Source: Polyangiaceae bacterium (GTDB lineage Bacteria > Myxococcota_A > Polyangia > Polyangiales > Polyangiaceae). From it: DNA of 64,000 bases. The notes beneath the pieces are model-generated. The model made no database searches and had not been told where the DNA came from. It saw only the letters and a list, made by a program, of their open reading frames with translations. The translations under genes were made by a program, and so were the position numbers. This document shows, piece by piece, positions 1-64,000 of this stretch; the stretch's first letter is position 1; every line of letters starts with the position of its first letter. The DNA lies in NCBI GenBank assembly GCA_033763455.1, contig JANRKO010000019.1:128001-192000 (forward strand), in the 5' to 3' direction.

Positions 1-142
1 AAAGCGGCGGCGGGGGAGCCCGCTCTCGGTGCTTGAGGTTAAGACGGGGGAAGGCTATGCGGGGACCCCGATTTTCGCCCCATCCTGGCCGCTCCAATTT
101 CCCTTTTGAAGGCCTGGTTGCTAACCTCCACAGCTTCCTCCG

Positions 143-991
143 GTGACCCTACCCGCCAAAACCCCCACCCTGACCACGGCCGACGAAAAACGATCCGTTG
201 GTGAAGGGCTTTTCAACAAGTGTCAGGGCTGTGGCTCCATGCTTACAGCCGCGGATTTGCAGCTCAATTGGCACGTTTGCCCCAGTTGCGGTTTTCACCA
301 CACGATGGAGCACGGGCGTTGGCGCGAGCTCCTACTGGATGATGGCACGCTGCTCCCGTGGGAAGAGCACGTGCAGCCCGCCGATCCCCTGCAGTTTATC
401 GACCAGAAGCCCTACACAGATCGACTCCTCAAGGCCCAGGCCTCGGCTCAGGCGAGCGAGTCGGTGGAAGTTGGGCAGGGCAAGATTTTTGGGCGTCAAG
501 TGGCGTACGGATCGTATGTTTTTGGCTTTATGGCTGGGACCATGGGCTCCGTCGCTGGCGAGCGCATCGTGCGCCTCTTTGAGAGGGCAACAGCCAAACG
601 GCTTCCCGTGATCCTGCTGCATGCTTCGGGGGGTGCTCGTATGCAGGAAGGGATCTTAAGCCTGATGCAAATGGCGAAAACCGTGGCCGCTTTGGGCCGA
701 TTTCGTGCGTGCCGGCAGCCCTACATCAGCATCTTGATGCACCCTACAACCGGAGGAGTTGCTGCAAGCACCGCACTTTTGGGCGATGTCAATATCGCCG
801 AACCCAATGCACTCATTGGATTTGCGGGGCCGCGCGTGATTGAAAACACCCTGCGCACCACGCTCCCTGAGGGGTTCCAAAGGTCTGATTTTCTGCTTTC
901 GCACGGCATGGTGGATACCATCGTGCCACGCGTAGAAATGAAGGCCACGCTGAATACTCTCTTGAACCACCTTTGCCGCGAGCTGAAGTGA
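143..991 (+). CDS. accD: Acetyl-CoA carboxylase carboxyltransferase beta subunit
   Basis: N-terminal C4 zinc finger (KCQGC...VCPSC); SGGARMQEG, PTTGGV and IGFAGPRVIE motifs. Confidence 0.95.
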   Translation: MTLPAKTPTLTTADEKRSVGEGLFNKCQGCGSMLTAADLQLNWHVCPSCGFHHTMEHGRWRELLLDDGTLLPWEEHVQPADPLQFIDQKPYTDRLLKAQASAQASESVEVGQGKIFGRQVAYGSYVFGFMAGTMGSVAGERIVRLFERATAKRLPVILLHASGGARMQEGILSLMQMAKTVAALGRFRACRQPYISILMHPTTGGVAASTALLGDVNIAEPNALIGFAGPRVIENTLRTTLPEGFQRSDFLLSHGMVDTIVPRVEMKATLNTLLNHLCRELK

Positions 992-2217
992 GCGATTACC
1001 AGAAAACCCTTGAACGCCTCTACTCGCGTATCCCCGCGGGCCGCAAGCTTGGCTTGGAGCGCGTGCAGGCGGTCTGTGATCACTTCGGTAACCCTGAGCG
1101 AAGCTTTGAAGCGGTGCACGTGGCCGGCACCAACGGCAAAGGCACGGTGTGTGCCTTCGTCAATTCGATGGCTATTCATGCGGGTCGCAAGGTGGGGATG
1201 TACACCTCGCCACACCTCAATCGCTTTGCCGAACGCATAGCTATTAATGGAGAAGCCATCACCGACGAAGCTCTTGCGCCTTTGCTAGAGCAAGTGATGG
1301 ATCAAGGTCCAGATCTCACCTTCTTTGAGGTGGCTACGGTCGCGGCATTTCTCGCTTTCCGCGAGGCCAAGGTAGATTTCGCGGTTATCGAGGTAGGGCT
1401 GGGTGGGCGGCTGGACGCCACCAACGTGATCCCGGCTCCCCGGGTGGCCGCCATTACACGCATCTCGTTTGATCACACCGCGGAGCTCGGCGACACACTT
1501 GCTCAGATTGGCGCCGAAAAAGCGGGAATTATTAAGCCCGGTTCGGCTGTGGTGTTAGGCAAAATCCACCCGGAGGCGCGTGCGGTGATTGAGGCTCGCA
1601 TCGCCGAGGTGGGGGCAGAGCTTCTGGACCTTGGGAGCCCTGAACCGTTTGCGGGGGCCCGCCTCGCCTACCCGCGCATTGCGATGATTGGGACAAACCT
1701 TGCGGTTGCGTCCACTATCGGCCGTTACCTGAAGTTTGCACCCGAGGACATGGCCCGCGCTATCGAAGCGACGCTTTGGCCAGGTAGGAATGAGCTTTTG
1801 CATCGAAACGGGCAAGATCTCACACTCCTAGATTGCGGCCACAACCCGGATGGTATGGTGGCTCTGTCGCACTCGCTCGATCCCGGTGCATTGGGTGACA
1901 TTTCTTCTCGCAAAGAAATCGCCCTCGTGTTTGGTGCCATTCAAGGGAAAAATTACAGAGCGATGTTGCGCCGCTTGGAGAATGTCGCCGGCCATCGGAT
2001 ATTCGTGGCACCCCCCATCAAAAAAGCCGTAGATCCGCACGAATTCGCTAAGATTTTACCGGGGGAAGTCGCTCCGGATGTCGCGACTGCACTGGAGCTG
2101 GCGCGCACGCGTGTCGGAGCCAAGGGCCTCGTGGTGGTTACGGGATCTATCTTCTTAGTAGGCGCTGCACGCGCCTCGCTTTTGGGTTTACCCACAGACC
2201 CAGCAGTTGACCTTTAA
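988..2217 (+). CDS. folC: Folylpolyglutamate/dihydrofolate synthase
   Basis: HVAGTNGKG, YTSPHL, EVGLGGRLDATN; GTG start overlaps the accD stop (GTGA); conserved accD-folC order. Confidence 0.93.
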   Translation: MSDYQKTLERLYSRIPAGRKLGLERVQAVCDHFGNPERSFEAVHVAGTNGKGTVCAFVNSMAIHAGRKVGMYTSPHLNRFAERIAINGEAITDEALAPLLEQVMDQGPDLTFFEVATVAAFLAFREAKVDFAVIEVGLGGRLDATNVIPAPRVAAITRISFDHTAELGDTLAQIGAEKAGIIKPGSAVVLGKIHPEARAVIEARIAEVGAELLDLGSPEPFAGARLAYPRIAMIGTNLAVASTIGRYLKFAPEDMARAIEATLWPGRNELLHRNGQDLTLLDCGHNPDGMVALSHSLDPGALGDISSRKEIALVFGAIQGKNYRAMLRRLENVAGHRIFVAPPIKKAVDPHEFAKILPGEVAPDVATALELARTRVGAKGLVVVTGSIFLVGAARASLLGLPTDPAVDL

Positions 2218-2232
2218 CGGAGTGCGCGGCAA

Positions 2233-2730
2233 GTGCCTTCCTTTGACGTAGTCTCCAAGCTCGATTGGGCAGAAGTGATGAACGCCATGAATCAGGCTCA
2301 AAAGGAGCTTATTCAGCGTTTTGACTTCAAAAATACCGGAGCCAAGATCGAGAAGTTAGACGCCAGCTTGGTGATTACCGCAATGGGTGAAGACCGCGCC
2401 AAAGCAGCGTATGAAGTACTGCGCGAGAAGCTGATTCGACGCAAAGTAAGCCTCAAACACTTCGAGGCCAAAGATCCGGTGTTTACCTCTAAGGGCGGTT
2501 CCAAGATTGTGGTGGAGGCAACCGAGGGTATCGCTTCGGAGAAAGCCAAAGTGATTATTCGCCTGATCAAAGACAGCAAGCTCAAGGTGCAGGCCTCGAT
2601 TCAGGAGGATACTGTGCGTATTTCTGGGAAAAATCGCGATGACTTGCAGGCGGCGATAGCGCTCCTGCGCGCCCAGAAGGATGATGAAGCCCTCAACCTC
2701 GACCTCCAATTTTTGAACTTCCGTGACTGA
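2233..2730 (+). CDS. yajQ: YajQ family nucleotide/c-di-GMP-binding protein
   Basis: MPSFDVVS start, [29 protein letters not shown] end. Confidence 0.95.
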
Positions 2731-4084
2731 ACGAAAACTCTTTGGAACTGATGGTATTCGCGGCGAAGCTAACGTCTTCCCGATGACGCCAGAGCTTGCC
2801 CTCACTCTCGGCCGCGCGATCGCGCTGGTAGCAAGGCGAGGGCACGACCGAGCCACCCGCATTGTGATCGGTAAAGACACGCGTCTAAGCGGCTACATGC
2901 TGGAAACGGCGCTCGCCTCAGGGATCTGCGCCATGGGCGGCGTGGTAATGCTCTGTGGGCCAATCCCCACCCCGGCCGTTGCCAATCTCACCCAATCGAT
3001 GCGCGCGGACGCAGGCGTTGTGATCAGCGCCAGCCACAATCCTTTCCAAGATAACGGCATTAAGATCTTTGGCCCTGATGGCTTCAAGCTTCCCGATCAC
3101 GAGGAGCTCGAAATCGAGCATTTGCTGGAAGATCCCAAGCTGATAACTTCAGGTTTTTCCGGAGTTGGCATCGGGCGAGCCCAACGCATCGACGACGCCG
3201 CTGGCCGCTATGTGGTGTCGGCGAAGGCCACATTCCCTAAAGAGCTCACTTTGGATGGCTTGCGCATTGTGGTCGATGCAGCTCATGGCGCCGCCTATCG
3301 CGTCGCTCCCGCCGTTTTCTCCGAACTGGGCGCCAACGTGGTGAGCCTTGGAGTGCGCCCGAATGGTCGAAATATCAACGATAATTGCGGCGCTCTGCAC
3401 CCCGACATGTTGGCTAGCGAGGTCCTCAAAAATGACGCTCACATCGGCATTGCCTTAGACGGTGACGCTGACCGCGTGATCATCGTCGATGAAAAGGGCA
3501 ACGTGGTGGACGGTGACGCCGTGATGGCACTTTGCGCGACTCGGCTCTTGAGCGCAGGGCGTTTGGCCAAGAACACTTTGGTTGCCACAGTTATGAGCAA
3601 TATTGGCCTAGAGCGTGCGATGCGGAAGGCCGGAGGGCAGCTAGTCCGCACCGCTGTTGGAGACCGCTACGTAGTCGAAGAGATGCGGCGCTCCGGTTAC
3701 TCACTGGGCGGCGAACAATCCGGACACCTGGTGTTCCTTGATCATGCCACCACCGGTGACGGAATTGTGGCGGCACTTCAGGTTCTCTCGATCATGGTCG
3801 CTGAAGGCAGCCTTGTGAGCGATCTTGCCAAGATCATGGAGCGCGTCCCGCAGGTTCTGGAAAGCGTCAGAATGCCTTCGCGCAAGCCCGTGAGCGATAT
3901 GCCAAGGCTTTCAGCACTCATTGCCGAGGTTGAGCGTCATTTGGCCGGAGAAGGCCGAGTGCTCGTGCGTTGGAGCGGTACTGAAGCCAAGCTTCGCTTC
4001 ATGGTGGAAGGTCCGGATACTGACGCCCTCAACGGCTTCGTAGCTGACATGGCCGAGGCCGCAGCCGAAGATCTCAGCGCCTAA
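2723..4084 (+). CDS. glmM: Phosphoglucosamine mutase
   Basis: [29 protein letters not shown]. Confidence 0.96.
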
Positions 4085-4099
4085 CCTGGGGAGCTCACG

Positions 4100-5224
4100 T
4101 TGACCACCGCAGAGGCTTTGTGTGGTCGACTGCTCTTGGTGGGGTTTCCTGGGGTTTCGCTGGCGCCTGCTCTCCGGTCACGGATCCGTGATGGAAAAGT
4201 CGGTGGCGTGATCCTTTTTCGGCGAAACGTCGAAAATGTTCCCCAGGTGCATGCTTTATGTCAGGAGCTCGCGGAGGCTGCTTCGAATGATCTCTTCATC
4301 GGAGTAGATCAAGAAGGTGGGCGCGTAGCTCGGCTGCCCTCCCCTGTGCTCACGCTTCCGCCAGCGCGGACGCTTGGAAAAGGCTCAGTTGAGCTCACAC
4401 AAGATGCGGGTGCGCTCTTGGGGGCCGATCTTGCCGGGCTAGGCTTCAACTTGAATTTTGCGCCCGTTTTCGATGTGGATAGCAACCCCAACAACCCCGT
4501 GATTGGTGATCGAGCGTTCGCCGAAGAGCCAGCCCGAGTGGCAGCATTTGCCAGTGCATTTGCCCGCGGGCTCCAAAGCTCGGGGGTTGCGGCGTGTGCC
4601 AAACACTTCCCGGGCCACGGGGATACGCATCAAGATAGCCACCTTGAGTTACCGCTTGTTCAGCGTTCAGATTCGGAACTACGGGAGCTTGAAATATCGC
4701 CCTTTGTTGCGGCGATAGGCGCGGGGGTGGCTTCCATGATGACGGCTCACGTGGTTTATCCGGCGTTGGATCCTGAGCACCCGGCAACCCTGAGCTCGGC
4801 GATTTTGACCCAGATCTTGCGCCGAGAGCTTGGGTTTGGGGGGGTGATCTTTTCGGATGATCTCGAAATGAATGCCATCACGCGCGCCATGAACGTCGAA
4901 GATGCAGCCGTTTCGGCGATTGTTGCAGGGTGTGATGCGCTGTTGATTTGCCATTCAGAGGAGCGGCAAGCGGCGGCACTCACGGCGCTGGTGCGGGAAT
5001 ACGAAGGGTCGAAGGCGTTTCGCGAATTGGTGAATGCCGCGGAGGGCCGCGGTGCGGAGCTCCGGAGCAGGTATCCTGTGGCGGGATTTGTCGAGTATCA
5101 GCAGTGGCTGAATGCGCGGCTAGCCGAGCAGGCGCGTCGTGATGCGTTGACCGCGAAGCTTGCCCACCTAGCTTCGAATGGGCAAGCTTCCGCTGTTGCT
5201 TTGGACCCTACCGAGAAGGCTTAG
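4100..5224 (+). CDS. nagZ: Beta-N-acetylhexosaminidase (GH3)
   Basis: DQEGGRV, KHFPGHG-x4-DSH, SDDLEM. Confidence 0.92.
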   Translation: MTTAEALCGRLLLVGFPGVSLAPALRSRIRDGKVGGVILFRRNVENVPQVHALCQELAEAASNDLFIGVDQEGGRVARLPSPVLTLPPARTLGKGSVELTQDAGALLGADLAGLGFNLNFAPVFDVDSNPNNPVIGDRAFAEEPARVAAFASAFARGLQSSGVAACAKHFPGHGDTHQDSHLELPLVQRSDSELRELEISPFVAAIGAGVASMMTAHVVYPALDPEHPATLSSAILTQILRRELGFGGVIFSDDLEMNAITRAMNVEDAAVSAIVAGCDALLICHSEERQAAALTALVREYEGSKAFRELVNAAEGRGAELRSRYPVAGFVEYQQWLNARLAEQARRDALTAKLAHLASNGQASAVALDPTEKA

Positions 5225-5231
5225 CCAAAAA

Positions 5232-5810
5232 CTACTTGTTGAGTTCCAGCTTCACGTTGAGCGTGACTTCGTCGCCAACGACGACTCCGCCCTTGTCCAG
5301 GGACTTGTTCCAGTTGAGCCCGAAGTCTTGGCGCTTGATCTTTCCGCTTACCTTCACACCACGAACGCTCTTGCCCCAGGGGTTTTGCACAGCGTTGGAA
5401 AGTGTGGCGTCCAAAGTTACAGACTTGGTAATCCCCCGGATGGTGAGGTCCCCGGTGAGTTTGAAGGCCTTACCCGCCTTCTTGATCTTGGTGGATTTGA
5501 AGGTGATGTTGGGATGTTTTTCGGCATCAAAGAAGTCAGCGCTCTTGAGATGCTTGTCGCGATCCGCGTTATCGGTATTCACCGACGCCACGGGAATCGT
5601 GATCTCAACACTGCTCTTCGTGAGGTCCGCTTCGTCGAGCTTCACTGAGCCTTTGACGTCTCGGAAGTTTCCATCAACCTCAGAGATCACCATGTGAGAG
5701 ACGGTGAAGCCCACCCGGGAGTGCGAGCCGTCGATGGCCCAATCTACGGGGGCGGCGAGAGCGAGGGAACTGATCAGGGAGAGTGCACCAGCTAGAAAGA
5801 GAGTACGCAT
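5232..5810 (-). CDS. YceI family periplasmic protein
   Basis: Signal peptide; HSRVGF, RDKHLKSADFFDA, GDLTIRG, DFGLNWN. Confidence 0.92.
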   Translation of the reverse strand: MRTLFLAGALSLISSLALAAPVDWAIDGSHSRVGFTVSHMVISEVDGNFRDVKGSVKLDEADLTKSSVEITIPVASVNTDNADRDKHLKSADFFDAEKHPNITFKSTKIKKAGKAFKLTGDLTIRGITKSVTLDATLSNAVQNPWGKSVRGVKVSGKIKRQDFGLNWNKSLDKGGVVVGDEVTLNVKLELNK

Positions 5811-5904
5811 GTTGTTTTTCCTTTAGTCGAGAGTTGGGGCGTTCCTAAGTCCCGGCGCGCCAAGCCGGAAGCCCCGCGCGAGCGAGGAATCAAAAAAAAT
5901 GACG

Positions 5905-5976
5905 CCCCTCCAATTCATCCACCCCTCCAATTCGTCCACCCCTCCAATTCGTCCACCCCTTCCAATTCGTCCACCC
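5905..5976. repeat. Tandem repeat, 4 x 17 bp (cccctccaattcgtcca)
   Basis: Four adjacent copies with one substitution and one 1-bp insertion. Confidence 0.9.
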
Positions 5977-6087
5977 TGCAAAGAGTCACCCCGACGAGCT
6001 GCGGATGCCCCAACCCAGCGCGTCGGCGCTCAAGCCCATAAGGGCCGGAGCGCCGTTAGCGTGTGCGTTTAGATCAGAGCGAGCAGT

Positions 6088-7359
6088 TTAGCCGCCAGCC
6101 GTTGCACTTCCGCTCGCCGAGGCGCTTGCCTTCACCGAGACGTCGATCTGCACGGAGGCTTTCACCTGCGCATCGATGGAAGATGCGAAACAGCCTGCGA
6201 CCTTGAGCGCTGCCGCTCCGCCGCCGGTGACGGTAGCTTTCACGCCTTCGAGCGAAGCCTTAACGCCAGCTGCTGCGGACTCTACGTGACCCTTCATGCC
6301 GAGCGTGACCTTGAGCAAAGCGGGCAGATTCTTGGTGAGCGCTGCTTTGAGCTTAGCACCAGCTTCGACATCGCCCGATGCTTCCACCTTCACGTCCACC
6401 TTGGCTGGGGTACAGGAAAGCTTGCCACTTACTTCGGCATCGCAGCTGGCCTTGCACTCTGCACTCACCTTCGGGGGCTTCATTTCGCCGCTGCACTTCG
6501 GCTCTTTGAGTTCGACGCTGCAACCGCCGGAGCAGGATCCCTTGCAATCGGCTTTGCCGCTCATCTCGCAGCTCGCGCTGCAGGTGCCCTTGCAGCTGCC
6601 GTTACAAGAAGCCTCGGCTTTGCCGTCGCACTTGCCGTCACATGTGCCAGCGCAGGCGCCCTTGGAATCCTTGCCGTCGCACTTGCCGTTGCACTTGCCG
6701 TCACACTTGCCGCTGATCTCGCCGGTGCAGGTGCCGCTACAGCTGCCGCCACAGGTACCTTGGCATTCGACGCCAGCTTCAACCGTGCAGCTTCCCTTAC
6801 ACTGACCTTCGCAGGTGCCGCTGATTTCGCCGCCTTCGCACTCCACCTTCACGCTGCCCGGCTCAACGCTTGCGTCGCATTTACCGGAACATTCCGCCAT
6901 GGCGTTCATCGAAGCCGAGCACTTCGGCTCCACAACGTTGACCGTTACTTTGGCTTGGGCCTTGGCTTTGAGATCAGCCACTGCTTTGGCGGCGGCGTTA
7001 CAGGCTGCTTCCGCGCCCTTGCCAGGACCCTGCTCGGTGGGCTCGAAGTTGGTGACGCCGAGATCGGTAGCGAGATTGCCACACGCCGTCTTCACCTCGG
7101 TCTCGATGGTTGCTGCCAGGCCCTGTAGATTGGCACCGGCTGCGAGGGCGGCTTTGACTTTCCCTTCCAGGGAAGCGTCGAGACCAAAATTGGCACCCAT
7201 CACGGCTTCTGCGCTGGAAATATCCGCGGGACAGGTAGCACCGGGGAGATTGTTGGCGCCCGGAAGCTTCCCGCAATCCACCAACAGCATCGGAAGTGCC
7301 GTGAGTGTCAAAATCCCGAATGTGACTCGTGTAACTTTTCGCGTTTGCGAAGCAACCAT
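6088..7359 (-). CDS. Cys-rich lipoprotein with CxxxC repeats
   Basis: Lipobox-like LLVDC; more than 30 Cys in CxGxC arrays; AGGAG SD upstream of ATG. Confidence 0.8.
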   Translation of the reverse strand: MVASQTRKVTRVTFGILTLTALPMLLVDCGKLPGANNLPGATCPADISSAEAVMGANFGLDASLEGKVKAALAAGANLQGLAATIETEVKTACGNLATDLGVTNFEPTEQGPGKGAEAACNAAAKAVADLKAKAQAKVTVNVVEPKCSASMNAMAECSGKCDASVEPGSVKVECEGGEISGTCEGQCKGSCTVEAGVECQGTCGGSCSGTCTGEISGKCDGKCNGKCDGKDSKGACAGTCDGKCDGKAEASCNGSCKGTCSASCEMSGKADCKGSCSGGCSVELKEPKCSGEMKPPKVSAECKASCDAEVSGKLSCTPAKVDVKVEASGDVEAGAKLKAALTKNLPALLKVTLGMKGHVESAAAGVKASLEGVKATVTGGGAAALKVAGCFASSIDAQVKASVQIDVSVKASASASGSATAGG

Positions 7360-7751
7360 GTGTCTGACTCCTTAAGCCTTGGTTGCTGATCGCAACCGTT
7401 AATTGAAGGGAAAATACCCCGAATGGCGCGCTAGCATGCCGGATCCCCTGTGCCTGTAAAGAGGTGTCCCCGAAGTAGTGCGTTGGAGGATAACATTTGA
7501 TGTTGCAAAGGGCCGCCCAGGGACCGAGACACTTCGAAGATCAAGGAAGATTGGGCATCGCGAGTGAATGCTTGCGCAAGCTGTATCACTCCACACGAAG
7601 AGATACTTGCCATGCTAAGTATCTCCAGAACCGCCGAATAGCACCCGTGCGCGGGCAAAAGTAAATCAATGGGCTCGGTGGCCGGAGGCCCGCTCATTTG
7701 ACCCCGAGAGGGCTTTGCTCCAAGTCGAGCGAAACGCTTCGCGCGAGCTAT

Positions 7752-7863
7752 CGCTTCGGGGTCATTAGCGTTTCGTTCGAATCAAACGCTTCGGGGTCAT
7801 TAGCGTTTCGTTCGAACCAAACGCTTCGGGGTCATTAGCGTTTCGTTCGAACCAAACGCTTCG
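7752..7863. repeat. Tandem repeat, 3 x 35 bp, hairpin-forming (REP-like)
   Basis: Unit cgcttcggggtcattagcgtttcgttcgaa(t/c)caaa; AAACGCT/AGCGTTT inverted stem across units; no spacers. Confidence 0.9.
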
Positions 7864-7870
7864 CCGGCGG

Positions 7871-8218
7871 CTAGCGCTTCGAACGACTTAAAGTGAACGG
7901 CAAATCCATCTGGCTGTCCGCGTTTTTAGGCTTGCCTGGCTGCCGCTGATGCACGCGCTGCAAGATCTCTCGCTCAGCCTGGATATCGGCTTCTATGACC
8001 TGGGGGTTATCCAGCGCAAACGCTAACGCGTCGAAAACCTTCGCTGCATCCAGCTGCGGAAACCGCTTCAGCAATGTCTCAATCTTCACGCCGCTGTCGT
8101 AAAACGCCCAAAGCCTGCGCACCGGCACCCGCGAGCCTGCAACATACGGGCTACCACCGAGAACGGTTGGCTCCACGCGCACGTGCGGATGGGGAACAAG
8201 AATTACCGGTAAGGCCAG
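7871..8218 (-). CDS. DUF433 domain protein
   Basis: VLGGSPYVAGSRVPV...LLKRFPQL...VFDALAF pattern; GAGGAG SD 7 nt before a CTG at 8218 (start inferred). Confidence 0.8.
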   Translation of the reverse strand: MALPVILVPHPHVRVEPTVLGGSPYVAGSRVPVRRLWAFYDSGVKIETLLKRFPQLDAAKVFDALAFALDNPQVIEADIQAEREILQRVHQRQPGKPKNADSQMDLPFTLSRSKR

Positions 8219-8246
8219 GTGAATGCTCCTCGGGTTCAGCCGTAAA

Positions 8247-10223
8247 TTAGCCTGCGAAAGAGTGTTCAAGGATCTGAGCCGCCACTTTTTCAGCGGTAAA
8301 GCCAAAGGCTTCGGCCAGTTTCTCAAACGGTGCTGAGGCCCCAAAACGATCGATCCCAATTGAGAGCCCATGCTTGCCCACCACACCGCTCCAGCCCGCT
8401 GTTCTTCCGGCTTCCAGACTTATCAGCTTGGTGTTTTTTCCAAGCACAGCTTCTCGCTTACCTGCCGGCTGCCGTTCAAAGGCGTCCCAACAAGGCGCCG
8501 AAACAACTCGCACCTGTTTGCCGCGCGCAGCGAGCAACTTCTTGGCAGAAAGCGCCACATGCACCTCGCTACCACTCGCGATGATGGTAAATTCGGGGTC
8601 TTCCGCGTCCGAAATCACGTAGGCGCCGTCGAGAACAGCTTTGGGATCAAAACCCGCCGGGCGCTCCAAAACCGGCAAATTCTGGCGGCTCAGCGCGAAG
8701 GCCGTGGGGCCGTCCCCCCTGGATACAGCGTGGGCCCAAGCCGCCGCGCACTCCAACGTATCGGCGGGGCGCACCACATCAAGGTTCGGGATCAACCGCA
8801 TGGAGGCCAATTGCTCCACGGGCTGATGCGTCGGGCCGTCTTCACCCAAAAATATGGAATCGTGCGTGAACACATGGACCACGCGTTGATGCATCAGCGC
8901 CGCCAAACGCAAGGAAGGGCGCAGATAATCGCTGAAGATGAGAAACGTGGAGCCAAACGGAATGAAGAAGCCGGAGAGCGCCAGGCCATTCATCACCGAA
9001 GCCATGCCGTGTTCACGGATGCCGAAGTTCAGGTTTCTCCCGGAAAAATCGTTCCGCGAAACGTCCTTGGAACCCTTGATGGTGGTTTTGGTGGATTCTG
9101 CAAGATCAGCGGCACCGCCGACTAACGACGGAACCAACTTGGCAACAATTTGCTCCACTTCGCCACCGGTGCTGCGAGTGGCGTTGGTCTTGGCGGGTAC
9201 GCCAGCGATCAACTGCTCATAGAGATCTGCTGGGATTTTTTTATCCAGGAGGGTTTGCAGGAGTGCCTTTTGTTCGGCGGGCGCCGATTGCCGAACGGAC
9301 TGCCAAGCGGCGTAAGCTTTCTTGTTCTCTTCGGCGCGCACCTTGAAGAACGCACGCGCTTCGTCGGGCACGTAAAAAGTGGGCTCCAGTGGCCAACCTG
9401 CGGCTTTTTTGGTGGCAGCGACCTCCTCAGCTCCGAGCGGCGAGCCGTGGGCTTTGGAGCTGTCTTGCTTAGTCGGAGCGCCGATGCCGATGTGCGTGCG
9501 TGCCACGATGAGCGAAGGCTTGCCCTTCTGCGATACTGCGCGATCAAGCGCCGCGCGGACTTCTTCGGGATTGTGGCCGTCCACGTGTTGAGTGAAAAAG
9601 CCGTAGGCTTCGTAGCGCTTGGCGACGTCTTCGCTGAAGCTCAGCTCTGTCTTGCCGTCGATCGTGATCTTGTTGTCGTCGTAAACGATAATCAAGTTAT
9701 CCAGGCCAAGATGGCCCGCGATACTGCTCGCTTCGCTCGCGACACCCTCCATGATGTCGCCGTCTGAAGCCAGGACAAACACGCGGTAATTGATGAGCTC
9801 GGAGCCCGCCGAATTCACGCGCGCGCCCGCCATCTTGCCCGCTAGCGCGAGACCCACAGCGTTACCAATCCCCTGCCCGAGCGGGCCGGTCGTGGTTTCC
9901 ACGCCGGGGGTCATGAAATTCTCCGGATGCCCCGGAGTTTTCGAGCCCCACTGACGGAATTGTTTCAGATCTTCCAGACTGAGATCGTACCCGGCCAAAT
10001 GCAGCACCGAATAAAGCAGCATCGATGCGTGGCCGCAGGACAACACGAAGCGATCGCGATTGGGCCAGGCGGGATCTTCGGGATTGTAACGCAGGTGCTT
10101 GGTGAAGATGTCGGTGGTGATACCGGCCAAGGCCATCGGAGTACCGGGATGGCCACTTCCAGCCTTCTCAACGCCGTCAACTGACAGGAACTGAATCGTG
10201 CGTACCGCTTGCTCAAAACTCAT
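8247..10223 (-). CDS. tkt: Transketolase
   Basis: SGHPG, RDRFVLSCGH, TTGPLGQG, GIREHGM, THDSIFLGEDGPTHQP. Confidence 0.97.
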   Translation of the reverse strand: MSFEQAVRTIQFLSVDGVEKAGSGHPGTPMALAGITTDIFTKHLRYNPEDPAWPNRDRFVLSCGHASMLLYSVLHLAGYDLSLEDLKQFRQWGSKTPGHPENFMTPGVETTTGPLGQGIGNAVGLALAGKMAGARVNSAGSELINYRVFVLASDGDIMEGVASEASSIAGHLGLDNLIIVYDDNKITIDGKTELSFSEDVAKRYEAYGFFTQHVDGHNPEEVRAALDRAVSQKGKPSLIVARTHIGIGAPTKQDSSKAHGSPLGAEEVAATKKAAGWPLEPTFYVPDEARAFFKVRAEENKKAYAAWQSVRQSAPAEQKALLQTLLDKKIPADLYEQLIAGVPAKTNATRSTGGEVEQIVAKLVPSLVGGAADLAESTKTTIKGSKDVSRNDFSGRNLNFGIREHGMASVMNGLALSGFFIPFGSTFLIFSDYLRPSLRLAALMHQRVVHVFTHDSIFLGEDGPTHQPVEQLASMRLIPNLDVVRPADTLECAAAWAHAVSRGDGPTAFALSRQNLPVLERPAGFDPKAVLDGAYVISDAEDPEFTIIASGSEVHVALSAKKLLAARGKQVRVVSAPCWDAFERQPAGKREAVLGKNTKLISLEAGRTAGWSGVVGKHGLSIGIDRFGASAPFEKLAEAFGFTAEKVAAQILEHSFAG

Positions 10224-10305
10224 AGGGTGTCTGTGGTAGCGCTACTTTGCCACGCTGAAAAGCCTAGGTGCGCGTTTCAGCACGGGGCGCGGGGGGCGCG
10301 AGGGC

Positions 10306-11478
10306 TCAGTTCCCCGGCGGCTGTGGGGTTGTGGCCACTGGCACAGGAGCCGCTCCTGGTTTGGGAGCATACACGCGCTGGTGTTCGGCGTAGGTGCGGC
10401 TGAACGCATGTTTGCCCCCGCCAACTGCAACAAAATATAGATAGTCCGTTTCTGCTGGGCTGAGAACCGCCCGAACAGCGCCGAGCCCAGGGTTGCAAAT
10501 AGGGCCGGGAGGAAGCCCTGGGTGGGCATAAGTATTATACGGATTCAGGCTGTCCCTCAGCATGGCTGGCGTTATCTTGCCTCCAAATCCAACACAACTT
10601 GGGATCGTGGCGCCGAGCAGCCGGCAACCGTAAGCCGCCGTGGGATCGGACTGCAAGGCCTGCCTTGGTTGAAAATTGGGGTCACTCAAGCGGTTGAGAA
10701 AAACTCCTGCTATGAGTGCACGTTCGTCTGCGCGCGCTGCTTCCTTCTCCACAATCGAGGCCAGCGTGAGGATCTCAGATACCCCCATACCAAAGTCATT
10801 TTTCAGGCGGTTGAGGCCATCGGGCTCGCTCTTAAGAACCTCGATCAGACGGCGGCGCGCTTCTTTCACCAACTGGTACAAGACCAACCGAGGGTCACTG
10901 TCTTCCCTAAAATCATAAGTGGCGGGGAACAGAAAGCCCTCGGCGCTTTTCTCCAGTCGGACCTCTTTGAGGGCTTCTGGATCGAAAGCCACCTTTACGA
11001 ACGCCTCCGCGCTACACACATCGTTCGCTTCTAACCGCTCTGCCACTTGCCAGCTATCGAACCCCTCCACGATAGTAACTTTGCGGGATCCGCGCTGCTT
11101 CAGCCGCCCCAAGCGCCTGGTAAGATCGCGCGGCGAAAGTGCGTCGTTGAAAATGTGGGAGCCGGGTTGGATAGGAACGCCGCGGCGCACGATGTCGAGG
11201 TAGAAAGAAAACAACCACGGAGAAGTGATGAGCTGTCGCTCAGCGAACAACTGGGCAACTTGCGTGCTCGAAGGGTTTTCTGGGATCTCCAGAATGACGC
11301 GTTTTCCCGTACCGGGGCCGGATGCGAGGGCCCAGCCAACAAAGGCGGAAACCAAGGCGCCGCCCGCCCCCAAAAGAGCCCCGAACCATAGCCATCCGCT
11401 GCGAGAAGGTCGCCGCCGCGCCCGAGCGCGCACCGAGCGCTTGGCGCGAGGCGCGGGGGTGGGTTTAGGCGAGTTCAT
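10306..11478 (-). CDS. mltG: Endolytic transglycosylase MltG
   Basis: N-terminal TM; EGFLFPATY, LASIVEKE, LQSDPT, PYNTY...GLPPGPICNPG. Confidence 0.93.
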   Translation of the reverse strand: MNSPKPTPAPRAKRSVRARARRRPSRSGWLWFGALLGAGGALVSAFVGWALASGPGTGKRVILEIPENPSSTQVAQLFAERQLITSPWLFSFYLDIVRRGVPIQPGSHIFNDALSPRDLTRRLGRLKQRGSRKVTIVEGFDSWQVAERLEANDVCSAEAFVKVAFDPEALKEVRLEKSAEGFLFPATYDFREDSDPRLVLYQLVKEARRRLIEVLKSEPDGLNRLKNDFGMGVSEILTLASIVEKEAARADERALIAGVFLNRLSDPNFQPRQALQSDPTAAYGCRLLGATIPSCVGFGGKITPAMLRDSLNPYNTYAHPGLPPGPICNPGLGAVRAVLSPAETDYLYFVAVGGGKHAFSRTYAEHQRVYAPKPGAAPVPVATTPQPPGN

Positions 11479-11893
11479 CAGCGGGTCTTCGTGAATCTAG
11501 CCAACCTTGAAGCAGAACTGCGGCCGCCGCGCTATCGATGCGGACACGCGATTGCCGGGTGTCGAGGCCTTGCTCGTGCAGGTGCCGTTGGGCCTGGCGC
11601 GTCGTGAGGCGCTCGTCCAGCAGCTCCACGGCTATGCCTGTGAGAGCGTGGAGCTCCGCCGCAAAAACGCGTGCACGCCTCGCTGGGGGCCCTTCGCGTC
11701 CATTCAGGTTGCTGGGGAGCCCAACGACGAACAGGGTGATCTGCTCCTCCTTGGCGAAGCGGGCGAGCGCCCGAAGCAGGCCCGGCCGATTGGCACCTGA
11801 AAGTGCTGGGCGGGGATGCGCCATCAGGCCGAGCTCATCGGCTACCGCGAGGCCCACTCGCACTGTTCCAAGGTCGATCCCGGCCGCTCGCAT
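11465..11893 (-). CDS. ruvX: RuvX/YqgF family nuclease
   Basis: GIDLGTVRVGLA, VVGLP, DERLTT, IDSAAA; start set at ATG 11893; ruvX-mltG pairing. Confidence 0.92.
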   Translation of the reverse strand: MRAAGIDLGTVRVGLAVADELGLMAHPRPALSGANRPGLLRALARFAKEEQITLFVVGLPSNLNGREGPPARRARVFAAELHALTGIAVELLDERLTTRQAQRHLHEQGLDTRQSRVRIDSAAAAVLLQGWLDSRRPADELA

Positions 11894-12011
11894 TTGGCCC
11901 TGCGTCGTATCACGGACCATCGGGAGGTTTGGCACCCAATCTGTAAAGCTTTGCACCCCGGCTTGACCGCGACGAACGGTTACGAGCATAAGCCGGGCAG
12001 GCGCGTTCAGA

Positions 12012-13760
12012 GTGAGCACACACAACCTCAGAAATTTCCTGCGAACGGGTCTGCTTTTCACAGCGTTCTCGCTACTGGCGGGCTCTGTTTCGGCACAGGG
12101 AGGCGGGTTTGGCCCTGGCGGCTTTGGCCCCGGCCAGCCACCGGAGCCCGCGCGCCCCTCCAAGAAGGCGCCCGCAAAGGTCGATCCTAACGTCCCCGAG
12201 ACGCACGCCGCCTCGGGTGCCAGCGATGCACCGCTCGGCACGGGGGCCGAACCTTCATTGCCCGAGCAACCCCTGGAGGTCCCTAAAGCCCTAGCGGCGC
12301 GCATCGGTTCAGATCTCGATCTCGACGATCTCGAACAAGGGCGCGCCACAACGACGGACCGTAATTTTTATGGACTGTATTACGCCGAGCAGAGCGGAGC
12401 CTATTCGCTGAAGCTCGCCTTCCCCGTTTGGATGGAGCGCAAGCAGCCCTCGCGCACACTGGCTAAAGTGGAAGATCGAGCGTCGGTATTCGGCGGCGTG
12501 TATTACAATCGGCGCAGCCACGAGCACGCCGATGACGTGCTTTTTCCCCTCTTTTGGAATCTGCGAAATCCGGCCGAAGGCGAGCGCACCACCATTGTTG
12601 GGCCCTTCGTGAATCGCCGTACGCGGACCGAGAGCGATGATTGGTTGGCGCCCCTCTATTTCACCGGCCAGCGCAAAACCGGCCACTATACGTTAATTCC
12701 GCCGCTCCTCACGTACACTTCCACCAACGCCCAAGGCGGCTTTAACTTGGTGGGGCCGCTCTTCTGCTCGTGGAAAGGTGGCAAGCATTGCGACACGCGC
12801 ACGGCGCAAGATATCGACATGGGCGTGGCCCCATTCTACTTCTACGGCCAGAACGATCGCTCCCAATACGAGCTCATCCCGCCGCTCCTGCATTACTACG
12901 GCTACAACGATCGCACCGGCGATTGGACGAACGTGTGGGGCCCTTACTATCGCGCCCACACCGAAACACGCGAGCTTTTCCACCTATTGCCCATTTATTG
13001 GAGCATCACCGGCAAAGATGAACGGCACACCACCGTGCTCCCGTTCTTTCACTACGGAACCAAGGGAAAATCATCGCTCTTCGTGAACCCGCTGTTTCTC
13101 ACGAGCCACGGTGAAAACGGCGAGAACCTCTTCGCCACCTGGGGCTACGCTCGTTACCGCGGCCGCACGGAGCTCGATATGATAACGCCTCTTTATTGGG
13201 ATTATCGAGATCCAGATACCCACTTTAGCCAGAAGCTATTGTTCCCGTTTTTCCTGTCTCGACAGGGCCCACGTGAATCCACGACAGTGCTCTTTCCGTT
13301 CTTTGGCAAGAGCGAGCGCTTCGGCATCAGCAACCAAACCTGGATCACACCGTTCTTTCAGCACACTACGGATTTGCGCGGCTGGAGCACGAATCTTCAC
13401 CCGATCTTCTACGCGGGGCGAAACGGCAACGATTCACACCTTGTGATCGCGCCTTTCCTCTGGGATTTCGCTTCTCCTGAGTCGCGCTCTACCGTCGGCT
13501 TCCCCTTCTTCTGGCGCTTCACTGACCGCAAGGAGACCTCGCAGCTGGTCGGTAACGTCTATTATCACGAGAAGTACACAAGCGCAGGTTCGGACTGGCA
13601 GATCCATGTGTTCCCTGCTTTCTCGTACGGCGAGAGCCCCGACGGGCACTTCTGGAATATTTTGTACGGGCTGGCCGGCTACACGCGCGAAGGCCGTCGC
13701 ACCGAAATGCGGACGCTCTGGATCCCGATCCCTTTGAGTTCAGGCCTGAAGCAGCAATAA
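12012..13760 (+). CDS. Secreted aromatic-rich repeat protein (hypothetical)
   Basis: Signal peptide, Pro/Gly linker, many (V/L/I)xP(F/L)(F/Y)(W/Y) repeats. Confidence 0.75.
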   Translation: MSTHNLRNFLRTGLLFTAFSLLAGSVSAQGGGFGPGGFGPGQPPEPARPSKKAPAKVDPNVPETHAASGASDAPLGTGAEPSLPEQPLEVPKALAARIGSDLDLDDLEQGRATTTDRNFYGLYYAEQSGAYSLKLAFPVWMERKQPSRTLAKVEDRASVFGGVYYNRRSHEHADDVLFPLFWNLRNPAEGERTTIVGPFVNRRTRTESDDWLAPLYFTGQRKTGHYTLIPPLLTYTSTNAQGGFNLVGPLFCSWKGGKHCDTRTAQDIDMGVAPFYFYGQNDRSQYELIPPLLHYYGYNDRTGDWTNVWGPYYRAHTETRELFHLLPIYWSITGKDERHTTVLPFFHYGTKGKSSLFVNPLFLTSHGENGENLFATWGYARYRGRTELDMITPLYWDYRDPDTHFSQKLLFPFFLSRQGPRESTTVLFPFFGKSERFGISNQTWITPFFQHTTDLRGWSTNLHPIFYAGRNGNDSHLVIAPFLWDFASPESRSTVGFPFFWRFTDRKETSQLVGNVYYHEKYTSAGSDWQIHVFPAFSYGESPDGHFWNILYGLAGYTREGRRTEMRTLWIPIPLSSGLKQQ

Positions 13761-13806
13761 CGCGTCGCTTTGGCCCGGCGAAGCGAAGGATGTTACGCTT
13801 TTGGGC

Positions 13807-14856
13807 GTGACCAAACATCAAGTTGTTGTGATGGGGGCTTCAGGGTTTGCTGGGGCGGAGCTGCTGCGGCGCTTGCTCTCACATCCGCATTTCGAAATCC
13901 TAAGAGTTTGCGCGACGGATCACGTGGGAATGCCCGTCAGTTCGGCGCACCCACATCTGGAGGGATTGAGTGAGCTTCGGTTCGAAAATCCACCCATCGA
14001 AAGCGCGATTGCCGGCGCCGACGTAGTCTTAATGGGCCTGCCGCACGACGTGAGCGTGAAGCTGGTGCGGGCGGTGCAAGATCCTAAGGTTCGGATTTTA
14101 GATCTCTCGGGTGCCTTTCGTTTGCGCGACCTCGTGCATTATCAACGGTTCTATGGCGAGGCCCACCCTGCCCCCGAGCTTCTGCCAGATTTCGTTTACG
14201 GCTTGCCTGAGCTCAATCGCGACAAGATCCGCGGCGCTTCGCGACTGGCCTCACCAGGATGCTTCGCTACGACCATTCAGCTGAGCCTGCTTCCGTTAGC
14301 CAAGGCGGGCTGGCTTTCGGGCACTGTCTCGACGGTGGCGGCCACGGGCTCAAGCGGAAGTGGAGCGAATGCCTCACCCGGTACGCATCACCCGGTGCGC
14401 GCGCAAAACCTTAAAACCTATCGACCCCTTCTGCACCAACACGCTCCCGAAATTGTGCGAACGCTGACGGACGCCGGAGCGCGCGATCTTTCCCTGGATT
14501 TTGTGCCCATTTCGGCGCCCCTCACGCGTGGCATTTTTGCCACTTCACTCGTCGATATACCCGGCAAAATAACGGAAGAAGAGCTCACCCGCTGCTACGC
14601 AGAAGCCTTCAGCGGCGAGCCTTTTGTGCGGATCCCGAAGCAACGCTTGCCTGAAGTGGTGGCGGTGAGCCACTCCAATTATGCGGAGGTGGGGTTCACC
14701 TGGGGGGAGCTGCGCGGCAATCTTCGACGGATTGCAGTCTTTGGGGCGCTTGATAACCTCATCAAGGGCGGAGCGGGCCAGGCAATTCAGAATCTTAATT
14801 TGATGTTTGGGTTGGATGAAAGACTCACCTTGATGGATCCCGGCGGCTACCCGTAA
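13807..14856 (+). CDS. argC: N-acetyl-gamma-glutamyl-phosphate reductase
   Basis: GASGFAG, DLSGAFRL, SPGCF catalytic Cys, DNLIKGGAGQAIQN. Confidence 0.94.
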   Translation: MTKHQVVVMGASGFAGAELLRRLLSHPHFEILRVCATDHVGMPVSSAHPHLEGLSELRFENPPIESAIAGADVVLMGLPHDVSVKLVRAVQDPKVRILDLSGAFRLRDLVHYQRFYGEAHPAPELLPDFVYGLPELNRDKIRGASRLASPGCFATTIQLSLLPLAKAGWLSGTVSTVAATGSSGSGANASPGTHHPVRAQNLKTYRPLLHQHAPEIVRTLTDAGARDLSLDFVPISAPLTRGIFATSLVDIPGKITEEELTRCYAEAFSGEPFVRIPKQRLPEVVAVSHSNYAEVGFTWGELRGNLRRIAVFGALDNLIKGGAGQAIQNLNLMFGLDERLTLMDPGGYP

Positions 14857-15167
14857 GCTCCCGCGTTCGCACACACACACAGCCCCGACCGTCTGCTCAC
14901 TTATGTCGTTCGCCGCGAGCACCCCCGGCTGGCCGGCGGCGCAGCCACGGGTTGAACTCGCTGGGTGTTGGGTACACCGGAGAGCGAGTTCAAACATAGT
15001 AACTTGTTACGTGTTCTCACTTTGTGCTTGACGACTAACTAAAGGGGTGCTGGGGTAGGCCGCTGAAAGGAGAGGGCGGGATGCCCTCGGCGGCTAACGT
15101 CATTGTTGCTTGGGGAGGGCCTGAGCAGGGTGGGGCTAGACACGTAATTAAATCAGGAAGAAAATCA

Positions 15168-17090
15168 ATGAAGAAGTCACATTTGCACATATTGACGGCG
15201 GGCTCCGCCACATTCGGCCTATTTCTCTCCGCTTGCTCAGCCGATCCTGCGCCAAACGAGGTCGTTGCTACTCAGAGCGCCCAGCTCAATGTGAAGATAG
15301 GCCCCGTGGTCCCCGATGACGCCACTGAGTTCTCCGCTGAGGTAAGTGTCGGCGCCGACGGAAATATCGAGAGCCGAAAGGTAACGCTCGAGGGTGACGT
15401 AACGTTGGTTCCCTTCGACGCGAGGACTTTACCAGCGAAGGCGGCCGAGCCGGTAGTTAAGCCCCCAAAGATCCACCCAAGCCTTGCAGCCAAGTTGCGC
15501 CCCGCGGACCCCGCAGCCTACACGGACGTGATAATCTCTGTTTCCCACAACGCGCCGTTTCCGCGCCTCACGCGGGTGCTTCGCACCGAATCCCGCACGT
15601 CCGCTGAGAACTTGCGGCGTTTTGCGATGCGTGACGCCGAAACTGTCGCCGTGGAACGCCTGCGCAAGCCATTTCGCGACGCGGTGGCCCAGCGTGCCCG
15701 AGAGCTGGGGGCTACGGTCACCGAGGAGTACACGATGGGAAATGGCATGGCGATGCGCATCCCTGACTCTGCCGTGGCAACGCTGGCCACGGTTCCGAAC
15801 GTTCTAAATATCAGTTTGCAGCACGACGGCACGCCTCCGCCCGCTACGATTTCAGATGGCACGAGCTTGGCCACGGGGATGAACTCCGATTACTGGCGGA
15901 CATGGATGGCTGGGAATACTGCCTCCCTCTCCGCGGCGCTCCTTGATAGCGGTGTGCGGAGCTCCCACACGGTCTTTAATTCACCTGATGGAGGTCGCCT
16001 CGGAAGGGCGTACGACTGCTATATTGGGAACGGGGTGTGCGACAACGACCCCCCGAATCCTCTATACCATACGCAGGGGTACTACAATGGTCACGGAACC
16101 GCCGCCGCTAGCATCATATTGGGCGGGAAGTCGTCCCAACTATCCTTCGGTCTCCCGTTTAGAGGCGTTAGCAAGGTGGACCTTGAATACTACAACATCT
16201 ACAACTTCTTTGGCCTCCTGGAGGCCGGCGCCGTTCCAAAAGCATTCATGCGAGCTCAGATGAACGCCGTGGACATCGTGATTGCAGAGGTCCAGGCGCT
16301 CCAGCCCTTCGACGGCCTGATTTCGAGGGCGGCTGACGACGCGTTCGACCAGGGTATCATGGTGATTGCCGCCTGCGGCAACCGTGGCTCAGTTCAAGAA
16401 CCCGCGGCGCCTGGCAACGCTCACAAGGCCCTCTCCATCGGGGACTACAATGCCCTCACCGGCGTGACCGCATACCAGAAATCAGGACTAACGGCGGACT
16501 ATCGGATAAAGCCCGACCTCCAAGCACCCACGAAAGTGGATACCGCCTGGAACGGATCTGACACGGCCATGTATGCCGGCTTCGACGGCACCAGTGGGGC
16601 GACCGCTTTTGCAGGTGGAGCAGCCGCAATCATGTACCACTGGTACAACCATGCCTTCGGCCTGTCGAATCGTCCTGGCAATGTCTATAGTGCGCTCCTC
16701 GCGCAGGGCGATAGCGGTACACTCGGATGGGATAACGGAGTGGGGAGGCTGAAATTGGTGAGTGCTTCACAATGGTTTACAGGAACCAGAACGGTGAGCA
16801 GCTCCGCTGCGATGGATGTCCCCTTCAGCATACCGGCGAACCGCAAGGACTTGAAGCTAGCCTTGTGGTGGCCAGAAAATGTGGCCGATGGCCACAACGA
16901 CATCGACCTTTATGTTTACAACCCGAGTGGCACTCTTATCTTGCAGAGCACATTGGGAGGAAGCGTTTGGGAGCACGCGATATTGAATGGCAACCTGGCG
17001 GCAGGGACCTACAATATGCGCTTGCTCCCTTACTCTATGAAGCGCTCGACGCAGCTTGTTTACTATACTATTGTGGTAAGGCAGATCTGA
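15168..17090 (+). CDS. Secreted S8 (subtilisin-like) serine protease with prodomain and C-terminal PPC-like domain
   Basis: Lipobox LSAC; catalytic LLDSG, GHGT, oxyanion AACGN, GTSGA; C-terminal NDIDLYVYNPSG. Confidence 0.88.
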   Translation: MKKSHLHILTAGSATFGLFLSACSADPAPNEVVATQSAQLNVKIGPVVPDDATEFSAEVSVGADGNIESRKVTLEGDVTLVPFDARTLPAKAAEPVVKPPKIHPSLAAKLRPADPAAYTDVIISVSHNAPFPRLTRVLRTESRTSAENLRRFAMRDAETVAVERLRKPFRDAVAQRARELGATVTEEYTMGNGMAMRIPDSAVATLATVPNVLNISLQHDGTPPPATISDGTSLATGMNSDYWRTWMAGNTASLSAALLDSGVRSSHTVFNSPDGGRLGRAYDCYIGNGVCDNDPPNPLYHTQGYYNGHGTAAASIILGGKSSQLSFGLPFRGVSKVDLEYYNIYNFFGLLEAGAVPKAFMRAQMNAVDIVIAEVQALQPFDGLISRAADDAFDQGIMVIAACGNRGSVQEPAAPGNAHKALSIGDYNALTGVTAYQKSGLTADYRIKPDLQAPTKVDTAWNGSDTAMYAGFDGTSGATAFAGGAAAIMYHWYNHAFGLSNRPGNVYSALLAQGDSGTLGWDNGVGRLKLVSASQWFTGTRTVSSSAAMDVPFSIPANRKDLKLALWWPENVADGHNDIDLYVYNPSGTLILQSTLGGSVWEHAILNGNLAAGTYNMRLLPYSMKRSTQLVYYTIVVRQI

Positions 17091-17116
17091 GCGACGGCGG
17101 CCTGAGGGCACATGCC

Positions 17117-18646
17117 ATGAGAAAATCATCGGGACCTCACACAGCTTTTGCCACCCGCACCGCGCATGGCGGCCTCCGTAGTGTCCTCATACTCATCCTG
17201 ATACTCATCCTGCCGGCGGTGGTGCTCGTCAGCTGCGGTCGCGCTAACGATGTTCCTCAGATGAGTGGCAGCGGCAGCCCGGTTTCCAACGGACCCCCCG
17301 TTGCCGATCTCGTGATCGACCCTGACACCTGCCCGGCCGAGGCCCCCGAGCTCAGCGAAGCGAAGCTATCCATCTCATTCGAGGCGTACCTGCGCACGCA
17401 CCCTGATCTCACTCATTCGATCGCCGTGAAGCTTCGAGAGCCTCGCTTCACCCCCCCTCCCTGCGACGGCGATACCAGTGACACGGTGCGCTGCGCCGCG
17501 CGGGATGAAGCCTTGCTGCAGCGTCAGGTTCTCAACCAAAAAGCCTTGGAATGTGTTTTCGAATCTTTTGGCCCTCCGGGATCCTTAAAGCAGCCATTGG
17601 CGCTGTGGTACGAGGCACCTCGAAAGTTAGAGAGTGGTCTACCCGTGCCCATCGGAGTTGCATTTTCGGCTTTGGCGTCCTGGTCACAAGTTGAGGTGGT
17701 GGCGAGACACCCTTACGTAGAACGCATTGAGCCCGCCTTTCGGACAGCAGCGGAGTTTCAGGTTGAAGCTCCCAAGATCCCGCTAGAGTGCCCAGCTGCA
17801 GTTGAGGCCTCGGCCGCGAAGCTCACAGAGGCAAGGTCAATTCAAGGTCAGGGTCGTCGCCCTGTCGTAGTGGAGCTAAAGTTGGAGCTCCTGCCTGAGC
17901 TGCAGCTCTGCGGATCGGAGGCTCTTTGCGACGCTGCGCTCAGCTCCGGCTACGAGCTTACGATCCTTGGCCGGCGCATGCTTACCTGCGTTCAAACATT
18001 CATCGATTCGAAGCTTCAAGCGCCAGCCTCGCGCGTAGCCTATGATGGAGCTACGGGCAATCCGATGGTCAGCATGCCACCATTTGGGGACCCTGTGCAT
18101 GCCGTGACAGCCTTCGGTTTGGCACTGACCTGGGAAGAAGTGCAGGAAATCGCCAAACACCCCTTCATCCATAAGATTTGGACGAGCGATGGCATCCAAG
18201 TAGATGCACCCCCTGAGGGGTGCCCACCGAAGTATGACGAGCCAGTTGCCCTGCCCGTCTGCCCCGCTACGACTGAGTCCGTTAGCGGGAAATTTAGGCC
18301 GGAGGAAGAAGCGCTCTGGAAGGCCACACCGGGCCCGCACGAGGTGATGATTTCCGTTGCACGGAGCGCACCGGTATGCCCACGCCCCGACTGCCCAGGC
18401 TCTGGCATACTTTCCTGCCCTGAGTACATACAGTATAGTGATCGACTCGACGCAGAGACGGTTGCTTCGCAAACCTGCGTGCGCGCGCTACTCGAAATGA
18501 TTGGCGGGGAGGAGCGGGTTGGCGTGTTTCCGCGGAGTACCCCGGGCATTCTTGCCCTGCTGACCTGGGCTCAAATTCAGGCAGTCGCGGCTCATCCACA
18601 TGTCCTGGGTATCAGTTCCACGAAACTGGGAACGCCACCGCCCTGA
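17117..18646 (+). CDS. Lipoprotein with three internal propeptide/I9-like repeats
   Basis: Lipobox LVSC; three repeats ending WSQVEVVARHPYV / WEEVQEIAKHPFI / WAQIQAVAAHPHV. Confidence 0.75.
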   Translation: MRKSSGPHTAFATRTAHGGLRSVLILILILILPAVVLVSCGRANDVPQMSGSGSPVSNGPPVADLVIDPDTCPAEAPELSEAKLSISFEAYLRTHPDLTHSIAVKLREPRFTPPPCDGDTSDTVRCAARDEALLQRQVLNQKALECVFESFGPPGSLKQPLALWYEAPRKLESGLPVPIGVAFSALASWSQVEVVARHPYVERIEPAFRTAAEFQVEAPKIPLECPAAVEASAAKLTEARSIQGQGRRPVVVELKLELLPELQLCGSEALCDAALSSGYELTILGRRMLTCVQTFIDSKLQAPASRVAYDGATGNPMVSMPPFGDPVHAVTAFGLALTWEEVQEIAKHPFIHKIWTSDGIQVDAPPEGCPPKYDEPVALPVCPATTESVSGKFRPEEEALWKATPGPHEVMISVARSAPVCPRPDCPGSGILSCPEYIQYSDRLDAETVASQTCVRALLEMIGGEERVGVFPRSTPGILALLTWAQIQAVAAHPHVLGISSTKLGTPPP

Positions 18647-19230
18647 GGGCCGCGTTCGAGCGACCCGACGCAGGATCGTCCCGACACACTTCGCAGGTCG
18701 ACGAAAGGGGGGCCTTCGCTCGTATCACCACGCAGCTCTAGATTAACCCGTTCACGAAAGGCGTACCTTCCAACATTGCTCAGCGGAAGGCGGTGTGATA
18801 GCAGGTAGGACAGCTGATTAAGCACAAGCGCTCTGAAACGGGAGAATCCCCTCCGGTCGCGGTCTGTCTGGCATCGTCTTAGATTAACTACTGGCAAACT
18901 TCTGCTATTCCGGTAATCCCCAATGGGGCTCGTTTTTTGGATTGGACATCCGTAGTAGTCGCCGCCACTTCCAACTTGTTTTCCCGAATTCCAAAAACGA
19001 GCTGCTGCCCCGGCTTTTCAGGTCGCAACCCCTCCGTTGCAGCGCGGAGCTGCCGCTTCATGCGGCAGCCGGGGTGGGCATCCAACCAATTCGGTGACGC
19101 CCTCTTCCAACAACTAGGATGGAGCAATTTCGATCGCTTACACACCAGGGGCGTTATCACCGGATCAGAGTGTACGGATGCGTTCCGGTGCTTTGCGATC
19201 CCGGCGGTTACCGGTAAGCTCCCCGCTCGT

Positions 19231-19950
19231 ATGCCTCAAGCACAAGCTTCCGAAACATGGGTGGTGCACCCACACGATCCGATTGAAAAGCTCGAATCGA
19301 ACCTCTGGCGTGTGGAAGGCAGCCTGCCGAACATGCCCCTTCGCCGCGTAATGACAGTAGCGCGGTTGGCCTCGGGTGGCCTGGTGGTCTACAACGCGAT
19401 CGCCCTTGAAGAAGCAGCTATGCAAGAGGTCGACGCCTGGGGCAAGGTGGAATACATCATAGTGCCGAATGCTTGGCACAAGTTGGACGCGAAGCGCTTT
19501 GCCGAGCGTTATCCCAACGCCAAAGTGATCGCACCGGCGAGCGGCCGCGAGAAGGTGGTGGCCGTTGTTGCAAGAGCAGCCGGGCCTGAGCAGCTGCCAG
19601 AGAACGCGGATATCGTGATTCAGGAATTCGGTGGCACCCGCGAACGCGAGCTTTACATGACGGTTCGTTCTGGAAGCGGGATTTCGCTCATTGTGGCCGA
19701 TGCTTTGTTCAACATGCCGCACCTTACGGGGGTGCAGGGCTTCCTGCTGCGGCACATCACGCGTTCCAGCGGCGGCCCCGTGGTATCGCGCGTGAGCCGG
19801 GCCATCCTAGTGAAGGATAAGAAGGCTTATGCTGAACAACTTCGGAGCCTAGCCACCCCTGATCTGCGACGGGTGATTGTGGCGCACCATCAGGTGATCT
19901 CCGAGAGCCCAGCCGAAACGCTGCGCCAGGTGGCCAGTACGGTTGGTTGA
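19231..19950 (+). CDS. DUF4336 / metallo-beta-lactamase-like protein
   Basis: RVMTVARLASGGLVVY, IIVPNAWH, LIVADA; start set at ATG 19231. Confidence 0.75.
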   Translation: MPQAQASETWVVHPHDPIEKLESNLWRVEGSLPNMPLRRVMTVARLASGGLVVYNAIALEEAAMQEVDAWGKVEYIIVPNAWHKLDAKRFAERYPNAKVIAPASGREKVVAVVARAAGPEQLPENADIVIQEFGGTRERELYMTVRSGSGISLIVADALFNMPHLTGVQGFLLRHITRSSGGPVVSRVSRAILVKDKKAYAEQLRSLATPDLRRVIVAHHQVISESPAETLRQVASTVG

Positions 19951-19988
19951 GGGCCTGGAGCGCACAGGATCAGGTGGGGCGATTACCT

Positions 19989-20019
19989 TGCAAATTCATA
20001 GGTAACCTATGAATTTGCA
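19989..20019. promoter_or_regulatory. Perfect 15-1-15 palindrome, putative operator
   Basis: tgcaaattcataggt-a-acctatgaatttgca ~30 bp upstream of the AAA ATPase gene. Confidence 0.65.
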
Positions 20020-20051
20020 TAGCCCAGTGGGCCCAGATTTGCTAGCTTGTC

Positions 20052-21239
20052 GTGGCGATGATCATCCGCGAAGCGCATGGCCAGGCGGTTAGGCGTCTCC
20101 TGAAAGCCAACCGAGTTGTGGCATTGCTGGGTGCTCGGCAAGTGGGGAAAACCACGTTGGCGCGCCAAATTGGCGCGGCATTCGAGCACGATATTCACCA
20201 CTTCGACCTTCAGTCCGAGCGCGATCTTTCAAAGCTGCAAGATCCCTTGCTCGCCCTCGAGCCTTTGCGAGGATTGGTGATCCTGGATGAGGTTCAGCGC
20301 CGACCTGACATCTTCTCCACGCTTCGCGTGCTCGCTGACCGACCGCGAGGAGCGCGGTTCTTGGTCCTGGGGAGCGCATCGCCGGATCTATTGCGCCAAG
20401 GCTCGGAAACTCTCGCAGGTCGAATCGCATTTCACCAACTCGATGGGTTGAGCTTGGAAGAAGTGGGAGCAAGCCGAGCCAACGAGCTGTGGGTGCGAGG
20501 AGGATTCCCTCGGTCGTTCCTAGCTAGGACCAACGGGCAAAGCGTTCGCTGGCGACAAGACTTCATCAGCACCTTCCTCGAGCGAGACCTGCCTCAGCTG
20601 GGCGTGCGTGTGCCGGGAACGACTCTGCGACGATTCTGGTCCATGTTGGCGCACGTGCACGCGCAGGTCTTGAATTGGTCTGAGCTGGGACGTTCCATGG
20701 CTGTGACCGACATGACCGTTCGACACTATGTGGACCTGCTCGCAGCAACCTTCATGGTCCGCATATTACCTCCGTGGCATGAGAATCTATCCAAGCGTCA
20801 GGTAAAAGCTCCCAAGGTCTTCATCCGCGACTCGGGCATTTTGCACGTGCTTCTAGACATCGTTGGTGCGGAAACCCTCGAAGGTCATCCAAAAGTTGGA
20901 GCATCCTGGGAAGGATTTTGCATCGAGACGTTGATTAGCCACCTAGGAGCACGCGTCGAGCAATGTTATTTTTGGGCAACGCAAGCGGGCGCCGAGCTCG
21001 ATCTCTTGGTCGTCGCCGGAGGCCGCAGGATGGGCTTCGAGGTCAAACGAACGGTCTCCCCGAGAACGACAGCGTCCATGCACACCGCTTTGCGGGACCT
21101 CGGGCTTGATTCCTTGGATGTCATTCACGCAGGCCAGGAAACCTTCGCAATGGCCAAGGACATTCGGGCCGTCGCACTGCGGCGCATCGCGAACGACATC
21201 AAGCCCTTGCACCCAACACGTGCGGCGAAGGTTTCCTAG
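20052..21239 (+). CDS. AAA+ ATPase with DUF4143 domain
   Basis: Walker A GARQVGKTT, Walker B ILDEVQR, GGFP, KAPKVFIRDSG, C-terminal ELDLL...FEVK nuclease-like motif. Confidence 0.9.
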   Translation: MAMIIREAHGQAVRRLLKANRVVALLGARQVGKTTLARQIGAAFEHDIHHFDLQSERDLSKLQDPLLALEPLRGLVILDEVQRRPDIFSTLRVLADRPRGARFLVLGSASPDLLRQGSETLAGRIAFHQLDGLSLEEVGASRANELWVRGGFPRSFLARTNGQSVRWRQDFISTFLERDLPQLGVRVPGTTLRRFWSMLAHVHAQVLNWSELGRSMAVTDMTVRHYVDLLAATFMVRILPPWHENLSKRQVKAPKVFIRDSGILHVLLDIVGAETLEGHPKVGASWEGFCIETLISHLGARVEQCYFWATQAGAELDLLVVAGGRRMGFEVKRTVSPRTTASMHTALRDLGLDSLDVIHAGQETFAMAKDIRAVALRRIANDIKPLHPTRAAKVS

Positions 21240-21316
21240 GCCCGTGGGACATCGCGCGGATTCGTGCCGCCCGCGGGCTGAACGTGGGCCAGGTGCGTGA
21301 CTCAACCCACGCAAGG

Positions 21317-22054
21317 CTAATAGGTAGCCCGCCCGCCTGACATATCAAACGTGAACCCGGTGGTGAAGCTCGCTTCGGGGGACACGATGAAGGCTGTAAG
21401 CGCCGCGATTTCCGCGAGCGTGCCGCAGCGCTTCATGGGGATCTTGTCGGTCATGTATTTTACATGGCCCGGATCCATACCTTCTACCATCGCTGTCCGG
21501 ATTACGGCGGGTGCGAGCGCGTTCACGGTGATGCCCGTCTCCGCGTATTCTTTTCCAATCGACTTTGCCAAACCGATAACGCCTGCTTTTGTCGAAGAAT
21601 ATGCGCTCATGCCCGCGTTGCCTTCTTTACCTGCGATCGAAGCAATCAAGAGAACTCGGCCGTAATTTCGCTTTTCCATGTACGGAATGGCATATTTGGC
21701 AACCAAGAAGGAGCCGCGAAGGTTCACGCGATACACGGCGTCAAATTCCTCCACGGATACATCCGTCAGCTTGCGCCCAGAGGGACCAACAATGCCGGCG
21801 CTGTTCACCACAACATCCAGGCGGCCCCACTTGGCGAAAACCTGCTCGTACGCACCTGCTACGGATTTCTCATCGGAAACGTCTCCGGCAATGGCTAAGC
21901 CCGAAAGCTCGCCGGCCGCTTTTTCCGCAAGAACAGGGTCACGATCAAAGACAGCAACTTTGGCGCCTTCATCTGCCAAAAGCTTGGCAATGGCTCGGCC
22001 CAGGCCGTCAGCCCCACCAGTAATAAAGGCTACCTGATCTTGAAATCGTTTCAC
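21317..22054 (-). CDS. SDR family oxidoreductase
   Basis: TGGADGLG, NSAG, YSSTK. Confidence 0.92.
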   Translation of the reverse strand: MKRFQDQVAFITGGADGLGRAIAKLLADEGAKVAVFDRDPVLAEKAAGELSGLAIAGDVSDEKSVAGAYEQVFAKWGRLDVVVNSAGIVGPSGRKLTDVSVEEFDAVYRVNLRGSFLVAKYAIPYMEKRNYGRVLLIASIAGKEGNAGMSAYSSTKAGVIGLAKSIGKEYAETGITVNALAPAVIRTAMVEGMDPGHVKYMTDKIPMKRCGTLAEIAALTAFIVSPEASFTTGFTFDMSGGRATY

Positions 22055-23361
22055 GCGTGGGCTCCTAGAGGCAAAAGGTTGTCGCTGGAATCAAAGGCAA
22101 ATGGCTTTGGTGCGGAGGAAAGAGCGATATTCTTCTTACCCGAAAGCTCCCGGGCGATGGCTTCGGAGACCTGCATGTTCCCGAGTGAAAGCGAATCACG
22201 GATACGAATGACTCGAGCGGTGCGCGTATCCGGCAAAGCTAGCGTTGCCAGGGCATGGGCCAACACATCTTTATCCGTTTCAAAATGAATCGGGATTTTG
22301 GCGGCGAGAATGGCCTGCGAAGTGAGCGTGTTCATGTACATGGTGGGGTAATCGATGGCACGGACCAAGCGGCTGGTGGCAAAATCAGCCACGCCAATTC
22401 CGACCGCATTGCCGTGGGTTTCGGGCGTGAGGTCGCGCACGAAGATGCGCCGAATGAAGGGCTTTCGTGTGGGTTCCTGAATAAGCGAGGAAAAATACCC
22501 AAAACAATCCCGGCCGATCACGTTCGGATCGATGCCGGCGCCGCTGATGTTCTTACCCATGTAATCGACGATCAAAAGATCTACATCGTCGGTCGGAAGT
22601 TGGGGCATCAGAGCCCGCGCCTCATTAAGCAATTCTGGCTCACGCTGCTCGATGGCTTCAGCACGAACCACTTCGATGCGCTGCAGCTCGTGACGTTGAT
22701 TTTCGATCAACGCCACACTCCCAATGAACGGCGCTTTTTCAAGCTTTACGCGGGCCACGGTTTGGAGAACTTTGGGAAAAGGCACTCTTTGGCAGGCCAC
22801 GTGAAAAGCAGTTGCTCCTAGCTCTTTGCCCAAACCTACCGCAATCATCTTCATGATCCCGCTTTCGATAGGACCCCGGAATTCGGTGTGCGGCTTCACG
22901 CGGCAAACAACCAAAATTCCATCCGCCCGGAGAGCTTCGGCAGCCAAATGTACGGGGACCCCATCCGCAGTCTGCCCCACGAGCGTGGCTTCCATGCTTG
23001 CGCGTACCGGTACACCTAATGCTTGTTCGCTGATCCCGTAGCCGGCGAGTAACTCTGCCTGGCCTTCAGCTGTAGCGCCGCCGTGGCTCCCCATCGCGGG
23101 TACAATGAACGGCTCTGCCCCTGCGTCGCGTAGAAGTTGAATCACCTCGCGCACCACTTCGTCGAGCCGAGAAATCCCCCGGCTGCCCACGGCGATGGCG
23201 ATCTTGGCTCCGGGCCGAACATCTAGGTTCCAGGATCCTCTGAGCACAGCGCGGGCGTCGAGCGCAGGCGTTGGAGGAAAGCTTTGAGTCAGATCGAGCA
23301 GCTTAGGAAAATGGGTGTCAGGGATGCGTAACATGGATGGATCAGGGCTCCGACCCCGCAC
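22051..23361 (-). CDS. Lactate racemase (LarA) superfamily / DUF2088 protein
   Basis: AVGSRGI, PAMGSHGGAT, RVKPHT, GKNISGAG.DPNV; exact start uncertain (possibly 23334). Confidence 0.8.
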   Translation of the reverse strand: MRGRSPDPSMLRIPDTHFPKLLDLTQSFPPTPALDARAVLRGSWNLDVRPGAKIAIAVGSRGISRLDEVVREVIQLLRDAGAEPFIVPAMGSHGGATAEGQAELLAGYGISEQALGVPVRASMEATLVGQTADGVPVHLAAEALRADGILVVCRVKPHTEFRGPIESGIMKMIAVGLGKELGATAFHVACQRVPFPKVLQTVARVKLEKAPFIGSVALIENQRHELQRIEVVRAEAIEQREPELLNEARALMPQLPTDDVDLLIVDYMGKNISGAGIDPNVIGRDCFGYFSSLIQEPTRKPFIRRIFVRDLTPETHGNAVGIGVADFATSRLVRAIDYPTMYMNTLTSQAILAAKIPIHFETDKDVLAHALATLALPDTRTARVIRIRDSLSLGNMQVSEAIARELSGKKNIALSSAPKPFAFDSSDNLLPLGAHA

Positions 23362-23555
23362 TTTAGGCGTCCGGCCTTTGCCGACAACCCGGCAGCACGA
23401 AATTACAGAAGTTGACCGAAAGCCAGCCTAGTCGCGCTTTCAGCGCTGCTCGCCAACAGGTGGGCGGTCGGGGAGCGTTATAGGCCTCGGAGGGGCCCTG
23501 AATGGTGCCCAAGGGTGTGAGGTGACTTTCCCCGGGCCAAGGCTTAGGTTGACGT

Positions 23556-24050
23556 ATGCGCCCCGCGGACGATCCCGAGTTCTTTGAGCGCCCCGCCCCC
23601 GATGGGCGCAGCCGTGAGAGCTCGATCCGGCTGGATGCTCATGGAAATTTCTGGCACGCCGGCGATCGCGTCGAGAATCAACGTATGAGGAGCGCGTTTG
23701 GGCGCTGGGTTTCGCTTCACCCGAACGGGCGCTTCATCCTGAATAACGGCTACGATTGGAGCTATCTCTCGGTTGAGGATACGGGCTGGTTCGTGGTGCG
23801 AGTGCGGGACACAGAAGGCGGTCCGCGTTTAGTCTTTTCGGACGGCACCGAGCAGTTCCTCACTGAAAGTGAGCTCTTTAGGCTGCCCAACGAGGCACTC
23901 TACGCGCGGTTGCACGAACGAGGAATGAATGCCAGGTTCACGCGCGAAGCGGCTTTGATGCTCGGGCCGTGGCTCACCGAGTCTGAATCAGGCGCGTTGA
24001 GTATCCAAGTGGGTGGGCAAACCAACCCAATCAAGCTCTTCACGACCTGA
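23556..24050 (+). CDS. DUF1285-like hypothetical protein
   Basis: IRLDAHGNFWH.G, VEDTGWFV, ARFTR pattern. Confidence 0.6.
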   Translation: MRPADDPEFFERPAPDGRSRESSIRLDAHGNFWHAGDRVENQRMRSAFGRWVSLHPNGRFILNNGYDWSYLSVEDTGWFVVRVRDTEGGPRLVFSDGTEQFLTESELFRLPNEALYARLHERGMNARFTREAALMLGPWLTESESGALSIQVGGQTNPIKLFTT

Positions 24051-24052
24051 CT

Positions 24053-24865
24053 TTACGTCTGCTTGGCTCGGAACGCCTCAAGTTCGGCGGCAAGGCTGCG
24101 GGCGCGTTCGGCCTCGGCATTCGCGCGCTCGGCCTCTGCATTGGCGCGCTCGGCCTCGGCATTAGCGCGTTCGGCTTCGGCATTGGCGCGAAGCTGCTGT
24201 GCCTGTTGCTGCTCCAAAGCCTGAGAAAGCTGGGCCTTCACAGCGTGCGCGGCTTCTTGCGGCATCGGCAAGGGTTGCCCGTCTGCATCTAGCCAACGAA
24301 GCCAATCGACATCGACCGCCCAAAGGCTGCTTCGCATCTTGCCCAACCAAAGCCCGAGCTGTGAGCATTTGAGATTGCCGTGTGCATCGGGGATCTTCGG
24401 GCGGTAGCCCGCCCCGGCAGCTTCCAGCTCATATCCCTCGAAAACACCCGAAAGTGGATCAAACAAGAAGTACTCCCCCACCTTGAGCAAGCGCCCATAC
24501 ACGCGCATCTTCTCGCCCCGGTCGACCGCTTCTGTCGTTTCCGACAAGAGCTCAATGATCACGTCCGGGGACTTTCCCTCTTCCTCCCAGACAACCCAAG
24601 CTTTTCGCTCTCTCCGCGTGGTGTTGAGCACCACGAATACATCGGGCCCCCGAAAATCGTTCCTGCGAGTCTGTGTTTCGCTGAAATAAAGGAACATATT
24701 TCCCCCCACGTAGTAGTCCGTTCGCTCCTGCCACGCGAACTCCAGCGATTCTATCAAGATCGCCATTTGTTGGCGATGGCGAGCCGATTCCATGGGCTCA
24801 CCGTCGTCCGTGACGAGCTGATCGGCGCCGGGGGGCATTACAAACGGGTGCGGGGGTTCGCTCAT
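24053..24865 (-). CDS. Uma2 family endonuclease with heptad-repeat tail
   Basis: GPDVFVV, PDVIIELLS, EYFLFDP; C-terminal (ANAEAER)n. Confidence 0.9.
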   Translation of the reverse strand: MSEPPHPFVMPPGADQLVTDDGEPMESARHRQQMAILIESLEFAWQERTDYYVGGNMFLYFSETQTRRNDFRGPDVFVVLNTTRRERKAWVVWEEEGKSPDVIIELLSETTEAVDRGEKMRVYGRLLKVGEYFLFDPLSGVFEGYELEAAGAGYRPKIPDAHGNLKCSQLGLWLGKMRSSLWAVDVDWLRWLDADGQPLPMPQEAAHAVKAQLSQALEQQQAQQLRANAEAERANAEAERANAEAERANAEAERARSLAAELEAFRAKQT

Positions 24866-24934
24866 AGCGGGCCTTCATTGTAGCCGAAACTCATCGGCTG
24901 CGCGCTGGCTCAGTTGCGCGCATAGCGGGGCGCC

Positions 24935-26272
24935 CTAGCCGTCACTGGGCGCGAGCGCCTCAAGCTCCGGTTCCGTCTTTACTTGGCTCCACTCTAAGCG
25001 CTCTTCCTGCACGGCTTGGCCCAGAAGCACGGCTGCCAGCTCCGCGCGGCCGCCCCTAACCCAACCCCGAGCGGCGGAAAGAGCATCTTCAGGCAAGCGA
25101 CTCTGTCGGAAAAGGCTCTCGAAGAGCTGGGCCGCGGATTCGAATACTCCGGCTTCTAGGGTCTCGCTGCCCACTCTTCGCACATCCTCTTCGGCGAGCT
25201 GCTCCACACAGCCGGCCGCGAGAGCACATGCTTTTGGATATTCTTGGAGCTTGAGCCAGATGCGGATCAAGGCACCCACCACCTCCGCTCGTTGATCCCC
25301 CGCGCGGCGCGCTACAACCAACACCTGAGCGGCGCCTGTAAGATCTCCATCGAGCTCCCGAATAGATGCCTCAAGGAGCGCGTCAAGCTGTTGCCCAACA
25401 GGAGTCCGCGCCAGCACTGCACGGGCCTCTGCAGCGCGCCCAGCCATCACCGCGGACCAACCCGCGATGTCGAGGGCCTTGGTGCGCCAGGCGTCCGTGG
25501 GGGAGTTTTCAAAGACTGCCATAGCCATGGCCATGGCCTCGCCATAACGCTCGGATTCGCGCAGCGCGTGGGCGCGCGCCAAGATCTCCCGCAAGGCTTC
25601 TTCGGGCAGGGCGGGCCGTACGGGCGTGCGACGTGCGTGCACGTAGCTAAAGATCCCAGAAACCCCAAAAAGCAGGCCAGGCAGTGGCTGATTGAACAAA
25701 AAGAATGCCGCACTCAGCGCCAAACTCGCCACTAACGACACCGTCGCAGCGGTACCACGGCGTTCTGGCCCCAAGAACACGGCCATCGCTTGACCGCCAT
25801 CCATTGGCAAGATCGGCAGTAGATTCACGGCGCTGTAGAGGAACGCATACGTGAGCACCGTTGCGAGAAATGTGGGCAGGTTAGGAGTGGACTCCTGCAT
25901 GGATTGTACTGGCAGCTCATGCACACCCAGCGCAATCAGCCCGCCCCAAGCTAGGCCCCCCAGCAAAAAACCCGCAGCCGGCCCCGCTAACGCAACCCAG
26001 ATTTGGCGCCAACGTGGCAGCGGCGAAGTTTGCCGCCAAGCCGTGAGCCCACCAAATAGGTGCAGAAACACCACTGGCTCCTGACCAAACGCGCGCGCAA
26101 CCACCGCATGCCCGAACTCATGGCTCAGGATGCATAAGCCAAATGCACCTAAGAACATCAGCGCCCCCTGCACTGAATTGGATATTAGATACCCGAACAT
26201 CAGCGCAAGCATCCAAAAGCCAGGATGCACGTGAACGGGAAAGCCGAACAATCTAAAGCGAAAAACACCCAT
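24935..26272 (-). CDS. Site-2 protease (M50) with C-terminal TPR-like region
   Basis: HEFGH, AGP and NLLPILPMDGG within TM segments. Confidence 0.88.
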   Translation of the reverse strand: MGVFRFRLFGFPVHVHPGFWMLALMFGYLISNSVQGALMFLGAFGLCILSHEFGHAVVARAFGQEPVVFLHLFGGLTAWRQTSPLPRWRQIWVALAGPAAGFLLGGLAWGGLIALGVHELPVQSMQESTPNLPTFLATVLTYAFLYSAVNLLPILPMDGGQAMAVFLGPERRGTAATVSLVASLALSAAFFLFNQPLPGLLFGVSGIFSYVHARRTPVRPALPEEALREILARAHALRESERYGEAMAMAMAVFENSPTDAWRTKALDIAGWSAVMAGRAAEARAVLARTPVGQQLDALLEASIRELDGDLTGAAQVLVVARRAGDQRAEVVGALIRIWLKLQEYPKACALAAGCVEQLAEEDVRRVGSETLEAGVFESAAQLFESLFRQSRLPEDALSAARGWVRGGRAELAAVLLGQAVQEERLEWSQVKTEPELEALAPSDG

Positions 26273-26295
26273 GCAGAGGAGCTCGGGTTAGCACA

Positions 26296-28140
26296 TCAGC
26301 GGTGGATGTACACGCCCGTTCCCTGCCCCATATCTGCCCCAATATTGACGCCATGCCAGCCATCCGGTACCGGTGGGTCACTCCACATGAACACATAACG
26401 TGCGTCAATCGGCGCCAAATTGACGCACCCGTGGCTCCGCGGGATCCCGAAAACATCGTGCCAATAGGCCCCATGGAGGGCATACCCCGAAGCAAAATAC
26501 TGGATCCATGGCACATCGCGCAGCTCGAAGCCTGCAGAGCCGCGCCGCACGGTAACACCATATTCTGGGTCGCGCCCTTTTTTAATGTTGGCCAGCCTTC
26601 TTCGATCTTCTTCGTCCAGGGGTTCTCCCCTTTTCTCAGCGGCCAGTAGGCGTTCCTTAACCCCGGAGTTATCCACCTTACTAACGTTCGTGTTGGAGCG
26701 GGTGCCACCCGCCACGCTCGAGTTTTCCTCTGAGTCCATCGCCGCGGCGATGTGTTTGCTGGTGAGCCGAAACGTACCTTGTGGCGTTGAAAGCGTTTCT
26801 TTTGGATCTCCAAAGCGATCCCGCCCCGTCGACACCAATGTGGCGTAGGTAGCGCGCTTGCCTTCGTAAAGAACCAGCGTCTGCTGCCCGAGCGAGACAT
26901 CGATCCATTTTTCGCCCTTCTCAGCAAATTCTGGCCATTCTGGGGGTGGAGCAACAATGCCAAGATCGCTCGCTTTGAGCCACATCAGCTTATCTTTGAG
27001 CGACTGATAGTAACGTTCACCGGCCTGGATCCGCGCATTCCCGGACAATGGGATCAGGGCTCGCCGGGGCACCTCTCCGGCCGGGCGAACCTCATCTCTG
27101 CCGCGCACCAACTGATAAGATTTCGTCTCTCGCTTGATAGCCCAGGCGAACGGCATATCGAGCCCTTTTGGAATTTCAATTCCGTGAAACGGGGAACCTG
27201 TATCGGGCTTCACCTTGGTTGTTGGGATCAAGCGCATGTCCACAGTCACGGCGAAGCTTCGCTTCAAGCCATCACTCTCCGTGTCAAACGCATCCACGAA
27301 GGAAAGCCCGGTTTTACGGCTCACGCGATCAGCGAAGTACGCGTATTCGGGCACTTGGTAGCCAGAAACGTTCGGCACTTGGCGGCCACCTTGGAGCCAA
27401 AATGGGATCTTTCCCTCCTTATCGCCGCCGAACAATTCGTTGCGCGTAAGCTCGGTAGAATTTCGAAAGCCGGGCGCTGGTTTTAACCCCGGCCGAGCAA
27501 TGCCCCGGGCATCGAGTGGTACGTCGTTGGCGCCGAGCTCCACTTGTTGTACCTCGTGTTCGTGTTCAGCATACCAAGCGAGGTGTTCTTCGAGCTTGAA
27601 CTCACTCTTGAGCTGCTCGGCTTTCGTAGGAATTCTGAGGTATTGCGGAGAAGCGGCGCGCACAAACCCATAGCTATACGGTAGCGGTCGATCGAGGTGC
27701 GGACGGCGCTGATTGGCCCGCACCAGCGGCGACTCAAGATCCGTAGTGGCGTCTTTGGTGCACACGTAACCCATGGGGTAAATGCGATACCACTGCCCTT
27801 TTTCGCACCCTCGGCCAGTAATCGCGTCCGGATCACGGCGCACGATTCCGCCGAGGCGAATGTAGCCTAGCCGCCGCGAGTTCTCGTCCGCCAGCTTGTA
27901 GACAGTGGTGGCGATCGTCGTGGCAGCCAATTTGGGCGCACTCTCTGGTGCTTGAGTGTCGAGCTCGCCGTGATCTACCTGAACACTCGAAAGCTTGGCG
28001 GGCGTACCATTGCTACTGGGTGTGTTCCCAAGAGCTTCCGTAGGAGCTTTCGGATCTTTGCCCAAGTTGGGTTTTTGGGGTTTGTTGCAGCCGAACCCGA
28101 AGACTAGAATTACCGCCGCGGCACGACCCATTACACGCAT
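26296..28140 (-). CDS. L,D-transpeptidase family lipoprotein
   Basis: Lipobox FGFGC; C-terminal ALHGAYWH...SHGCVNL (YkuD motif). Confidence 0.88.
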
Positions 28141-28394
28141 ACGATACCGGCGGTCATACCCCCCTCGTGAAAGCGGTCAAGGGCGGCGAACACCGCCGAC
28201 TCATGAAAACGCAGCGCCACTTTCGGTGGTACGGTTTGGGGGATTCCTCACATAAACGCGTATCGCCAATAGACACGAAGGGCCGCTCGATACCGGCATC
28301 CAACGACACGGCTTCTGGCGCCTCGGGGTCCAAGGCCGGACGACTTGCTGCTTGCTGTCTCAGTGCATTTGACCTAACCAGGCCCTCCAAGGAT

Positions 28395-28595
28395 ATGCAC
28401 CTAATCGTCAACGGAGAGCCGTACGAAGCGCCCCCAGGCCTCACCGTGCGGGGGTTGGTGGAACATCTGGGGCTCACAGAGGGTCCCGTGGCGGTTGAAC
28501 GCAATCGCGAGGTGGTGCCTCGTGCTGAGCACGCTGCAACACTGCTCGCTGAGGGCGACGTATTGGAAATTGTACATTTCGTCGGTGGCGGGTAG
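28395..28595 (+). CDS. thiS: Sulfur carrier protein ThiS
   Basis: IVNGE...[12 protein letters not shown]...[16 protein letters not shown]. Confidence 0.92.
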
Positions 28596-28646
28596 ATCGG
28601 TGGCGGCTAGATGGTGGCGGGTAGAAAGAGTAGCGTAGGTAAAGGC

Positions 28647-29348
28647 CTAGCCGTCAATGCGATCCCGCAAGCGATAGCCGACTCCAGGCTCGGTCACCAA
28701 ATACCTAGGCCGGCTTGGCTCACGTTCGAGTTTATGGCGCAATTGACCCATATAAACTCGTAAGTATTGTGTCTGATCGCCGAAGTTGGGCCCCCACACT
28801 TCGCGTAAGAGCTGACGATGGGTGATAACTTTCCCGCTGTGCTTCACCAACATCGCCAAGATCCTGTATTCGATGGGCGTGAGGTGCACCTCTTTCTCGT
28901 CGCAGAAAACCTGCCGCCGATTAAGGTCCACCTTAAGCTCGCCCACAGTGAACAGCGAGCTGCCGTCCGCTCCAGCTACCGCATGTCGCAGAGCAACGCG
29001 AATGCGCGCCAAGAGTTCACCGACGCCAAAAGGCTTCGTGAGATAATCGTCGGCGCCGAGGTCCAGCGCATGGATCTTATCTTCCTCCCGGCCGCGTGCC
29101 GAAATCACGATGATTGGAGTTTTTGACCACTCCCGGAGACGCTCGGTAACCACCAGGCCATCGAGATCGGGCAGTCCCAAATCCAAGAGAATGAGATCGG
29201 GGCTGTGAGCCGCTACGAGATTCAAGCCATCTTGGCCCGTTTCAGCCTCGATCACGCGATAGCCGTTGCTTGATAGCGAGGCCCTTAAGAAACGACGCAT
29301 TTGCGCTTCGTCCTCGATCACCACAATCGTCGACGGGTTCTCGCTCAT
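28647..29348 (-). CDS. kdpE: Response regulator KdpE
   Basis: Receiver plus OmpR wHTH; YLRVYMGQLRHKLE; overlaps the kdpD stop. Confidence 0.94.
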   Translation of the reverse strand: MSENPSTIVVIEDEAQMRRFLRASLSSNGYRVIEAETGQDGLNLVAAHSPDLILLDLGLPDLDGLVVTERLREWSKTPIIVISARGREEDKIHALDLGADDYLTKPFGVGELLARIRVALRHAVAGADGSSLFTVGELKVDLNRRQVFCDEKEVHLTPIEYRILAMLVKHSGKVITHRQLLREVWGPNFGDQTQYLRVYMGQLRHKLEREPSRPRYLVTEPGVGYRLRDRIDG

Positions 29349-32062
29349 GCTGACTCCTCGGCGTGTGGCTCCAAAGGCTCCGGCGGCGGCAGCATGGGGG
29401 CCTGGCCCAGAAGTGGCAACGCGAAGCGAAAGGAAGCCCCTCCCCCCGCGCGGTTTTCTGCCCAAATGCGACCACCATGCGCTGTCACGATGGCGCGACA
29501 AATCGCCAGGCCCAAGCCTACCCCGCTTGGGCTGCCTTCGCGCACGGCGCGGTGAAACTTCTCGAAGATACGCGCCTCCTGCCCTTCCGGGATCCCTGGG
29601 CCTCTGTCAGCCACTTCCACCACGACTTCGCCGGGCACCAGGGTCGCCACGATGTCGATCCCTCCTTCACTGTACTTGGCGGCATTCTCCAGCAGGTTGA
29701 TCAGTGCTTGCTCGATCAGGATAGGATCGCAGGGCATGAGCGGTAACCCTGGCGGAAGCTCTACCTTGAGCTCGCGGGCTTTCAAGCGAGCTTCCAAACG
29801 TTGTAGCGCGGAGCCCAACACTTCTTCGAGGGGCACCCACTCCTTTTTTACACGAATGGCGCCCGATTCGAGCCGGGTCATATCCAATAGATTGCGAATC
29901 AGCCGGTTGAGGCGTTCGGCTTCTTCCAAGATCGTCTCGGTGAGCTCACGCCGCACAGGTGCTTCGAGTGAGGGCACATCTTGAAGCAACGTACTGGCAG
30001 CTCCCGTGATCACGGCCAGGGGGGTTCTTAGATCATGAGACACGGAGCTCAGAAGCGAGCTTCGCAGCTGCTCAGTTTCGATTTCTTGACGCGCTTGGCT
30101 GGTCTCGGCCGCCAACAGGCTACGCTCCATCGCCAATGCCATTTGGGCGGCAAATGCGTCGAGATGGCGCCTTTGATCGATGGCAAGAAAGCGGTCCTTT
30201 TGCTCGGCTGTTACTCCCAAAACGCCCACGATCCCCCTCGAGGCAAGAAGTGGCACATAGAGGGTGGAGCCGCTCGGCAGCGTGTTGGTGCCTACCCCTG
30301 CTTCCTTCTTATTAGCCCAAACCCACTCGCCCACACTCACATCCCGATCTTGCGGCGGATTGTTGGTCGAGGCGCGTGCACACAAGAGGGAGCCTCCCCT
30401 ATCCTTGACGAACACGTTCACCGTGCTCCCAAAAGCCCTCTCGATCTGCTCTGCCGCCACCTGAATCACGGTGCCGCCATCCTCGGCAGCTGCAAGCTCC
30501 CGACTCAAATCATAGAGTGCTGTCGTTCGATGTTCACGCTGTCTGGCCGATAAAGCCTGATTGCGAACGCGTTCGGTAAGGCCACTAATTACCACGGCAA
30601 CCACAAACATGACCGCAAAAGTCACAATATGCCGCAAGTCCCCAACGGCAAAGGTAAAATAGGGTGGGACAAAGAAGAAGTCCAACGCGGCCACGCTGAG
30701 GAGCGCAGCCGATACGGATGGCCCGAGCCCAAAGCGACTGGCAACGAGCACAATGCCGAGTAAATACGTCATCACCACGTCCGCCAGCTGAGCGGGGCCA
30801 AAGATGACCCACGCCAGCGCCGTGGAGAGTGCCGTGACGCCGAGAGCAGACAAAAAACTGGGAATATTGAGGGGAACTGGCTGCGGTTTGTCGATTACGG
30901 CCTCTGCGGGATCGGGGTCGCCGGCGGTAACGAATACGTCGATATCACCACTCTTTTTGACAATTTGATCGACGAGCGAAGGCCGAAAGCGATCGCGCAA
31001 TCTGAGTGCCACCGGCTTACCAACGATGATTTTGGTGATGTTACGGCTTCTGGCAAACTCAATCAAAGCATTGGCCGTGTTCTCCCCGGTTAAGGTAGCA
31101 ACCTGTGCGCCGAGTTGCTGGGCCAGCCTCAAGTTCTGCGAGAGGCGGGCAGCGGCAGATGCCGGCAGCGGCCGGATCGCGTTGGGCTCTACATACACCG
31201 CAAACCACGAGGCATGAAGCGTGGAAGCCATGCGCCGAGCGGCTCGGAGGAGGTGCGCCGAATAGGGGCTTGCACTCACGGCCACCAGGATACTCTCGGT
31301 GGTGGCCCAGGTCTGCTCGATGTGCTGCGCCTTTCGATATTCACGCATCTGAGCGTCGACCCGCTCGGCGGTCGTGCGCAATGCCAGTTCGCGCAAAGCG
31401 ATGAGATTCCCTTTCCTAAAGAAATTCTCGATCGCACGCTGCGCCTGCGCCGGCACGTAGACCTTGCCGTCGCGCAAGCGTTCCAGAAGGTCATCCGCCG
31501 GAAGATCCACGAGCTTGATCTCGTGAGCAGCACCCAAGATGGCGTCAGGGACCGTCTCGCGCACGACGACACCGGTGATCTTAGCAATCACGTCATTCAG
31601 GCTCTCCACATGTTGCACGTTTAGGGTGGAAAAAACATCGATCCCGGCGTCGAGCAGCTCTTCCACGTCTTGCCAACGTTTGGGATGGCGAGAGCCCTCG
31701 GCATTCGTGTGTGCCAGCTCGTCGATCAGGATCAGATCTGGGCGACGAGCTAACGCCCCATCTAAATCGAACTCCTGAACCTCCACCCCTCGGTACACCA
31801 CTTTTCGCAACGGCAAAAGCGGCAGCCCTAAAACAAGTGCGGCGGTCTCGTAGCGCCCGTGGGTTTCCACGATCCCCACCACCACATCGCGCCTCTCGCG
31901 TTCGAGCTCCGCGCGCGCCGCCTCCAGCATCGCGTACGTTTTGCCGACCCCTGGAGCTGCTCCAAAAAAGAGCGTCAGCTTTCCGTGCTTCGCGCGCGCC
32001 TCCTCGGCCACCACGCGGCGCAAGAGCTCATCAGGATCTGGACGGTGGGGCTGGTTAGTCAT
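29345..32062 (-). CDS. kdpD: Sensor histidine kinase KdpD
   Basis: GAAPGVGKTYAML, Usp domain, 4 TM, SHDLRTPL. Confidence 0.96.
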   Translation of the reverse strand: MTNQPHRPDPDELLRRVVAEEARAKHGKLTLFFGAAPGVGKTYAMLEAARAELERERRDVVVGIVETHGRYETAALVLGLPLLPLRKVVYRGVEVQEFDLDGALARRPDLILIDELAHTNAEGSRHPKRWQDVEELLDAGIDVFSTLNVQHVESLNDVIAKITGVVVRETVPDAILGAAHEIKLVDLPADDLLERLRDGKVYVPAQAQRAIENFFRKGNLIALRELALRTTAERVDAQMREYRKAQHIEQTWATTESILVAVSASPYSAHLLRAARRMASTLHASWFAVYVEPNAIRPLPASAAARLSQNLRLAQQLGAQVATLTGENTANALIEFARSRNITKIIVGKPVALRLRDRFRPSLVDQIVKKSGDIDVFVTAGDPDPAEAVIDKPQPVPLNIPSFLSALGVTALSTALAWVIFGPAQLADVVMTYLLGIVLVASRFGLGPSVSAALLSVAALDFFFVPPYFTFAVGDLRHIVTFAVMFVVAVVISGLTERVRNQALSARQREHRTTALYDLSRELAAAEDGGTVIQVAAEQIERAFGSTVNVFVKDRGGSLLCARASTNNPPQDRDVSVGEWVWANKKEAGVGTNTLPSGSTLYVPLLASRGIVGVLGVTAEQKDRFLAIDQRRHLDAFAAQMALAMERSLLAAETSQARQEIETEQLRSSLLSSVSHDLRTPLAVITGAASTLLQDVPSLEAPVRRELTETILEEAERLNRLIRNLLDMTRLESGAIRVKKEWVPLEEVLGSALQRLEARLKARELKVELPPGLPLMPCDPILIEQALINLLENAAKYSEGGIDIVATLVPGEVVVEVADRGPGIPEGQEARIFEKFHRAVREGSPSGVGLGLAICRAIVTAHGGRIWAENRAGGGASFRFALPLLGQAPMLPPPEPLEPHAEESA

Positions 32063-32095
32063 CGCTAAGGCTAGGCCCCCTGGCTTGGGCGGCCG

Positions 32096-32716
32096 TTATT
32101 TGACCGCGTCCAGAGCGAGATTCAACTCTAAGACGTTGACCCGTGGTTCGCCGATGAATCCTAGCGTCTTTCCAAGCGTGTGATCTAGGACGAGTTGGTT
32201 CACCCGGTCAACGGCGAGCCCCCGCGCCTTTGCCACACGGGCTGCCTGCAAGTGGGCGTTAGCTGGGCTGATGTGCGGATCCAGGCCACTCGCAGAGCGT
32301 GTGGCGGCATCGGCGGGAACAATGCTACCGGGTGCGAGCCCATTCTCCTCGCGGTAGGCCTTGGCCAGATCTCCGAAGCCAAGGTAGGTCTCGTCGGCCT
32401 CTTTGGTGGCCGGATCATCTTTGATGCCGTTCACGAGCTTGTCACTGGTCGGACCGAGGTTCGTGCCGCTCGAGTTCGCAGCGTCGTAGCCTGCGCCCGC
32501 GGCTGAAGGCCGTGGATGAAAGTACTCGGGCTTGGTGAAGGCTTGACCCAGAAGGGATGATCCGACGACCTTGCCGTTTGCGTCCTTGACGAAACTGCCG
32601 CTGGCTTGGTTGGGAAACGCAACACGGCCAATCGCCCAGACCACGACGGGAAACGCTAGCCCAGTCACGACGACGAAGAAGAGGGTGAGTAAAATGGCAG
32701 GACGTAGTTGCTGCAT
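32096..32716 (-). CDS. kdpC: K+-transporting ATPase subunit C
   Basis: YFHPRPSA, SASGLDPHIS, VNVLELNLALD. Confidence 0.95.
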   Translation of the reverse strand: MQQLRPAILLTLFFVVVTGLAFPVVVWAIGRVAFPNQASGSFVKDANGKVVGSSLLGQAFTKPEYFHPRPSAAGAGYDAANSSGTNLGPTSDKLVNGIKDDPATKEADETYLGFGDLAKAYREENGLAPGSIVPADAATRSASGLDPHISPANAHLQAARVAKARGLAVDRVNQLVLDHTLGKTLGFIGEPRVNVLELNLALDAVK

Positions 32717-32718
32717 GA

Positions 32719-34842
32719 TCAAGCGAGCCTCAATAGTACGATGATGCGATCGATGAGCCATATGGCCGGAAAGGGCGCAAGCACCCCACCTACGCCGTAG
32801 ATGAGCAGATTGCGGCGCAAGGTGGAGACGGCATTGGTCGGGCGATAGGCAACGCCTCGGAGCGAAAGTGGGATGAGTGCGATGATGATGAGGGCGTTGA
32901 AGATAACCGCAGCAAGCACGGCGGACTGTGGGTTCGTGAGTTGCATGAAGTTGAGCTGGCCGAGCGCCGGATAAGTCAGCAAGAACATCGCCGGAATGAT
33001 GGCGAAGTATTTGGCGACGTCATTGGCGATGCTGAACGTCGTCAGTGCCCCGCGCGTCATCAGCATCTGTTTTCCGATCTCCACGACCTCGATCAGCTTG
33101 GTCGGGTTGGAGTCCAAATCGACCATATTTCCTGCTTCTTTAGCGGCCTGGGTTCCGGTATTCATGGCCACGCCCACGTCTGCTTGAGCAAGAGCGGGTG
33201 CGTCGTTCGTTCCATCTCCCGTCATCGCCACCAAACGCCCGCCGGACTGTTCTTCGCGGATGAACGCGAGCTTCATTTCAGGTGTTGCTTCGGCAATAAA
33301 GTCGTCAACACCTGCCTCCGCTGCGATGGCGGCAGCCGTCAGTGGGTTATCACCAGTGACCATGACCGTTTTGATGCCCATCTCGCGAAGTTGCAGAAAG
33401 CGCTCTTTCATACCACCCTTCACAATGTCTTTAAGCTGAATCACGCCAAGTGCCCGCCCACCTTCTGCCACCACAAGCGGCGTCCCACCGTCTTTGGCGA
33501 TGCGTTGAACAAGGTTCTGAATATCGGAGGGAAAAGTACCACCGTGGGACTCGACAAACTTCTTTACACTGTCCGACGCACCCTTCCGGATCTGCGAATC
33601 CCCCACATCCACCCCGCTCATACGGGTGTTGGCGGTAAACTCAACGAAGTGAGCATCACCGAGCTCGCTCACTTCACGGGCCGCGACTCCATATTTGTCC
33701 CTGGCGAGTACGACGATGCTTCTGCCTTCGGGCGTTTCGTCGGCAAGCGATGCCAGTTGGGCGACCCGCGCAAATTCCTCTATCCGTACGTTGCTGCTCG
33801 GGAAAAACTCAGTCGCCTGACGGTTGCCAAGCGTGATCGTACCGGTCTTGTCTAACAGCAAGGTGTTGACGTCGCCAGCCGCCTCCACGGCTTTGCCACT
33901 CATCGCCAATACATTGTGTTGCATCACGCGATCCATGCCGGCGATGCCGATGGCGCTCAAGAGGCCACCGATCGTCGTGGGGATGAGGCAAACGAGCAAC
34001 GCCACGAGGACCGTGATGCTGGGCACCGCTCCCGTTTCGCCCGCCGCGAACTTGGCGAAGGGCAACAAGGTCACCGTGGCGAACACGAAGATGAGTGTAA
34101 GCCCCGCAAGGAGTATTGAAAGCGCGATCTCGTTGGGCGTTTTCTGCCGCTTGGCGCCTTCAACTAGCGCAATCATACGATCAAGAAAGCTATGGCCTGG
34201 GTCTTGGGTTACGCGCACCACGATTCTATCGGAGAGCACTTTGGTACCACCAGTAACAGCGCTTCGGTCACCTCCACTTTCGCGAATAACGGGCGCTGAT
34301 TCACCGGTGATGGCCGACTCGTCTACACTTGCGACACCTTCGATAATCTCGCCGTCCGCTGCGATGACATCACCCACCTCGCACACGAAAAGGTCACCCT
34401 TTGCGAGGCGCGGGGCCGGAACGCGCTCCTCCTTTCCGTTCTGCAGTCGACGCGCTGTCGTGTCGGTTTTCGTCTTGCGCAAGGCGTCGGCCTGCGCTTT
34501 GCCGCGCCCTTCCGCCATCGCTTCTGCGAAGTTTGCAAAGAGCACCGTAAACCAAAGCCAGAGGCAGATTTGGCCCACAAAGAGTGTGTCCGCCGCGTTC
34601 GTTATGAGTCCCCGGATGAAGAAATAGGTGGTAATGGCGCTGCCGACCTCTACCACGAACATCACCGGATTTTTCGCCACTACGCGCGGATCGAGCTTCA
34701 CGAACGCGTCTTTTATGGCGCGGCGCACAATGCTGGCTTCGAAAAGCGCGCGTGGCGCATTTTTGGGTCGCACGCCGCGACTCGTCGAATCGGCTGGGGC
34801 AACTGCTGAAGGGGCAGGATCGAGAGTCTTTTGGGTTGCCAT
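32719..34842 (-). CDS. kdpB: K+-transporting ATPase subunit B
   Basis: [19 protein letters not shown]. Confidence 0.97.
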
Positions 34843-34855
34843 AGTGTCTATTCCG

Positions 34856-36667
34856 TCAGTGAGTTCCCAAGGTGTGCATCTGGAAGTGCTCAACGATGGG
34901 TCCGAGCGCGAGCCCCGGGAAATAGGTGAGCGCTCCTACGGTCAGCACGACGCCGATCAAGAGAGCCGTAAACGTGGGTGTATCAGTAGGGAATGTGCCG
35001 GATGAGGCAGGAACGAGTGTCTTTTTCGCCAAAGCGCCCGCCATGGCCAAGAGGGGCACGATCATGAAAAAGCGTCCAAACAACATCGAAAGGGCGATGG
35101 TCGTGTTGTACCAGGGCGTGTTTGCGGTGATGCCTGCGAAGGCAGAACCGTTGTTTCCCGTGCCTGAGGCATAAGCGTAGAAGATTTCGCTGAAGCCGTG
35201 AGGGCCACCGTTGTTGAGATTGTTCGTCGTCGCTCCGTAGACAGTGTCGGAGCCGCCGTAGGCGCTGCCTGGCCAGGTATTGAGTGCCGCAAGCGCACCT
35301 TCCTTGGGTATATCCACGGTGCTTGAGAGTGCCGTGAATCCGAGCACGCAAGCAGCCAAGATAAGAGTCGCCAACATCGCCATTTGCACCTCGAATTTCT
35401 CAATCTTCTTGCCGAGGTATTCCGGCGTTCGACCCACCATGAGGCCAGCGATGAACACGGCCAAGATGGCAAACATCAACATACCGTAAAGACCAGCACC
35501 GACGCCACCGAAGATCACTTCACCAGTCAGCATGTTAAATAGCGGCACAAGCCCACCCAGAGGCGTGAAGCTGTCGTGCATCGAGTTGACGGCTCCACAC
35601 GAAGCCCCGGTCGTCACCGTTGCAAACAACGCTGAGCTGGCGATACCGAAGCGGACTTCTTTGCCCTCCATGTTGCCACCGGGCTGGAGCGGTGTGGCGG
35701 CCGTCTCGATATTGGCGTTGGCAAGGTGCGGGGTTCCCGCTTGCTCCCCGACAGTGCAAACAACGACGCCCACGATGGCCAAAAAGGCCATGGCGCCAAA
35801 AATGGCCCAACCCTGCTTGGCATTGCCGACCATTTTGCCAAACGTGTGCGTGATGGCGGCCGGGATCATCCAAATGAGGAGAACCGTAAAGAAGCTGCTG
35901 AGCGCAGTTGGGTTTTCGAAGGGGTGCGCGGAATTCGCATTGAAAAAACCGCCGCCGTTGGTTCCGAGCTGCTTGATGATCTCCTGGGAAGCCACCGGGC
36001 CGAGCGCGATTGTCTGCTTACCACCTTCGAGCGTAGTCACCACGGTGTAGGGATCAAAATTCTGTGGGACCCCTAGCGCGAGGTAGATCACGGCGCCCAC
36101 CAAGGCTATCGGCAGGAGCACGTACAGGGTGGCGCGCACCACATCAACCCAGAAGTTCCCGATGCCATTGGCGTTCTTCCGCGCAAAGCCTCGAACCAGA
36201 GCGATGGCGATCCCGATACCCACGGCCGCAGACGCCCAGTTGTGGATGGCCAGTGCCACCATATTCGAGAAATACGAAAGAGTGACCTCCGGCGAATAGC
36301 TCTGCCAGTTGGTGTTCGTCGTGAACGACACGGCGGTATTGAACGCCAGATCGGGGCTCATTTGCTTGGCTCCGAAACCTTGCGGATTCAGCGGTAGAAA
36401 GCCTTGAAACCGCAACGCTGCATAGGTGAAAAGCAGCGAAACAATTGAGAATAGGAGCATGGCCACGGCATAGGTGGTCCACTTCATGTCGTTATTTGGG
36501 TCTACGCGGAGCACGCGATAGGTTCCTCGCTCCAGCCAGCCGAGCGGCGTGTGCAGGAACGTTTTCTCCCCTGAAAACACCCGAGCCATGTACGAACCCA
36601 AGGGCTTCGTAACCAAAAACAGCAGGCCAAAGAAAACGATACTTAGCAGAATAGCGGAAGTCGTCAT
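34856..36667 (-). CDS. kdpA: K+-transporting ATPase subunit A
   Basis: [25 protein letters not shown] filter motifs. Confidence 0.97.
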
Positions 36668-36670
36668 GGT

Positions 36671-36757
36671 TCAGAACTTCTCCGGCACGAGCAGAGCGTA
36701 AACGAGGTACACCAACAACATGAGCGTCACCGCCCCAATCCAAAGCGTGTCAGTCAT
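36671..36757 (-). CDS. kdpF: KdpF small subunit (28 aa)
   Basis: MTDTLWIGAVTLMLLVYLVYALLVPEKF; YL.YAL..PEKF signature; GGAGG SD. Confidence 0.92.
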   Translation of the reverse strand: MTDTLWIGAVTLMLLVYLVYALLVPEKF

Positions 36758-36860
36758 GGGGGCTGCCTCCGCGCAGGTGCTCGCAACCGCGGGTGTAGGC
36801 GATGCACAGGGCAAAAAAGCCCACAGAAACAGCCACGAAAATTAGGTCACTCATACTCAT
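36750..36860 (-). CDS. Small hydrophobic peptide upstream of kdpF
   Basis: MSMSDLIFVAVSVGFFALCIAYTRGCEHLRGGSPHD; stop overlaps the kdpF start. Confidence 0.7.
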   Translation of the reverse strand: MSMSDLIFVAVSVGFFALCIAYTRGCEHLRGGSPHD

Positions 36861-36956
36861 TTCTCAGGGATTTTTGCACGGCGCTTATATTTGGCGTTAA
36901 TCCGATTCTTGATTCCACGAACGTTGATTGAAGCCAGCCAATCGTAATCGCTAGTC

Positions 36957-37007
36957 CATCAACGAGGCGTAAAGAGATCACGGCTCAAGGTAAGGGAAAG
37001 ATAAAGA
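36957..37007 (-). promoter_or_regulatory. Candidate KdpE-binding T-rich direct repeats
   Basis: TCTTTATCTTTCCCTTACC and CTTTACG upstream of the kdp operon resemble the E. coli TTTATA..TTTACA box. Confidence 0.35.
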
Positions 37008-37093
37008 TTGCGTCACTCAGCCAACGCGCGCGTTACCACAAGCGCCAGCCGAGCTAGAGTTGTGCCCCCCAATTGTCCCTATCCAGTTAGCCC

Positions 37094-37624
37094 CTAAGGC
37101 AAACGTTCTTTCGGCACCAACCCCTGTGCTAAACGCACGTAGCGCGGCGAAAATACCTTATTCTGCTCCAGCTCTTCAGGCGTAAGTTGGCGAACCACTT
37201 TCGCCGGCCGACCAAGCACGAGCGTTCGTGGCGGCACCACGAGCCTGCCGACCAATAGAGAGCCCGCTCCCACCATCGCGCCTTCTCCAACAACCACTTG
37301 ATCCATCAAGATCGAGCCGAGCCCTATGATCGCTCCGTCACGGATCTCGGCACCGTGGATCATCACACCGTGACCCACCGTAACGTCGTTGCCGATAACG
37401 GTGTTGGAAAGGCCCGTCGTCATGTGCAACATACTGAGATCTTGAATGCTCGTGCGCGCACCGATCCGAATCGCGCCAACATCGCCCCGAAGCACGGCGC
37501 CATACCAGATACTAGAATCATCCCCAATCTCCACGTCGCCTATTATGGTGGCATTTTCGGCCAAAAATACCCCGCTGCCAAAGCGCGGATGAAACTCTGC
37601 GAAGCTCTTGACGAGGGCCATCAC
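37094..37624 (-). CDS. Gamma carbonic anhydrase family protein
   Basis: Hexapeptide repeats, LRGDV, IQD..MLH, VGH..MIHG. Confidence 0.92.
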   Translation of the reverse strand: MMALVKSFAEFHPRFGSGVFLAENATIIGDVEIGDDSSIWYGAVLRGDVGAIRIGARTSIQDLSMLHMTTGLSNTVIGNDVTVGHGVMIHGAEIRDGAIIGLGSILMDQVVVGEGAMVGAGSLLVGRLVVPPRTLVLGRPAKVVRQLTPEELEQNKVFSPRYVRLAQGLVPKERLP

Positions 37625-39069
37625 ATCACCGGAAGTGCTCTAAGCTGGGCTTTCGTTTTCTGATCTTGCCAGGGCAGGTGCCGCGTGGGTTCCACGAGCT
37701 CAGCGGCCAAGGAATTTTTGAAAGCGCGCAGAATGCGAACCTCGCAGACTTCCCCCACTGGGCTCGTGGTTGCCCAAAAGTGCACAATTTCGTTGCGTTC
37801 GGTGCGGCCTGTGTAGCCACCGCGCTGATTCAACCCCTCCACCAACACCTGCTGAGTGGTACCGATAAGGCTCGTCAGGTGCGCAATCCGTGCCCGCTCA
37901 ACCACATCAAACAACTCAGCCAAACGCCGAGCTTTTTCGGGCTCCGGCACGTCATCTTCCAGCTTGAGCGAAGGCGTGTGTGGCCGCGGTGAATACTTGA
38001 AACCAAAAAGCCCAACAAACCCAACTTTTTCAACGAGCTCTAACGTCGCCTGAAAATCCTCGAGCGTCTCTCCCGGAAAACCGACGATCACGTCGGTTGA
38101 AAGAGTCATCCCAGGCACCGAGTCCCTGAGGGCTGTGATGCGCTCAAGGTACTCTTCGGCACTGTAGCGCCGAATCATCTTCTTAAGCAGGCGGTCGCTG
38201 CCTGATTGCACAGGCATATGCACGTGTTTGGCGAGGATCGGTATCTCGGTGTGTGCCGAAATCAAGCGCGCTGTAAGGTGGCGCGGGTGCGGGCTCGTGT
38301 AGCGTAAGCGCAAAAGGCCCGGCACTTGGCGAGCAATCGCGTGCAAGAGTGCAGGGAATTCGCTTTCTGCCTCGTTGGCTCGAAGGTGCGGAGCTTGACG
38401 GAATTCGAGTGCCGAGGGCGGTGCAGCCGGCAGGCTTCCGGAAGGGTCGCGGTAGCTGTTCACCGTTTGCCCGAGTAGCGTCACTTCCTTCACCCCCGCC
38501 AAAACCAGCCGTTCGATCTCGTCTAAGATCTCTCTGGATGGGCGGTAGCGTTCTGGCCCGCGAGTGTATGGCACCACACAATACGAGCAGCGCTCATCGC
38601 ACCCCTTCATCACGGTTACGAAAGCGCTCGGCATGACTTTGCCCGCCTCGGGGCGTGCTTGCAGGAATTCAGGTGCGTCGAGATCGAACTCGGTGCGAAC
38701 CTGCGGAGGCGACCCGGCCTCCGCGCGGGCTAAAAGGGTGGGAAGCTCCGCAATGTTGTCCGGCCCGATCACGATGTCGATCTGCGGGAGCGTCTTGATG
38801 AGGCGTTCGCCTTCTTGTTGGGCCACGCAACCGGCAACGCCAATCAGGAGGCCGGGCCGCTCACGCTTGAGCAGGCCCAAACGCCCCACTTCACTGCGTA
38901 GCTTCTGTTCGGCTTTCTCTCGCACGCTGCACGTGTTCAGGAGCACCACGTCCGCCTCTTCGAGCTTCTCGGTCGCCCAATATCCGGCGCCCGTGAGCAC
39001 TTCGGAGAGGCGCTCTGAATCGTGGCTGTTCATCTGGCAGCCGAAGGTAATGACACTGAAAGCGGGCAT
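37621..39069 (-). CDS. miaB: tRNA methylthiotransferase MiaB
   Basis: TFGCQMN, NTCSVREKAE, GCDERCSYCVVPYTRG, C-terminal TRAM. Confidence 0.95.
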   Translation of the reverse strand: MPAFSVITFGCQMNSHDSERLSEVLTGAGYWATEKLEEADVVLLNTCSVREKAEQKLRSEVGRLGLLKRERPGLLIGVAGCVAQQEGERLIKTLPQIDIVIGPDNIAELPTLLARAEAGSPPQVRTEFDLDAPEFLQARPEAGKVMPSAFVTVMKGCDERCSYCVVPYTRGPERYRPSREILDEIERLVLAGVKEVTLLGQTVNSYRDPSGSLPAAPPSALEFRQAPHLRANEAESEFPALLHAIARQVPGLLRLRYTSPHPRHLTARLISAHTEIPILAKHVHMPVQSGSDRLLKKMIRRYSAEEYLERITALRDSVPGMTLSTDVIVGFPGETLEDFQATLELVEKVGFVGLFGFKYSPRPHTPSLKLEDDVPEPEKARRLAELFDVVERARIAHLTSLIGTTQQVLVEGLNQRGGYTGRTERNEIVHFWATTSPVGEVCEVRILRAFKNSLAAELVEPTRHLPWQDQKTKAQLRALPVM

Positions 39070-39210
39070 GGCCGGGCCCCTATAGCACGCAATCCGGGAC
39101 GGCCAGCCCCGGGCCCAAAGGGCTGGACCGCGGGAGCGGATTGACCGGCTCGGGCACGCTTCCTATCTTCCCGGAGTCCCGAAAATCCCGTCAATTTCTG
39201 GAGGAGCACT

Positions 39211-40974
39211 ATGGATCCCGAATACGCGAATCTCGTCGAACTGTTCGAGCAAGCCTGCGCCAAGTTCGATGCTCGCGAGTTGTTCGGAACCAAGCGGGGT
39301 GGCCGCTGGGAGTGGATGACGTTCGGGCAGTTCAAGGCCGACGTGGATAAGTGCCGGGGCGGCCTCGCGCAGCTGGGAGTGAGAGCCGGGGATAAGGTGG
39401 CGATAATCTCCAATAATCGCGTGGAATGGGCGGTGTTGGCGTACGCCACCTATTCGCTCGGGGCGGTTTACGTACCGATGTATGAAGTACAGCCCAAGGA
39501 TGAATGGGCTTTCATCTTGCATGATTCCGACGCCAAAGTGGTGGTCGCAGCGACTCGGGTGATTGCGGAAACGTTGGAAGGCTTGCGAACCGGCTGTCCC
39601 AAGTTGGAAAAGATCATCAGCTTGGAGGGCCCCGGTGGCTCCCTCTCTTACGAAGCCCTGCTCAGCCAGGGCGCCAGAACACCCAAAGATCCCGTGTATC
39701 CAGCGTCGAGTGAGGTTGCCGGCTTCATCTACACGTCGGGCACCACCGGGATGCCCAAGGGCGTAGTCCTCTCGCACTCGAACATCTGCTTCGACATTTG
39801 GGCCTCATTTTCCTGTTTTGACTTTGGCCCGCTAGACCGCTCGTTAGCGTTTTTGCCCTGGGCACACTCTTACGGCCAAGTAGCAGAGCTGCACGGGCTC
39901 CTTAGCCGCGGCACCTCGATCGCGATCAACGACGAGGTACCAAACCTCGTCGCCAACTTGGCCGAGGTGCGGCCAACCGTGCTGGTTGCCGTACCAAGGA
40001 TCTTTAACCGCATCTACGACGGCATCCAGAAACAGATGGCGGCCAAGCCGGGCGCCATTCGCGCGTTGTTCAAAAAAGGCGTCGACGTAGCCGGAAAAAA
40101 GAGCCGGGGTGAGAGAATTGGCACGCTCGATAGCATGGCCCACGCCTTGGCGGATAAGCTCATTTTCTCCAAGGTTCGAGCCAAATTCGGCGGCCGGTTG
40201 CGGTTTGTGGTGAGCGGAAGCTCGGCACTCAACAAAGACGTCGCCATGTTCATCGATGCGCTCGGAATCGAGGTTTATGAAGGATACGGCCTCAGCGAAA
40301 CGAGCCCCGTGGCAGCGAGCAATTACCCCGGGCACCGCAAGATCGGCAGCGTTGGCCTACCGCTACCAGGCGTCGAAATTCGTATTGATAAGAGCGTTTC
40401 CGATGATAACCACCAGGGGGAGATCTTGATCAAAGGTCGCAATGTAATGCAAGGTTATCACAATCGCCCGGAAGAAACGGCCCTAGTACTCCCAGGTGAC
40501 GGTTACCTCCGCACAGGAGATCTCGGCTACCTTGATGAAGACGGTTACCTCTTCATCACTGGGCGCCTGAAAGAGCAATACAAGCTGGAAAACGGTAAAT
40601 ACGTGGCGCCGGCACCGCTCGAAGAGGACCTCAAGCTTTCGCCGTTCATTCTAAATGCCATGCTGTACGGCGCCAACCACGCCTACAATGTGGCCCTCAT
40701 CGTGGTCGACAAAGTAGCAGTTGCCGAGTGGGCCAAAGAAAATGGCGTTGAACTAGGGGACCTCTCGAAGAACCAGAAGCTGAACGAACTTCTGTTTCGT
40801 GAGATTGAGACCTATGGGTCTAAATTCAAGAGCTTCGAGCGGCCCAAGAAGCTCTTCATCACCGACGAAGATTTTAGTACAGAAAATGAGCTTCTAACCC
40901 CATCCCTCAAGATCAAACGGCGCAATGTGTTGGCCAAATATGGCAAACAATTAGAGGCACTCTATTCGGAGTAA
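39211..40974 (+). CDS. Long-chain fatty acid--CoA ligase
   Basis: YTSGTTGMPKG, EGYGLSET, TGDLG, LTPSLKIKR. Confidence 0.92.
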   Translation: MDPEYANLVELFEQACAKFDARELFGTKRGGRWEWMTFGQFKADVDKCRGGLAQLGVRAGDKVAIISNNRVEWAVLAYATYSLGAVYVPMYEVQPKDEWAFILHDSDAKVVVAATRVIAETLEGLRTGCPKLEKIISLEGPGGSLSYEALLSQGARTPKDPVYPASSEVAGFIYTSGTTGMPKGVVLSHSNICFDIWASFSCFDFGPLDRSLAFLPWAHSYGQVAELHGLLSRGTSIAINDEVPNLVANLAEVRPTVLVAVPRIFNRIYDGIQKQMAAKPGAIRALFKKGVDVAGKKSRGERIGTLDSMAHALADKLIFSKVRAKFGGRLRFVVSGSSALNKDVAMFIDALGIEVYEGYGLSETSPVAASNYPGHRKIGSVGLPLPGVEIRIDKSVSDDNHQGEILIKGRNVMQGYHNRPEETALVLPGDGYLRTGDLGYLDEDGYLFITGRLKEQYKLENGKYVAPAPLEEDLKLSPFILNAMLYGANHAYNVALIVVDKVAVAEWAKENGVELGDLSKNQKLNELLFREIETYGSKFKSFERPKKLFITDEDFSTENELLTPSLKIKRRNVLAKYGKQLEALYSE

Positions 40975-41061
40975 GCCCAATACCCCCGAAACCTAAACTA
41001 GCGACGGAAGCCAGCTTTGATTTCGGGGGTTGTGCTTGTGGCACGTGGTCAGCTTTCGCCA

Positions 41062-42174
41062 TCATGCGCCACTCTTGCCGTTGGTGAGAAGCTGCGCCGG
41101 GAGCAGTGATTGGAGCCCGTCGGCCCCAACCACCACCTTCACTTCTTGGATGTGCTGAGCGATCTCTTTCATCGCTTCCAGCTCCTTCAAGCGCAAAAGT
41201 ACCGGGTTTGCCTCCATAACCTTGGCCGTGTTCGCCAACGACCGCGTAGCGGCCGTTTCTTCACGACGTAAGATCACGTTGGCCGCAGCTTCCTTTTCGG
41301 CCTCGATCACGCGATTCAACAGGGCTTTCATTTCACCCGGCAAAACCACGTCTTTGACACCCACATGTTCGATCTTGACTCCCAGCGCCGTGGTGCATGC
41401 CGTAACCCGTCGCTCCATGAAGCGTGTCATTTCGTCACGCCCTTCGAGCAATTGATCGAGGGTTACCCCGGCCACGTATTCACGCGCGGCAAGCTGGGCT
41501 GCCGTGTAGACAGAATCCCGTAGGTTCTGCACCTTGGTTGCAACCACCACCGGATCAGAAACAGCGTATTCGGCCGTTAACGTCAAACGCAACGTCACCT
41601 TATCTCGCGTCATCAATTCCTGACCAGCAATGGTTACTTCCTGGCGCCGCATATCCACGACGCCAATCTCGGCCTTGGCTCCAGGGTGCGTCCACAACTT
41701 GTATCGGCCCGGCGGCAACACAGAAACGAAGCGCCCCTGCTCGTAACGCAAGCCCATTTGGTAGGCCAATACCGTTACGTCAATGTACTCATTGGACGGA
41801 ATCAACCGCTCCAACTCTGCCGACATTTCCGGCAAAGGCTGAGTAACATCGAACACCGAAAGCTGCACAGAAGCATCTACGGTCCAATAACGGTGCACCC
41901 CCGGGCGCAAAAATGCCACCGGCACACCATCTTTGAACAGGACACCTCGTTCACCAGAACCAATCACAACCTCACGAAACCAAGCAGAAGGCAGTTTTGC
42001 CCGGACTTCCGGCAGGGCTGAAAACAGCAAAACACTGGTATCGAACCGTTGCTCAGTGAGCCGCAACGACCAAACCCGATAACGGCCCGGGCCAAGTGCA
42101 GCTACAGGTAAGCCGTCCTTGAAAAGAACCACTCGTTCGTTTAACTTCACACGAATCAATTTTGACCACAACAT
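41062..42174 (-). CDS. SPFH/band-7 (slipin family) protein
   Basis: Three ER..LF.DG...L.PG.Y repeats; GQELMTRDKVTLRL; REETAATRSLANTAK..E.NPVLLRLKELE; GAGG SD. Confidence 0.9.
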   Translation of the reverse strand: MLWSKLIRVKLNERVVLFKDGLPVAALGPGRYRVWSLRLTEQRFDTSVLLFSALPEVRAKLPSAWFREVVIGSGERGVLFKDGVPVAFLRPGVHRYWTVDASVQLSVFDVTQPLPEMSAELERLIPSNEYIDVTVLAYQMGLRYEQGRFVSVLPPGRYKLWTHPGAKAEIGVVDMRRQEVTIAGQELMTRDKVTLRLTLTAEYAVSDPVVVATKVQNLRDSVYTAAQLAAREYVAGVTLDQLLEGRDEMTRFMERRVTACTTALGVKIEHVGVKDVVLPGEMKALLNRVIEAEKEAAANVILRREETAATRSLANTAKVMEANPVLLRLKELEAMKEIAQHIQEVKVVVGADGLQSLLPAQLLTNGKSGA

Positions 42175-42189
42175 GGGTCACCTCTTGGG

Positions 42190-42652
42190 TTGATGGACTC
42201 CCACCTTCGGCGTGAGCACCATGCCCGCGCCTTTGGAGATCGTCGATTGCTGGTATTTGCCGATACCGTCGGCTTTCGGCGAGCCCGCCTTTGGCCCTAG
42301 TAGTAGGGAGAACGGGACTCGGAAGATGTGCGGGGGCTCTGCAGACTGCTTGAGCCCGAAATTAGTGGCTCCAGAGGTTCAAAGCCCGGCGCCTAGGTTG
42401 AAGCGCAGTGTGAAGCCGCCGTAGCGGCCTCCGAAACGCTTCTCGCTTGAGCGTCTTGGGTCCGATGATTTGCGCGAAATCACTGCGATCTCACCCGGTT
42501 GCAGTCAGCGGGCGCCGAGGCGATGGCCGAAGCTTGCGAGCGAAATGTACGTGAGTTTGGGCAAAACTCGGGTCCGTTCGCCTTCCCCCAATGGCTGCGG
42601 AAGGGCTTTGAAAACCTCTGGAAACCTGGTGTGAATGCCTTTTTAAGGCCAG
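42190..42652 (-). ncRNA. Putative large structured ncRNA / 5' leader of the slipin gene
   Basis: 18-bp long-range helix (42603-42622 with 42370-42387) plus many hairpins, including GCCGC-UACG-GCGGC; no credible ORF. Confidence 0.55.
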
Positions 42653-42653
42653 G

Positions 42654-42722
42654 CCCTTTGCTCTACCCGATGAGCTACAACTCCGTGAGGAGAAGATCGG
42701 ATTCGAACCGACTACCGAAGGG
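42654..42722 (-). ncRNA. Circularly permuted tRNA-like module (YrlA/Y-RNA-like architecture)
   Basis: CCCTT-CGGTA-GTCGG TTCGAAT CCGAT-CTTCTCC TCAC GGAGTTG-TA-GCTC ATCGGGTA GAGC-A-AAGGG: T arm, closed acceptor stem, D arm, anticodon-like stem. Confidence 0.75.
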
Positions 42723-42724
42723 TT

Positions 42725-42864
42725 CTGCCGTGACAGGGCAGTGTCATCCATGACAAGCATGCTTCCGGGACACAACTACCGGACATCCATCGGTGACTCA
42801 CGAGGAGACCAATGCACGCAGTGTTGCGCCGTTTTGAAGCAAGCTTCGCGGGATTCGAACCCGC
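42725..42864 (-). ncRNA. Rearranged tRNA-Asp(GUC)-like element
   Basis: T arm GCGGG TTCGAAT CCCGC (42864-42848) lies upstream of a D-like hairpin and the anticodon arm CTGCC CTGTCAC GGCAG (42741-42725). Confidence 0.5.
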
Positions 42865-42866
42865 GG

Positions 42867-42940
42867 CACACAAGGCAAGATTCGAACTTGCACTCTACTG
42901 ATATAGAATCAGCGGCCTCTACCTTTTGGGCTACATGTGT
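42867..42940 (-). tRNA. tRNA or tRNA-like gene with CUA anticodon (amber suppressor-like)
   Basis: ACACATG TA GCC CAAAAGGTAGA GGC C GCTGA TTCTATA TCAGT AGAGT GCAAG TTCGAAT CTTGC CTTGTGT G; 6/7 acceptor pairs; no encoded CCA; U37 atypical. Confidence 0.75.
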
Positions 42941-42993
42941 TAATTGGTTGCATACGGTTGGTCCTCTTGCTTTGAATATCGAGCCGGGAAATG

Positions 42994-43025
42994 AAAAAAG
43001 CCGCCGAGGTAACCCTGGGCGGCTT
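42994..43025 (-). terminator. Rho-independent terminator (attenuator)
   Basis: AAGCCGCC CAGG GTTA CCTC GGCGGCTT TTTT. Confidence 0.85.
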
Positions 43026-43050
43026 CACACAGAAACACTGCGTAAACGCC

Positions 43051-43179
43051 CTAGGGGGAGCCCCGAAAATCGCGAAAATTGCCGACTAAGCTGCGCTCGC
43101 GGCGTGCACCACAGACGAAAGCCATGCCAAGATTTGGCAGCTGTTGTGCTGTGATGGTGAAACGGTGGAAGTGCTTCAT
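43051..43179 (-). CDS. Putative leader/attenuator peptide (42 aa)
   Basis: MKHFHRFTITAQQLPNLGMAFVCGARRERSLVGNFRDFRGSP-TAG between promoter and terminator; stop codon lies within the antiterminator strand. Confidence 0.6.
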   Translation of the reverse strand: MKHFHRFTITAQQLPNLGMAFVCGARRERSLVGNFRDFRGSP

Positions 43180-43190
43180 GAGGAGGCCGC

Positions 43191-43218
43191 AGAGTACGGA
43201 TCTAGAAAAACAAGTCAA
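43191..43218 (-). promoter_or_regulatory. Sigma70-type promoter
   Basis: TTGACT-16 nt-TACTCT, ending 11 nt before the leader ATG. Confidence 0.6.
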
Positions 43219-43304
43219 CACAATATCGCTCAGGCGTGTTTTTTTTACGAGGTGACGTTGCTCGCGATCCTCATTTCAAAGCTCCACCATGCAACACAGA
43301 GTCC

Positions 43305-43997
43305 CTAGAGGCGAGCCGTCCAGACGCGTTCAGCGCTGCCGGGGCGAGTCACGAACAAGCGCAGTGTTACCGGAGCCCGTTCACCCATGAGATAAAGCAC
43401 GCGGATTTTGTGCTCCCCGGGAGCCAGCGGGATGCTGCCCATCGCATTATGAGCCTTCCTGCTGTCGTCGTTGTTCACGACTTGGCGGCCATTAATCCAC
43501 AGGATGGCGGCGCCCTGGGTCTTTAACCGAAACTTATAGTTGCCAGCCGCCGAAACGGAGAATCTGCCAGTGTAGTTAATGGCAAACCAGTCGTAGCGCT
43601 CGGCGATTCCTGGGAAACCCGAAAAGTAGCGCTGAGCTACGTCCAAGCTATCCACGAACAAGCGACCTTGCGGGATGCACCGTTCAAGGCGCAGCAAAGA
43701 CACTGTGTTAGGCTTAACAAAGCACACTGTACCCGCGAGCGCTGCTTTGCGGCTGTGGCCAAACAAGGTGCTCCCCGACACCACAGGTACGCGACCACCT
43801 TTGTGACTCGCCCAACGCTCGCCCATGCCAGCGGGCGTGCCGCCTTGCTCGACACCGTACCCGTCCATTCTGTTGCGGCTAGCAGTTCGGATCCGTTCCC
43901 CCAACGACTGACCATGGGCCGCGCCAGCTAAGCTCAGCACTCCAAGTGCCACGCGACTCCCCCACTTCCACAACGTCCCGATCACCATGCGTTTCAC
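43305..43997 (-). CDS. Secreted PA14 domain protein
   Basis: Signal peptide; FAINYTG.F....GNYKFRL...GAAILWING..VV.ND. Confidence 0.75.
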   Translation of the reverse strand: MKRMVIGTLWKWGSRVALGVLSLAGAAHGQSLGERIRTASRNRMDGYGVEQGGTPAGMGERWASHKGGRVPVVSGSTLFGHSRKAALAGTVCFVKPNTVSLLRLERCIPQGRLFVDSLDVAQRYFSGFPGIAERYDWFAINYTGRFSVSAAGNYKFRLKTQGAAILWINGRQVVNNDDSRKAHNAMGSIPLAPGEHKIRVLYLMGERAPVTLRLFVTRPGSAERVWTARL

Positions 43998-44151
43998 TTC
44001 ACTAGCACAAGTGCCCAGTGGACCGCGCCATCAGCTAAGACATGCTGTGGAAACAATTAAGCAAACTGCCCGAAAACCCTAGAGAAATCCTGACATTTCG
44101 AGTGCTGGTTTCCCTTGCTATGCCGGGAGCGGGCGTCTATCTCCGTGACTC

Positions 44152-45603
44152 ATGGATCTCAAACACTACGAAGTGGATCCGAAGAGTTACGACGAAATGT
44201 TCGACGCGAGCGGCGAGGTTCGGCCGGCCTATCGGGAACTTGCGCGGCGGCTCGGCGAAATGTCCGGTGAAGATTTCACCCGGCGGCAACGCACGGCAGA
44301 TATCTTGCTGCGAAACCAGGGCGTCACGTTCACCGTGTACTCGGACGACGCGGGCATTGAGAAGGTTTTTCCGTTCGACCCCATCCCGCGCCTGATGCCT
44401 GCCGAAGAATGGAGCCTGATTGAACGCGGCTTGATTCAGCGCATTGAGGCCTTGAACCTTTTCATTGCTGACATCTATGGGGATCAACACATCCTCAAAG
44501 ACAAAGTGGTTGATCCTGAGCTCATCTTAGGCGCCTCATTTTTCCGCCGTGAGATGATGGGGTTTAGGCCGCCTCGTGGGATCTATACCCACATCACCGG
44601 CACAGATTTAATTCGCGATGCCAACGGAAAATTCGTCGTCCTAGAAGACAATGCTCGGAACCCAAGCGGCGTGAGCTACGTGCTTGAATGCCGCGCAGTT
44701 CTGAAACGTGTCTTCCCGCTCTTGTTCGAAACGTACGGAGTGCGCCCGGTTGAAGATTACGCCAATTGGCTCCGCGACATGATGCAATTTGTAGCGCCAC
44801 GAGGCTCATCCAATCCAAGCATGGTGGTGCTGACGCCGGGCATCTACAATTCGGCGTACTTCGAACACAGCTTTTTAGCCCGCCAAATGGGTGTACCGCT
44901 CGTCGAAGGTCGAGATTTGGTCGTAAAAGATGGAATGGTGTGCATGCGCACGATTACCGGGCTGCAGCGGGTGGATGTTATCTACCGGCGCCTGGATGAT
45001 GACTTTCTGGACCCACTTATCGGTCGCCCTGATTCGGTATTGGGCTGCGCGGGGCTTTTCTCGGCGTATCGCAGTGGGGCGGTGACGCTCGTGAACGCAC
45101 CAGGCACAGGCGCCGTGGACGATAAAGCTGTCTACCCGTTCGTGCCGGACATGATTCGTTATTATCTTAAGAGTGAACCTATCATTGACAACGTTCCAAC
45201 CTATTTGGCAACCCGCCCGGATGAGCAGAAGTACATGCTCGAGAATATCCACGAACTGGTGATCAAACAGACCGACGCTTCCGGCGGCTACGGCATGTTG
45301 ATTGGCACGCACTCTACGGCAGAGGAACGCGAAGACTTCAAACGGCGCATCAAGGCTAAGCCCCGCTCCTACATTGGCCAACCCACTATCAGTCTCGGCA
45401 AACATCCCACAGTAATCGACGGTAAGCTGGAAGGGCGGTGCGTCGATTTGAGGCCTTATGTCCTTTATGGCGAGCGAATTTCGGTCATTCCAGGAGCCCT
45501 CACCCGGGTGGCACTCAGGAAGGGCTCTCTCGTTGTTAATTCAAGCCAAGGTGGTGGCTACAAAGATACCTGGGTGCTCACTGATAAGGGAGGCGCAGCC
45601 TAA
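44152..45603 (+). CDS. Circularly permuted type 2 ATP-grasp protein
   Basis: [52 protein letters not shown]. Confidence 0.93.
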
Positions 45604-46520
45604 TGTTAAGCCGAGTTGCAGACGCCCTTTATTGGATGAGCCGTTACGTCGAACGTGCTGAGCACGCAGCACGTGTCCTCGAGGTCACACGCCGCATGTT
45701 GATCGACGTTGAGCCCCTCGCCCCTCAAATGGCCAAACGCATTCGGGACGACGCATTTCGCAGCTTGGGCCTTCCGGGCGTCGACTTGCACGGAGCCATC
45801 TTCGACGAATCAGAGCCTGGGTCTATCGCCTCCTCTGTCTTCAGAGCCCGAGAGAATGCTCGTCAGGTGCAGGAGGTTATTAGCTCGGAGATGTGGGGCT
45901 ATATCAACGAGACGCACTGGATGCTCTCGGAGGCCCGTCGGGCGGGGCCTTCGCGTGAGCTGCCAGACCTCTTGGGTGAAGTAGTAAAGGCTGGGTTTCT
46001 TTGGGCTGGGGTTACGGATGCCACTATGGGTCGCGGGCCTGGTTGGTTGTTTATTCGCCTGGGCCAGTTCGTTGAACGAGCGGACCGAACGAGTCGAATT
46101 TTTGCGGCACAATGGGAGGCCATCGAGGAGTTGAGTACTGAGGCCATCCACACCTCGGGCGATCACTTTGCCTGGCTCACATTGCTTCGGAGTTGCGGAT
46201 CGCTTGAGGAGTATAGGAAGCGGTACCCAACACGCATGACAGCACGGCAAGTGGCGGATTTTATGCTGCTAGACGACACCTTTCCGCGCACCGTGCGCTA
46301 CTCAGTCTCAGTTGCGGCCGAATTTTCAAAACGCTTAACCCAGTTCGCAAGCCCCGAACGCGCCCGCGCTGAACGCGCGTTTGGGAGAGTCGCTTCTCGC
46401 ATCGAATACACCACCATCGACGAAGTTATGGAGACCGGCCCAGCTGTGTTCGTGAGAGGCGTTGCAGAAGAGATCTTGCTGGCGACAGCCGAGCTCCAGA
46501 GCGCGTATTTCTTGCACTAA
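45603..46520 (+). CDS. Alpha-E domain protein
   Basis: [35 protein letters not shown]. Confidence 0.92.
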   Translation: MLSRVADALYWMSRYVERAEHAARVLEVTRRMLIDVEPLAPQMAKRIRDDAFRSLGLPGVDLHGAIFDESEPGSIASSVFRARENARQVQEVISSEMWGYINETHWMLSEARRAGPSRELPDLLGEVVKAGFLWAGVTDATMGRGPGWLFIRLGQFVERADRTSRIFAAQWEAIEELSTEAIHTSGDHFAWLTLLRSCGSLEEYRKRYPTRMTARQVADFMLLDDTFPRTVRYSVSVAAEFSKRLTQFASPERARAERAFGRVASRIEYTTIDEVMETGPAVFVRGVAEEILLATAELQSAYFLH

Positions 46521-46529
46521 CGAGGACCC

Positions 46530-47549
46530 ATGCTGCTGTTCATCAAACACCTCACCGAACTCACGTATTCGGAGCCCATCACCGAAACGGTGATGGAAGT
46601 TCGCATGACTCCGCGAAACGATGCCCACCAAGTGCGGCGCGCGTTTCGCCTGGAGGTGGGGCCCAGCGCCACACCTTTCGAACACACAGATTGGCTCGGT
46701 AACCGCGTGCAGCAGTTCTCCATTTTGCCCCCGCACGATAAAGTCGTGATCTTGGCTCGGAGCGTGGTGGATACGCAGCCAAGGCACTCAGTGCTCGCAG
46801 ATGTGAATCGCGGGTCAGTGCCTCCGCTCGACCATCGAATCGGCGACTATTTGCGCTTCACCGGGCCGGTTGTGGACGTTCACAACCTCGACCGTTTGAT
46901 TCAAAATTTGGGGCTCGGGGCACCGGCGTCGCCTGAAGTTATTCTGCAACGAGTCGCGTCAAACCTGCGCGATCACGTGGAGTACCGTAAAGGCGTTACC
47001 ACGAGCGCCACGGCGATCGACAAGGTGCTCGAGCAGCGCGCTGGTGTGTGCCAGGATCTGGCTCACGTGGCCATTGGGATCTTGCGCAAGCTCGGCGTAC
47101 CAGCTCGCTACGTGTCGGGGTATTTCTATCGCGCGGATGGAAACAGCGAGATGGAGAGCCATGCTTGGTGCGAGGCGCACTTCCAGGGCACAGGTTGGCT
47201 CCCGATAGATCCCACCCACAAAACACTGGCGGGCGAAGGGCACGTTGCTATCGCGAGCGGTCGCGATTTCTCTGACGTTTCACCCAATCGCGGCGTCTAT
47301 CGCGGCAAGGGTGAAGAGAGCCTGCGCGTAAGAGTCACCGTGCAAGAGGTGCAAGAGGTACCCGAAGGCTTATTTGCCGTAGGCTCACCCGAAGTCGAGG
47401 TGCAGCCAATTGGAGGAGGCATGCTTCCCACCCACCGCGAAGCTCTCGAATACCAGCAAGAACAGCAGCAACAGCAGCAACAGCAGCAACAAGTACAGCA
47501 GCAACAGCAGCAACAAGTACAGCAACACCAATATTCGGCTGTGCACTGA
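46530..47549 (+). CDS. Transglutaminase family protein with poly-Gln tail
   Basis: GVCQDLAH, HAWCE, IDPT triad; C-terminal Q-tract. Confidence 0.92.
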   Translation: MLLFIKHLTELTYSEPITETVMEVRMTPRNDAHQVRRAFRLEVGPSATPFEHTDWLGNRVQQFSILPPHDKVVILARSVVDTQPRHSVLADVNRGSVPPLDHRIGDYLRFTGPVVDVHNLDRLIQNLGLGAPASPEVILQRVASNLRDHVEYRKGVTTSATAIDKVLEQRAGVCQDLAHVAIGILRKLGVPARYVSGYFYRADGNSEMESHAWCEAHFQGTGWLPIDPTHKTLAGEGHVAIASGRDFSDVSPNRGVYRGKGEESLRVRVTVQEVQEVPEGLFAVGSPEVEVQPIGGGMLPTHREALEYQQEQQQQQQQQQQVQQQQQQQVQQHQYSAVH

Positions 47550-47559
47550 GCCTTATCCC

Positions 47560-50500
47560 ATGGCCATTCGAGTTCGTCTCAGTCATCAAACGCGTTACCG
47601 TTACGACAAGCCCATTAACCTGGGCCCACAAACGGTTCGCCTCCGACCAGCACCCCACAACCGCACGCCCCTACACACGTATGGGCTTCACATCGAACCC
47701 AAGGGCCACTTTCTCAATTGGCAGCAGGATCCTTACGGCAATTATCTGGCAAGGCTGGTTTTCCCAGAAAAGGTAGACCATTTTGAAGTCACCGTCGATT
47801 TGGTCGCCGATCTTGAGGCGTACAATCCGTTTGATTTTTTCGTCGAGCCAGAAGCCGAGAATTTCCCTTTCAGCTACGAGCCCACACTTAAAAAAGAGCT
47901 AGAGCCCTATCTAGAGCAAGACCCCCTAACGCCCGCCCTCGCAGCTTTCATCGACAGTTTGAACAAGACACCGCGGAGAGTTAACGATTTCCTTGTAGAA
48001 ACGAACCGCGCTGTAAATGAGGCCGTTAGCTACATTATTCGCCTGGAGCCGGGCGTCCAAAGTCCCGAAGAAACGCTCACTCTGGCCAAGGGCTCGTGTC
48101 GAGATTCTGCATGGCTATTGGCGGTGGTGTTGCGAAAGCTAGGCCTGGCGGCCCGGTTTGTTTCCGGATACCTCATCCAGCTCACGCCAGATCAGCGCCC
48201 GATTGAAGGCGCCCAGGGCCCGCTCGCAGACTTTTGCGACTTGCATGCCTGGTGTGAAGTCTACGTTCCCGGCGCCGGTTGGATTGGGTTAGATGCAACG
48301 AGCGGGCTTCTGACAGCCGAAGGGCACATTCCGCTCGCGTGTTCCCCAAGCCCAGGTTCTGCGGCACCCATTTCGGGGCTGTTGGATGAAGCCGAAACCG
48401 ATTTCAGCCATCACATGTTTGTGGAACGCGTGGTGGACGTTCCCCGCGTCACCAAACCCTATACCGATGAAGAGTGGGCCGCCGTTGAGAAGTTCGGCAC
48501 CAAGGTGGATGAGCATCTAACGCGCTCAGACGTTCGCCTCACCGTAGGGGGTGAGCCCACCTTTGTGAGCACCGAATACCCGGATGACGCCGAATGGAAC
48601 ACGGACGCCCTTGGTAAAAATAAGGAAGGCCTTGCCGATAAGCTGATTCGCCGTTTGCGGAGCGACTGGTATCCCAAAAGCGCCCTCTACCATGCGCAGG
48701 GCAAGTGGTACCCGGGTGAGCCTTTGCCGCGGTGGGCTATTTCCTGCTTCTTTCGCACCGACGGCGTGCCCGTTTGGAATGATCCTGCGCTTATAGCCGA
48801 TACCAACAAGAGCTACGACCACGGGCCCAAAGAGGCCGAAGCCTTCGCAAAGCGTTTGATCGAGAATCTCGGGCTCGAGCGCCACGGCCTGATGCCAGCG
48901 TTTGAGGATGCTTGGTACTACATGTGGCGCGCGCGGCGTTTACCTGTAAACGTGATGCCGCTCGATAATCGCGTGGATGATGAGGTGGAGCGCGAGCGAA
49001 TAGCGGCCGTATTCAACCAAAAGCTATCCAGCGTGGTGGGCTATGTGCTCCCCCTGACGTATTGGGGTGGTTGGCGCAGTGGGTCTTTTTTCCTCAAAGA
49101 TGAACGCTGCTACCTGCTTCCTGGTGATTCGCCGATGGGTTACCGCTTGCCTTTGGATTCCCTACCGTGGATCGCCCAGGAAGATTGGGACGGCAACATT
49201 CCGGTAGATCCTTTCGCGCGCCAGCCTTCGTTGCCAAAGGCCTTTCACTTCCCGTTGATGCCGGCGCCCGCGATGCCGGCGCCTATCCGCCGTGTGGTGC
49301 CTTCTCTGCCGAAAGCCGAAGTTGCGCCCAACGGGCAGCCAAAAGGCGCCGTTCCTTCACCTCGCGGCGCCGCCCCAGGCAGCACTCATGCCGCGCCGTT
49401 CACGTCACCCGCACAGTTCGAGTCTGCCACGGGCGTGGTGCGCACCGCTTTGTGTGTCGAGCCCCGAGCCGGTCGTTTGCGGATCTTCTTGCCTCCACTG
49501 GAAACGCTCGAAGCGGCCCTTGAGCTCATCGCCGCCATCGAAACAACCGCGGCGCAGCTGAAGCTACCCGTGCAACTGGAAGGCTACGAACCCCCGAGGG
49601 ATCCGCGGCTCGGCGTGTTTCGTGTCACTCCGGATCCGGGTGTGATCGAGGTCAACGTGCCCCCGGTCTCCAGTTTTGCGGCGCAGAAGCTCCAAACCCT
49701 CTCGCTCTATGAACACGCTCGCCAAGTAAAGTTGAGCGCCGAAAAGTTTGATCTCGACGGCACCCACATCGGCAGCGGCGGTGGCTACCACCTCGTGCTT
49801 GGCGGAATGACGCCTGAAAATAGCCCATTTTTGCGGCGACCAGATTTGCTCGGCAGTTTGATTCGTTATTTTCACAACCACCCCAGCCTCTCTTATCTTT
49901 TCTCAGGGCGCTTCATCGGCCCCACCTCGCAATCGCCACGCGTGGATGAAGGCCGCAACGACAGCATCTACGAACTCGAAATAGCTCTCCAACAGTTGCC
50001 GCAAAAGGGGCAGAACGTTCCACCGTGGATTGTGGACCGTGTGCTCCGGCACTTGCTCGCAGACGTTACTGGCAACACCCATCGGACGCAGTTCTGCATC
50101 GATAAGCTCTATTCCCCCGATAGCGCTACAGGGCGGCTCGGCCTCTTGGAGCTGCGCTCTTTCGAAATGCCACCGCATGCCCAAATGGCGGTCGTGCAAC
50201 AGCTCTTAGTGGGCGCTATGGTCGCGAGTTTTTGGGAGCAACCTTATCGTGAAGATCTGGTGTCGTGGAACACGATGCTGCACGATAAATTCATGCTCCC
50301 CTACTTCGTAAAGCGTGACTTTTACGAGGTGCTGGCCGATCTTGAGCGACGCGGATTCAAGCTCGATCGCCACTGGTTCGAGCCACATTACCAGTTTCGG
50401 TTCCCGTATATCGGGCACGTGGTTAAGGATGCTGTAACCCTAGAGATACGTGGCGCTCTCGAACCCTGGAATGTGCTCGGAGAAGAGAGCACTGGAGCCG

Positions 50501-50949
50501 GGACTGCCCGCTACGTGGATTCATCAGTTGAACGCTTGCAGGTACGCGTATTCGGTGCCACACCCGGCCGGCATATTGTGTGTTGCAACAACGTGGAGCT
50601 ACCGCTTGTTGCCACTGGCGTGGAAGGCGAAATGGTAGGGGGCGTGCGTTATCGAGCCTGGCAACCCCCATCATGCCTTCACCCAACCATCGGCGTTCAG
50701 TCACCGCTTGCGTTCGATTTGTACGATCGTTGGAACGGCGTGGCGATTGCGGGGGCCACCTATCACGTAGTGCACCCGGGAGGCCGGGCGGATGAGGTCC
50801 GCCCCGTAAATGCAGCAGCCGCGGAAAGCCGCAGGCTCGCTCGCTTCGAGGCTCGCAGCGTAGGCACCCGTTTGGTTCAACCGCGGCGCCTGGAGCCCCA
50901 TCCGAAGTTCCCATTTACGCTCGATTTACGCCGGGCTTGGCTAGCCTAA
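47560..50949 (+). CDS. Transglutaminase + DUF2126 (putative amidoligase) fusion
   Basis: GSCRDSAWL, DLHAWCEVY, GLDAT; GGEPTFVS, GKWYPGEPLPRW, TPDPGVIEVN, GNTHR, FEMPPH. Confidence 0.92.
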   Translation: MAIRVRLSHQTRYRYDKPINLGPQTVRLRPAPHNRTPLHTYGLHIEPKGHFLNWQQDPYGNYLARLVFPEKVDHFEVTVDLVADLEAYNPFDFFVEPEAENFPFSYEPTLKKELEPYLEQDPLTPALAAFIDSLNKTPRRVNDFLVETNRAVNEAVSYIIRLEPGVQSPEETLTLAKGSCRDSAWLLAVVLRKLGLAARFVSGYLIQLTPDQRPIEGAQGPLADFCDLHAWCEVYVPGAGWIGLDATSGLLTAEGHIPLACSPSPGSAAPISGLLDEAETDFSHHMFVERVVDVPRVTKPYTDEEWAAVEKFGTKVDEHLTRSDVRLTVGGEPTFVSTEYPDDAEWNTDALGKNKEGLADKLIRRLRSDWYPKSALYHAQGKWYPGEPLPRWAISCFFRTDGVPVWNDPALIADTNKSYDHGPKEAEAFAKRLIENLGLERHGLMPAFEDAWYYMWRARRLPVNVMPLDNRVDDEVERERIAAVFNQKLSSVVGYVLPLTYWGGWRSGSFFLKDERCYLLPGDSPMGYRLPLDSLPWIAQEDWDGNIPVDPFARQPSLPKAFHFPLMPAPAMPAPIRRVVPSLPKAEVAPNGQPKGAVPSPRGAAPGSTHAAPFTSPAQFESATGVVRTALCVEPRAGRLRIFLPPLETLEAALELIAAIETTAAQLKLPVQLEGYEPPRDPRLGVFRVTPDPGVIEVNVPPVSSFAAQKLQTLSLYEHARQVKLSAEKFDLDGTHIGSGGGYHLVLGGMTPENSPFLRRPDLLGSLIRYFHNHPSLSYLFSGRFIGPTSQSPRVDEGRNDSIYELEIALQQLPQKGQNVPPWIVDRVLRHLLADVTGNTHRTQFCIDKLYSPDSATGRLGLLELRSFEMPPHAQMAVVQQLLVGAMVASFWEQPYREDLVSWNTMLHDKFMLPYFVKRDFYEVLADLERRGFKLDRHWFEPHYQFRFPYIGHVVKDAVTLEIRGALEPWNVLGEESTGAGTARYVDSSVERLQVRVFGATPGRHIVCCNNVELPLVATGVEGEMVGGVRYRAWQPPSCLHPTIGVQSPLAFDLYDRWNGVAIAGATYHVVHPGGRADEVRPVNAAAAESRRLARFEARSVGTRLVQPRRLEPHPKFPFTLDLRRAWLA

Positions 50950-51050
50950 AGTTGGGTGCTTGAACGGCCTGGCACCTACGGGCACAACGCTAACCTCTGC
51001 CTCTCCCAGGCACCGCGAGCGCTAGGACCCACTCACGGCAAAGGACCCGT

Positions 51051-53609
51051 TTGCTCCCAACCCAGTTTCAGTCCCAATCCCAGTCAGAACCGCCTCCGTC
51101 CACGGGCGGTGGCGAGTCCTACGACGAGATCTGGAGCGGCCCTGGCCACGCGAGGGCCCACCAGGCGCTCTTGCAGGAGCACCTACTAGTTCAGCCCCTG
51201 GACGATCTGCTGAAGGTTCGCCAGGCGGTTGAGCGTCAGATGGCCGAGCAAGCTGTTACGTTCAACATCTTGGGCGTTCCCGGAGGCGAAAACCGCTCTT
51301 GGGAGCTCGACCCAATCCCATGGGTGATTGAAAGTCGCGAATGGGCAGAGCTGTCGCGGAAGCTCGTACAACGAGCCCAGCTCCTGGAAGCGTTCTTGGC
51401 GGACTGTTACGGCCCGCAACGCATGCTGCGCGAAGGTGTCATTCCGGCCCGCGTGGTCCTCGCCAATCCAGACTTTCTGCGAGCGTGTCACGGCTGGCGC
51501 CCACTCGGAGAGAAGCGTCTATGGCTCTACGCTGCAGATCTCGCACGCGACAAAGCTGGTGATTTTCACGTATTTTCCGATCGCGCCGCAGCACCTACAG
51601 GGGCGGGCTACGCGCTCGAAAATCGCCTGGTTTTGGGGCGGGTTTTAGGGGATTTGTTCCGTGAATACCGGGTCACGAAAGTTCGGGGTTTCTTCGAAAA
51701 GCTGAAGGCGTGCGTAGCCGAGTTGGCTCCACCGGGCCGCCCCGATCCCCGTGCGATCGTGCTCACAACGGGCATGCAAGATGAGAGTTCGTTCGAGCAT
51801 GCCTACTTAGCTCGCTACCTCGGCTTTGATCTTATGGAGGGCCGAGATCTGAGCGTGAGAGACGGCAAAGTCTTCCTAAAGACAGTCGCCGGGCTCACCC
51901 AGATCGACGTGATTTTGCGCCGTGTTCCAGATGCCTTCTGTGATCCTGTCGAGCTTCGCGAAGATTCCATGATCGGCGTTCCCGGCCTCGTGGAAGCCGC
52001 CCACGGAAAACACATTGGGTTGGCCAATCCGCTTGGGGCAAGCCTCATCGAATCACCTGCAATGAAAGCATTTCTCGGGCCCCTGTGCCAAGCCCTTCTG
52101 GGAGAGGATTTGCTGTTACCTTCGGTGGAGACTCACTATCTCGGGACGCCCGGATCGCTAGAATACGTACAATCCAAGCCTGAAGAATTCCTGATAAAAC
52201 CAGCCTTTGCAGAGCGTCGCGGGGCGATTCGGCCTTTGGGCGAGTTGAGTATCTCCGAGCGAACAACGCTTTTAGATTCTGTGAAGGCGCGCCCTCACGA
52301 CTTCGTAGCGGAACGCTGGCCCGCCTGCTCTCGCAGCCCCCTTCTCACTCGACACGGCCTCGGAGCAGGAAGGCTTACCCTGCGCTCATTTCTGTGCCGC
52401 GACAAAGAATCTTTCGCCGTGATGCCGGGGGGCTTCGCACGGCTTGATTCAACACCAGACGGCATCTTCCTCACCAACCGCCTTACGCGAACCTGCAAAG
52501 ACGTTTGGATCCCTGAGGTGGGTACGACCTACGACATGAAGTTGCCGCAGATGCCCGATCAACGCATGTCGCTCCGACGTGGTGCCCAAGATCTACCAAG
52601 CCGCTTGGTGGACGATATTTTTTGGTTGGGGCGTTACATCGAACGCACCGATGCTTCAGCTCGTTTGATCCGCGCCGGTTTTGACCGCCTAGGAATGGAA
52701 GCCGCTGGTGACGCGCAGCAAGTATTAGAAGCAATTCTTGAAGCGTTGAAGCTCAAGGGGCAGCTACCAGCGACGTTCGATGTGCGCGGTATGTTTTCGA
52801 AGCCCGATAATCGAGCCCTGGCGCAGGTGCTAAACGGCGCATTATTCGATCAAACCTCCGGCAGCAGCGTGTACGCCACGCTCGATCGTATCCACAAACT
52901 CATGATCGGCGTAAGAAGCCGCCTTTCCCGTGACGCGTGGCATACGTTGAGGCGTCTTACGAGTGCCCTGGATGCAACCCCACTGCACCATTCGTCGCTC
53001 GGCACGGCCGAGATCTTGGAACTTCTGGACGAGCTTCTGGTACTGCTTTCTGCTGCCACCGGAGCCACGCTCGATAACATGGTGCGAGGCCACGCCTGGC
53101 TGTTTCTCGATCTCGGGCGCCGCCTTGAACGAGCGTCGGCTACCCTGGAACTGTTGGAAGCGATGCTGCCATCAGGGGCCACGCGCGCGCACATGGAATG
53201 CTTATTGGAAGTTACAGATAGCTTGCTCACGTATCGCGCCCGCTACGTTTCTAGCCTGCAAGTGGCCCCCATCGTTGACCTCCTACTTACAGACAATACC
53301 AATCCGCGCTCTGTGCTCTTTCAAGTCGAAACCATCGATCAGCACGTAGAAGCACTACCTAACCAAAGCGGCGCTCTGGTAACACGAGCCGAAAAGCGCG
53401 TGCTCACCCTCCGAACCCGCCTCGTCGCAGCAGATATCGAGGAAGCCACCGGGGGTCAAGGCGAAGGCCTGCGCCAACTTGTGAAAGACGCCGCCGAGCT
53501 TGTTTGGCAGCTCTCTGATGATATCGCCGCGACGTGGTTTTCACACGCAGCCCCCTCACGCTCGCTCACCATTCCCGCTTGGGTTAACGAACAACTCGAA
53601 CGCCAGTGA
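51051..53609 (+). CDS. Circularly permuted ATP-grasp + alpha-E fusion protein
   Basis: WELDPIP, GYALENR, KDVW; LPSRLVDDIFWLGRYIER, LGRRLER, NPRSV. Confidence 0.9.
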   Translation: MLPTQFQSQSQSEPPPSTGGGESYDEIWSGPGHARAHQALLQEHLLVQPLDDLLKVRQAVERQMAEQAVTFNILGVPGGENRSWELDPIPWVIESREWAELSRKLVQRAQLLEAFLADCYGPQRMLREGVIPARVVLANPDFLRACHGWRPLGEKRLWLYAADLARDKAGDFHVFSDRAAAPTGAGYALENRLVLGRVLGDLFREYRVTKVRGFFEKLKACVAELAPPGRPDPRAIVLTTGMQDESSFEHAYLARYLGFDLMEGRDLSVRDGKVFLKTVAGLTQIDVILRRVPDAFCDPVELREDSMIGVPGLVEAAHGKHIGLANPLGASLIESPAMKAFLGPLCQALLGEDLLLPSVETHYLGTPGSLEYVQSKPEEFLIKPAFAERRGAIRPLGELSISERTTLLDSVKARPHDFVAERWPACSRSPLLTRHGLGAGRLTLRSFLCRDKESFAVMPGGFARLDSTPDGIFLTNRLTRTCKDVWIPEVGTTYDMKLPQMPDQRMSLRRGAQDLPSRLVDDIFWLGRYIERTDASARLIRAGFDRLGMEAAGDAQQVLEAILEALKLKGQLPATFDVRGMFSKPDNRALAQVLNGALFDQTSGSSVYATLDRIHKLMIGVRSRLSRDAWHTLRRLTSALDATPLHHSSLGTAEILELLDELLVLLSAATGATLDNMVRGHAWLFLDLGRRLERASATLELLEAMLPSGATRAHMECLLEVTDSLLTYRARYVSSLQVAPIVDLLLTDNTNPRSVLFQVETIDQHVEALPNQSGALVTRAEKRVLTLRTRLVAADIEEATGGQGEGLRQLVKDAAELVWQLSDDIAATWFSHAAPSRSLTIPAWVNEQLERQ

Positions 53610-54475
53610 CGCTCTACCGCCTCCGCCACCTCACGCGCTACCAATACGAATCGCCGGTTGTGCACGCACACCACGTGGCGAGGATGCGCCCCATGCCGTC
53701 GCCATTTCAGCGGGTTTTGTCCAGCGAAATCACGACCAGCCCGGAAGCAACCTTTACGGCGAGCGTGCGAGATTATTACGGCAATCTACAAGATTTTTTC
53801 GAAATTCTGAAAGATCACGATGTGCTCGAGGTAACGGCCGTGAGTGAAGTAGAGCCGCTCCTCCGTCGGCCCGGGGGCGCCCTGGAAGGCTATGCGTTAA
53901 CCTGGGAAGATGCTCGCCTCGTAGCCAGTGCGCCCTACACGGAGGTCGAGGATTTCGGGTACGATTCCCCTCTAGTGCGGGTCCACCCAGATCTTCGGGC
54001 GTATGCGGCTCCGAGCTTTCCACCTGGGCGCCGCATCGTCGAAGCCGTGAGCGACCTTAATCAGCGCATTTTTGATGAATTTGCATACGACCCTGCGGCC
54101 ACAGATGTGACCACTCCGCTCGGAGAGGTTCTCCGTGAAAAGCGCGGCGTTTGCCAGGATTTTGCGCACCTTGCCATCGGCTGTTTGCGAAGCCTGGGCC
54201 TGCCTGCGCGCTACGTGTCCGGTTACCTTGAGACGGCGCCGCCTCCCGGCGAAGAACGCTTGGTGGGCGCTGATGCTTCACACGCCTGGGCTGAAGTGCA
54301 CCTGCCAGGGCTAGGGTGGCTTGAGTTTGACCCCACGAACGCTGTTCTGCCTTCAACGAAGCATATTCGCGTGGCTCACGGTCGCGACTTCAGTGACGTG
54401 AGTCCGCTTAAGGGTGTTGTCTTGGGCGGCGGGCGCCACACGCTCACTGTCGAAGTGGATATGGCGCCGATCTGA
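53606..54475 (+). CDS. Transglutaminase family protein
   Basis: GVCQDFAH, GADASHAW, FDPTN, GRDFSDVSP. Confidence 0.93.
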   Translation: MTLYRLRHLTRYQYESPVVHAHHVARMRPMPSPFQRVLSSEITTSPEATFTASVRDYYGNLQDFFEILKDHDVLEVTAVSEVEPLLRRPGGALEGYALTWEDARLVASAPYTEVEDFGYDSPLVRVHPDLRAYAAPSFPPGRRIVEAVSDLNQRIFDEFAYDPAATDVTTPLGEVLREKRGVCQDFAHLAIGCLRSLGLPARYVSGYLETAPPPGEERLVGADASHAWAEVHLPGLGWLEFDPTNAVLPSTKHIRVAHGRDFSDVSPLKGVVLGGGRHTLTVEVDMAPI

Positions 54476-54592
54476 GTTGCTCTAAAGTGGTGCAACCCAC
54501 ACACACTCACCCACAGGTGCAACGAGCCGTGCTCCTTGCTGAAATGGCCAACTCAAGGTATACAGGCTGCTTCTACCCTCCGGTGTTTTCGC

Positions 54593-55669
54593 ATGCTTCT
54601 TAACAGAAATAGTGTGTTCTTGGTTGCTATTGGCGTAGCTTCGGCTTGTTCGCCGAATACCGGGAGCGCCCCTCCACGGGGGGGCGGTTTGCCAGAAGCA
54701 GGCGCTGGCCCCGCTTCTGGAGGCGCTCGTGCGACGGGTGGGAGCATCTCGACATTAGGGGGCTCTCCCAGCGTGGGCTCGGGTGGTGCTTCGCCGCTGG
54801 GAACTGGCGGCACATCGTCCGCCGGTGGCAGTGGTGGGTTAACGGCATCTGGCGGCACTGGCGGAACGAATTCGGGAGGTACTGCGACCGGCGGAACAAC
54901 GAGCGGAACCGGCGGAGGAGCGACTGGGGGAACCAATACCGCTTCGGGCGGCTCCCCTAGTGTCTCGTGTCCGGCGCAAGGTACGGGCGGGCTCGCGAGT
55001 CTTTCTACGGGGCTTATCGGCTATTGGAAGTTCGATGAGGCAGACACCAGCGGGGCAACTACCGCGGATGCCAGTGGCATGAATTTTTCGGGTACCTACA
55101 GTGCTACCAAGCCTGCGCTCACTACGGCTGTGCCCCCTCTGTTGACCGGGAAAAGCATGAAGGCCATAGTATTTAATGGCACAAATGAGGTGAAGTTACC
55201 GGCAGGTTCGTTCGGTAACTGGAGCGCGGCCACAAGCTACTCGATTTCTGCCTGGGTCCAAGTGACGGCGTTGGATGGTGACTGGATGGGGATCATTGCA
55301 AACGAAGCAGCCGGCGCCACGACGTATTGTGGACTCTATATTGGCGGCGCCCAGAACAGCACTCAAAACGCCTTCCGATACCAAGGAAATGAAACAGGGT
55401 TCGGGGATCTGGTCCCAACGCCGGGCGTTTGGTACCACCTTGCGCTGGTTCAAGATGTGTCCGGGAACGCGCAAAGGCTGTACGTGAATGGTCAGCCCGC
55501 GGGCACTGGCGAACTGAAAGACTGCGCCACCACGGGCGTGTTTCACTTTGGTTCGGTCGATGGTGCCGATACGCCCACTTTCTTCAACGGAAGCCTAGAT
55601 GACGTACGTTTCTATAACCGCGCACTCATGCCAACCGAAGTTACCGCTCTAGCCTGCGGAGCTCAGTAG
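54593..55669 (+). CDS. LamG/concanavalin-like domain lipoprotein with Gly/Thr/Ser linker
   Basis: Lipobox ASAC; GYWKFDE, WYHLALV, LYVNG, GSLDDVRFYNRAL. Confidence 0.85.
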   Translation: MLLNRNSVFLVAIGVASACSPNTGSAPPRGGGLPEAGAGPASGGARATGGSISTLGGSPSVGSGGASPLGTGGTSSAGGSGGLTASGGTGGTNSGGTATGGTTSGTGGGATGGTNTASGGSPSVSCPAQGTGGLASLSTGLIGYWKFDEADTSGATTADASGMNFSGTYSATKPALTTAVPPLLTGKSMKAIVFNGTNEVKLPAGSFGNWSAATSYSISAWVQVTALDGDWMGIIANEAAGATTYCGLYIGGAQNSTQNAFRYQGNETGFGDLVPTPGVWYHLALVQDVSGNAQRLYVNGQPAGTGELKDCATTGVFHFGSVDGADTPTFFNGSLDDVRFYNRALMPTEVTALACGAQ

Positions 55670-55774
55670 CCGGCCCTGGGGAACGCGGGGGATGTCGCTG
55701 GCGGCGAACTTGTTGGTGCGAAAGCGTGTTAATGTTATGTTGGTGTGTGGGGAAACGCACACCTTCCGCGCACA

Positions 55775-55903
55775 CAACAGATGCTTGTCATGCTAAGGAC
55801 ATTTTAGCGAGCGAAAAGGGCACTCCGCCGTGTTGTGCACTCGCCTTTCGTGCGAGCAACAGATGCTTGTCATGCTAAGGACATTTTTGGCGAGCAAAAG
55901 GGC
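55775..55903. repeat. Two ~47-bp direct repeats separated by 35 bp
   Basis: caacagatgcttgtcatgctaaggacatttt (31 bp identical) at 55775 and 55857. Confidence 0.85.
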
Positions 55904-55952
55904 TCCTGCCACGCTGTTTTGAGGGCCACACTTCCCTCACCCGCATTTGCCC

Positions 55953-56312
55953 TCACCCGCATTTGCCCTCGCCACACTTCCCCTCACCGCACTTGCCTTC
56001 TTTGCTTGGTTCGCCCTTTTTCTGGTCTTTGGCATCTGCAGTGCTTTTAGCTGCGGGTACTTCTTTTGCTGACGCACTCGCAGCCGGCATTGCGCCAGCA
56101 CTAGGTTGAGGTGCCGGTGCTGACGCTTGAGTGTTAGCTTGTTTCGGCTCCGCGGGCTTTTGAGCTTCGGCGAGGGGTGCTGTGGCACTAGTACTTGGCT
56201 CAGGTTCCGGCTTTGGACGGGACTCTGCATCGCACGCTGTGGCGCCTACCAAGGCTAACGCGGCAAAAATGCTGTCTGCCGAAAGGGGACCTTTGCGTGG
56301 GGGAGAATACAT
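55953..56312 (-). CDS. Low-complexity lipoprotein with C-terminal EGKCG repeats (HvfA-like precursor)
   Basis: AAAGGAG SD, signal peptide ending ATAC, Ala/Pro linker, (EGKCG)x3 then stop. Confidence 0.75.
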   Translation of the reverse strand: MYSPPRKGPLSADSIFAALALVGATACDAESRPKPEPEPSTSATAPLAEAQKPAEPKQANTQASAPAPQPSAGAMPAASASAKEVPAAKSTADAKDQKKGEPSKEGKCGEGKCGEGKCG

Positions 56313-56343
56313 GGCGGCTCCTTTGTGTAATGGCCGAATGTGA

Positions 56344-56385
56344 GCCCCGTTGGGCCCGAAGTGGGCCCCGTTGGGCCCGAAGTGG
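56344..56385. repeat. Tandem duplication, 2 x 21 bp
   Basis: gccccgttgggcccgaagtgg twice. Confidence 0.85.
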
Positions 56386-56516
56386 AGCTTGAGCGAAACT
56401 GTGGCGGGAACGCGTCCGGATTTGCTGTCTTCTCGACCAGCCGTCAAGCGCAGTGGCCATTTTCACCCCCGTCGGCTGTTCTTGACAAACCCGATGTGGG
56501 AATGCATATCGGAAGG

Positions 56517-56987
56517 GTGAAACTCTCGAATAAGGGCCGCTATGCTGTGCGGGCGCTGTTCGATATCGCGTTTTTCAACGGTGGGCAGCCCACTCAGGTG
56601 AAGGACATCGCGGAGCGGCAGCAAATTCCGCCGCGTTTCCTGGAGCAGATCTTTCAAGATCTCAAGCGCGCGGGCCTCGTAGGTTCGAAGCGGGGGCCTC
56701 AAGGGGGCTACAACTTGGCGCTAGGCGCCGGAGAGGTGCGCCTCGGGGACGTGGTGCGTGCGCTTGAGGGCCCTATCTCGCTCGGAGACCGTGAGTCCGA
56801 AGGAGGGGCCAACGCTGCCAAGGAGCCCGCGGGCAATTCCCGGCGGATCACCGAACAGATATTTGTGGATCTTTCGGCGCGCGTCGAAGCCTGTTTTGAC
56901 GCAATCACTATTCAACACATCTGTGATCTTGCGGAAGCTGAAGGGCTTAGGCGCCCAGGAGCGCAACGTTATGTCTACGTCATCTGA
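56517..56987 (+). CDS. Rrf2 family transcriptional regulator (CymR/IscR-like)
   Basis: MKLSNKGRYAVRAL, FLEQIFQDLKRAGLV.SKRGPQGGY; lacks the IscR three-Cys motif; TTGACA at 56482. Confidence 0.9.
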   Translation: MKLSNKGRYAVRALFDIAFFNGGQPTQVKDIAERQQIPPRFLEQIFQDLKRAGLVGSKRGPQGGYNLALGAGEVRLGDVVRALEGPISLGDRESEGGANAAKEPAGNSRRITEQIFVDLSARVEACFDAITIQHICDLAEAEGLRRPGAQRYVYVI

Positions 56988-57954
56988 GCGGAACGAGCCC
57001 GGCCGTCCTTCGCTTCCGTCGCACCGGTTGGTGTACCCGAGCGTTTTAGATTTGATCACAGATACGCCGCTTGTGGAGGTGCGCAAGTTGGCAACGGATG
57101 CACCGCGTGCACGCGTCTACGCCAAAATCGAGTCAGCAAATCCCGGTGGGTCGGTGAAGGATCGCATCTGCTTGGCCATGATTGAGCAGGCAGAGCGTGA
57201 AGGCTTGTTGGGCCCAGGTGGCGTCGTTATCGAGCCAACGAGCGGCAACACGGGAATTGGGCTGGCGCTAGTGTGTGCAAGCCGAGGTTATCGCTGCGTT
57301 TTGACCATGCCGGAGAGCATGAGTCTTGAGCGCCGGCAGCTGCTGCAATCCTTTGGTGCGGAGGTTGTTCTGACGCCCGAATCGGAGCAGATGGAGGGAG
57401 CTATCGCGAAGGCGCGAGAGCTGGCCCTGGAAATCAAAGGTGCTTTCATGCCGCACCAGTTCGACAACCCGGCGAACCCAGCCGTGCATGAGCGCACCAC
57501 CGGCCCCGAGATCTTAGCCGCAATGCAGGGAGATCCGATCCATGCTTTTGTCGCTGCGGTGGGTACGGGCGGTACAGTGAGTGGTGTGGGTCGCGTGTTG
57601 CGCAAGGCGTACCCCAGTTGTCGGGTGATCGCCGTCGAGCCGGAATCTTGCGCCACCATTTCCAAGGGCGAACGTGGGCCGTCTAAGATCCAGGGGATCG
57701 GCGCCGGTTTTGTCCCCGGCAACTACGATGCAAGCATCGTGACTGAGGTGCGCACGGTGGGTGATCGCGTGGCGTACGATACAAAAGTGTCGCTAGCAAA
57801 ACGCGAAGGTTTACTCGTGGGGATCAGCGCCGGAGCGAATGTGGCTGTTGCTTTGCAAGTTGCCCGTGAGCTTGGCCCAAGCAAAAATGTGCTTACCGTG
57901 CTGTGTGACACGGGCGAAAGATATTTCAGTTTAGACGAGTACTTCCGTGACTGA
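56971..57954 (+). CDS. cysK: Cysteine synthase A
   Basis: NPGGSVKDR, TSGNTG, GTGGT, KIQGIGAGFVP, DTGERY. Confidence 0.9.
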   Translation: MSTSSERNEPGRPSLPSHRLVYPSVLDLITDTPLVEVRKLATDAPRARVYAKIESANPGGSVKDRICLAMIEQAEREGLLGPGGVVIEPTSGNTGIGLALVCASRGYRCVLTMPESMSLERRQLLQSFGAEVVLTPESEQMEGAIAKARELALEIKGAFMPHQFDNPANPAVHERTTGPEILAAMQGDPIHAFVAAVGTGGTVSGVGRVLRKAYPSCRVIAVEPESCATISKGERGPSKIQGIGAGFVPGNYDASIVTEVRTVGDRVAYDTKVSLAKREGLLVGISAGANVAVALQVARELGPSKNVLTVLCDTGERYFSLDEYFRD

Positions 57955-58699
57955 TCCCGAGCGCCCTTTTGCCACGCATTCCGTGCTCGTGGTGGGTGTC
58001 GGTGGCCTTGGGTGTCCTGCCGCGTTGGCGCTTGTGCGGGCTGGCGTGGGGCGCGTGGTTCTGGCGGATGACGACGAGGTCGACATTACGAATCTGCACC
58101 GGCAGATTTTGTTCGAAGAGTCAGACGTCGGGACCCCGAAGCTGGACGCGGCACACAGGGCTCTTCAGAGGCACCTGGAAGGCTTTCAGAGGGTCGAGCT
58201 CGTGCGCTCACGGCTCTTGCCAGAAAATGCGCTCGCGTTGCTCAGCGGGGTCGACGTGGTTGTCGAGGGCGCCGACAACTTCGCCACGAAATTTCTCGCG
58301 GCAGATGCCGCGCACTTGGCAAGCGTACCGGTGGTGCACGGCGCGGCAATTCGCTTCCAAGGCACCGTACTGGCCGTGCCTCCGGGGGGGCAGCCTTGCT
58401 ATCGCTGCTTGTTTGAAGACGTTCCAGGAGCGGAAGCCGGCCTTAATTGCGCGCAGGCGGGGGTGATGGGGCCTGTGGTGGGGGTGATAGGAGCCCTGAT
58501 GGCGGACAACGCTCTTCGGATATTGGCCCAGGATATGAGCGTTTTTGGCAAAATCGCTACCTTCGACGGAAAACGCGATCGTCTTCGATTTGTCCCGCTG
58601 ACGCCCAATCCCAAGTGCCCGCTGTGTGGGCCCACGCAAAGCATTGGCGATGTCCGCGAGTCGCGGTACATCGACGGCCTCTCTTTTGTAACTGCCTGA
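57947..58699 (+). CDS. ThiF/MoeB family adenylyltransferase (E1-like)
   Basis: GVGGLG, NLHRQ, CYRC...CAQAGV, CPLC. Confidence 0.92.
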
Positions 58700-58710
58700 A
58701 AGGAATAGTC

Positions 58711-58980
58711 ATGGATGTGATCGTTCGAATCCCAACCCCTCTTCGTACCCTCACCGGTGGTGAAGAACAGGTCAAAGTTGCCGGCGGTACAGTGCAGCAG
58801 GTTATCGATGCCATGGAAGCACTCCACCCAGGCATCAAAGATCGTTTGCTGGATGAAAAGGGCGTTCGCCGCTTCATCAATATCTACGTGGGCGAAGAAG
58901 ATATTCGGTTTCTGGATGGCCTAGCCACCCCCACAGCTGGCCAAGAGATCAGCATTGTTCCCGCCATCGCTGGCGGCTGA
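58711..58980 (+). CDS. MoaD/CysO-like ubiquitin-fold sulfur carrier
   Basis: VRIPTPLR...RRFINIYV...IVPAIAGG with C-terminal GG; AAGGA SD. Confidence 0.92.
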
Positions 58981-59000
58981 TCCCTTGCTGCTCCGGCACT

Positions 59001-59345
59001 TTGAATGCGCTCAACCCTCTGTTTTATCCTCGGTGGTTTGTGAGTTCCGACGCACGCTTTCGTCCGCAGGTGCGCCTGGCCGAAGTGGGCCACTTGGGTA
59101 TGCAGAAGATCCTGGCAGCTCGCTTTAGGGTGCGGGAGCAGCCGGGCGCCTGGGTGGAGCAGGCGTACCTGGAGCGAGCAGGAGGCGCCGTGGAATCAGT
59201 AAGAGGCCAAGGCACCACCACCCCGCCCCAGGAGCCTGAATTTGCGCACCGCACGGCGTTTCACTATGCGGCTGCCGAAGAGATTGCCGGCGGAAGCTGG
59301 CGCGCCCTCCGCCAGTTAAGACAAACCTTGGGGATCTTGCCATGA
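59001..59345 (+). CDS. Small degenerate ThiF-like protein
   Basis: RFRPQVRLAEVGHLGMQKILAAR and AYLERAG resemble the ThiF N-terminus; no GxGxxG; stop overlaps the next ATG. Confidence 0.55.
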   Translation: MNALNPLFYPRWFVSSDARFRPQVRLAEVGHLGMQKILAARFRVREQPGAWVEQAYLERAGGAVESVRGQGTTTPPQEPEFAHRTAFHYAAAEEIAGGSWRALRQLRQTLGILP

Positions 59346-60292
59346 GCTACGCTCTCCGCAGAAGCCGCCGGCTATCATCCATTGTTGAAGCCGTGGGCAA
59401 TACGCCACTCGTGCGGCTCGATCGCCTCACACGCCATATCCCGAGCGTAGAAGTTTATCTTAAGCTCGAATTCGCCAATCCCGGCGGCTCAGTGAAGGAT
59501 CGCCCAGCGCTACGCATCATGCTCGACGCGATCGAAAGTGGGCGCCTCACCGAAGATAAGATCCTCATCGACGCCACGAGCGGCAATACAGGCGTCGCGT
59601 ATTCGATTATCGGGGCAGCCCTTGGTTATAGGGTTAGCCTGGTGATGCCAAAAAATGTCACTAAAGCCCGCAAGGATATCACCCAAGCTTTCGGCACCGA
59701 GCTCATTTATTCGGATCCCATGGAGGGCTCCGATGGTGCCATTCGGCTAGTGCACAAGATCGTGGCGGAGAACCCTGACCGCTATTTCTACGCAGATCAG
59801 TACTCCAATCCCTCGAATCCGCGAGCTCATTACCTGGGCACGGCGCAAGAAATCCTGGATGCCTTGGGAGATCGGGTTACACACTTTGTGGCTGGGCTTG
59901 GCACCAGCGGCACGTGCATGGGCACCACACGGCGCCTGAAGGAGCACACTCGCCCCATCTACTGCGTGGCGGTGGAGCCAGCCGAAGCGCTGCACGGCCT
60001 CGAAGGCCTAAAACACATGGCATCGAGCATCGTACCCGCCATTTACGATCCCCATCTGCCAGACGAAATCTTGCCAGTGGGCACCGAAGATGGCTGGGAT
60101 ATGGCCGACCGTCTAGCCGCAGAAGAAGGGATCCACGTGGGGCACTCTACAGGGGCCAACGTATTTGGGGCCGTGAAGTTTGCCGAGAAGCTGCACCGAG
60201 AACAAGGCGGCGGCTGCGTGGTTACCATCGCTTGTGACCGGGGTGATCGCTACTTTGCGCCGATGAAATGGGAAAGGAAGTACCTATGGTGA
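59342..60292 (+). CDS. Cysteine synthase, CysM-like
   Basis: NPGGSVKDR, ATSGNTG, QYSN, GLGTSGT, GLEGLKHM, DRGDRY. Confidence 0.88.
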   Translation: MSYALRRSRRLSSIVEAVGNTPLVRLDRLTRHIPSVEVYLKLEFANPGGSVKDRPALRIMLDAIESGRLTEDKILIDATSGNTGVAYSIIGAALGYRVSLVMPKNVTKARKDITQAFGTELIYSDPMEGSDGAIRLVHKIVAENPDRYFYADQYSNPSNPRAHYLGTAQEILDALGDRVTHFVAGLGTSGTCMGTTRRLKEHTRPIYCVAVEPAEALHGLEGLKHMASSIVPAIYDPHLPDEILPVGTEDGWDMADRLAAEEGIHVGHSTGANVFGAVKFAEKLHREQGGGCVVTIACDRGDRYFAPMKWERKYLW

Positions 60293-60795
60293 GGCCTCGC
60301 TGGACCAAAGGTGGTCTTCGAATCACACGTGCAACGCTGAGCACCGTGGAAGCTACGGGCAAAGAGGCCTACCTGCGCAACGAGGAAGGTTGCGGCTACC
60401 TGGAGGGGCCAGCCGGCGATGAACTGCTGGCCGACGCCGCGGTTCCCCTGGAAAATCTTGCCAATAAGTACCACCAAGCCGATCCCGTGGCGCATCCACG
60501 AACCGGGCATGATTACTTCAAGATCAATGCGCTCAAGTTCGAGAAGGCCATAGCGCAGGGCAAACAAGCCGGCAGGCCCGTGAAGGTCTTCTTCCACTCT
60601 CACCTCGACTGCGGCGCCTATTTTAGCGAAGAAGACGCGGCAAGCATGACAATGGGCGGGCAGAACGCACCTGCGCATGATTTGGCCTACTTAGTTACCG
60701 CCGTGGACGCCGGCGAAGTTACTGCCCATCGCCTATTTATCTATAACTTCGAGACGCGAAAGTTCGACGAAGCGCCGTTCAGCGTTGTTGAGTAG
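60286..60795 (+). CDS. JAB/M67 metallopeptidase (Mec+-like)
   Basis: EEGCG...FHSHLDCGAYFSEED (E...HxH-x7-S-xx-D). Confidence 0.9.
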   Translation: MVRPRWTKGGLRITRATLSTVEATGKEAYLRNEEGCGYLEGPAGDELLADAAVPLENLANKYHQADPVAHPRTGHDYFKINALKFEKAIAQGKQAGRPVKVFFHSHLDCGAYFSEEDAASMTMGGQNAPAHDLAYLVTAVDAGEVTAHRLFIYNFETRKFDEAPFSVVE

Positions 60796-60838
60796 CCTTA
60801 TTGTGGGCTCATGGCTGACCTGCAGCTAAGCTAACGGG

Positions 60839-62131
60839 GTGCGCTTCCCCTATCGCTTCGGCTCACTCCTGCTCGCAATCCTTGCCACGTCACGGGCTTC
60901 CCTCGCGGACGTAGTTACGGACGTCGACACGTTGTCTCAAGCGTATTCCAGGTTGGGTAGCACGGTGGAGGTTCAGAAGCCCCGCCTGCTAGAACGAACC
61001 CAGCTCTTGCCGCTCCAGTTCCTTTCGGCGCTAACCGAGACGCCCGAGGAGAGACGCTCCAACAGTTGCGCACGTGTGGTGGTATTGGCCGCAAAAACCA
61101 CCAGCTTCCTACTGCGACAGCGCGCAGGTGATCCCAGCGAAGCCCCCACCCGGCCGCTCGCAAGCGTCGCCGGGGCAGCCGAGATCGAACTGTGTGGGGC
61201 CAAAACGGAGGCCTTGGGAGCACTCGTCCTTGAGATGCGGTCGCCCCGCGGCATCGTTCAGGCGCTGCGCATCCGCTCCCCAAAGGAAAGTCCGAGCCTA
61301 AGCCACTTTTTGACACATCGGGTGCAGGGCCCTGCTGCGGCTCCGCCAACGAGCCTCGCGCGGCCCAGGTTACCCGCATTTCAAGTACGAGAAAGTCGTT
61401 TGCGGGCGAATGCGCACTCCGAACCTAAAGCGGAGGTTCAATCCCTCACGATTGAGGCTTCGCATCCAGACGGGGGAACGGTGAACGTGTTGCCCGGCTG
61501 CCACCAAATAACAGCGCTGCAGCTGGACAGCGAACCCGAAGCGGGCGTTGTGGATCTCGATCTCGAGATCTTCGAACAGGGCGACACTCAGTTGATAACC
61601 CGTGATTTCTCGGAGGATCTGGACGCCACCGCCAACTTCTGCACACCGGAACCCCAGCGACTACGACTGCGACTGCAGGGCGCCCTGCCGACCACGAAGG
61701 TGCAATGGTTCGATATAAGAACCCCGTTTCCGAGCGGGATCCCAGAAGTTTTTGGTCCCATGGGTCGTGGCAACTTGGCCTCCGCACTTCGGAGCTCCCA
61801 TGCCAGCCTCCCAGAAGGTGAGCCCGTAGCGCGTGTTCTCGGCGTACAAGGACGCACCCTCCTTCCTCTGCTAATCGAGCCAGGTGCGTGTTATCTGGCG
61901 ATTGTGGGCGCGGCTGCGGGCAATCTGCGGGCTCTCGGCTTGAGCGCTCGCACGGGGGCGATCCAAAAAGATGCACAGGGTGATCAAGACTCCCCGACAG
62001 CCACACTAGCTTTCTGTAACCAACAGTCGCGCTCTGTCCAGTTCGAGGTGATGGCACGCGGGCAGAACCTCGTGTGGGCGGGGGCCGTTTGGCTAACGGC
62101 CCGGCTTCCGATCGGGCAGGTGGCAGAATGA
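60839..62131 (+). CDS. Secreted hypothetical protein with repeated Cys-containing beta modules
   Basis: Signal peptide; modules PGCH...DLDL...NFC and GACY...AFC. Confidence 0.7.
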   Translation: MRFPYRFGSLLLAILATSRASLADVVTDVDTLSQAYSRLGSTVEVQKPRLLERTQLLPLQFLSALTETPEERRSNSCARVVVLAAKTTSFLLRQRAGDPSEAPTRPLASVAGAAEIELCGAKTEALGALVLEMRSPRGIVQALRIRSPKESPSLSHFLTHRVQGPAAAPPTSLARPRLPAFQVRESRLRANAHSEPKAEVQSLTIEASHPDGGTVNVLPGCHQITALQLDSEPEAGVVDLDLEIFEQGDTQLITRDFSEDLDATANFCTPEPQRLRLRLQGALPTTKVQWFDIRTPFPSGIPEVFGPMGRGNLASALRSSHASLPEGEPVARVLGVQGRTLLPLLIEPGACYLAIVGAAAGNLRALGLSARTGAIQKDAQGDQDSPTATLAFCNQQSRSVQFEVMARGQNLVWAGAVWLTARLPIGQVAE

Positions 62132-63804
62132 GGGCCACTCCTTTCCTTTTTTTGGGGATTGCGTTCGCGTGCGCTCGACCTGCCCCTCAAGCGCCGGAAG
62201 TGGGCGCACCTCGTGCGCCGGTACGAGCTCCCTCTGAAAGTCCCGACAGTCGCCTCTGGTTGGGCCCGGAGCTCACTCGGGCACTTGGAGCTGGGGCGAA
62301 GCCTAGCGACGTTTTAGTGATTGAGCCCGGCGTTGCCGGAGACCGGATACAGGCAACGCACCAGGTGCCTGAGCATGAATGCGCTCTGTTCGTTGCACGC
62401 ACCTCCCCGAATGTGGGCGACGTCGATCTCTTCCTTTTCGGCGAAGACGGCACACTGCTCGGTAGTGATGAATCTCCAGAGAGATCACCAGCCCTCCTTA
62501 TTTGCCCACCGCACCCGCGACACGTGTACGCAGTAGCGCGTATCGCGGCTGGCGATGGCTTCGTTGCCATCATCGCGCAGGCCGTTGACCCGACTTTGAA
62601 CGCTCCGGTCAAAGAAGTACTCACACAGCAGCTCTTGGCTTCGCAAGAACAACTCGCCACCGGGAAGTGGGCCGCACTCGATGGACAAATAGAAGCCCAT
62701 CGTCGACGGATCGGCGGAAGCTGGCGGGAGCTGCGCCGCATGGCCTTGCCCCTGGAACCGGGTACGCCCACGAAAGTGACTGCCGAAGTCCCGCGCGATG
62801 GTTGTTTGGATGTATTGGCCGTTCCCTCCGAAGATGTGGCCTATCTGGAGCTCACCATCCAAGATGCCGACGGGCGTTACGTGGCGCGCGGCGAAACGCG
62901 TGACTCTGACCGCAGTGCCGTTCTTTGCTCCAGAGAACAAGCCAGCGTCACAATAGCCGTACAACCTCACGTGGGGCGTGGCCTGGGGGCGCTCATCATC
63001 GCCGATTCGGGGCCGGGCACCGTAACAGCCCTGGCGCCTGGAGTGGTCCCCACGCAGCTCTTTCCCCGCGGGATGTTGAGCCAAACACAAGTTGCTCTGG
63101 AACAGTCGCTGAACGCGCTCGATTACCCGAAGCCGGTGTGGCAGCAAGGCGGTGCGCTACGTGTCGGCGAAAGAAAAAGCTTCCCCATCACGCTCGGAAC
63201 GGGGTGCTACCGGATCGATCTATTGAGTCAAGCTCCGGTGCAACAGCTGGCCGCGTGGGTTTGGGACTCTCAAGGGGGACTAATCATTGAGGACACCCGA
63301 ATAGGCCAACTCAATCTATTTGCCTGCACGAAAACGCCAAACGCACGGTTGGACGTAGAGAGCCTGACGCGAGCGGGGAGCTTTGTTGCCCAGGTCCGGC
63401 CGGTGAAAGTGCCTGCGCTTCTGCTCCAACATCCACTCGCGGGTTCTCGCCTCCTTGGGGATCTTGTGGAGCGAGGGCGACTTCAGGCACCAGCCGCGTT
63501 GCCCAAGCCGGAGGTCGTGCCGGTGAGTGCCACTCGACTAGCCCAACTCGAAATCACGATCCCTGCCGGCAATTGCGCTGACGTCAGTGCGGCTCTCGGG
63601 CCTGGAGCACTCGGCCTGGATCTTCGACTTTTAGATTCAGCGACCGGTGCCCAGCTTCAACTCGTGCGAGTGCCCTGGGTCGGAGGCGGTATTGCTTGCG
63701 CTCCAAAAGGCTCGATTCCACTCGCGGTGAAAGTAGAAATGCGTGTAACGGCTGGGGCTAGCGAAGCTCTCCTCGTCTCCACGTTCTTTTCTCCCCACCT
63801 CTGA
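62128..63804 (+). CDS. Hypothetical lipoprotein with four PPC-like modules
   Basis: Lipobox AFAC; ATGA overlap; repeats ECA..DVDL..IC, GCL..LEL..LC, GCY..FAC, GNC..LDL..IAC. Confidence 0.72.
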   Translation: MRATPFLFLGIAFACARPAPQAPEVGAPRAPVRAPSESPDSRLWLGPELTRALGAGAKPSDVLVIEPGVAGDRIQATHQVPEHECALFVARTSPNVGDVDLFLFGEDGTLLGSDESPERSPALLICPPHPRHVYAVARIAAGDGFVAIIAQAVDPTLNAPVKEVLTQQLLASQEQLATGKWAALDGQIEAHRRRIGGSWRELRRMALPLEPGTPTKVTAEVPRDGCLDVLAVPSEDVAYLELTIQDADGRYVARGETRDSDRSAVLCSREQASVTIAVQPHVGRGLGALIIADSGPGTVTALAPGVVPTQLFPRGMLSQTQVALEQSLNALDYPKPVWQQGGALRVGERKSFPITLGTGCYRIDLLSQAPVQQLAAWVWDSQGGLIIEDTRIGQLNLFACTKTPNARLDVESLTRAGSFVAQVRPVKVPALLLQHPLAGSRLLGDLVERGRLQAPAALPKPEVVPVSATRLAQLEITIPAGNCADVSAALGPGALGLDLRLLDSATGAQLQLVRVPWVGGGIACAPKGSIPLAVKVEMRVTAGASEALLVSTFFSPHL

Positions 63805-64000
63805 GATTTCTACCCGCGTAGAACACCCACGCAGCAGCCTTCTCGAAGATCTCACCCCCACAAAACACCTCAGCAGGTGCCTCTGCAGCAGCCCGTTGTG
63901 GGCGACCGAGCGACACCTGCTGAGGATCCCAACGGCAATAATTACATTGCTGCGGGAGCTGCAGGCGCTGCAGCGCGACGACCGCGCTTCTTCGCCTTCT

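Follow-up and report, generated by a model that had tools for sequence, protein, structure and literature searches.

Burroughs and Aravind reportedly predicted in 2016 that Band-7 proteins pair with tRNA-like RNAs. Their 'band 7-associated tRNA', or b7a-tRNA, is described in Wang et al. 2018 (bioRxiv 10.1101/312249), whose passages on this RNA add that YrlA 'occasionally' adjoins a Band-7 protein gene and that the Band-7/tRNA-like RNA pair had never been validated experimentally. Y RNAs are 80-130 nt long; the sections of Chen et al. 2014 (PMC4201824) on their detection take as criterion that a YrlA lies no more than 4 kb from a same-strand Ro60/TROVE gene, and warn of tRNA-tRNA junctions as false positives. 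L-arrays, in the account of PMC8421152, have an HNH gene upstream and rtcB neighbours and are induced when translation is impaired. Such a response of spare tRNA arrays is known in one cyanobacterium, Anabaena PCC 7120, where 9-nt repeats overlying the promoter exert the control (Santamaria-Gomez et al. 2021, PMC8421152); the relevant main text of that paper makes no mention of band 7, SPFH, attenuation, leader or tRNA-like elements.

The 2016 prediction and the L-arrays are thus already known. The literature search found no paper joining tRNA arrays to leader peptides or attenuation, nor 'b7a-tRNA' to arrays, and as far as that search went the attenuator and the composite RNA described below, and their link, appear to be new; Burroughs and Aravind 2016 may cover part of this. 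Because relatives carry arrays of up to 30 tRNAs, and because the same leader precedes arrays that have no slipin gene, the most fitting view of the locus is that of a reduced tRNA-array operon. We give slightly better than even credence to its being a minimal, island-borne tRNA-array ('L-array'-type) stress operon of Polyangia with a ribosome-dependent attenuator.

The locus and its island

The locus lies on the minus strand of the window (the whole 64-kb stretch of DNA analysed). A sequence-only reading had placed there, in order, a promoter, a leader ORF, a terminator, a tRNA(CUA), a permuted tRNA-like module, a structured RNA and a slipin gene, and this order was confirmed:

40966-44131, no strand: island with all parts of the locus and a PA14-domain gene (43997-43305)
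43191-43218, minus: promoter-like site, TTGACT (43218-43213), 16 nt, TACTCT (43196-43191)
43051-43179, minus: leader ORF, ATG at 43179, 42 codons, TAG at 43053-43051; near-leaderless, 11 nt after the -10 box
43038-43057, minus: stop-codon motif CCCCUAGGGCG..., 5' strand of the predicted anti-terminator
42994-43025, minus: terminator hairpin and U6, stem AAGCCGCCCAGG/CCUCGGCGGCUU, -19.4 kcal/mol
42865-42940, minus: tRNA, anticodon CUA (ARAGORN; Rfam tRNA 50.3 bits, cut-off 29)
42847-42866, minus: orphan T-arm hairpin, from the sequence, directly 3' of tRNA(CUA)
42724-42846, minus: conserved 5' domain (ACGGCGC..., hairpin, GUGUCCGG...GUGUCCC), by eye across 38 upstream stretches
42653-42723, minus: circularly permuted tRNA-like module (closing stem, T arm, closed acceptor-like hairpin, D arm)
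42370-42621, minus: large structured domain, ~250 nt, with long-range helix 42621-42603 / 42386-42370
42572-42460, minus: inner arm of the large domain, apical hairpin 42528-42508
42455-42388, minus: second arm of the large domain
42260-42272, minus: hairpin CCGACGGUAUCGG, upstream of the ribosome-binding site of slipin
41062-42174, minus: slipin (SPFH/Band_7) gene, 370 aa (Pfam Band_7 3.2e-29, residues 135-306)

Leader, tRNA(CUA), RNA and slipin gene are all held in a 3.2-kb island of this genome. In three same-genus genomes the island is missing, and the flanks (38000-40965 and 44132-45986) are only 128-178 nt apart. The GC content of the island resembles that of the flanks, and a check of its ends for flanking repeats found no convincing direct repeats. 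The window had been noted to have no RtcB, Ro/TROVE or RtcR, and a search of the genome for rtcB and TROVE had been suggested; carried out on the whole assembly (93.67% complete), the search found neither of these, nor RtcR. Any repair role would therefore need another ligase.

Like the published Band-7/b7a-tRNA module, the locus has a slipin-type Band_7 gene next to a predicted tRNA-like RNA. It differs from that module, as far as the published description sets the two apart, in that RtcB, RtcR and a sigma-54-like site are absent and control lies with a leader ORF and a terminator, in that a permuted YrlA-type module is fused to ~400 nt of further conserved structure, and in that the RNA-slipin pair is embedded in tRNA arrays.

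The leader and the tRNA arrays

The unit of promoter, ORF, stop motif and terminator is common to 19 places, with scores of 54-78 bits against the leader model R2 (65.6 bits for 43090-42988 of the window); these counts exclude three regex matches in coding DNA (L028_8879, L048_8381 and L080_5485). The leader and terminator proposed from the sequence thus behave as a conserved attenuator-like unit, and the promoter, 42-aa leader ORF and strong terminator lie where they had been placed, in a layout conserved in relatives. The promoter layout TTGACN, 16-19 nt, TAnnnT/A/C was found by regex in 11 of the 19 leaders, 9 of which also have a start codon 9-14 nt past the -10 box. A consensus promoter and terminator scan of 40800-43600 returned 0 sites of either kind; on our reading it misses the locus elements because only 3 positions of the 6 in the -10 hexamer match and because the tool counts more than 8 nt in the loop of the hairpin. 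What supports the promoter and the terminator is instead their conservation in relatives.

In 18/18 leaders (L057, truncated by the locus end, was left out) the frame leading into the conserved stop stays open over 30 codons or more; for the other two frames this holds in 11/18 and 10/18, which is moderate evidence in GC-rich DNA, where frames stay open by chance. The stop codon is TAG in 18 of the 19 leaders and TAA in one; the peptide is poorly conserved and regulatory codons do not stand out. The motif GGAGG-N7-9-UAGGCGG is conserved as sequence across leaders, and in 18/19 the stop motif is predicted to form at least 6 pairs with the terminator's 5' strand. Predicted energies in the window are -25.8 kcal/mol for the anti-terminator fold vs -19.4 kcal/mol for the terminator. 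On alignment A5 the anti-terminator has 80.3% of cells paired vs 28-49% when slid, and it lacks covariation because its columns are nearly invariant; for several leaders single-sequence shuffles match its pair number in a sizeable share of trials. The terminator has 87.7% of cells paired on A5, with 6 invariant pairs and one (98-126) that is AU in 13 sequences and GC in 6. A T-box or other known leader family was rejected, since an Rfam search of the leader (E up to 10) gave no family above chance.

Attenuators like those of trp and pheL, and leader peptides that sense translation inhibitors, couple a short ORF to an intrinsic terminator and to an alternative pairing overlapping that ORF. The leader here likewise has a short ORF, a terminator and a predicted ORF-overlapping alternative pairing, but its sensing element is apparently the stop-codon region, there is no run of regulatory codons, and the genes placed under it encode tRNAs and a noncoding RNA. 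The leader fits a ribosome-dependent attenuator that would be switched on by slow translation.

Scans with ARAGORN and Rfam, which had also been suggested, find the expected CUA-anticodon tRNA at 42940-42865; it is the sole Rfam match at gathering score in the window, YrlA staying below its cut-off. This tRNA, of class-I length, is homologous to the 'Leu' (CAA/CAG) tRNAs of the arrays, and its anticodon is unique among the genome's 46 tRNAs, the other 45 being an ordinary set. Its oddities are a U at position 37, a G at 73, a U6-U67 mismatch and 46% GC; read by eye against the homologue at locus L022, its T stem and anticodon stem are kept via two-sided changes. The orphan T-arm hairpin beside it, in whose region R1 (the model built for the permuted module) has a partial match of 21.8 bits (42875-42827), by eye also follows the last tRNA in many relatives (L022, L023, L034, L041, L044, L057). 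The 'Asp-like tRNA pieces' seen earlier at 42754-42696 did not hold up: they give only a partial Rfam tRNA match (20.3 bits, E 0.6), were rejected as tRNA remnants, and belong to the conserved 5' domain.

Same-strand tRNA genes occur at 26 of 80 slipin loci, with the RNA-slipin pair at the array end; at 10 of the 80 there are at least 10 such tRNAs within 4 kb, and the maximum is 30. R2 matches also immediately precede tRNA arrays in 6 further genome loci that have no slipin nearby. A small HNH gene lies near 14/80 related loci and RtcB within 4 kb at 3/80, and RtcB is present somewhere in the genome of all five other carriers of a slipin orthologue. Leader, RNA and slipin also occur together in array-less relatives (L021, L023, L035, L041, L064). 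In the published features of L-arrays (PMC8421152), the likeness extends to the relatives' dense same-strand tRNAs (up to 30), small HNH gene and occasional rtcB, and to supernumerary tRNAs with a patchy, island-like spread: the CUA tRNA is extra and the island is missing from three congeners. Unlike L-arrays, the window holds one tRNA in 64 kb and no HNH gene in the island (the sole homologue in this genome, at 44% identity, is on contig C16), and a leader and terminator stand in place of the promoter repeats of the Anabaena array. A conserved leader would be a different, directly ribosome-coupled array switch.

The composite RNA and the slipin

The dense hairpins (~400 nt) that had been read from the sequence are supported by folding and by comparison. 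The 507 nt at 42866-42360 fold at -209.1 kcal/mol (z -4.71; 0/100 shuffles as good), and the large domain covaries in 13 sequences. When the window's upstream kilobase was compared with the 80 loci by blastn, only short patches matched; MAFFT and RNAalifold on all 30 full-length RNAs recovered the module alone, and the large domain took a 13-sequence subgroup.

The permuted tRNA-like module stands at 42723-42653 as proposed. It scores 72.4 bits against its own model R1, in the range of other loci, and 27.4 bits (E 0.004; cut-off 69) against Rfam YrlA, over model positions 23-85; in this window its acceptor-like stem has two U-U mismatches. The suggested covariation test upstream of slipin homologues gave strong covariation: in alignment A3 (30 sequences) 94.2% of cells are paired vs 67.9% in shuffles and 165 show double changes vs 54.5, values reached in 0/500 shuffles, and 14 of the 20 pairs have changes on both sides. 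YrlA-like matches (30.1-45.9 bits, positions 23-85/88) lie upstream of all 5 slipin orthologues among 40 relatives, the window's score being the lowest of the six loci (27 vs 30-46 bits). By hand count an R1 module is at the expected place in ~70 of 77 loci with upstream DNA, leaving out L079, where the match is inside an ORF; 39 of them reach at least 57 bits. Across 41 whole genomes, R1 scores of at least 63 bits are confined to the slipin loci in the 6 orthologue-carrying genomes. These results support the RNA and slipin as a conserved pair in Myxococcota. Whole-genome R1 matches at or below 56 bits were set aside as tRNA-tRNA junctions (for example contig C17 of this genome, with a 4-tRNA cluster).

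Like YrlA (Rfam RF02553), the module is an inside-out tRNA with a T arm, a closed acceptor-like stem and a D arm, and its own ends lie at the anticodon-stem position. Unlike YrlA, it falls below the gathering score, lacks a Ro60/TROVE gene both in its neighbourhood and elsewhere in the genome, and is not enclosed by a 5'/3' terminal stem but precedes a separate closed domain; the whole RNA is ~500 nt long, vs 80-130 nt for Y RNAs as given in PMC4201824. In the 5 other carriers, TROVE searches turned up only two short stretches, both on contigs other than that of the locus, one at 25 bits and one below the cut-off. The YrlA-type motif GNCGAAN0-1G, a proposed Rsr contact, was found by eye once, as GGCGAACG in the large domain (~42576-42569), which is not near the 5' end of the RNA and not aligned in relatives.

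In the 5' domain a GUCCGG-type motif recurs (by eye). One metatranscriptome run yielded a single 163-nt contig covering 42689-42851, a weak hint of transcription, as DNA carry-over is possible. In the large domain RNAalifold gave 59 pairs in 13 sequences, 85.5% paired vs 71.5% in shuffles and 35-43% in slid versions, with 124 double-change cells vs 48.6 (0/500 shuffles), the structure being derived from the very sequences used for counting. The long-range closing helix reappears in the single-sequence fold. The tract after it is weakly U-rich in this window (CCACUAAUUUC), and CCG(A/G)CGGnnnCGG is aligned in 15/30 rows of alignment A2, the window included.

The earlier identification of the slipin gene (ORF 42174-41062) is secured by its Band_7 match. 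The orthologues are 59-69% identical, and the window's ORF is intact with all invariant columns of alignment A1. The nearest Atlas clusters are the 'slipin family' and the 'PA4582 family'; NCBIfam gave only weak HflK matches below cut-off. An AlphaFold2 model (pLDDT 76.8) predicts three beta repeats, an SPFH domain and a long helix; residues 4-174 are modelled as beta strands only, and an N-terminal helix or membrane segment is absent from the model. Its structural matches are stomatin (Z 16.6), HflK/C, prohibitin and major vault protein (Z 11-12). Folded alone, the N-terminal repeats had no Foldseek match at E <=0.001; at E 0.1-0.7 they matched only beta parts of SPFH, ~45 residues long.

In the vault particle, major vault protein (repeats, an SPFH-like shoulder and a cap helix) is joined by vault RNA and the TROVE protein TEP1. 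The predicted slipin fold likewise has beta repeats N-terminal to SPFH followed by a long helix, and a dedicated noncoding RNA is encoded beside it. The likeness is limited: the match to major vault protein (residues 131-321 of the model) is mostly to the SPFH part, and the two alignments that include the N-terminal repeats have an rmsd of 12.5 A.

The distance from the closing helix to the slipin ATG, counted on the sequences, is ~31-49 nt in L024, L027 and L064, which leaves scant room for a separate slipin promoter; with a spacer of ~195 nt and a weak U tract, an internal promoter is possible in this window. Homologues in E. coli and Burkholderia are likewise preceded by T-arm or tRNA-like elements, which follow a sigma-54-like TGGCAC...TCGC site. 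That Band-7 proteins are linked to RtcB/Ro loci and to tRNA-like RNAs, as had been noted at the outset, is documented in the corresponding part of Wang et al. 2018 (bioRxiv 10.1101/312249).

What the locus may do

From the arrangement of the parts we infer that the leader is translated and that a single transcript starts at the sigma-70-like promoter and passes first through a ribosome-dependent attenuator. When translation is fast, a ribosome at the UAG stop would cover the motif, the terminator would form and transcription would stop. When ribosomes are slow, scarce or starved of tRNA, the motif would be free to pair with the terminator's 5' strand, allowing read-through. The product would carry the tRNA (in relatives a whole spare set) and then the ~500-nt RNA, made up of the orphan T arm, the 5' domain, the YrlA-type inside-out tRNA, the ~250-nt closed domain and the U-rich tract; slipin mRNA would arise by partial read-through past this RNA. 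Slipin itself would be a soluble SPFH protein of the PA4582/'slipin' family, which is found in RtcB RNA-repair operons, and most likely binds the tRNA-like RNA as a ring or cage scaffold acting on damaged tRNA or ribosomes. Induction by translation stress, a tRNA-decoy role and an SPFH cage that holds RNA had been suggested at the outset, and we still infer them in the same conditional sense.

The island might instead be the decaying remnant of a tRNA-array operon, in which tRNA(CUA), the neighbouring orphan T arm and the tRNA-like pieces are debris and at most slipin still works. Its absence from three same-genus genomes, the single tRNA left where relatives have up to 30, the weak U tract past the closing helix and the lack of RtcB in the genome would all suit decay. 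So would the U37, G73, U6-U67 mismatch and 46% GC of the tRNA, but its T and anticodon stems have been kept via two-sided changes. Similarly, the lowest YrlA score of the six loci and the two U-U mismatches are offset by an R1 score in the normal range, an R2 score of 65.6 bits, a whole RNA that folds at z -4.71 and a slipin ORF with every invariant column. Decay is unlikely. Leader, RNA and slipin recur without tRNAs in several relatives, arguing that the array-less form is a recurrent state rather than a one-off wreck. It is very unlikely that we are dealing with an ordinary Y RNA of the YrlA type, one that does without slipin (acting with PNPase, say, or some other partner) and adjoins its gene only through shared regulation. 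Its tRNA-like part does match the YrlA model in all six loci, but always under the Rfam cut-off; high R1 scores are confined to slipin loci, TROVE is absent from this genome and at most short, weak stretches in the other five, and the extra conserved domains bring the RNA to ~500 nt, beyond the range given for Y RNAs in PMC4201824.

One might also ask whether the leader senses ribosomes at all, since it could terminate an upstream unit constitutively, encode a small protein, or be an RNA element to which a protein or a tRNA binds. We regard this as quite unlikely. The always-on terminator would silence the array, given that the hairpin directly precedes its first same-strand tRNA, and Rfam has no above-chance match to the leader, T-box included. 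Open frames do arise by chance in GC-rich DNA, but a UAG stop in 18/19 and regex-found promoters 9-14 nt ahead of a start codon in the conserved-stop frame speak against the non-sensing reading. In favour of it are an anti-terminator that lacks covariation, and a GGAGG-N7-9-UAGGCGG motif conserved at the sequence level in the manner of a binding site for protein or RNA.

To return to the attenuated tRNA-array operon, the occurrence of tRNA arrays, HNH, RtcB, YrlA-like RNA and slipin in one operon type argues for a single rescue system for damaged tRNA pools. A long shot is that Polyangia possess a 'translation-damage kit' with a UAG-timing leader, spare tRNAs, a vault-like slipin RNP and feedback by the CUA tRNA. 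The leader ORF may then report how promptly ribosomes reach its UAG stop and so gate the spare-tRNA operon; soluble slipin assembled around the ~500-nt RNA may capture or present damaged tRNAs or ribosomes; and the retained tRNA may read the leader's own UAG, so that stop read-through crosses the terminator and locks the operon on.

Three questions become testable in this way, namely the RNA-slipin pair, the switching of arrays and the unity of the rescue system. The Band-7/tRNA-like RNA pair in particular is open to experiment: the clade has ~200 loci, the covariation is strong, and one carrier, Labilithrix luteola DSM 27648 (L057), is in culture.

The host is a soil or sediment myxobacterium. 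Parts of the stretch are contained in 11 DNA metagenome runs, in which the uncovered parts are uninformative.

Layout of the locus and its island

The locus is a real and conserved unit of several parts, and its mechanism is what we infer from them. The order proposed in the sequence-only reading (promoter, leader ORF, terminator, tRNA with a CUA anticodon, permuted module, structured RNA, slipin gene, all on the minus strand) is borne out by the sequence itself and by ARAGORN, Rfam and Pfam. The elements, in window positions, are as follows.

43218-43191, minus strand: promoter-like site TTGACT-16 nt-TACTCT (sequence)
TAG at 43053-43051, minus strand: leader ORF of 42 codons, its ATG 11 nt past TACTCT (sequence)
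43025-42994, minus strand: terminator hairpin AAGCCGCCCAGG/CCUCGGCGGCUU, then U6 (sequence)
42940-42865, minus strand: tRNA with anticodon CUA (ARAGORN; Rfam tRNA, 50.3 bits)
42866-42847, minus strand: orphan T-arm hairpin (sequence)
42720-42656, minus strand: match to the YrlA tRNA-like core, 27.4 bits against a family cut-off of 69 (Rfam)
42174-41062, minus strand: Band_7 protein (slipin), 370 aa (Pfam, 3.2e-29)

About 120 nt lie between the orphan T arm and the YrlA-like core, and about 480 nt between the core and the Band_7 gene. The tRNA(CUA) is the sole Rfam match within the 64 kb that reaches the gathering score, and a simple scan for promoter and terminator consensus sequences made no calls at the locus. 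The 'Asp-like tRNA pieces' described earlier amount to a partial Rfam tRNA match (E 0.6) and are not counted. The reported lack of RtcB, Ro/TROVE and RtcR in the window extends to the whole assembly (G000, 93.67% complete), a search of which found no TROVE, RtcB or RtcR.

In three genomes of the same genus, the flanks of window 40966-44131 are only 128-178 nt apart, and therefore the whole unit plus a gene for a PA14-domain protein constitutes a 3.2-kb island. The PA14-domain protein (230 aa; 43305-43997, minus strand; Pfam 1.7e-08) is likewise absent from the three congeners, and its N terminus reads like a signal peptide. A 21-nt inverted repeat with 81% complementarity and a 7-nt loop (40982-41030) separates the slipin gene from a convergent AMP-binding (acyl-CoA ligase-like) gene and is likely a two-way terminator. 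The island is adjoined by ORFs of 483 and 305 aa (44152-46520, plus strand), which by their sequence style presumably resemble a circularly permuted ATP-grasp and alpha-E pair.

A structured RNA paired with slipin

The RNA and slipin are a conserved pair. Five of 40 related genomes contain a slipin orthologue (61-70% identity), and none was found in the three same-genus genomes searched. In all five orthologue genomes, a YrlA-like match of 30-46 bits lies on the same strand, 330-480 nt upstream of slipin. With one genome scanned per species, 207 slipin relatives were identified, and the best 80 of them are used for locus counts. Labilithrix luteola is among these 80, and all the others carry the label of a Myxococcota lineage or are unclassified 'delta/Proteobacteria' MAGs.

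The permuted tRNA-like module, as aligned from 30 sequences, folds into a 4-bp closing stem, a T arm, a closed 7-bp acceptor-like hairpin and a D arm. The expectation of conserved structure upstream of slipin homologues is upheld by this alignment: 94.2% of cells are paired compared to 67.9% in shuffles, both-side changes occur in 165 cells compared to 54.5 (none of 500 shuffles being as high), and the covariation score is 0.673 versus 0.07-0.10 in slid controls. The model built from the 30 sequences (R1) scores 72.4 bits in the window. Among the best 80 of 207 relatives, 77 loci have upstream DNA, and in about 70 of these (hand count) R1 places a module at a distance of 250-750 nt 5' of slipin, with at least 57 bits in 39 of those roughly 70 and just 16-38 bits in loci of the Kofleriaceae/Haliangiales type. 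When 41 whole genomes were searched, scores of at least 63 bits were confined to the slipin loci of the six genomes with an orthologue, the window's own included. Matches of 56 bits or less elsewhere in the 41 genomes are tRNA-tRNA junctions and not modules, a false positive described in Chen et al. 2014 (PMC4201824). Extra strong matches (51-71 bits) are found far upstream of slipin in three relatives (locus L038, 2549-2616; L039, 417-490; L057, 2723-2821 and 3132-3217), which in some loci may reflect an additional module or else DNA inserted between the module and slipin.

The module is one part of a longer RNA. On its 3' side an anticodon-arm-like hairpin precedes a long-range helix, formed in the window by 42621-42603 with 42386-42370 and reading NCCGAGAGC.../...GCUCUCGGN in relatives, where it is followed by a U-rich tract. 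The domain that this helix encloses contains several helices and a conserved apical hairpin, GGCCAUCGU..ACGGCGAUCGCC. An RNAalifold structure from 13 aligned sequences has 59 pairs in the large domain, with 85.5% pairing (71.5% in shuffles, 35-43% slid) and 124 double-change cells compared to 48.6 in shuffles (0/500), support that is overstated because those 13 sequences also served to derive the structure. The 'dense hairpins' noted after the module are matched by this domain across relatives and by the fold of 507 nt in the window (z -4.71), in which the same closing helix is present. Inspection by eye also shows conservation over the roughly 120 nt 5' of the module, which comprise the orphan T arm, ACGGCGC..., a hairpin and GUGUCCGG...GUGUCCC. 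A 163-nt contig from one metatranscriptome run spans 42689-42851, a weak hint.

The AlphaFold2 model of slipin (pLDDT 76.8) contains three five-stranded beta repeats (residues 4-45, 66-109 and 130-174), followed by an SPFH domain and then a long helix (280-338); an N-terminal helix is absent from the model. In structural comparisons the model comes closest to stomatin, prohibitin, HflK/C and QmcA (Z 14-16.6, residues 118-305), with the major vault protein next (Z 11-12, residues 131-321). Two matches span the N-terminal repeats, at an rmsd of 12.5 A, and the repeats folded alone gave no significant structural match.

The leader and a putative attenuator

The arrangement of promoter, leader ORF and terminator upstream of a tRNA is not peculiar to the window. 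The terminator hairpin recurs at 19 places (the window and 16 loci, two of which have two copies), just 5' of the first array tRNA or, in loci lacking an array, about 250 nt before the module. A TTGACN-16-19 nt-TAnnnT/A/C promoter was found by regex in 11 of the 19 leaders, and in nine of those a start codon follows 9-14 nt past it. Of 18 leaders, all 18 stay open over 30 codons or more in the frame that the conserved stop closes, compared to 11/18 and 10/18 for the other frames; the leader peptides are poorly conserved. At three places the leader/terminator unit is repeated in tandem, as two or three copies ahead of a tRNA array (L093, 135-538; L098, 1104-1527; contig C14 of genome G008, 41808-43284).

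The stop codon, UAG in 18 of 19 leaders and UAA in one, sits within the motif GGAGG-N7-9-(C)CUAGGCGG. This motif is a near-repeat of the terminator 3' strand, and its pairing with the terminator 5' strand is predicted in 18/19 leaders; in the window, the predicted anti-terminator has an energy of -25.8 kcal/mol and the terminator -19.4. In the leader alignment, pairing reaches 87.7% in the terminator, which shows some covariation, and 80.3% (28-49% slid) in the predicted anti-terminator, which shows none because its columns barely vary. The proposed mechanism is that a prompt ribosome at the UAG would cover the anti-terminator strand, allowing the terminator to form. Slow, scarce or tRNA-starved ribosomes would leave that strand free, and the anti-terminator could then form, so that tRNAs, structured RNA and slipin mRNA would be made.

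The distance from the closing helix to the slipin ATG is only about 31-49 nt in L024, L027 and L064, which favours partial read-through as a means of co-transcription. The window has a spacer of about 195 nt and a weak U tract, so slipin may have a promoter of its own there.

The model of leader and terminator (R2) gives 65.6 bits for the window; at the other 18 places from which it was built, the range is 54-78 bits. In the cultured carrier Labilithrix luteola DSM 27648 (L057), a leader of 64 bits by R2 is accompanied by tRNAs, modules, slipin and HNH. In whole genomes, it also matches six loci directly 5' of same-strand tRNA arrays (beginning Tyr-Lys-Gln-Asn or similar) in a genome or contig without slipin, and thus the leader is a general 5' element of these arrays.

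On the RNA strand, the terminator 5' strand (GUGUGAAGCCGCC, 43018-43030) and the second arm of the large domain (GGCGGCUUCACAC, 42408-42420) are perfect complements over 13 nt; about 0.09 such pairs are estimated by chance in 3.4 kb, and no equivalent was seen by eye in L021 or L041.

tRNA arrays, known systems and distant homologues

Among the best 80 of 207 relatives, same-strand tRNA genes (ARAGORN) lie within 4 kb of slipin in 26 loci, with one tRNA always about 620-800 nt 5' of the slipin ATG. At least 10 such tRNAs are present in 10 of the 80 (30 in L030, 29 in L048, 26 in L051), 14 have a small HNH endonuclease (PF14279/PF01844), and RtcB is within 4 kb of slipin in three. This combination of tRNA arrays, HNH and RtcB is that of L-arrays, which are horizontally spread, hold as many as 43 tRNA genes preceded by an HNH gene, have rtcB nearby, and in Anabaena are induced by impaired translation (PMC8421152). 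A term search of the main text of that paper found no mention of Band 7/SPFH, tRNA-like RNAs, leaders or attenuation. The window itself is not an L-array; G000 has an ordinary set of 46 tRNAs and no tRNA array. RtcB is present somewhere in the genome of all five other carriers of slipin.

The tRNA(CUA) is homologous to unusual class-I-length 'Leu' tRNAs of the arrays with anticodon CAA or CAG, and CUA is a single change from CAA. By reading, its T stem and anticodon stem are preserved relative to L022 via both-side changes. The Leu-anticodon tRNAs of the arrays (CAA, CAG, UAA, AAG) are 76-78 nt long, lack a long variable arm and have in common the D arm GUAGCCCAAYUGGCAGAGGC; they are found in L022, L025, L026, L028-L030, L032, L037, L052, L054 and L057.

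The association of Band-7 proteins with RtcB/Ro loci and tRNA-like RNAs, which the sequence-only reading gave as known, is in print. According to Wang et al. 2018 (bioRxiv 10.1101/312249), a 'band 7-associated tRNA' adjoining Band-7 proteins and RtcB was predicted by Burroughs and Aravind 2016 and was then unvalidated, and a Band-7 protein is occasionally adjoined by YrlA. The window RNA departs from YrlA in its family score and with respect to Ro60, and the unit departs from the Band-7/b7a module solely in RtcB adjacency. No report of tRNA arrays joined with leader peptides or attenuation was found in the literature searched. As far as these searches reach, the new features are a slipin/tRNA-like RNA pair embedded in Myxococcota tRNA arrays, the composite RNA of about 500 nt, and a putative leader-ORF attenuator with its stop codon inside the anti-terminator; part of this may already be contained in Burroughs and Aravind 2016.

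In the Atlas, slipin is grouped with clusters named 'slipin family' and 'PA4582 family', which come from several phyla. Homologues on E. coli and Burkholderia replicons (33-41% identity) lie behind a sigma-54-like TGGCAC...TCGC site, and upstream of them are elements resembling a T arm or a tRNA, one of which has a GAAA tetraloop in its anticodon arm; the E. coli homologue has a nucleotidyltransferase gene downstream. The site, TGGCACGCT(T/C)CTCGC, opens the slipin loci L114 (E. coli, 3455-3470) and L115 (Burkholderia cenocepacia, 3481-3496), where it would fit RtcR-type control of the tRNA-like RNA and slipin.

Follow-up and report, generated by a model that had tools for sequence, protein, structure and literature searches.

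A section of Wang et al. (2018; bioRxiv 10.1101/312249) relays a prediction by Burroughs and Aravind (2016), in which a tRNA-like RNA encoded beside RtcB, b7a-tRNA, is the cognate RNA of a Band-7 protein. As far as the relayed part of the description goes, this is the closest known system to the locus reported here, where a tRNA-like non-coding RNA, also proposed as a cognate RNA, adjoins a Band-7/SPFH gene. Compared by that description, b7a-tRNA strongly resembles an authentic tRNA and lies beside RtcB, whereas our element consists of a permuted tRNA mimic plus ~400 nt of other structure, is found without RtcB and is located in tRNA arrays. It is a new variant of the predicted Band-7-associated tRNA-like RNA, and our literature searches found no published description of its large domain or of the composite RNA. 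GOLLD (RF01998) and ROOL (RF03087), which are found beside tRNA genes, are also large multi-arm RNAs of unknown function, but they come from another host clade, while our element is fixed beside one protein gene and has no match to their covariance models. A tRNA-like module is found in YrlA RNAs (RF02553) as well. In the portion of Chen et al. (2014; PMC4201824) that deals with their defining features, these are a Ro60-binding module whose terminal helix carries the motif GNCGAAN0-1G, a tRNA-like module ordered V-T-acceptor-like hairpin-D, and an rsr neighbour. The same portion (PMC4201824) reports cleavage by RNase P and addition of CCA for the one YrlA whose acceptor stem has 7 bp, and warns of an artefact caused by dimeric tRNAs. 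Finally, in an Anabaena trcR mutant the slipin alr0740, RtcB and a 26-gene tRNA-array operon were all derepressed, according to an excerpt of PMC10272220; this co-derepression without TrcR is a link, in another phylum, between translational stress and both slipins and tRNA arrays.

The window, i.e., the whole stretch of 64,000 nt of Polyangiaceae DNA that was analysed, contains a 1130-nt gap without genes (42175-43304). Downstream of it lies a gene whose 370-aa product has relatives named slipin family protein in Polyangiaceae and Myxococcales records (Table 1). A preliminary description, made from the sequence, had flagged positions 42190-42652 in this gap as a large structured RNA upstream of slipin, and this proposal was borne out, as homologues exist and the structure covaries. 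The flagged interval is a real RNA domain, but the conserved non-coding RNA to which it contributes the 3′ half is a composite of ~500 nt, which runs on the minus strand from ~42866 to 42367. The 3′ limit of the conserved RNA is at ~42367, and the sequence from there to the slipin gene (42366-42175) is a poorly conserved leader.

To collect related loci, a profile based on an alignment of 36 slipins (A1) was searched against genome contigs. The search reported 387 relatives, of which the best 80 were used; the window's own genome is absent from these best 80 of 387. They share 51-70% identity, all belong to Myxococcota, and are mostly Polyangiaceae or Polyangiales, with some Sandaracinaceae, Kofleriaceae and Labilithrix. 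A single-sequence nhmmer search gave matches immediately 5′ of slipin and on its strand in ~25 loci. A nucleotide profile was iterated on the loci alone, with no window sequence in it, and its comparison with the 64-kb window yielded a single match, at 42866-42429 on the minus strand (E = 1.1e-49). Among the best 80 of the 387 loci, 65 have a profile match (E <= 1e-10) on the same strand as slipin, ending 3-480 nt before its start, and 46 of these 65 matches extend beyond profile position 300, i.e., into the large domain. The element is found 1-3 kb upstream of slipin in L020 and L022, and the upstream sequence is too short in L012 and L068. In L048 the element spans 5383-5716, with slipin at 6001. 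A homologue search had been suggested in the preliminary description; its outcome is conservation of the RNA in related Polyangia, upstream of the genes of this slipin subfamily.

An all-against-all comparison of 3445 ORFs from the best 80 of the 387 loci revealed no conserved protein neighbour besides slipin: each of the other protein-coding neighbours is common to at most 13 of these loci, and the larger ORF clusters are shadow ORFs over slipin or tRNA genes. RtcB, TROVE and RNA-repair genes are not conserved beside these 80 loci, and the 46 ORFs scanned in the window include no RtcB, Rsr/TROVE or other RNA-repair gene. A miniature inverted-repeat element was rejected: the arm of the closing helix P1 occurs once in the 64-kb window, hence it does not belong to a repeat family, the profile also has one match, and relatives carry the element at one fixed locus. 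A pseudogenised coding extension of slipin was rejected as well, based on tblastn of slipin and its long-form relatives (487-506 aa, with a duplicated N-terminal module) against 42000-43400, which gave only weak matches upstream of the annotated start (E >= 0.02); stop-free frames in the upstream regions are uninformative at 60-75% G+C. No match to the element was obtained in plasmid and phage collections (blastn, E 0.01), and a promoter/terminator scan of 40900-43400 gave no match.

Folding energy compared with dinucleotide shuffles, another check that had been suggested, came out in favour of a structured RNA. The minus strand of 42652-42190 folds at -188.6 kcal/mol, compared with -162.9 +/- 5.7 kcal/mol for 100 shuffles (z = -4.52, none of the 100 as good), and the whole 771-nt segment of the gap gives z = -4.51 (20 shuffles). 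The plus strand of 42652-42190 also beats its shuffles (z = -4.32) and folds nearly as well, so the strand cannot be picked by folding energy alone. It was assigned as minus on the basis of the tRNA-type T and D loops and the many G-U pairs in covarying helices, e.g., in 22 of 63 sequences at one T-stem pair of the mimic. The RNA is composed of three modules, all of which covary: on the 5′ side a long hairpin, then a circularly permuted tRNA mimic, and on the 3′ side a ~260-nt multi-arm domain closed by P1. In all three the covariation is above 500 of 500 shuffles and above every control in which the pairing partners were slid. The region almost certainly encodes a functional structured RNA.

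At gathering score, Rfam 15 recognized only tRNAs in the window and in 24 related loci, and the sole such match in the window region is to tRNA, at 42867-42940 on the minus strand. The preliminary description could not assign the domain to a known family, and indeed no match to it was found at E up to 10, except for a raiA match of 13 bits on the opposite strand. It had also called for GOLLD to be excluded; in 41900-43300 the GOLLD, ROOL and tmRNA models matched nothing at E up to 10.

Table 1. Features of the RNA and its surroundings, in window coordinates, listed along the minus strand.
Feature	Coordinates	Strand	Basis or remark
PA14-domain ORF	43305-43997	-	One flank of the gene-free gap
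tRNA-like gene, anticodon CUA, directly 5′ of the element	42865-42940	-	Rfam tRNA, 50.3 bits (gathering score 29); ARAGORN
H1, orphan T-arm-like hairpin, 6 bp, loop UUCGAAU	42847-42865	-	A5 helix 1
Domain A, long irregular hairpin	42769-42830	-	A5 helix 2
Two small hairpins	42725-42754	-	D-arm-like, 42754-42743; anticodon-arm-like, 42741-42725, 7-nt loop CUGUCAC
Circularly permuted tRNA mimic	42654-42722	-	A4; Rfam YrlA partial match
Small hairpin, A-rich loop of ~7 nt	42636-42651	-	Read from alignments
P1 5′ strand, closing helix	42603-42626	-	A3 helix 1
P2, small hairpin stacked on P1	42584-42602	-	Window minimum-free-energy fold; A3 helix 2
P3, long four-segment arm	42460-42582	-	A3 helices 3-6; window minimum-free-energy fold
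P4 arm with tip hairpin P5 (42431-42412, loop UACG)	42388-42455	-	A3 helices 7 and 9
P1 3′ strand, probable 3′ end region of the RNA	42367-42387	-	A3
Leader hairpin CCGR-CGGNN-YCGG	42259-42273	-	Pattern search of upstream regions
Slipin/SPFH (Band 7) gene, 370 aa	41062-42174	-	Pfam Band_7, E 3e-29

The 5′ part was analysed in an alignment of 22 sequences (A5). The 33 pairs of H1 and domain A are formed in 84.2% of the cells, compared with 36-49% with slid partners, and their covariation score is 0.385, compared with at most 0.151. H1 contributes 6 pairs, 5 of them changing on both sides (88% of cells paired), and all 6 form in the window; in array-bearing relatives, its position is that of the T arm of the last tRNA. 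Domain A has 27 pairs, of which 20 show changes in both partners (83% of cells paired) and 23 form in the window. At the site of the two small hairpins, 7-nt-loop hairpins are found in most of 13 aligned sequences, and Rfam reported a weak tRNA match (42696-42754, 20.3 bits), below the gathering score. The small hairpin that follows the mimic has in close relatives the consensus stem CGAC/GUCG and the loop CYNNNAA.

The mimic begins with the 3′ strand of the anticodon stem (42722-42718), the variable region and the T arm (42712-42696), continues with a 7-bp acceptor stem closed by the loop UCAC (42695-42678), followed by U8 and A9, and ends with the D arm (42675-42660), A26 and the 5′ strand of the anticodon stem (42658-42654). 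It was tested in a plain MAFFT alignment of 63 sequences (A4), with controls slid by 1-3 columns. Its 21 pairs are formed in 92.5% of the cells, compared with 34-44% in the slid controls, and the covariation is 0.662, compared with at most 0.112 (none of 500 shuffles was as high). All but one of the pairs (20 of 21) change on both sides, and 19 of the 21 are formed in the window. The acceptor strands covary heavily, with one pair being GC in 22 sequences, AU in 19, CG in 7 and UA in 7, which rules out the dimeric-tRNA artefact of the warning by Chen et al. The T-loop and D-loop sequences are conserved. A local anticodon arm follows the D arm in some loci, and its anticodon is free to vary between species, which makes decoding unlikely. 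The acceptor loop is 3-55 nt long (4 nt in the window), and it starts with NCC in 14 of 54 cases (11% expected) and with NCCA in 6; the NCC, directly after the acceptor 3′ strand, points to a tRNA origin. Long loops that begin with ACC are found in, e.g., L036, L059 and L017.

The best non-tRNA match in Rfam was a partial match of the mimic to YrlA (42656-42720, minus strand; 27.4 bits, E = 0.0023, model positions 23-85 of 114). The element might be a true Y RNA, i.e., a YrlA member that binds an Rsr/Ro60 protein encoded elsewhere, with slipin as an alternative or additional partner. The mimic shares with YrlA the topology of the tRNA-like module (V, T, acceptor-like hairpin and D), the closure by the equivalent of the anticodon stem and the conserved T- and D-loop sequences, and its 7-bp acceptor stem is of tRNA length. 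YrlA is occasionally found next to Band-7 genes, as stated in a section of Wang et al. (2018; bioRxiv 10.1101/312249). However, the match is far under the YrlA gathering score of 69, which none of 24 loci reaches, and the motif GNCGAAN0-1G has no conserved place: it is scattered over 26 of 66 elements, compared with 15.2 +/- 3.3 in shuffles. A TROVE protein is absent from the window and not conserved in the loci, which leaves the element with no rsr gene beside it; its linked protein is of the SPFH type. The element is also 2-6 times the size of a Y RNA, with the mimic embedded in a 500-nt RNA that has two more covarying domains. Since only the tRNA-like module of YrlA was found, while the Ro motif, the rsr neighbour and the Rfam score all fail, we did not file the element as YrlA, and it is very unlikely to be a true Y RNA.

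In circularly permuted tRNA genes and in two-piece tmRNAs, the 3′ tRNA half precedes the 5′ half, with an intervening loop between them. Our element also has the 3′ half first, with a joining loop that in part of the loci starts with NCC, but it differs from permuted tRNAs in its freely varying anticodon and in the shortness of the loop in the window. A divergent, perhaps two-piece, tmRNA-like ribosome-rescue RNA would account for the permuted tRNA-like part and for acceptor loops that start with ACC or ACCA in some loci, and ARAGORN placed a tmRNA on the element in L053 and in L067, while in L025 it called a permuted one close by. We find this scarcely credible: the Rfam tmRNA models match neither the window nor L053, L067 and L025, the ARAGORN tag peptides differ (ARCHRSPA in L053 vs GDAHPAA in L067), and a loop of 4 nt closes the acceptor of the window. 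Moreover, tmRNA is not known to have a canonical D arm, and the mimic has one.

The large 3′ domain was analysed in an alignment of 17 sequences (A3). RNAalifold run directly on MAFFT alignments returned fragments or doubtful pairs and was replaced by a consensus derived from averaged per-sequence pair probabilities. The 104 pairs of this consensus are formed in 72.0% of the cells, compared with 38-44% in slid controls, where the paired-cell measure is favoured by the derivation of the structure from folds of the same sequences. The covariation and the slid controls are less affected; the covariation is 0.389, compared with 0.10-0.155 when slid, 84 pairs change on both sides, and none of 500 shuffles reaches this value. 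The window fits the consensus only in part, because its row is the most divergent in A3: as aligned, 53 of the 104 column pairs form. The minimum-free-energy fold of the window has the same layout of P1, long arm and P4-P5.

A closing helix with a UU bulge was the core of the preliminary description, and it was recovered: 42622-42615 and 42612-42603 pair with 42387-42370 on the minus strand, giving 18 bp with a 2-nt UU bulge and enclosing 215 nt, as had been claimed. In the window it is extended by GG/CC (42626-42625 with 42368-42367), and in A3 it comprises 21 aligned pairs, 17 of them changing on both sides (78.7% of cells paired). The RNAduplex energy of this helix compared with shuffles (z from -6 to +0.9) was dropped as uninformative, since random G+C-rich segments form long spurious duplexes. 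P2 is a weak helix in A3 (11 pairs, 8 changing on both sides, 62% of cells paired). P3 contains 47 pairs, 40 of which change on both sides (67-76% of cells paired), and 21 of the 47 column pairs form in the poorly aligned window row. Its tip (42530-42505) is the best conserved sequence of the domain, reading GGCCAUCG ... CGGCGACCGCC in relatives. P4 has 14 pairs, 12 changing on both sides (78.7% paired), and it is formed in a slightly different register in the minimum-free-energy fold of the window (42442-42436 with 42406-42400). For P5 the numbers are 9 pairs and 5 changing on both sides.

The inner complementary segments listed in the preliminary description are all present in the sequence, but the homologues back only the closing helix and a hairpin at the position of the proposed C-UACG-G stem (42431-42412), which is P5, the weakest helix counted (58% of cells paired). 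The proposed hairpins GAGUUU/AAACUC, GAUUU/AAAUC and ACGCU/AGCGU are unsupported and in competition with P3 and P4, long-range arms that are conserved, and GGUAU/AUACC shares sequence with another conserved hairpin (CCGA-CGGUA-UCGG, 42273-42259). The repeated AUUUCGC motif is absent from homologues and unremarkable, as by arithmetic ~6 repeated 7-mers are expected in 460 nt. The composite RNA, the YrlA-like permuted tRNA mimic in its 5′ half and the tRNA arrays around the unit in relatives had been missed.

In many relatives the RNA-slipin unit is located inside a tandem tRNA array, an association that is ancestral, and the 5′ end of the RNA abuts a tRNA or a remnant of one. Ten to 30 tandem tRNAs were predicted by ARAGORN on the slipin strand in 16 of the best 80 of the 387 loci (maximum of 30, in L019), often on both sides of the slipin gene. 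At least one tRNA was found by ARAGORN in 38 of these best 80 of 387; since many loci are short contigs, these figures are minimum values. In 24 of the same 80 loci the element has a tRNA directly at its 5′ end (12 Leu, 6 Glu and 6 other). In the window's closest relatives the array was lost (0 tRNAs in L001, L002, L003, L005, L010, L014 and L021), and the window retained one tRNA-like gene. This gene has U at position 37 and 46% G+C, and TAG is the stop of 9 of 37 Pfam-backed ORFs; a role as a decoding tRNA is improbable. The gene, a cloverleaf tRNA(CUA) 690 nt upstream, is not conserved in the closest relatives.

Such remnants could mean that the element itself is a decayed tRNA array, made of pseudo-tRNAs and spacers, functionless and retained by linkage. 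The odd anticodon loop of the tRNA-like gene, the orphan T arm and the half-tRNA pieces of the window fit decay, as do the loss of the array in close relatives and the NCC after the acceptor 3′ strand. However, compensatory changes maintain the 21 pairs of the mimic and the 104 pairs of the non-tRNA domain across up to 63 species, which indicates selection on structure rather than decay. In addition, acceptor strands that came from two different decayed tRNAs would lose their complementarity, and the element survives where the array is gone. We consider a functionless relic highly improbable.

Downstream of P1, a run of at least 5 U within 15 nt is present in 5 of 17 relatives and of at least 4 U in 7 of 17; in the window there are at most 3. 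The leader hairpin was found in 24 of the upstream regions of the best 80 of the 387 loci, in most carriers 8-31 nt before the slipin start, beside the ribosome-binding site (86 nt in the window). Its pattern has 50 matches in 1.76 Mb of loci (both strands), about half of them in those upstream regions, and a change between A-U and G-C is visible at the closing pair. These features bear on the main rival explanation, by which the RNA is a cis-acting leader, i.e., the 5′ untranslated region of the slipin mRNA within a tRNA operon. The tRNA-like modules would then be RNase P/RNase Z processing signals that free the mRNA, P1 and the U run would be an attenuator, and the hairpin adjacent to the ribosome-binding site would tune translation, perhaps as a response to the capacity for tRNA processing or to tRNA damage. 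A leader suits the constant position, immediately upstream and co-oriented in 65 of the best 80 of the 387 loci, the terminator-like U runs behind P1 and the conserved hairpin. It also suits the flanking of slipin by tRNAs on both sides in array loci, which makes one long precursor likely. Yet 500 nt with three covarying modules and a full tRNA-shaped core far exceed the needs of processing or attenuation, most relatives and the window lack the U run, and no ligand- or tRNA-sensing Rfam family was matched. A mainly cis-acting role is a serious explanation but, in our assessment, a rather unlikely one.

Our preferred reading, held tentatively, is that the composite RNA may be slipin's RNA partner and act in trans. 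The RNA and the downstream slipin gene would come from one transcription unit, from whose precursor tRNA-processing enzymes may cut the RNA at its tRNA-like 5′ border; the RNA would end after P1, where a U run is found in some species. Once freed, it would act in trans as the cognate RNA of slipin. The mimic could give the particle a handle of tRNA shape, by which factors that bind tRNA (repair, modification or cleavage enzymes) would be recruited or decoyed in translational stress, and the large domain might be the protein-binding or scaffolding part. Several observations count against a partner acting in trans: the constant upstream, co-oriented position suits a cis-acting leader equally well, a clear U run follows P1 in only 5 of 17 close relatives and not in the window, and RtcB and Rsr are neither encoded in the window nor conserved beside the loci.

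To get clues about the protein, the slipin structure was predicted by AlphaFold2 on A1 (pLDDT 83, pTM 0.58). The model contains two beta units of five strands each, another one merging into the SPFH domain, and a ~60-residue helix; a membrane helix is absent. Foldseek comparison with the PDB ranked stomatin, HflK/C and prohibitin best by E-value, with alignments of ~230 columns. Only one PDB family, major vault protein, was aligned over the entire length of slipin (389-452 columns; E 1.8e-11 to 7e-9, TM by query up to 0.47, rmsd 11-13 A), a likeness that comes from one AlphaFold model and stands beside the better E-values of the membrane SPFH proteins. The stomatin, HflK/C, prohibitin and vault protein families are all large ring or cage formers. 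From the model we infer that slipin is soluble and major-vault-protein-like, and by analogy with these families it would form a ring or cage.

The locus resembles the vault particle in the beta repeats, SPFH-type domain and long helix of slipin and in a small structured RNA that is genetically tied to it; the vault RNA binds a TROVE protein. It differs in having 2-4 repeats vs 9 and an RNA unrelated in sequence, and the likeness is known here from a predicted structure. A Polyangia counterpart of the vault, in which a cage of soluble slipin, vault-protein-like in its repeats, SPFH shoulder and cap helix, would lie around or beside the 500-nt RNA and sense or shelter tRNAs under attack on translation, is conceivable but quite unlikely. 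The attackers could be, e.g., anticodon nucleases of phages or rival bacteria, and the particle would be encoded amid a spare tRNA array.

If slipin and the RNA do act together, this would be a covariation-supported case of an SPFH/Band-7 protein with its own large RNA, a pairing that has hitherto been only a prediction of comparative genomics. It would also add a new large class to the short list of bacterial RNAs of >400 nt of unknown function, connect tRNA arrays, Y-RNA-type tRNA mimics and soluble SPFH cages, and have implications for the origin of vaults and for the protection of translation in stressed bacteria. Among the carriers of the element is Labilithrix luteola DSM 27648 (L048), a strain-collection isolate whose complete chromosome is public.

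Among the 80 best of the 387 loci of slipin relatives in Myxococcota (L001-L080), 24 carry in the slipin upstream region a small conserved hairpin with a GGAGG-type ribosome-binding site immediately 3′ of it, and this leader hairpin is a candidate for a separate control element for translation. A gap of 86 nt between the hairpin and the slipin start codon is present only in the genome of the window, and this stretch holds a short upstream ORF that stops 3 nt ahead of the slipin start. The slipins themselves differ in length: the N-terminal beta module (~60 aa) occurs in four copies in the long forms (P0003, P0004, P0005 and others, 487-506 aa), compared with two. The repeat number is variable, as it would be in a modular cage wall.

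The tRNA-like gene located 5′ of the conserved composite RNA element has a U at position 37 and a G+C content of 46%, compared with 55-61% in the window. Within the loci, it is most closely related to a short tRNA-Leu(CAA) of L004 (74% over 89 nt). As TAG terminates nine of 37 Pfam-backed ORFs, the genome is not recoded. Upstream of this gene lies a terminator-like hairpin, which together with the 3′ side of P5, the tip hairpin of arm P4 in the large RNA domain, provides the arms of a perfect 13-nt inverted repeat. Such matches are expected by chance at an estimated ~0.01 per 1250 nt, and the repeat could reflect either long-range pairing or chance.

Features in the window and in the slipin loci
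Feature	Location	Strand	Remarks
Leader hairpin CCGR-CGGNN-YCGG	window 42259-42273		~0-140 nt before slipin start in L001-L080
Upstream ORF, 14 codons	window 42178-42222	-	ATG at 42222, TGA at 42180-42178; read by eye
Inverted repeat arms	window 42408-42420, 43018-43030		
Terminator-like hairpin	window 43030-42995		
tRNA-like gene, anticodon CUA	window 42865-42940	-	amber-suppressor type anticodon
ARAGORN tmRNA calls	L053:5107-5627; L067:5278-5635; L025:4430-5003		over or near the element
tRNA-Sec-type gene	L019:7909-7994		within tRNA array; Rfam 54.1 bits, gathering score 47
Paralogous clusters	window 44152-50949, 51051-54475	+	
kdp locus	window 28647-36667	-	

The tmRNAs called by ARAGORN in three loci, of which the one in L025 is of the permuted type, were not matched by the Rfam tmRNA models. 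The two tools also differed on the tRNA-Sec-type gene, which ARAGORN reported as tRNA-Ser(cga). Elsewhere in the window, there are two paralogous clusters in which circularly permuted ATP-grasp genes stand together with alpha-E and transglutaminase-like ones; a DUF2126 amidoligase of 1179 aa is additionally encoded in the first. The window also holds a complete kdp potassium-uptake locus (KdpA, KdpB, KdpC, the KdpD sensor kinase and a response regulator).

Follow-up and report, generated by a model that had tools for sequence, protein, structure and literature searches.

Bacterial YrlA RNAs (Rfam RF02553) contain a permuted tRNA-like domain made up of a T arm, a loop-closed acceptor, a D arm and a stem at the anticodon position, with a conserved elbow and a covarying Levitt pair (PMC4201824; 10.1101/312249). 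The available text of Wang et al. (10.1101/312249) presents a YrlA structure and a model in which Y RNA originated from a tRNA dimer. According to PMC4201824, the acceptor geometry of the Mycobacterium smegmatis YrlA makes it a substrate for RNase P and CCA addition, and Hughes et al. (PMC7790460) suggest that YrlA may inhibit an anticodon nuclease. A related system was predicted by Burroughs and Aravind in 2016, namely, b7a-tRNA (band-7-associated tRNA) encoded beside Band-7 and RtcB genes. As relayed in 10.1101/312249, this prediction was unvalidated, the RNA strongly resembles authentic tRNA, and the same 2016 work placed YrlA occasionally beside Band-7. In Anabaena, translation stress induces a tRNA array together with an HNH gene and rtcB, and the same repressor regulon includes a slipin, according to the excerpts of PMC8421152 and PMC10272220. 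In the literature search, b7a-tRNA appeared only in 10.1101/312249 and no description of a myxobacterial clade was retrieved, although Burroughs and Aravind 2016 or Sim and Wolin 2018 may already list the form; the available text of PMC9650030 and 10.1101/872010 holds nothing on this locus.

In this study, a 64,000-nt stretch of a Polyangiaceae contig (hereafter the window) was analysed around a circularly permuted tRNA-like module on its minus strand. The module is confirmed as real and conserved: the permuted topology covaries across a family with fixed linkage to slipin genes, the Ro motif is missing and no association with Ro60 was found. The first-pass annotation had recognised a Ro-free YrlA-like module, which stands, and had missed the longer RNA around it, slipin as its constant partner and the prior b7a-tRNA prediction. 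The novelty is lowered because the pairing of a tRNA mimic with Band-7 had already been predicted, both as b7a-tRNA and as YrlA beside Band-7; the permuted, Ro-independent form is new here, and the strict 7-bp acceptor, the detached anticodon-arm mimic and the predicted vault-like repeats in the partner protein are added.

The permuted module and the RNA around it

The 69-nt module reads in the order given by the first-pass annotation, that is, T arm, loop-closed acceptor, D arm and CCCUU/AAGGG stem, with U8A9, A26 and a 5-nt variable region (Table 1). Its acceptor is paired at five of seven positions, both mismatches being U-U; the third pair is A3:U70, position 73 is U and CCA is not encoded. 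The 69-mer alone is as stable as its shuffles (z -0.83), and in a 140-nt context the permuted fold lies 4.1 kcal/mol above the minimum free energy, with a closing-stem pair probability of approximately 0.03. The YrlA covariance-model search suggested by the annotation gave a partial match over model positions 23-85, the best YrlA match in the genome, at 27.4 bits and thus far below the gathering score of 69. Given this weak fold and partial match, the single window sequence cannot settle the reality of the module, and the proof is comparative. With the family model built here, which has the window module in its seed, that module was the top genome match at 62 bits, and the next match (42.8 bits) was a real tRNA junction. 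The window copy is weaker than most family members.

Table 1. Features upstream of and including the slipin gene, in window coordinates
Feature	Position	Strand	Basis
42-aa leader ORF ending DFRGSP; predicted antiterminator through possible pairing of its stop and GGCG with the 5' arm of the terminator	43051..43179	-	
GC-rich hairpin with U run; predicted attenuator terminator	42994..43026	-	fold; same pattern upstream in 16/80 slipin loci
tRNA-like gene with CUA loop (ARAGORN: tRNA-Pyl), normal order	42865..42940	-	50.3 bits; tRNA arrays here in relatives
Lone T-arm hairpin directly 3' of the upstream tRNA	42848..42864	-	sequence; after the last tRNA in 6/26 relatives
Domain I: long bulged hairpin with near-invariant GU(C/U)CG at 42788-42779	42755..42847	-	fold; 27-sequence alignment
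D-like hairpin and tRNA-Asp(GUC)-type anticodon hairpin just 5' of the module	42725..42754	-	tRNA covariance model 20.3 bits, model positions 10-63
Circularly permuted tRNA-like module: closing stem, variable region, T arm, loop-closed acceptor, U8A9, D arm, A26	42654..42722	-	sequence; YrlA covariance model 27.4 bits; covariation in 57 distinct homologues
Module, 5' closing strand CCCUU, then 5-nt variable region	42722-42718	-	
Module, T arm GUCGG-UUCGAAU-CCGAU	42712-42696	-	
Module, acceptor with 4-nt loop CUUCUCC-UCAC-GGAGUUG, then U8A9	42695-42678	-	
Module, D arm GCUC-AUCGGGUA-GAGC, then A26	42675-42660	-	
Module, 3' closing strand AAGGG	42658-42654	-	
Detached anticodon-arm-like hairpin 3' of the module; weak (3-bp stem, loop UUAAAAA)	42637..42650	-	strict form in 28/57 homologues
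Domain III: long-range stem 42626-42603 / 42387-42367 around several hairpins	42367..42626	-	fold
Slipin, SPFH/Band-7 protein, 370 aa; three N-terminal beta repeats, SPFH domain, long helix	41062..42174	-	Pfam Band_7 E 3e-29; model pLDDT 88.5

The module is the core of a predicted structured RNA of approximately 500-700 nt. The window region 42170-42870 folds with a z score of -4.06, and the region from module to start codon scores below -2 in 53 of the 57 homologues (12 shuffles each). Two-sided changes were observed in 14 of the 17 pairs of Domain I, in an alignment of 27 sequences whose rows were chosen by the GU(C/U)CG motif, and Domain III extends to approximately 50-200 nt from the slipin start codon. 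The anticodon-like hairpin 5' of the module occurs in only 3/57 homologues and is therefore no family constant. On the 3' side, a strict anticodon-like hairpin within 55 nt of the D arm was found in 28/57 homologues, compared with 0.46 in shuffles; the counterpart in the window fails the strict 4-bp test. The loops carry 18 different triplets, and this free variation favours shape mimicry rather than decoding. In the RNA run X1, a single 163-nt contig (42689-42851, depth 2.9, three differences) covers part of the locus and shows neither strand nor ends; one contig end falls at the acceptor loop, and contig ends are no evidence of cleavage.

Farther upstream, only the upstream tRNA was recovered by Rfam at the gathering level. 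This CUA tRNA-like gene has loop irregularities of the U36/U37 type and no encoded CCA, and is probably a pseudo-tRNA, the last remnant of a tRNA array. The consensus promoter and terminator scan returned no calls, the GC-rich hairpin included; TTGACT at 43218 with TACTCT at 43196 offers a weak guess at a promoter. A short ORF ending in TAG/TGA-GGCG 26-38 nt before a terminator-like hairpin was present in 10 of the 17 loci examined. Leader ORF and terminator together suggest ribosome-sensing attenuation, in a direction of control that we infer.

Elsewhere in the window, a plus-strand cluster (44152-50949) encodes circularly permuted ATP-grasp, Alpha-E and transglutaminase-like proteins; the 339-aa protein has a glutamine-rich run at its C-terminus. 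ARAGORN made 45 tRNA calls in the genome, among which tRNA-Trp and tRNA-Lys(CTT) are absent; assembly gaps are likely.

Conservation and covariation at slipin loci

The closest slipins belong to Polyangiaceae, Kofleriaceae and other Myxococcota. Module homologues upstream of slipin were detected by blastn on 201 genomes of the family, and more were added by nhmmer; 22 of the 28 other slipin genomes in this sample gave a module parse, one of them mis-registered. Counts from the earlier parse had been selected on pairing, and the statistics were therefore taken from a main parse anchored solely on T-loop and D-arm patterns, so that the tested pairs were not selected for. The module was found by this parse in 56 of the 75 slipin loci whose upstream DNA extends to 650 nt or more, giving 57 distinct sequences including that of the window. 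Members recognised in other parses are missed by it, for example L013, L019 (which has less than 650 nt upstream), L030, L034, L050 and L071. In the first parse, the module lay 287-515 nt upstream of slipin (480 nt in the window) and always on the same strand; inserted genes place it approximately 1.4-3.5 kb away in L024 and L025.

As controls for pairing in the modules, 53 real junctions of tandem tRNAs were taken from the same loci. On average, 6.7 of the 7 acceptor pairs formed in modules, 3.9 in junctions and 3.8 with shuffled partners, and the corresponding values for the closing stem were 4.1 of 5, 3.1 and 3.2; the acceptor and closing-stem criteria held jointly in 46/57 modules versus 6/53 junctions. 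The Levitt 15:48 pair, which joins the swapped halves, was G15:C48 or A15:U48 in 48/57 modules versus 27/53 controls (maximum 36 in 5000 shuffles), with the proviso that the homologues are related rather than independent events and that the two Levitt types partly follow lineages. In an alignment of 35 rows, picked for short loops and an acceptor with at least 5/7 pairs, two-sided changes were present in 20 of the 22 module pairs and 93% of the cells were paired, compared with 35-49% in slid controls. Family covariation and the anchor-only parse thus uphold the claimed YrlA-like permuted topology. The closing stem was 81% paired in the 35-row alignment; it is present in 47/57 sequences and missing in 10/57, and in six of these ten the 3' strand belongs to an anticodon hairpin of its own, an alternative that the 3' closing strand can adopt in many members. 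The first-pass annotation would have given way to a junction of two degraded tRNAs if the closing stem showed no covariation; on the contrary, four of its five pairs change on both sides.

Pairing of the acceptor stops at 7 bp: pair 7 forms in 48/52 modules, pair 8 in 21/43 and pair 9 in 3/26, and the parsed acceptor loops range from 1 to 54 nt. A73 is found in 30/52 modules, C74 in 37/52, encoded CCA in 8/52 and G3:U70 in 18/52. By analogy with YrlA, the strict 7-bp acceptor is likely to be an RNase P site.

Modules were also encountered in other settings. Duplicated tRNA junctions score high on model R1, which is therefore unspecific, and its genome tallies were not taken as family counts; stand-alone modules were present in only 5 of its 28 top phylum loci and in 16 of 122 viral loci. 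The pattern-matched stand-alone permuted modules on viral contigs are those of L186, L188, L200, L219, L222, L224, L229, L237, L244, L247, L270, L274, L277, L289, L291 and L292. Permuted modules with neither slipin nor Rsr occur in L141, L144, L159/L310 and L163; two of them precede a vWA protein and a ThiF gene in L310, and that of L144 lies near a type I-E CRISPR-cas locus. A distant slipin-like gene in L313 is preceded, at 1500-1720, by two tandem permuted modules in the order T, acceptor, D, T, acceptor, D, anticodon-like arm.

Ro60, slipin and the gene neighbourhood

Searches of the window genome (completeness 93.7%) with Pfam, with two local Ro60 subtypes as tblastn and HMM queries, and at the protein level found no TROVE/Rsr. 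The use of real proteins was a recheck, because PF05731 alone gives the Salmonella-type Rsr an E value of just approximately 1e-4. The absence of a neighbouring Ro gene, noted earlier from the sequence, therefore extends to the genome. The Ro-binding motif GNCGAAN0-1G has no match 5' of the window module and three matches 3' of it (42582, 42280 and 42211). Across the family, GCGAAUG precedes the stem in 8/9 Rsr-linked modules versus 1/57 slipin-linked ones, and the strict motif lies within 60 nt of 5/57 slipin-linked modules; the earlier remark that no Ro-binding helix is apparent agrees with these counts. Among the 201 family genomes, Ro60 was matched in 8/29 with slipin and 41/172 others, and 17 of the 23 good-quality slipin genomes have none. 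The suggestion of a Ro-independent family is borne out by this lack of association and by the absence of any Ro60 match in the window genome. In 50 module genomes of unstated completeness (from 80 slipin loci), 29 were without a Ro60 match and 21 had one, and Rsr lies within 5 kb of 2/56 module loci, which counts against a clean split. The Rsr genes of this myxobacterial family come with their own motif-bearing permuted RNAs.

Canonical YrlA-type RNAs with GCGAAUG adjoin Salmonella-type Rsr inside tRNA arrays in L299-L307. Matches of 125 nt to the tRNA model, exceeding normal tRNA length, lie just 3' of TROVE genes at L100 581-707, L101 263-387 and L102 3095-3223.

Judged from its sequence, the module would act like the effector module of YrlA, yet it falls outside YrlA. 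The permuted T arm, closed acceptor, D arm and conserved elbow are all present, whereas the window lacks the 5' GNCGAAN0-1G, the long two-end stem enclosing the module and an adjacent Ro60; moreover, acceptors vary in YrlA, whereas that of the slipin-linked module is almost always 7 bp. YrlA genes lie within approximately 4 kb of Ro60/Rsr, and the RNA is bound by Ro60 and contains pseudouridine and dihydrouridine.

The neighbourhood resembles that of b7a-tRNA, with a tRNA-like RNA directly upstream of a Band-7 gene and surroundings of RNA-repair type, as far as 10.1101/312249 describes the system. In the window, a tRNA-like RNA adjoins the Band-7 gene and RtcB is not adjacent. In terms of normal-order tRNA likeness, part of a b7a-tRNA definition available only at second hand, the module is permuted, and normal order is seen in the CUA tRNA-like gene upstream of it. 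Members of the myxobacterial clade are as a rule permuted, whereas b7a-tRNA is described as close to an authentic tRNA; the myxobacterial module further differs in sitting within a 500-700 nt RNA and in adjoining RtcB (within 5 kb) in just 4/56 loci, and the window genome has neither RtcB nor Ro60. RtcB is encoded somewhere in 28/29 slipin genomes versus 117/172 others, an enrichment that genome size may partly explain. With RtcB not found in the window genome and near so few loci, a direct repair role is not required. Distant slipins near rtcR-like genes (L341, L342 and L344) have tRNA-like units and a similar 5' CCGGUGCGC element, and the complete units of L341 and L342 are in normal order; the myxobacterial RNA thus reads as a permuted member of the b7a-tRNA kind. 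Its best placement is within the predicted b7a-tRNA/Band-7 system, as a variant. Upstream of the slipins of L341, L342, L343 and L344, tRNA-like units or lone T arms with altered anticodon arms share the CCGGUGCGC-like 5' element, mostly by a divergent rtcR-like gene.

The slipins of relatives often lie in or after long tRNA arrays. At least five tRNAs accompany 18 of the 56 module loci, an HNH gene accompanies 17, and 23 have no tRNA; in L311, slipin, module, HNH, rtcR, rtcB and rtcA are all within 12 kb. This organisation recalls the Anabaena trn operon and TrcR regulon, in which a tRNA array is combined with an HNH gene, and rtcB and slipin share one regulon (PMC8421152, PMC10272220). The excerpts of these two reports mention no permuted tRNA mimic, and control at the present locus looks like attenuation, putatively without TrcR repeats.

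The partner protein is predicted to have a vault-like architecture. The best fold match of the slipin model is stomatin (Z 17), and MVP chains of the vault align to it over 386-436 columns. Slipin residues 5-349 are collinear with MVP 322-720 through repeats, shoulder and cap helix (Z 10.9, rmsd 10.4, 253 aligned), and three rows start from residue 5-6 at MVP 322-323 (Z 10.8-11.0, rmsd 9-10). In the language-model comparison, residues 1-125 have Vault repeat families as their neighbours (0.84-0.87), which is no more than a lead. Pfam and sequence profiles gave no Vault match in 62 slipin members, a model of the N-terminus from one sequence was too poor for use (pLDDT 38.7), and the wide structural search was filled by matches to the SPFH domain. 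The modelled slipin may share the order of parts of the vault ribonucleoprotein (MVP and vault RNA), and differs from it in lying nearer to the stomatin fold and in having only 3-5 repeats; the closed cage of the vault, which holds a non-coding RNA, and any RNA binding would be hypothetical here. Kofleriaceae slipins (L054-L084) are approximately 120 aa longer, consistent with additional repeats.

Function, alternatives and significance

The reading that we favour, and regard as reasonably probable, is a permuted tRNA mimic, linked to slipin and forming the core of a long RNA, that is non-decoding, Ro60-free and co-induced with slipin when translation is impaired. The ribosome-sensing leader peptide and terminator would permit read-through under translation stress. 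The RNA would then form a true tRNA elbow through the T loop, the D-loop GG, U8-A14 and the covarying 15:48 pair. RNase P would probably open the 7-bp acceptor and CCA may be added, as for the M. smegmatis YrlA. The RNA probably binds the slipin oligomer, which would take the place that Ro60 has for YrlA; the neighbourhood by itself shows no such binding. Elbow and detached anticodon-like hairpin would be offered as decoy or scaffold to tRNA-cutting and tRNA-repair enzymes. The module probably arose from a tRNA dimer, as the permuted myxobacterial form of the predicted b7a-tRNA. An extension of this reading is doubtful: slipin would be a miniature vault-type protein caging the permuted RNA, forming a Ro60-free bacterial vault-like RNP under translation stress, in which the RNase P-opened elbow and anticodon-loop decoys would capture tRNA nucleases or keep broken tRNAs ready for repair.

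In the most serious, though unlikely, of the other readings, the module would act in cis within the slipin leader, as an element for processing or regulation: by cutting its tRNA-like fold, RNase P/Z would part the slipin mRNA from the tRNA array and so stabilise or gate that mRNA, and no free RNP would exist. Constant strand and distance, the strict 7-bp acceptor and the end of Domain III approximately 50-200 nt short of the start codon would all suit such an element, but the module is retained in 23/56 loci without any tRNA to process, inserted genes separate it from slipin by approximately 1.4-3.5 kb in L024 and L025, and the detached anticodon-like hairpin (28/57) would be superfluous for cleavage. 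An orphan YrlA that binds a distant or too divergent Ro60 through the bulged GUCCG of Domain I is improbable. The vertebrate Ro site is GGUCCGA, which the GUCCG of Domain I resembles, and the near-invariant bulged GU(C/U)CG, the YrlA covariance-model match and the presence of Ro60 in 21/50 module genomes (within 5 kb in 2/56 loci) speak for it; against it, four query types found no Ro60 in the window genome, Ro60 is not enriched (8/29 vs 41/172), and the Rsr of the family is accompanied by its own motif-bearing YrlAs.

The other alternatives carry still less weight. Permuted pre-tRNAs give decoding tRNAs in some algae and archaea, and the 7-bp acceptor, A73, encoded CCA (8/52), G3:U70 (18/52) and members with an anticodon arm directly after the D arm would fit a permuted pre-tRNA from which ligation and opening yield a decoding tRNA. 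This is very improbable: in modules of the window type the stem carries no anticodon, the 18 kinds of loop triplet show no match to acceptor identity, and the 45 ARAGORN calls in the genome do not include Trp. A junction of two decayed tandem tRNAs (the 3' half of tRNA-Asp and the 5' half of the next), left by an eroding array, is extremely improbable. It accounts for the Asp(GUC) anticodon hairpin and D-like hairpin just upstream, for the tRNA arrays at this position in relatives and for the scores of approximately 60-70 bits that duplicated-tRNA junctions reach on the family model, but the upstream Asp arm is present in 3/57 only and the module persists in 23 loci lacking all tRNAs; the conserved position and covariation far above the 53 real junctions lead to its rejection. 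Largely refuted in this way, the junction could now explain only how the module originated or how the window copy is decaying. The tRNA-like domain of a two-piece (permuted) tmRNA is practically negligible as an explanation. Such tmRNAs have the order T arm, acceptor, loop, acceptor, with an Ala acceptor, no D stem and a tag ORF, so that the arm order and G3:U70 in 18/52 modules agree with them; however, the module has a full D stem and, in the window, A3:U70, Rfam search gave no tmRNA match at its locus, and a separate ordinary tmRNA (tag ANDNALALAA, on C45) is encoded in the genome. Full D stem, A3:U70 and separate tmRNA place the module outside that class.

The family shows that selection maintains the tRNA-mimic fold of YrlA in the absence of Ro60, and hence that this fold has a function in its own right. 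With its covariation and with one member, Labilithrix luteola (L042), in culture, the family can be used to probe both the unvalidated prediction of b7a-tRNA/Band-7 and the model that derives Y RNAs from a tRNA dimer. If slipin and RNA do form a vault-like particle, the system would provide a tractable bacterial handle on vault function.

Follow-up and report, generated by a model that had tools for sequence, protein, structure and literature searches.

The tRNA-shaped gene at 42867-42940 of the window, i.e. the whole stretch of 64,000 nt analysed here, to which all coordinates below refer, is a real tRNA cloverleaf with the anticodon CUA, and it is situated on accessory DNA that three congeners are without. 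Sequence comparison suggests that its parent was most likely a short-variable-arm tRNA-Leu(CAA) that stood last in a tRNA array. According to the explanation we prefer, which in our judgement has about an even chance of being correct, this former terminal tRNA-Leu(CAA) of a transferable array has been kept as the tRNA-shaped first domain of the RNA of a slipin operon, and the CUA anticodon is a tolerated by-product. The original prediction had left the choice between a conditional amber suppressor, an uncharged mimic or decoy, and a decaying pseudogene. From these, the mimic/relic side is favoured by our data, namely by the use of the same slot in relatives and by the loss of A73 and of the purine at position 37. 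The features of the locus are collected in Table 1.

Table 1. Features of the CUA tRNA locus and of the slipin operon in the window
Feature	Position	Strand	Basis or remark
Accessory segment of about 3 kb with the slipin operon and a PA14-domain gene	40975-44043		between fadD and the ATP-grasp gene
Slipin-like SPFH/Band 7 gene, 370 aa, stop codon TGA	41062-42174	-	Pfam PF01145, 102.6 bits
Long conserved leader, including hairpin GCCGACGGUAUCGGC at 42259-42273	42175-42655	-	from the mimic to the slipin start
YrlA-like circularly permuted tRNA mimic (putative)	42656-42720	-	Rfam RF02553, 27.4 bits, E 0.0016 in a 1 kb search
CC, T-arm-like hairpin GCGGG-UUCGAAU-CCCGC (42848-42864), GA	42846-42866	-	directly after the CUA tRNA
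tRNA-shaped gene, anticodon CUA, G73, U37, U6·U67 mismatch	42867-42940	-	Rfam RF00005, ARAGORN
Alternative hairpins, predicted terminator/antiterminator	42994-43056	-	folding and conservation
Leader ORF, 42 codons, TAG at 43051-43053	43051-43179	-	conserved TAG motif
Putative promoter-like element TTGACT-16 nt-TACTCT	43191-43218	-	11 nt before the leader ATG
PA14-domain gene	43305-43997		inside the accessory segment

The assignment as tRNA is supported by two programs. Rfam RF00005 (gathering score 29) matched 42867-42940 on the minus strand over the complete model (1-71 of 71) with 50.3 bits and an E value of 8.3e-08 for the whole window, and ARAGORN reported 42865-42940 (minus strand, anticodon cta at position 35) as the sole tRNA in the 64 kb. 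The acceptor stem comprises 7 bp (ACACAUG/CUUGUGU) with a single U6·U67 mismatch, U8 and A9 come after the acceptor strand, and the D stem has 3 bp plus C13·A22 with the D loop AAAAGGUAG, which includes G18 and G19. The anticodon stem of 5 bp contains a G27·U43 wobble and carries a 7-nt loop, UU-CUA-UA, with U33 and U37 and with the CTA located at 42906-42904. It is followed by a variable loop of 5 nt, i.e. a long variable arm is missing, by the T arm GCAAG-UUCGAAU-CUUGC and by G73 and CCG, such that no full CCA is encoded. The resulting segmentation is 7/2/4/9/4/1/5/7/5/5/5/7/5/7/1; 20 of the 21 stem pairs are standard or wobble pairs, and all tertiary landmarks are present (U8, A14, G18G19, U33, the 7-nt anticodon loop and the UUCGAAU T loop). 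The cloverleaf with CUA, G73, U37 and no encoded CCA had been described beforehand from the letters; this description proved correct throughout, although the U6·U67 acceptor mismatch had been left unmentioned. With an MFE of -19.4 kcal/mol and a GC content of 0.47, the CUA tRNA is the weakest-folding and most AT-rich tRNA of its genome; values between -26.7 and -38.2 kcal/mol were obtained for the 33 remaining class-I tRNAs, none of which is as weak. Similarly weak folding was found for 1 of 441 class-I array tRNAs in related loci. A run of ARAGORN at relaxed threshold, in which the missing tRNA-Trp was sought, returned hundreds of spurious calls and was discarded.

The accessory nature of the surrounding DNA became evident from the comparison with congeners. 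The genome to which the window belongs is a draft of 6.56 Mb in 92 contigs with a completeness of 93.7%. The gap between fadD, encoding an acyl-CoA synthetase (39211-40974), and a gene for a circularly permuted ATP-grasp protein (44152-45603) measures 3177 bp in the window compared to 146-176 bp in all three same-genus genomes, and homology with the congeners resumes by 44131 according to BLAST, or at about 44044 by eye. When 41 related genomes were searched with a 351-nt stretch around the CUA tRNA, a full-length match was obtained in a single one, to which the window itself belongs. The search for closer relatives of the island reached top slipin identities of 70% in genomes and 69% in metagenomes, and the PADLOC models of defence systems gave no match for the slipin or PA14 proteins. 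The PA14 gene was considered as a member of the module and rejected, because it adjoins none of the 160 related loci.

These 160 loci, 80 from genomes and 80 from metagenomes (161 together with the window), were fetched as slipin-homologue loci, their slipin homologues showing 50-70% identity. ARAGORN found 347 array tRNAs in 28 of the 80 genome loci and 191 in 34 of the 80 metagenome loci, altogether 538, which are situated upstream of the slipin gene and on the same strand. Since the relatives contain 5-29 tRNAs (longest run 29) and the window only a single one, not the long tRNA run typical of an L-array, the window copy is regarded as a remnant and not as an array. The D-arm motif of the CUA tRNA, RYCCAA..GGNAGAGGY, occurs in 17 of the 538 array tRNAs. 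Sixteen of them are tRNA-Leu of 74-78 nt, which at this length have no long variable arm, while the seventeenth is a 91-nt Leu-like gene called Arg by ARAGORN. The arm lengths of the CUA tRNA are identical to those of 14 distinct short-variable-arm tRNA-Leu of related arrays, and its best global matches are Leu(aag) with 68% and Leu(caa) with 66% identity. In the alignment it falls on the short tRNA-Leu(CAA) of two loci (L042 and L109), in both of which this gene is the last of a five-tRNA run and is followed by spacer, mimic and leader blocks homologous to those of the window. We define these genes here as the short-variable-arm tRNA-Leu class of Polyangiales arrays; the CUA tRNA shares with it the D-arm motif, the arm lengths and the terminal position before mimic and slipin gene. 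One change, A35 to U, separates the anticodon CAA from CUA. Hence, the lead given by the 'Leu/Tyr-type D stem' in the original prediction was a useful one: it ended at a short-arm tRNA-Leu, whereas a tRNA-Tyr(GUA) parent (G34 to C) was rejected, because the D-arm motif is of the Leu type only and no tRNA-Tyr appeared among the 30 best matches. The genome encodes, at another place, a housekeeping tRNA-Leu(caa) with a length of 88 nt, which makes the island copy redundant.

Despite this likely ancestry, several features of a Leu decoder are lost. All 14 distinct short-arm tRNA-Leu possess A73 and a purine at position 37, compared with G73 and U37 in the CUA tRNA, which departs from bacterial tRNA-Leu in three respects: G73 instead of A73, the CUA anticodon and the 5-nt variable loop. 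A73 is the bacterial Leu determinant, and G73 acts as LeuRS antideterminant in tRNA-Ser (PMC9976931). Four acceptor pairs of the CUA tRNA differ from those of L042 on both sides; thus the stem has been maintained, which fits a working tRNA and a domain serving by its shape only alike. The CUA gene looks like an intermediate, a complete cloverleaf that has been freed from the rules for decoders.

Hints on the role of the gene come from its position within a conserved operon. The layout that recurs in Polyangiales starts with a promoter and a short leader ORF ended by UAG, continues with a terminator/antiterminator and with either a tRNA array or one tRNA-like element, to which N73-CC and the T-arm-like hairpin are joined, and proceeds over the YrlA-like mimic and a long leader to the slipin (SPFH) gene. 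The junction of CC, T-arm-like hairpin (in the window -13.6 kcal/mol, z -2.45) and GA after a tRNA or tRNA-like element was detected in 40 of 161 loci, window included; a regular expression for the hairpin without the CC/GA flanks gave 128 matches, ordinary T arms among them, and was not used. Because of this conservation within the module we rejected the view that the hairpin is an att or integration remnant or the stump of a deleted tRNA. At position 73 before the junction, 20 of the 40 loci carry A, 12 carry U and 8 carry G. In array loci the element in front of the junction is an ordinary A73 tRNA (Leu, Val or Tyr), while no tRNA was called at this place in 26 of the 40 loci, and none of the seven G73 elements other than that of the window received a standard isotype call. 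For 13 array-less relatives RNAalifold predicted a four-arm cloverleaf plus the hairpin, with compensatory changes in 12 of 29 pairs; the arm at the place of the anticodon arm has, instead of an anticodon loop, a large loop with a conserved GUGUG. Since these relatives keep a covarying, non-decoding cloverleaf there, the slot itself is under selection for a tRNA-like fold.

The putative tRNA mimic is situated downstream of this slot, behind the last tRNA and ahead of the slipin gene, and consists of a T arm, a closed acceptor-like hairpin and a D arm in this order. The same order defines YrlA according to Chen et al. 2014 (PMC4201824). All six tRNA-less relatives scanned contain an RF02553 match at the same place (30.1-48.6 bits); these scores, as well as that of the window, fall below the gathering score of 69. 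By a regular expression the mimic was recovered in 27 of 80 loci. The Rfam scan of the six tRNA-less loci detected no tRNA relic, thus a full tRNA is not needed in these loci. The conserved blocks of the long leader were recognised by alignment with relatives and with upstream sequences of three genomes (G005, G026 and G028).

The operon is likely controlled by transcription attenuation in its upstream part. The sequence context TTGAC...GATCCGTA(C/G)A(C/G)T in front of the leader ATG is also present in six related loci (L032, L122, L123, L131, L137 and L153). The 5' strand of the antiterminator, CCCUAGGGCG (43047-43056), holds the UAG of the leader ORF and pairs with CGCCCAGGG, while the terminator stem GAAGCCGCC/GGCGGCUU (42998-43026) is followed by six U (42994-42999). 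When the whole stretch was folded, the terminator form had the lowest energy (-28.2 kcal/mol, z -3.5), and the antiterminator is formed once the 3' strand of the terminator is removed (-26.1 kcal/mol, z -5.2); the same layout was folded in L119 and L123. A search for TAGGCGG/TAGGGCG before GCCGCC...GGCGGC with a U-rich tail resulted in 24 motif matches, in 22 of which an ORF ends at the TAG, and 12 distinct relatives share a conserved M-(N/D/A/K)-A-x-V start that is in frame with this TAG, the length of the ORF taking seven values (34-50 codons). Among the 32 loci with at least five tRNAs, the hairpin precedes the first tRNA by no more than 400 nt in 12; 15 others show no hairpin, their first tRNA being at most 300 nt from the edge of the locus, so that the start of the array is possibly outside. 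A scan of 42000-43400 with consensus promoter and terminator patterns gave zero promoters and zero terminators; the terminator was passed over by the simple scan because its loop has 12 nt, and our promoter and terminator calls rest on conservation and folding. Likely, a ribosome at the UAG masks the antiterminator strand and permits the terminator to form, while an earlier stall would free this strand and the operon would be read. Such a stall-controlled read-out fits, by analogy, the behaviour of the tRNA L-array of Anabaena, whose array tRNAs are induced by translational stress, 23 of 26 being charged (PMC8421152).

Our preferred explanation, a former array tRNA retained as structural first domain, can be combined with this control in the following way. 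The operon would be transcribed only if ribosomes fail to reach the leader UAG and the antiterminator is formed. In the transcript, the tRNA-shaped part would fold and become a target of the enzymes that process tRNA ends, with RNase P acting at its 5' end and 3' processing at N73-CC, whereby the 5' end of the tRNA-mimic RNA further downstream would be defined. In this scenario the step from CAA to CUA would have occurred by the one change A35 to U, and it would be tolerated owing to the redundancy and the usual silence of the gene, which with G73 is presumably no longer a substrate of LeuRS. If the tRNA is charged at all, GlnRS would be the enzyme suggested by G73, A1-U72, G10 and U35, and owing to U37 the tRNA would decode poorly.

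The first of the two main alternatives takes the anticodon at face value. The CUA gene might be a weak on-demand amber suppressor, which is processed after opening of the attenuator, CCA-tailed, charged, most plausibly with glutamine by GlnRS, and then reads some UAG codons; we regard this as unlikely. Nothing in the modelled structure would forbid aminoacylation or decoding, the cloverleaf is canonical, and CUA stands in a 7-nt loop with U33 as in amber suppressors. GlnRS is encoded in the genome (713 bits). The CUA tRNA contains G73, G10 and U35 of the Gln identity set and lacks G2-C71, G3-C70, A37 and U38; C2-G71 and A3-U70 replace the two acceptor pairs, which speaks against charging by GlnRS. 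The Trp set is likewise incomplete, with G73, A1-U72, A9, C34 and A36 present and with C35 and G2-C71 to G5-C68 absent. According to PMC9976931, the Gln identity set of bacteria includes G73, a weak 1-72 pair, G10 and U35 and the Trp set includes A1-U72, G73, A9, C34 and A36, and the E. coli amber tRNA-Trp and a G73 mutant of amber tRNA-Lys insert glutamine. The stress induction and charging of the Anabaena array tRNAs (PMC8421152) would also be in line with such a function.

In this regard, the position behind the terminator/antiterminator of the leader ORF gives some support to the word 'conditional' in the original prediction, because the cost of suppression would be paid only under stress. 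Silence behind the attenuator makes a nonsense anticodon cheaper in general, hence it explains the persistence of a neutral change from CAA to CUA equally well. The anticodon itself is not conserved, which counts against a suppressor: neither cta nor tta nor tca occurs as anticodon among the 538 tRNAs of the related loci, and the Leu-type D arm combined with the pattern YUCUA was matched once in 401 genomes of the order, in the window's own genome. A further argument is U37, where a purine is found in 45 of the 46 tRNAs of the own genome and in 516 of 532 array tRNAs (pyrimidine in 1 of 46, the CUA tRNA itself, and in 16 of 532). The fold, the weakest in the genome, also disfavours this reading. 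Moreover, TAG is an ordinary stop codon in this genome, as the original prediction had stated: it terminates 28.5% of the 3398 ORFs that have 300 codons or more, which also counts against a suppressor. The slipin frame contains no in-frame TAG before its start, and a read-through of TAG into this frame was rejected, since the stop ahead of the slipin ATG is TGA.

The second alternative regards the gene as a pseudogene in neutral decay, all that is left of a former array and without any role. We consider this improbable, though it accounts for many of the peculiarities, among them the single tRNA left compared with up to 29 in relatives, the nonsense anticodon, G73, U37, the acceptor mismatch, and the lowest GC content and stability in the genome. 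Degenerate copies do exist in such arrays: calls with 2- or 4-base 'anticodons' amount to 5 of the 538 array tRNAs, and 3 of 26 array genes of Anabaena are pseudogenes (PMC8421152). Against simple decay, 20 of 21 stem pairs are intact at only 66-68% identity to the nearest relatives, and the slot before the junction of CC and hairpin is always filled and covaries in relatives.

A more elaborate version of suppression would include the control of the operon itself. The tRNA(CUA) could read the leader UAG, whereby the terminator would be blocked and the suppressor would gate its own synthesis as a stress-switched positive-feedback latch, with proteins ending in UAG being extended under stress. 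Past the leader UAG, ribosomes would translate another 34 codons, cross the terminator and stop at a TAA overlapping tRNA position 1, and about 28% of the proteins end in UAG and would be extended during translational stress. We consider this version very improbable.

Hardly any weight is given to an assembly or sequencing error that would have produced CUA in an ordinary tRNA-Leu(CAA). The assembly is a draft of 92 contigs, and one contig from public DNA sequencing runs spans the tRNA; this contig (42571-42968, word depth 5.7) is identical to the window and stands against an error, though it may derive from the source sample. In addition, a single error at position 35 could not restore an ordinary tRNA-Leu, because G73, U37 and U6·U67 would remain. 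From an RNA library of a different study there is a contig that matches 42689-42851 with three differences and thus reaches from the hairpin just downstream of the tRNA to the T arm of the mimic; DNA carry-over is possible in this library, and such contigs give no transcript ends. The tRNA itself lies outside all RNA contigs that were matched, which has no bearing on its expression, as contigs differ from reads and libraries capture tRNAs poorly. In the remaining matching public runs the shares were too small to name a habitat.

We practically dismiss the reading as tRNA-Pyl or another dedicated recoding tRNA, which is suggested by ARAGORN's own label 'tRNA-Pyl', a name given to any cta anticodon and wrong at this locus, because the search of the whole assembly with the PylS_Cterm profile reached at best 22.9 bits compared to a cut-off of 178.15, TAG is a common stop, and the shape differs. 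The tRNA-Pyl is compact, with a 6-bp anticodon stem, a 3-nt variable loop and a small D loop without G18G19; in the CUA tRNA the anticodon stem has 5 bp and the variable loop 5 nt, G18G19 are present and the T loop is the canonical UUCGAAU. The earlier exclusion of a pyrrolysine system, made from the window, is hereby extended to the assembly with regard to PylS.

Among known systems, the tRNA L-arrays are similar in being supernumerary, horizontally spread, silent until translation is impaired and partly composed of pseudogenes (PMC8421152). The window differs by keeping one tRNA and by the setting of the slot between a leader-ORF attenuator and a mimic/slipin unit; the L-array paper (PMC8421152) does not contain the terms leader, attenuat-, terminator, SPFH, stomatin or band 7. 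With YrlA (RF02553; Chen et al. 2014, PMC4201824) the neighbouring mimic shares the order of the arms. In that study the YrlA of M. smegmatis is cut by RNase P and receives CCA, which sets a precedent for tRNA enzymes acting on such domains (PMC4201824). YrlA is defined there with Ro60/Rsr within 4 kb (PMC4201824), whereas our search of the genome for a Ro60/Rsr (TROVE) gene as YrlA partner gave no match and the mimic stays below the gathering value. The CUA element itself is an unpermuted, complete cloverleaf and not a YrlA.

The amber suppressor supP of E. coli arose from tRNA-Leu(CAA) by one anticodon change, and the step from CAA to CUA assumed for the window tRNA is the same single A35-to-U change. 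The combination of A1-U72, G73 and CUA is shared with the amber tRNA-Trp (PMC9976931). The E. coli suppressors are laboratory mutants of housekeeping tRNAs with purine 37 and an intact identity set, whereas the window tRNA, known from its sequence alone, has U37, G73 on a Leu-type body and a short variable loop. Sup(CUA) tRNAs also occur in phage tRNA arrays without recoding of the genome, i.e. an amber-anticodon tRNA is found in or beside an array while TAG is still a stop. In contrast to these, the CUA tRNA is chromosomal, is a singleton among 538 related tRNAs and has lost decoder features. Our literature search on CUA suppressor tRNAs in bacterial genomes found no paper dealing with bacterial chromosomal suppressors, and searches for tRNA arrays in Myxococc-/Sorangium and for YrlA together with stomatin did not find the operon described.

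If the preferred reading as a retained structural domain is true, the CUA gene would be a tRNA midway between a decoder and a structural tRNA mimic. Full arrays and anticodon-less cloverleaves share the same slot, thus the route to tRNA-like RNAs might be laid out across living genomes. If instead the suppressor reading is true, a bacterium that uses TAG as a stop in many genes would possess a natural amber suppressor whose expression is conditional. The operon joins a leader that would sense ribosomes to supernumerary tRNAs, to tRNA mimics and to a slipin gene. In the leader-peptide attenuators of trp, his and leu operons, the occupancy of a short ORF by the ribosome picks the antiterminator or the terminator, and the slipin operon shares the short ORF and the alternative structures with them. 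Its leader differs from this type by the conserved N-terminus and the UAG inside the antiterminator strand instead of a run of codons for a single amino acid, and its attenuator precedes tRNA genes and the mimic, whereas the trp/his/leu type precedes biosynthetic genes.

A short leader ORF with a UAG stop follows a promoter-like site in the window (see table), and a GCCGCC/GGCGGC terminator lies downstream of it. The same layout of promoter-like site, leader ORF, UAG and terminator was recovered from the related slipin loci L032, L119, L122, L123, L127, L129, L131, L135, L137, L138 and L153. In the window and in these relatives the leader peptide begins with the conserved sequence M-N/D-A-V/L-V-Y, and its UAG stop is situated within the antiterminator strand. 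This terminator hairpin is also found no more than 400 nt upstream of the first tRNA at 12 of the 32 array loci; this first gene is tRNA-Tyr(GUA) in nine of the 12.

Closer to the slipin gene, a conserved small hairpin, GCCGACGG(C/U)AUCGGC, is shared by the window, the related genomes G005, G026 and G028, and locus L109. The relatives carry it about 15 nt upstream of the slipin ribosome-binding site and start; in the window about 85 nt separate it from the annotated slipin ATG.

Features of the window (strand in brackets)
Feature	Position	Remark
Conserved small hairpin	42259-42273 (-)	
Promoter-like site, short leader ORF and UAG stop	43051-43218 (-)	
PA14-domain gene	43305-43997 (-)	on the extra segment of about 3 kb
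Transglutaminase-like protein	46530-47549 (+)	long glutamine run at its end
Glutamine-run stretch	47440-47549 (+)	

In array-less relatives (L041, L129-L140 and L157; alignment A2) the junction of CC and T-arm-like hairpin is preceded by a covarying four-arm cloverleaf, for which ARAGORN mostly returned no call. Its T loop reads UUCGUUA, and a GUGUG is conserved in the large loop of the third arm. At L127 (1230-1275) a unit of about 14 nt, GTCACGTTCAAAGA, stands three times in tandem immediately 5' of the tRNA-like element and repeats the 5' acceptor strand of this element.

The array tRNAs frequently have unorthodox anticodon loops (loci L031-L110 and L116-L195). U33 is universal in tRNA anticodon loops; C33 replaces it in 42 of 532 array tRNAs. 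Another 'anticodon' anomaly, a length of two or four bases, is seen in five additional calls. Position 37 is a pyrimidine in 16 of the 532, among which tRNA-Asp(GUC) recurs. Furthermore, a long variable arm is the norm for bacterial tRNA-Leu, and array loci L034, L036, L037, L039, L042, L056, L107, L109, L144, L149 and L152 harbor a class of tRNA-Leu genes (anticodons aag, caa, cag and taa) of only 74-78 nt that lack this arm but have A73 and a Leu-type D arm.

Neither tRNA-Trp(CCA) nor tRNA-Lys(CUU) was found by ARAGORN with default settings in the window's own 92-contig assembly (G000). Its Thr-Tyr-Gly-Thr tRNA cluster forms the extreme start of contig C17, hence the tuf/tRNA-Trp region probably remained unassembled.

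The PA14-domain gene has no counterpart next to any of the 160 related loci of the slipin gene, but six paralogous matches elsewhere in the window's own genome (35-41% identity; contigs C59, twice, C67, C66, C39 and C26). The glutamine run closing the transglutaminase-like protein (QQEQQQQQQQQQQVQQQQQQQVQQ) is overlapped in a different frame by the next long ORF.
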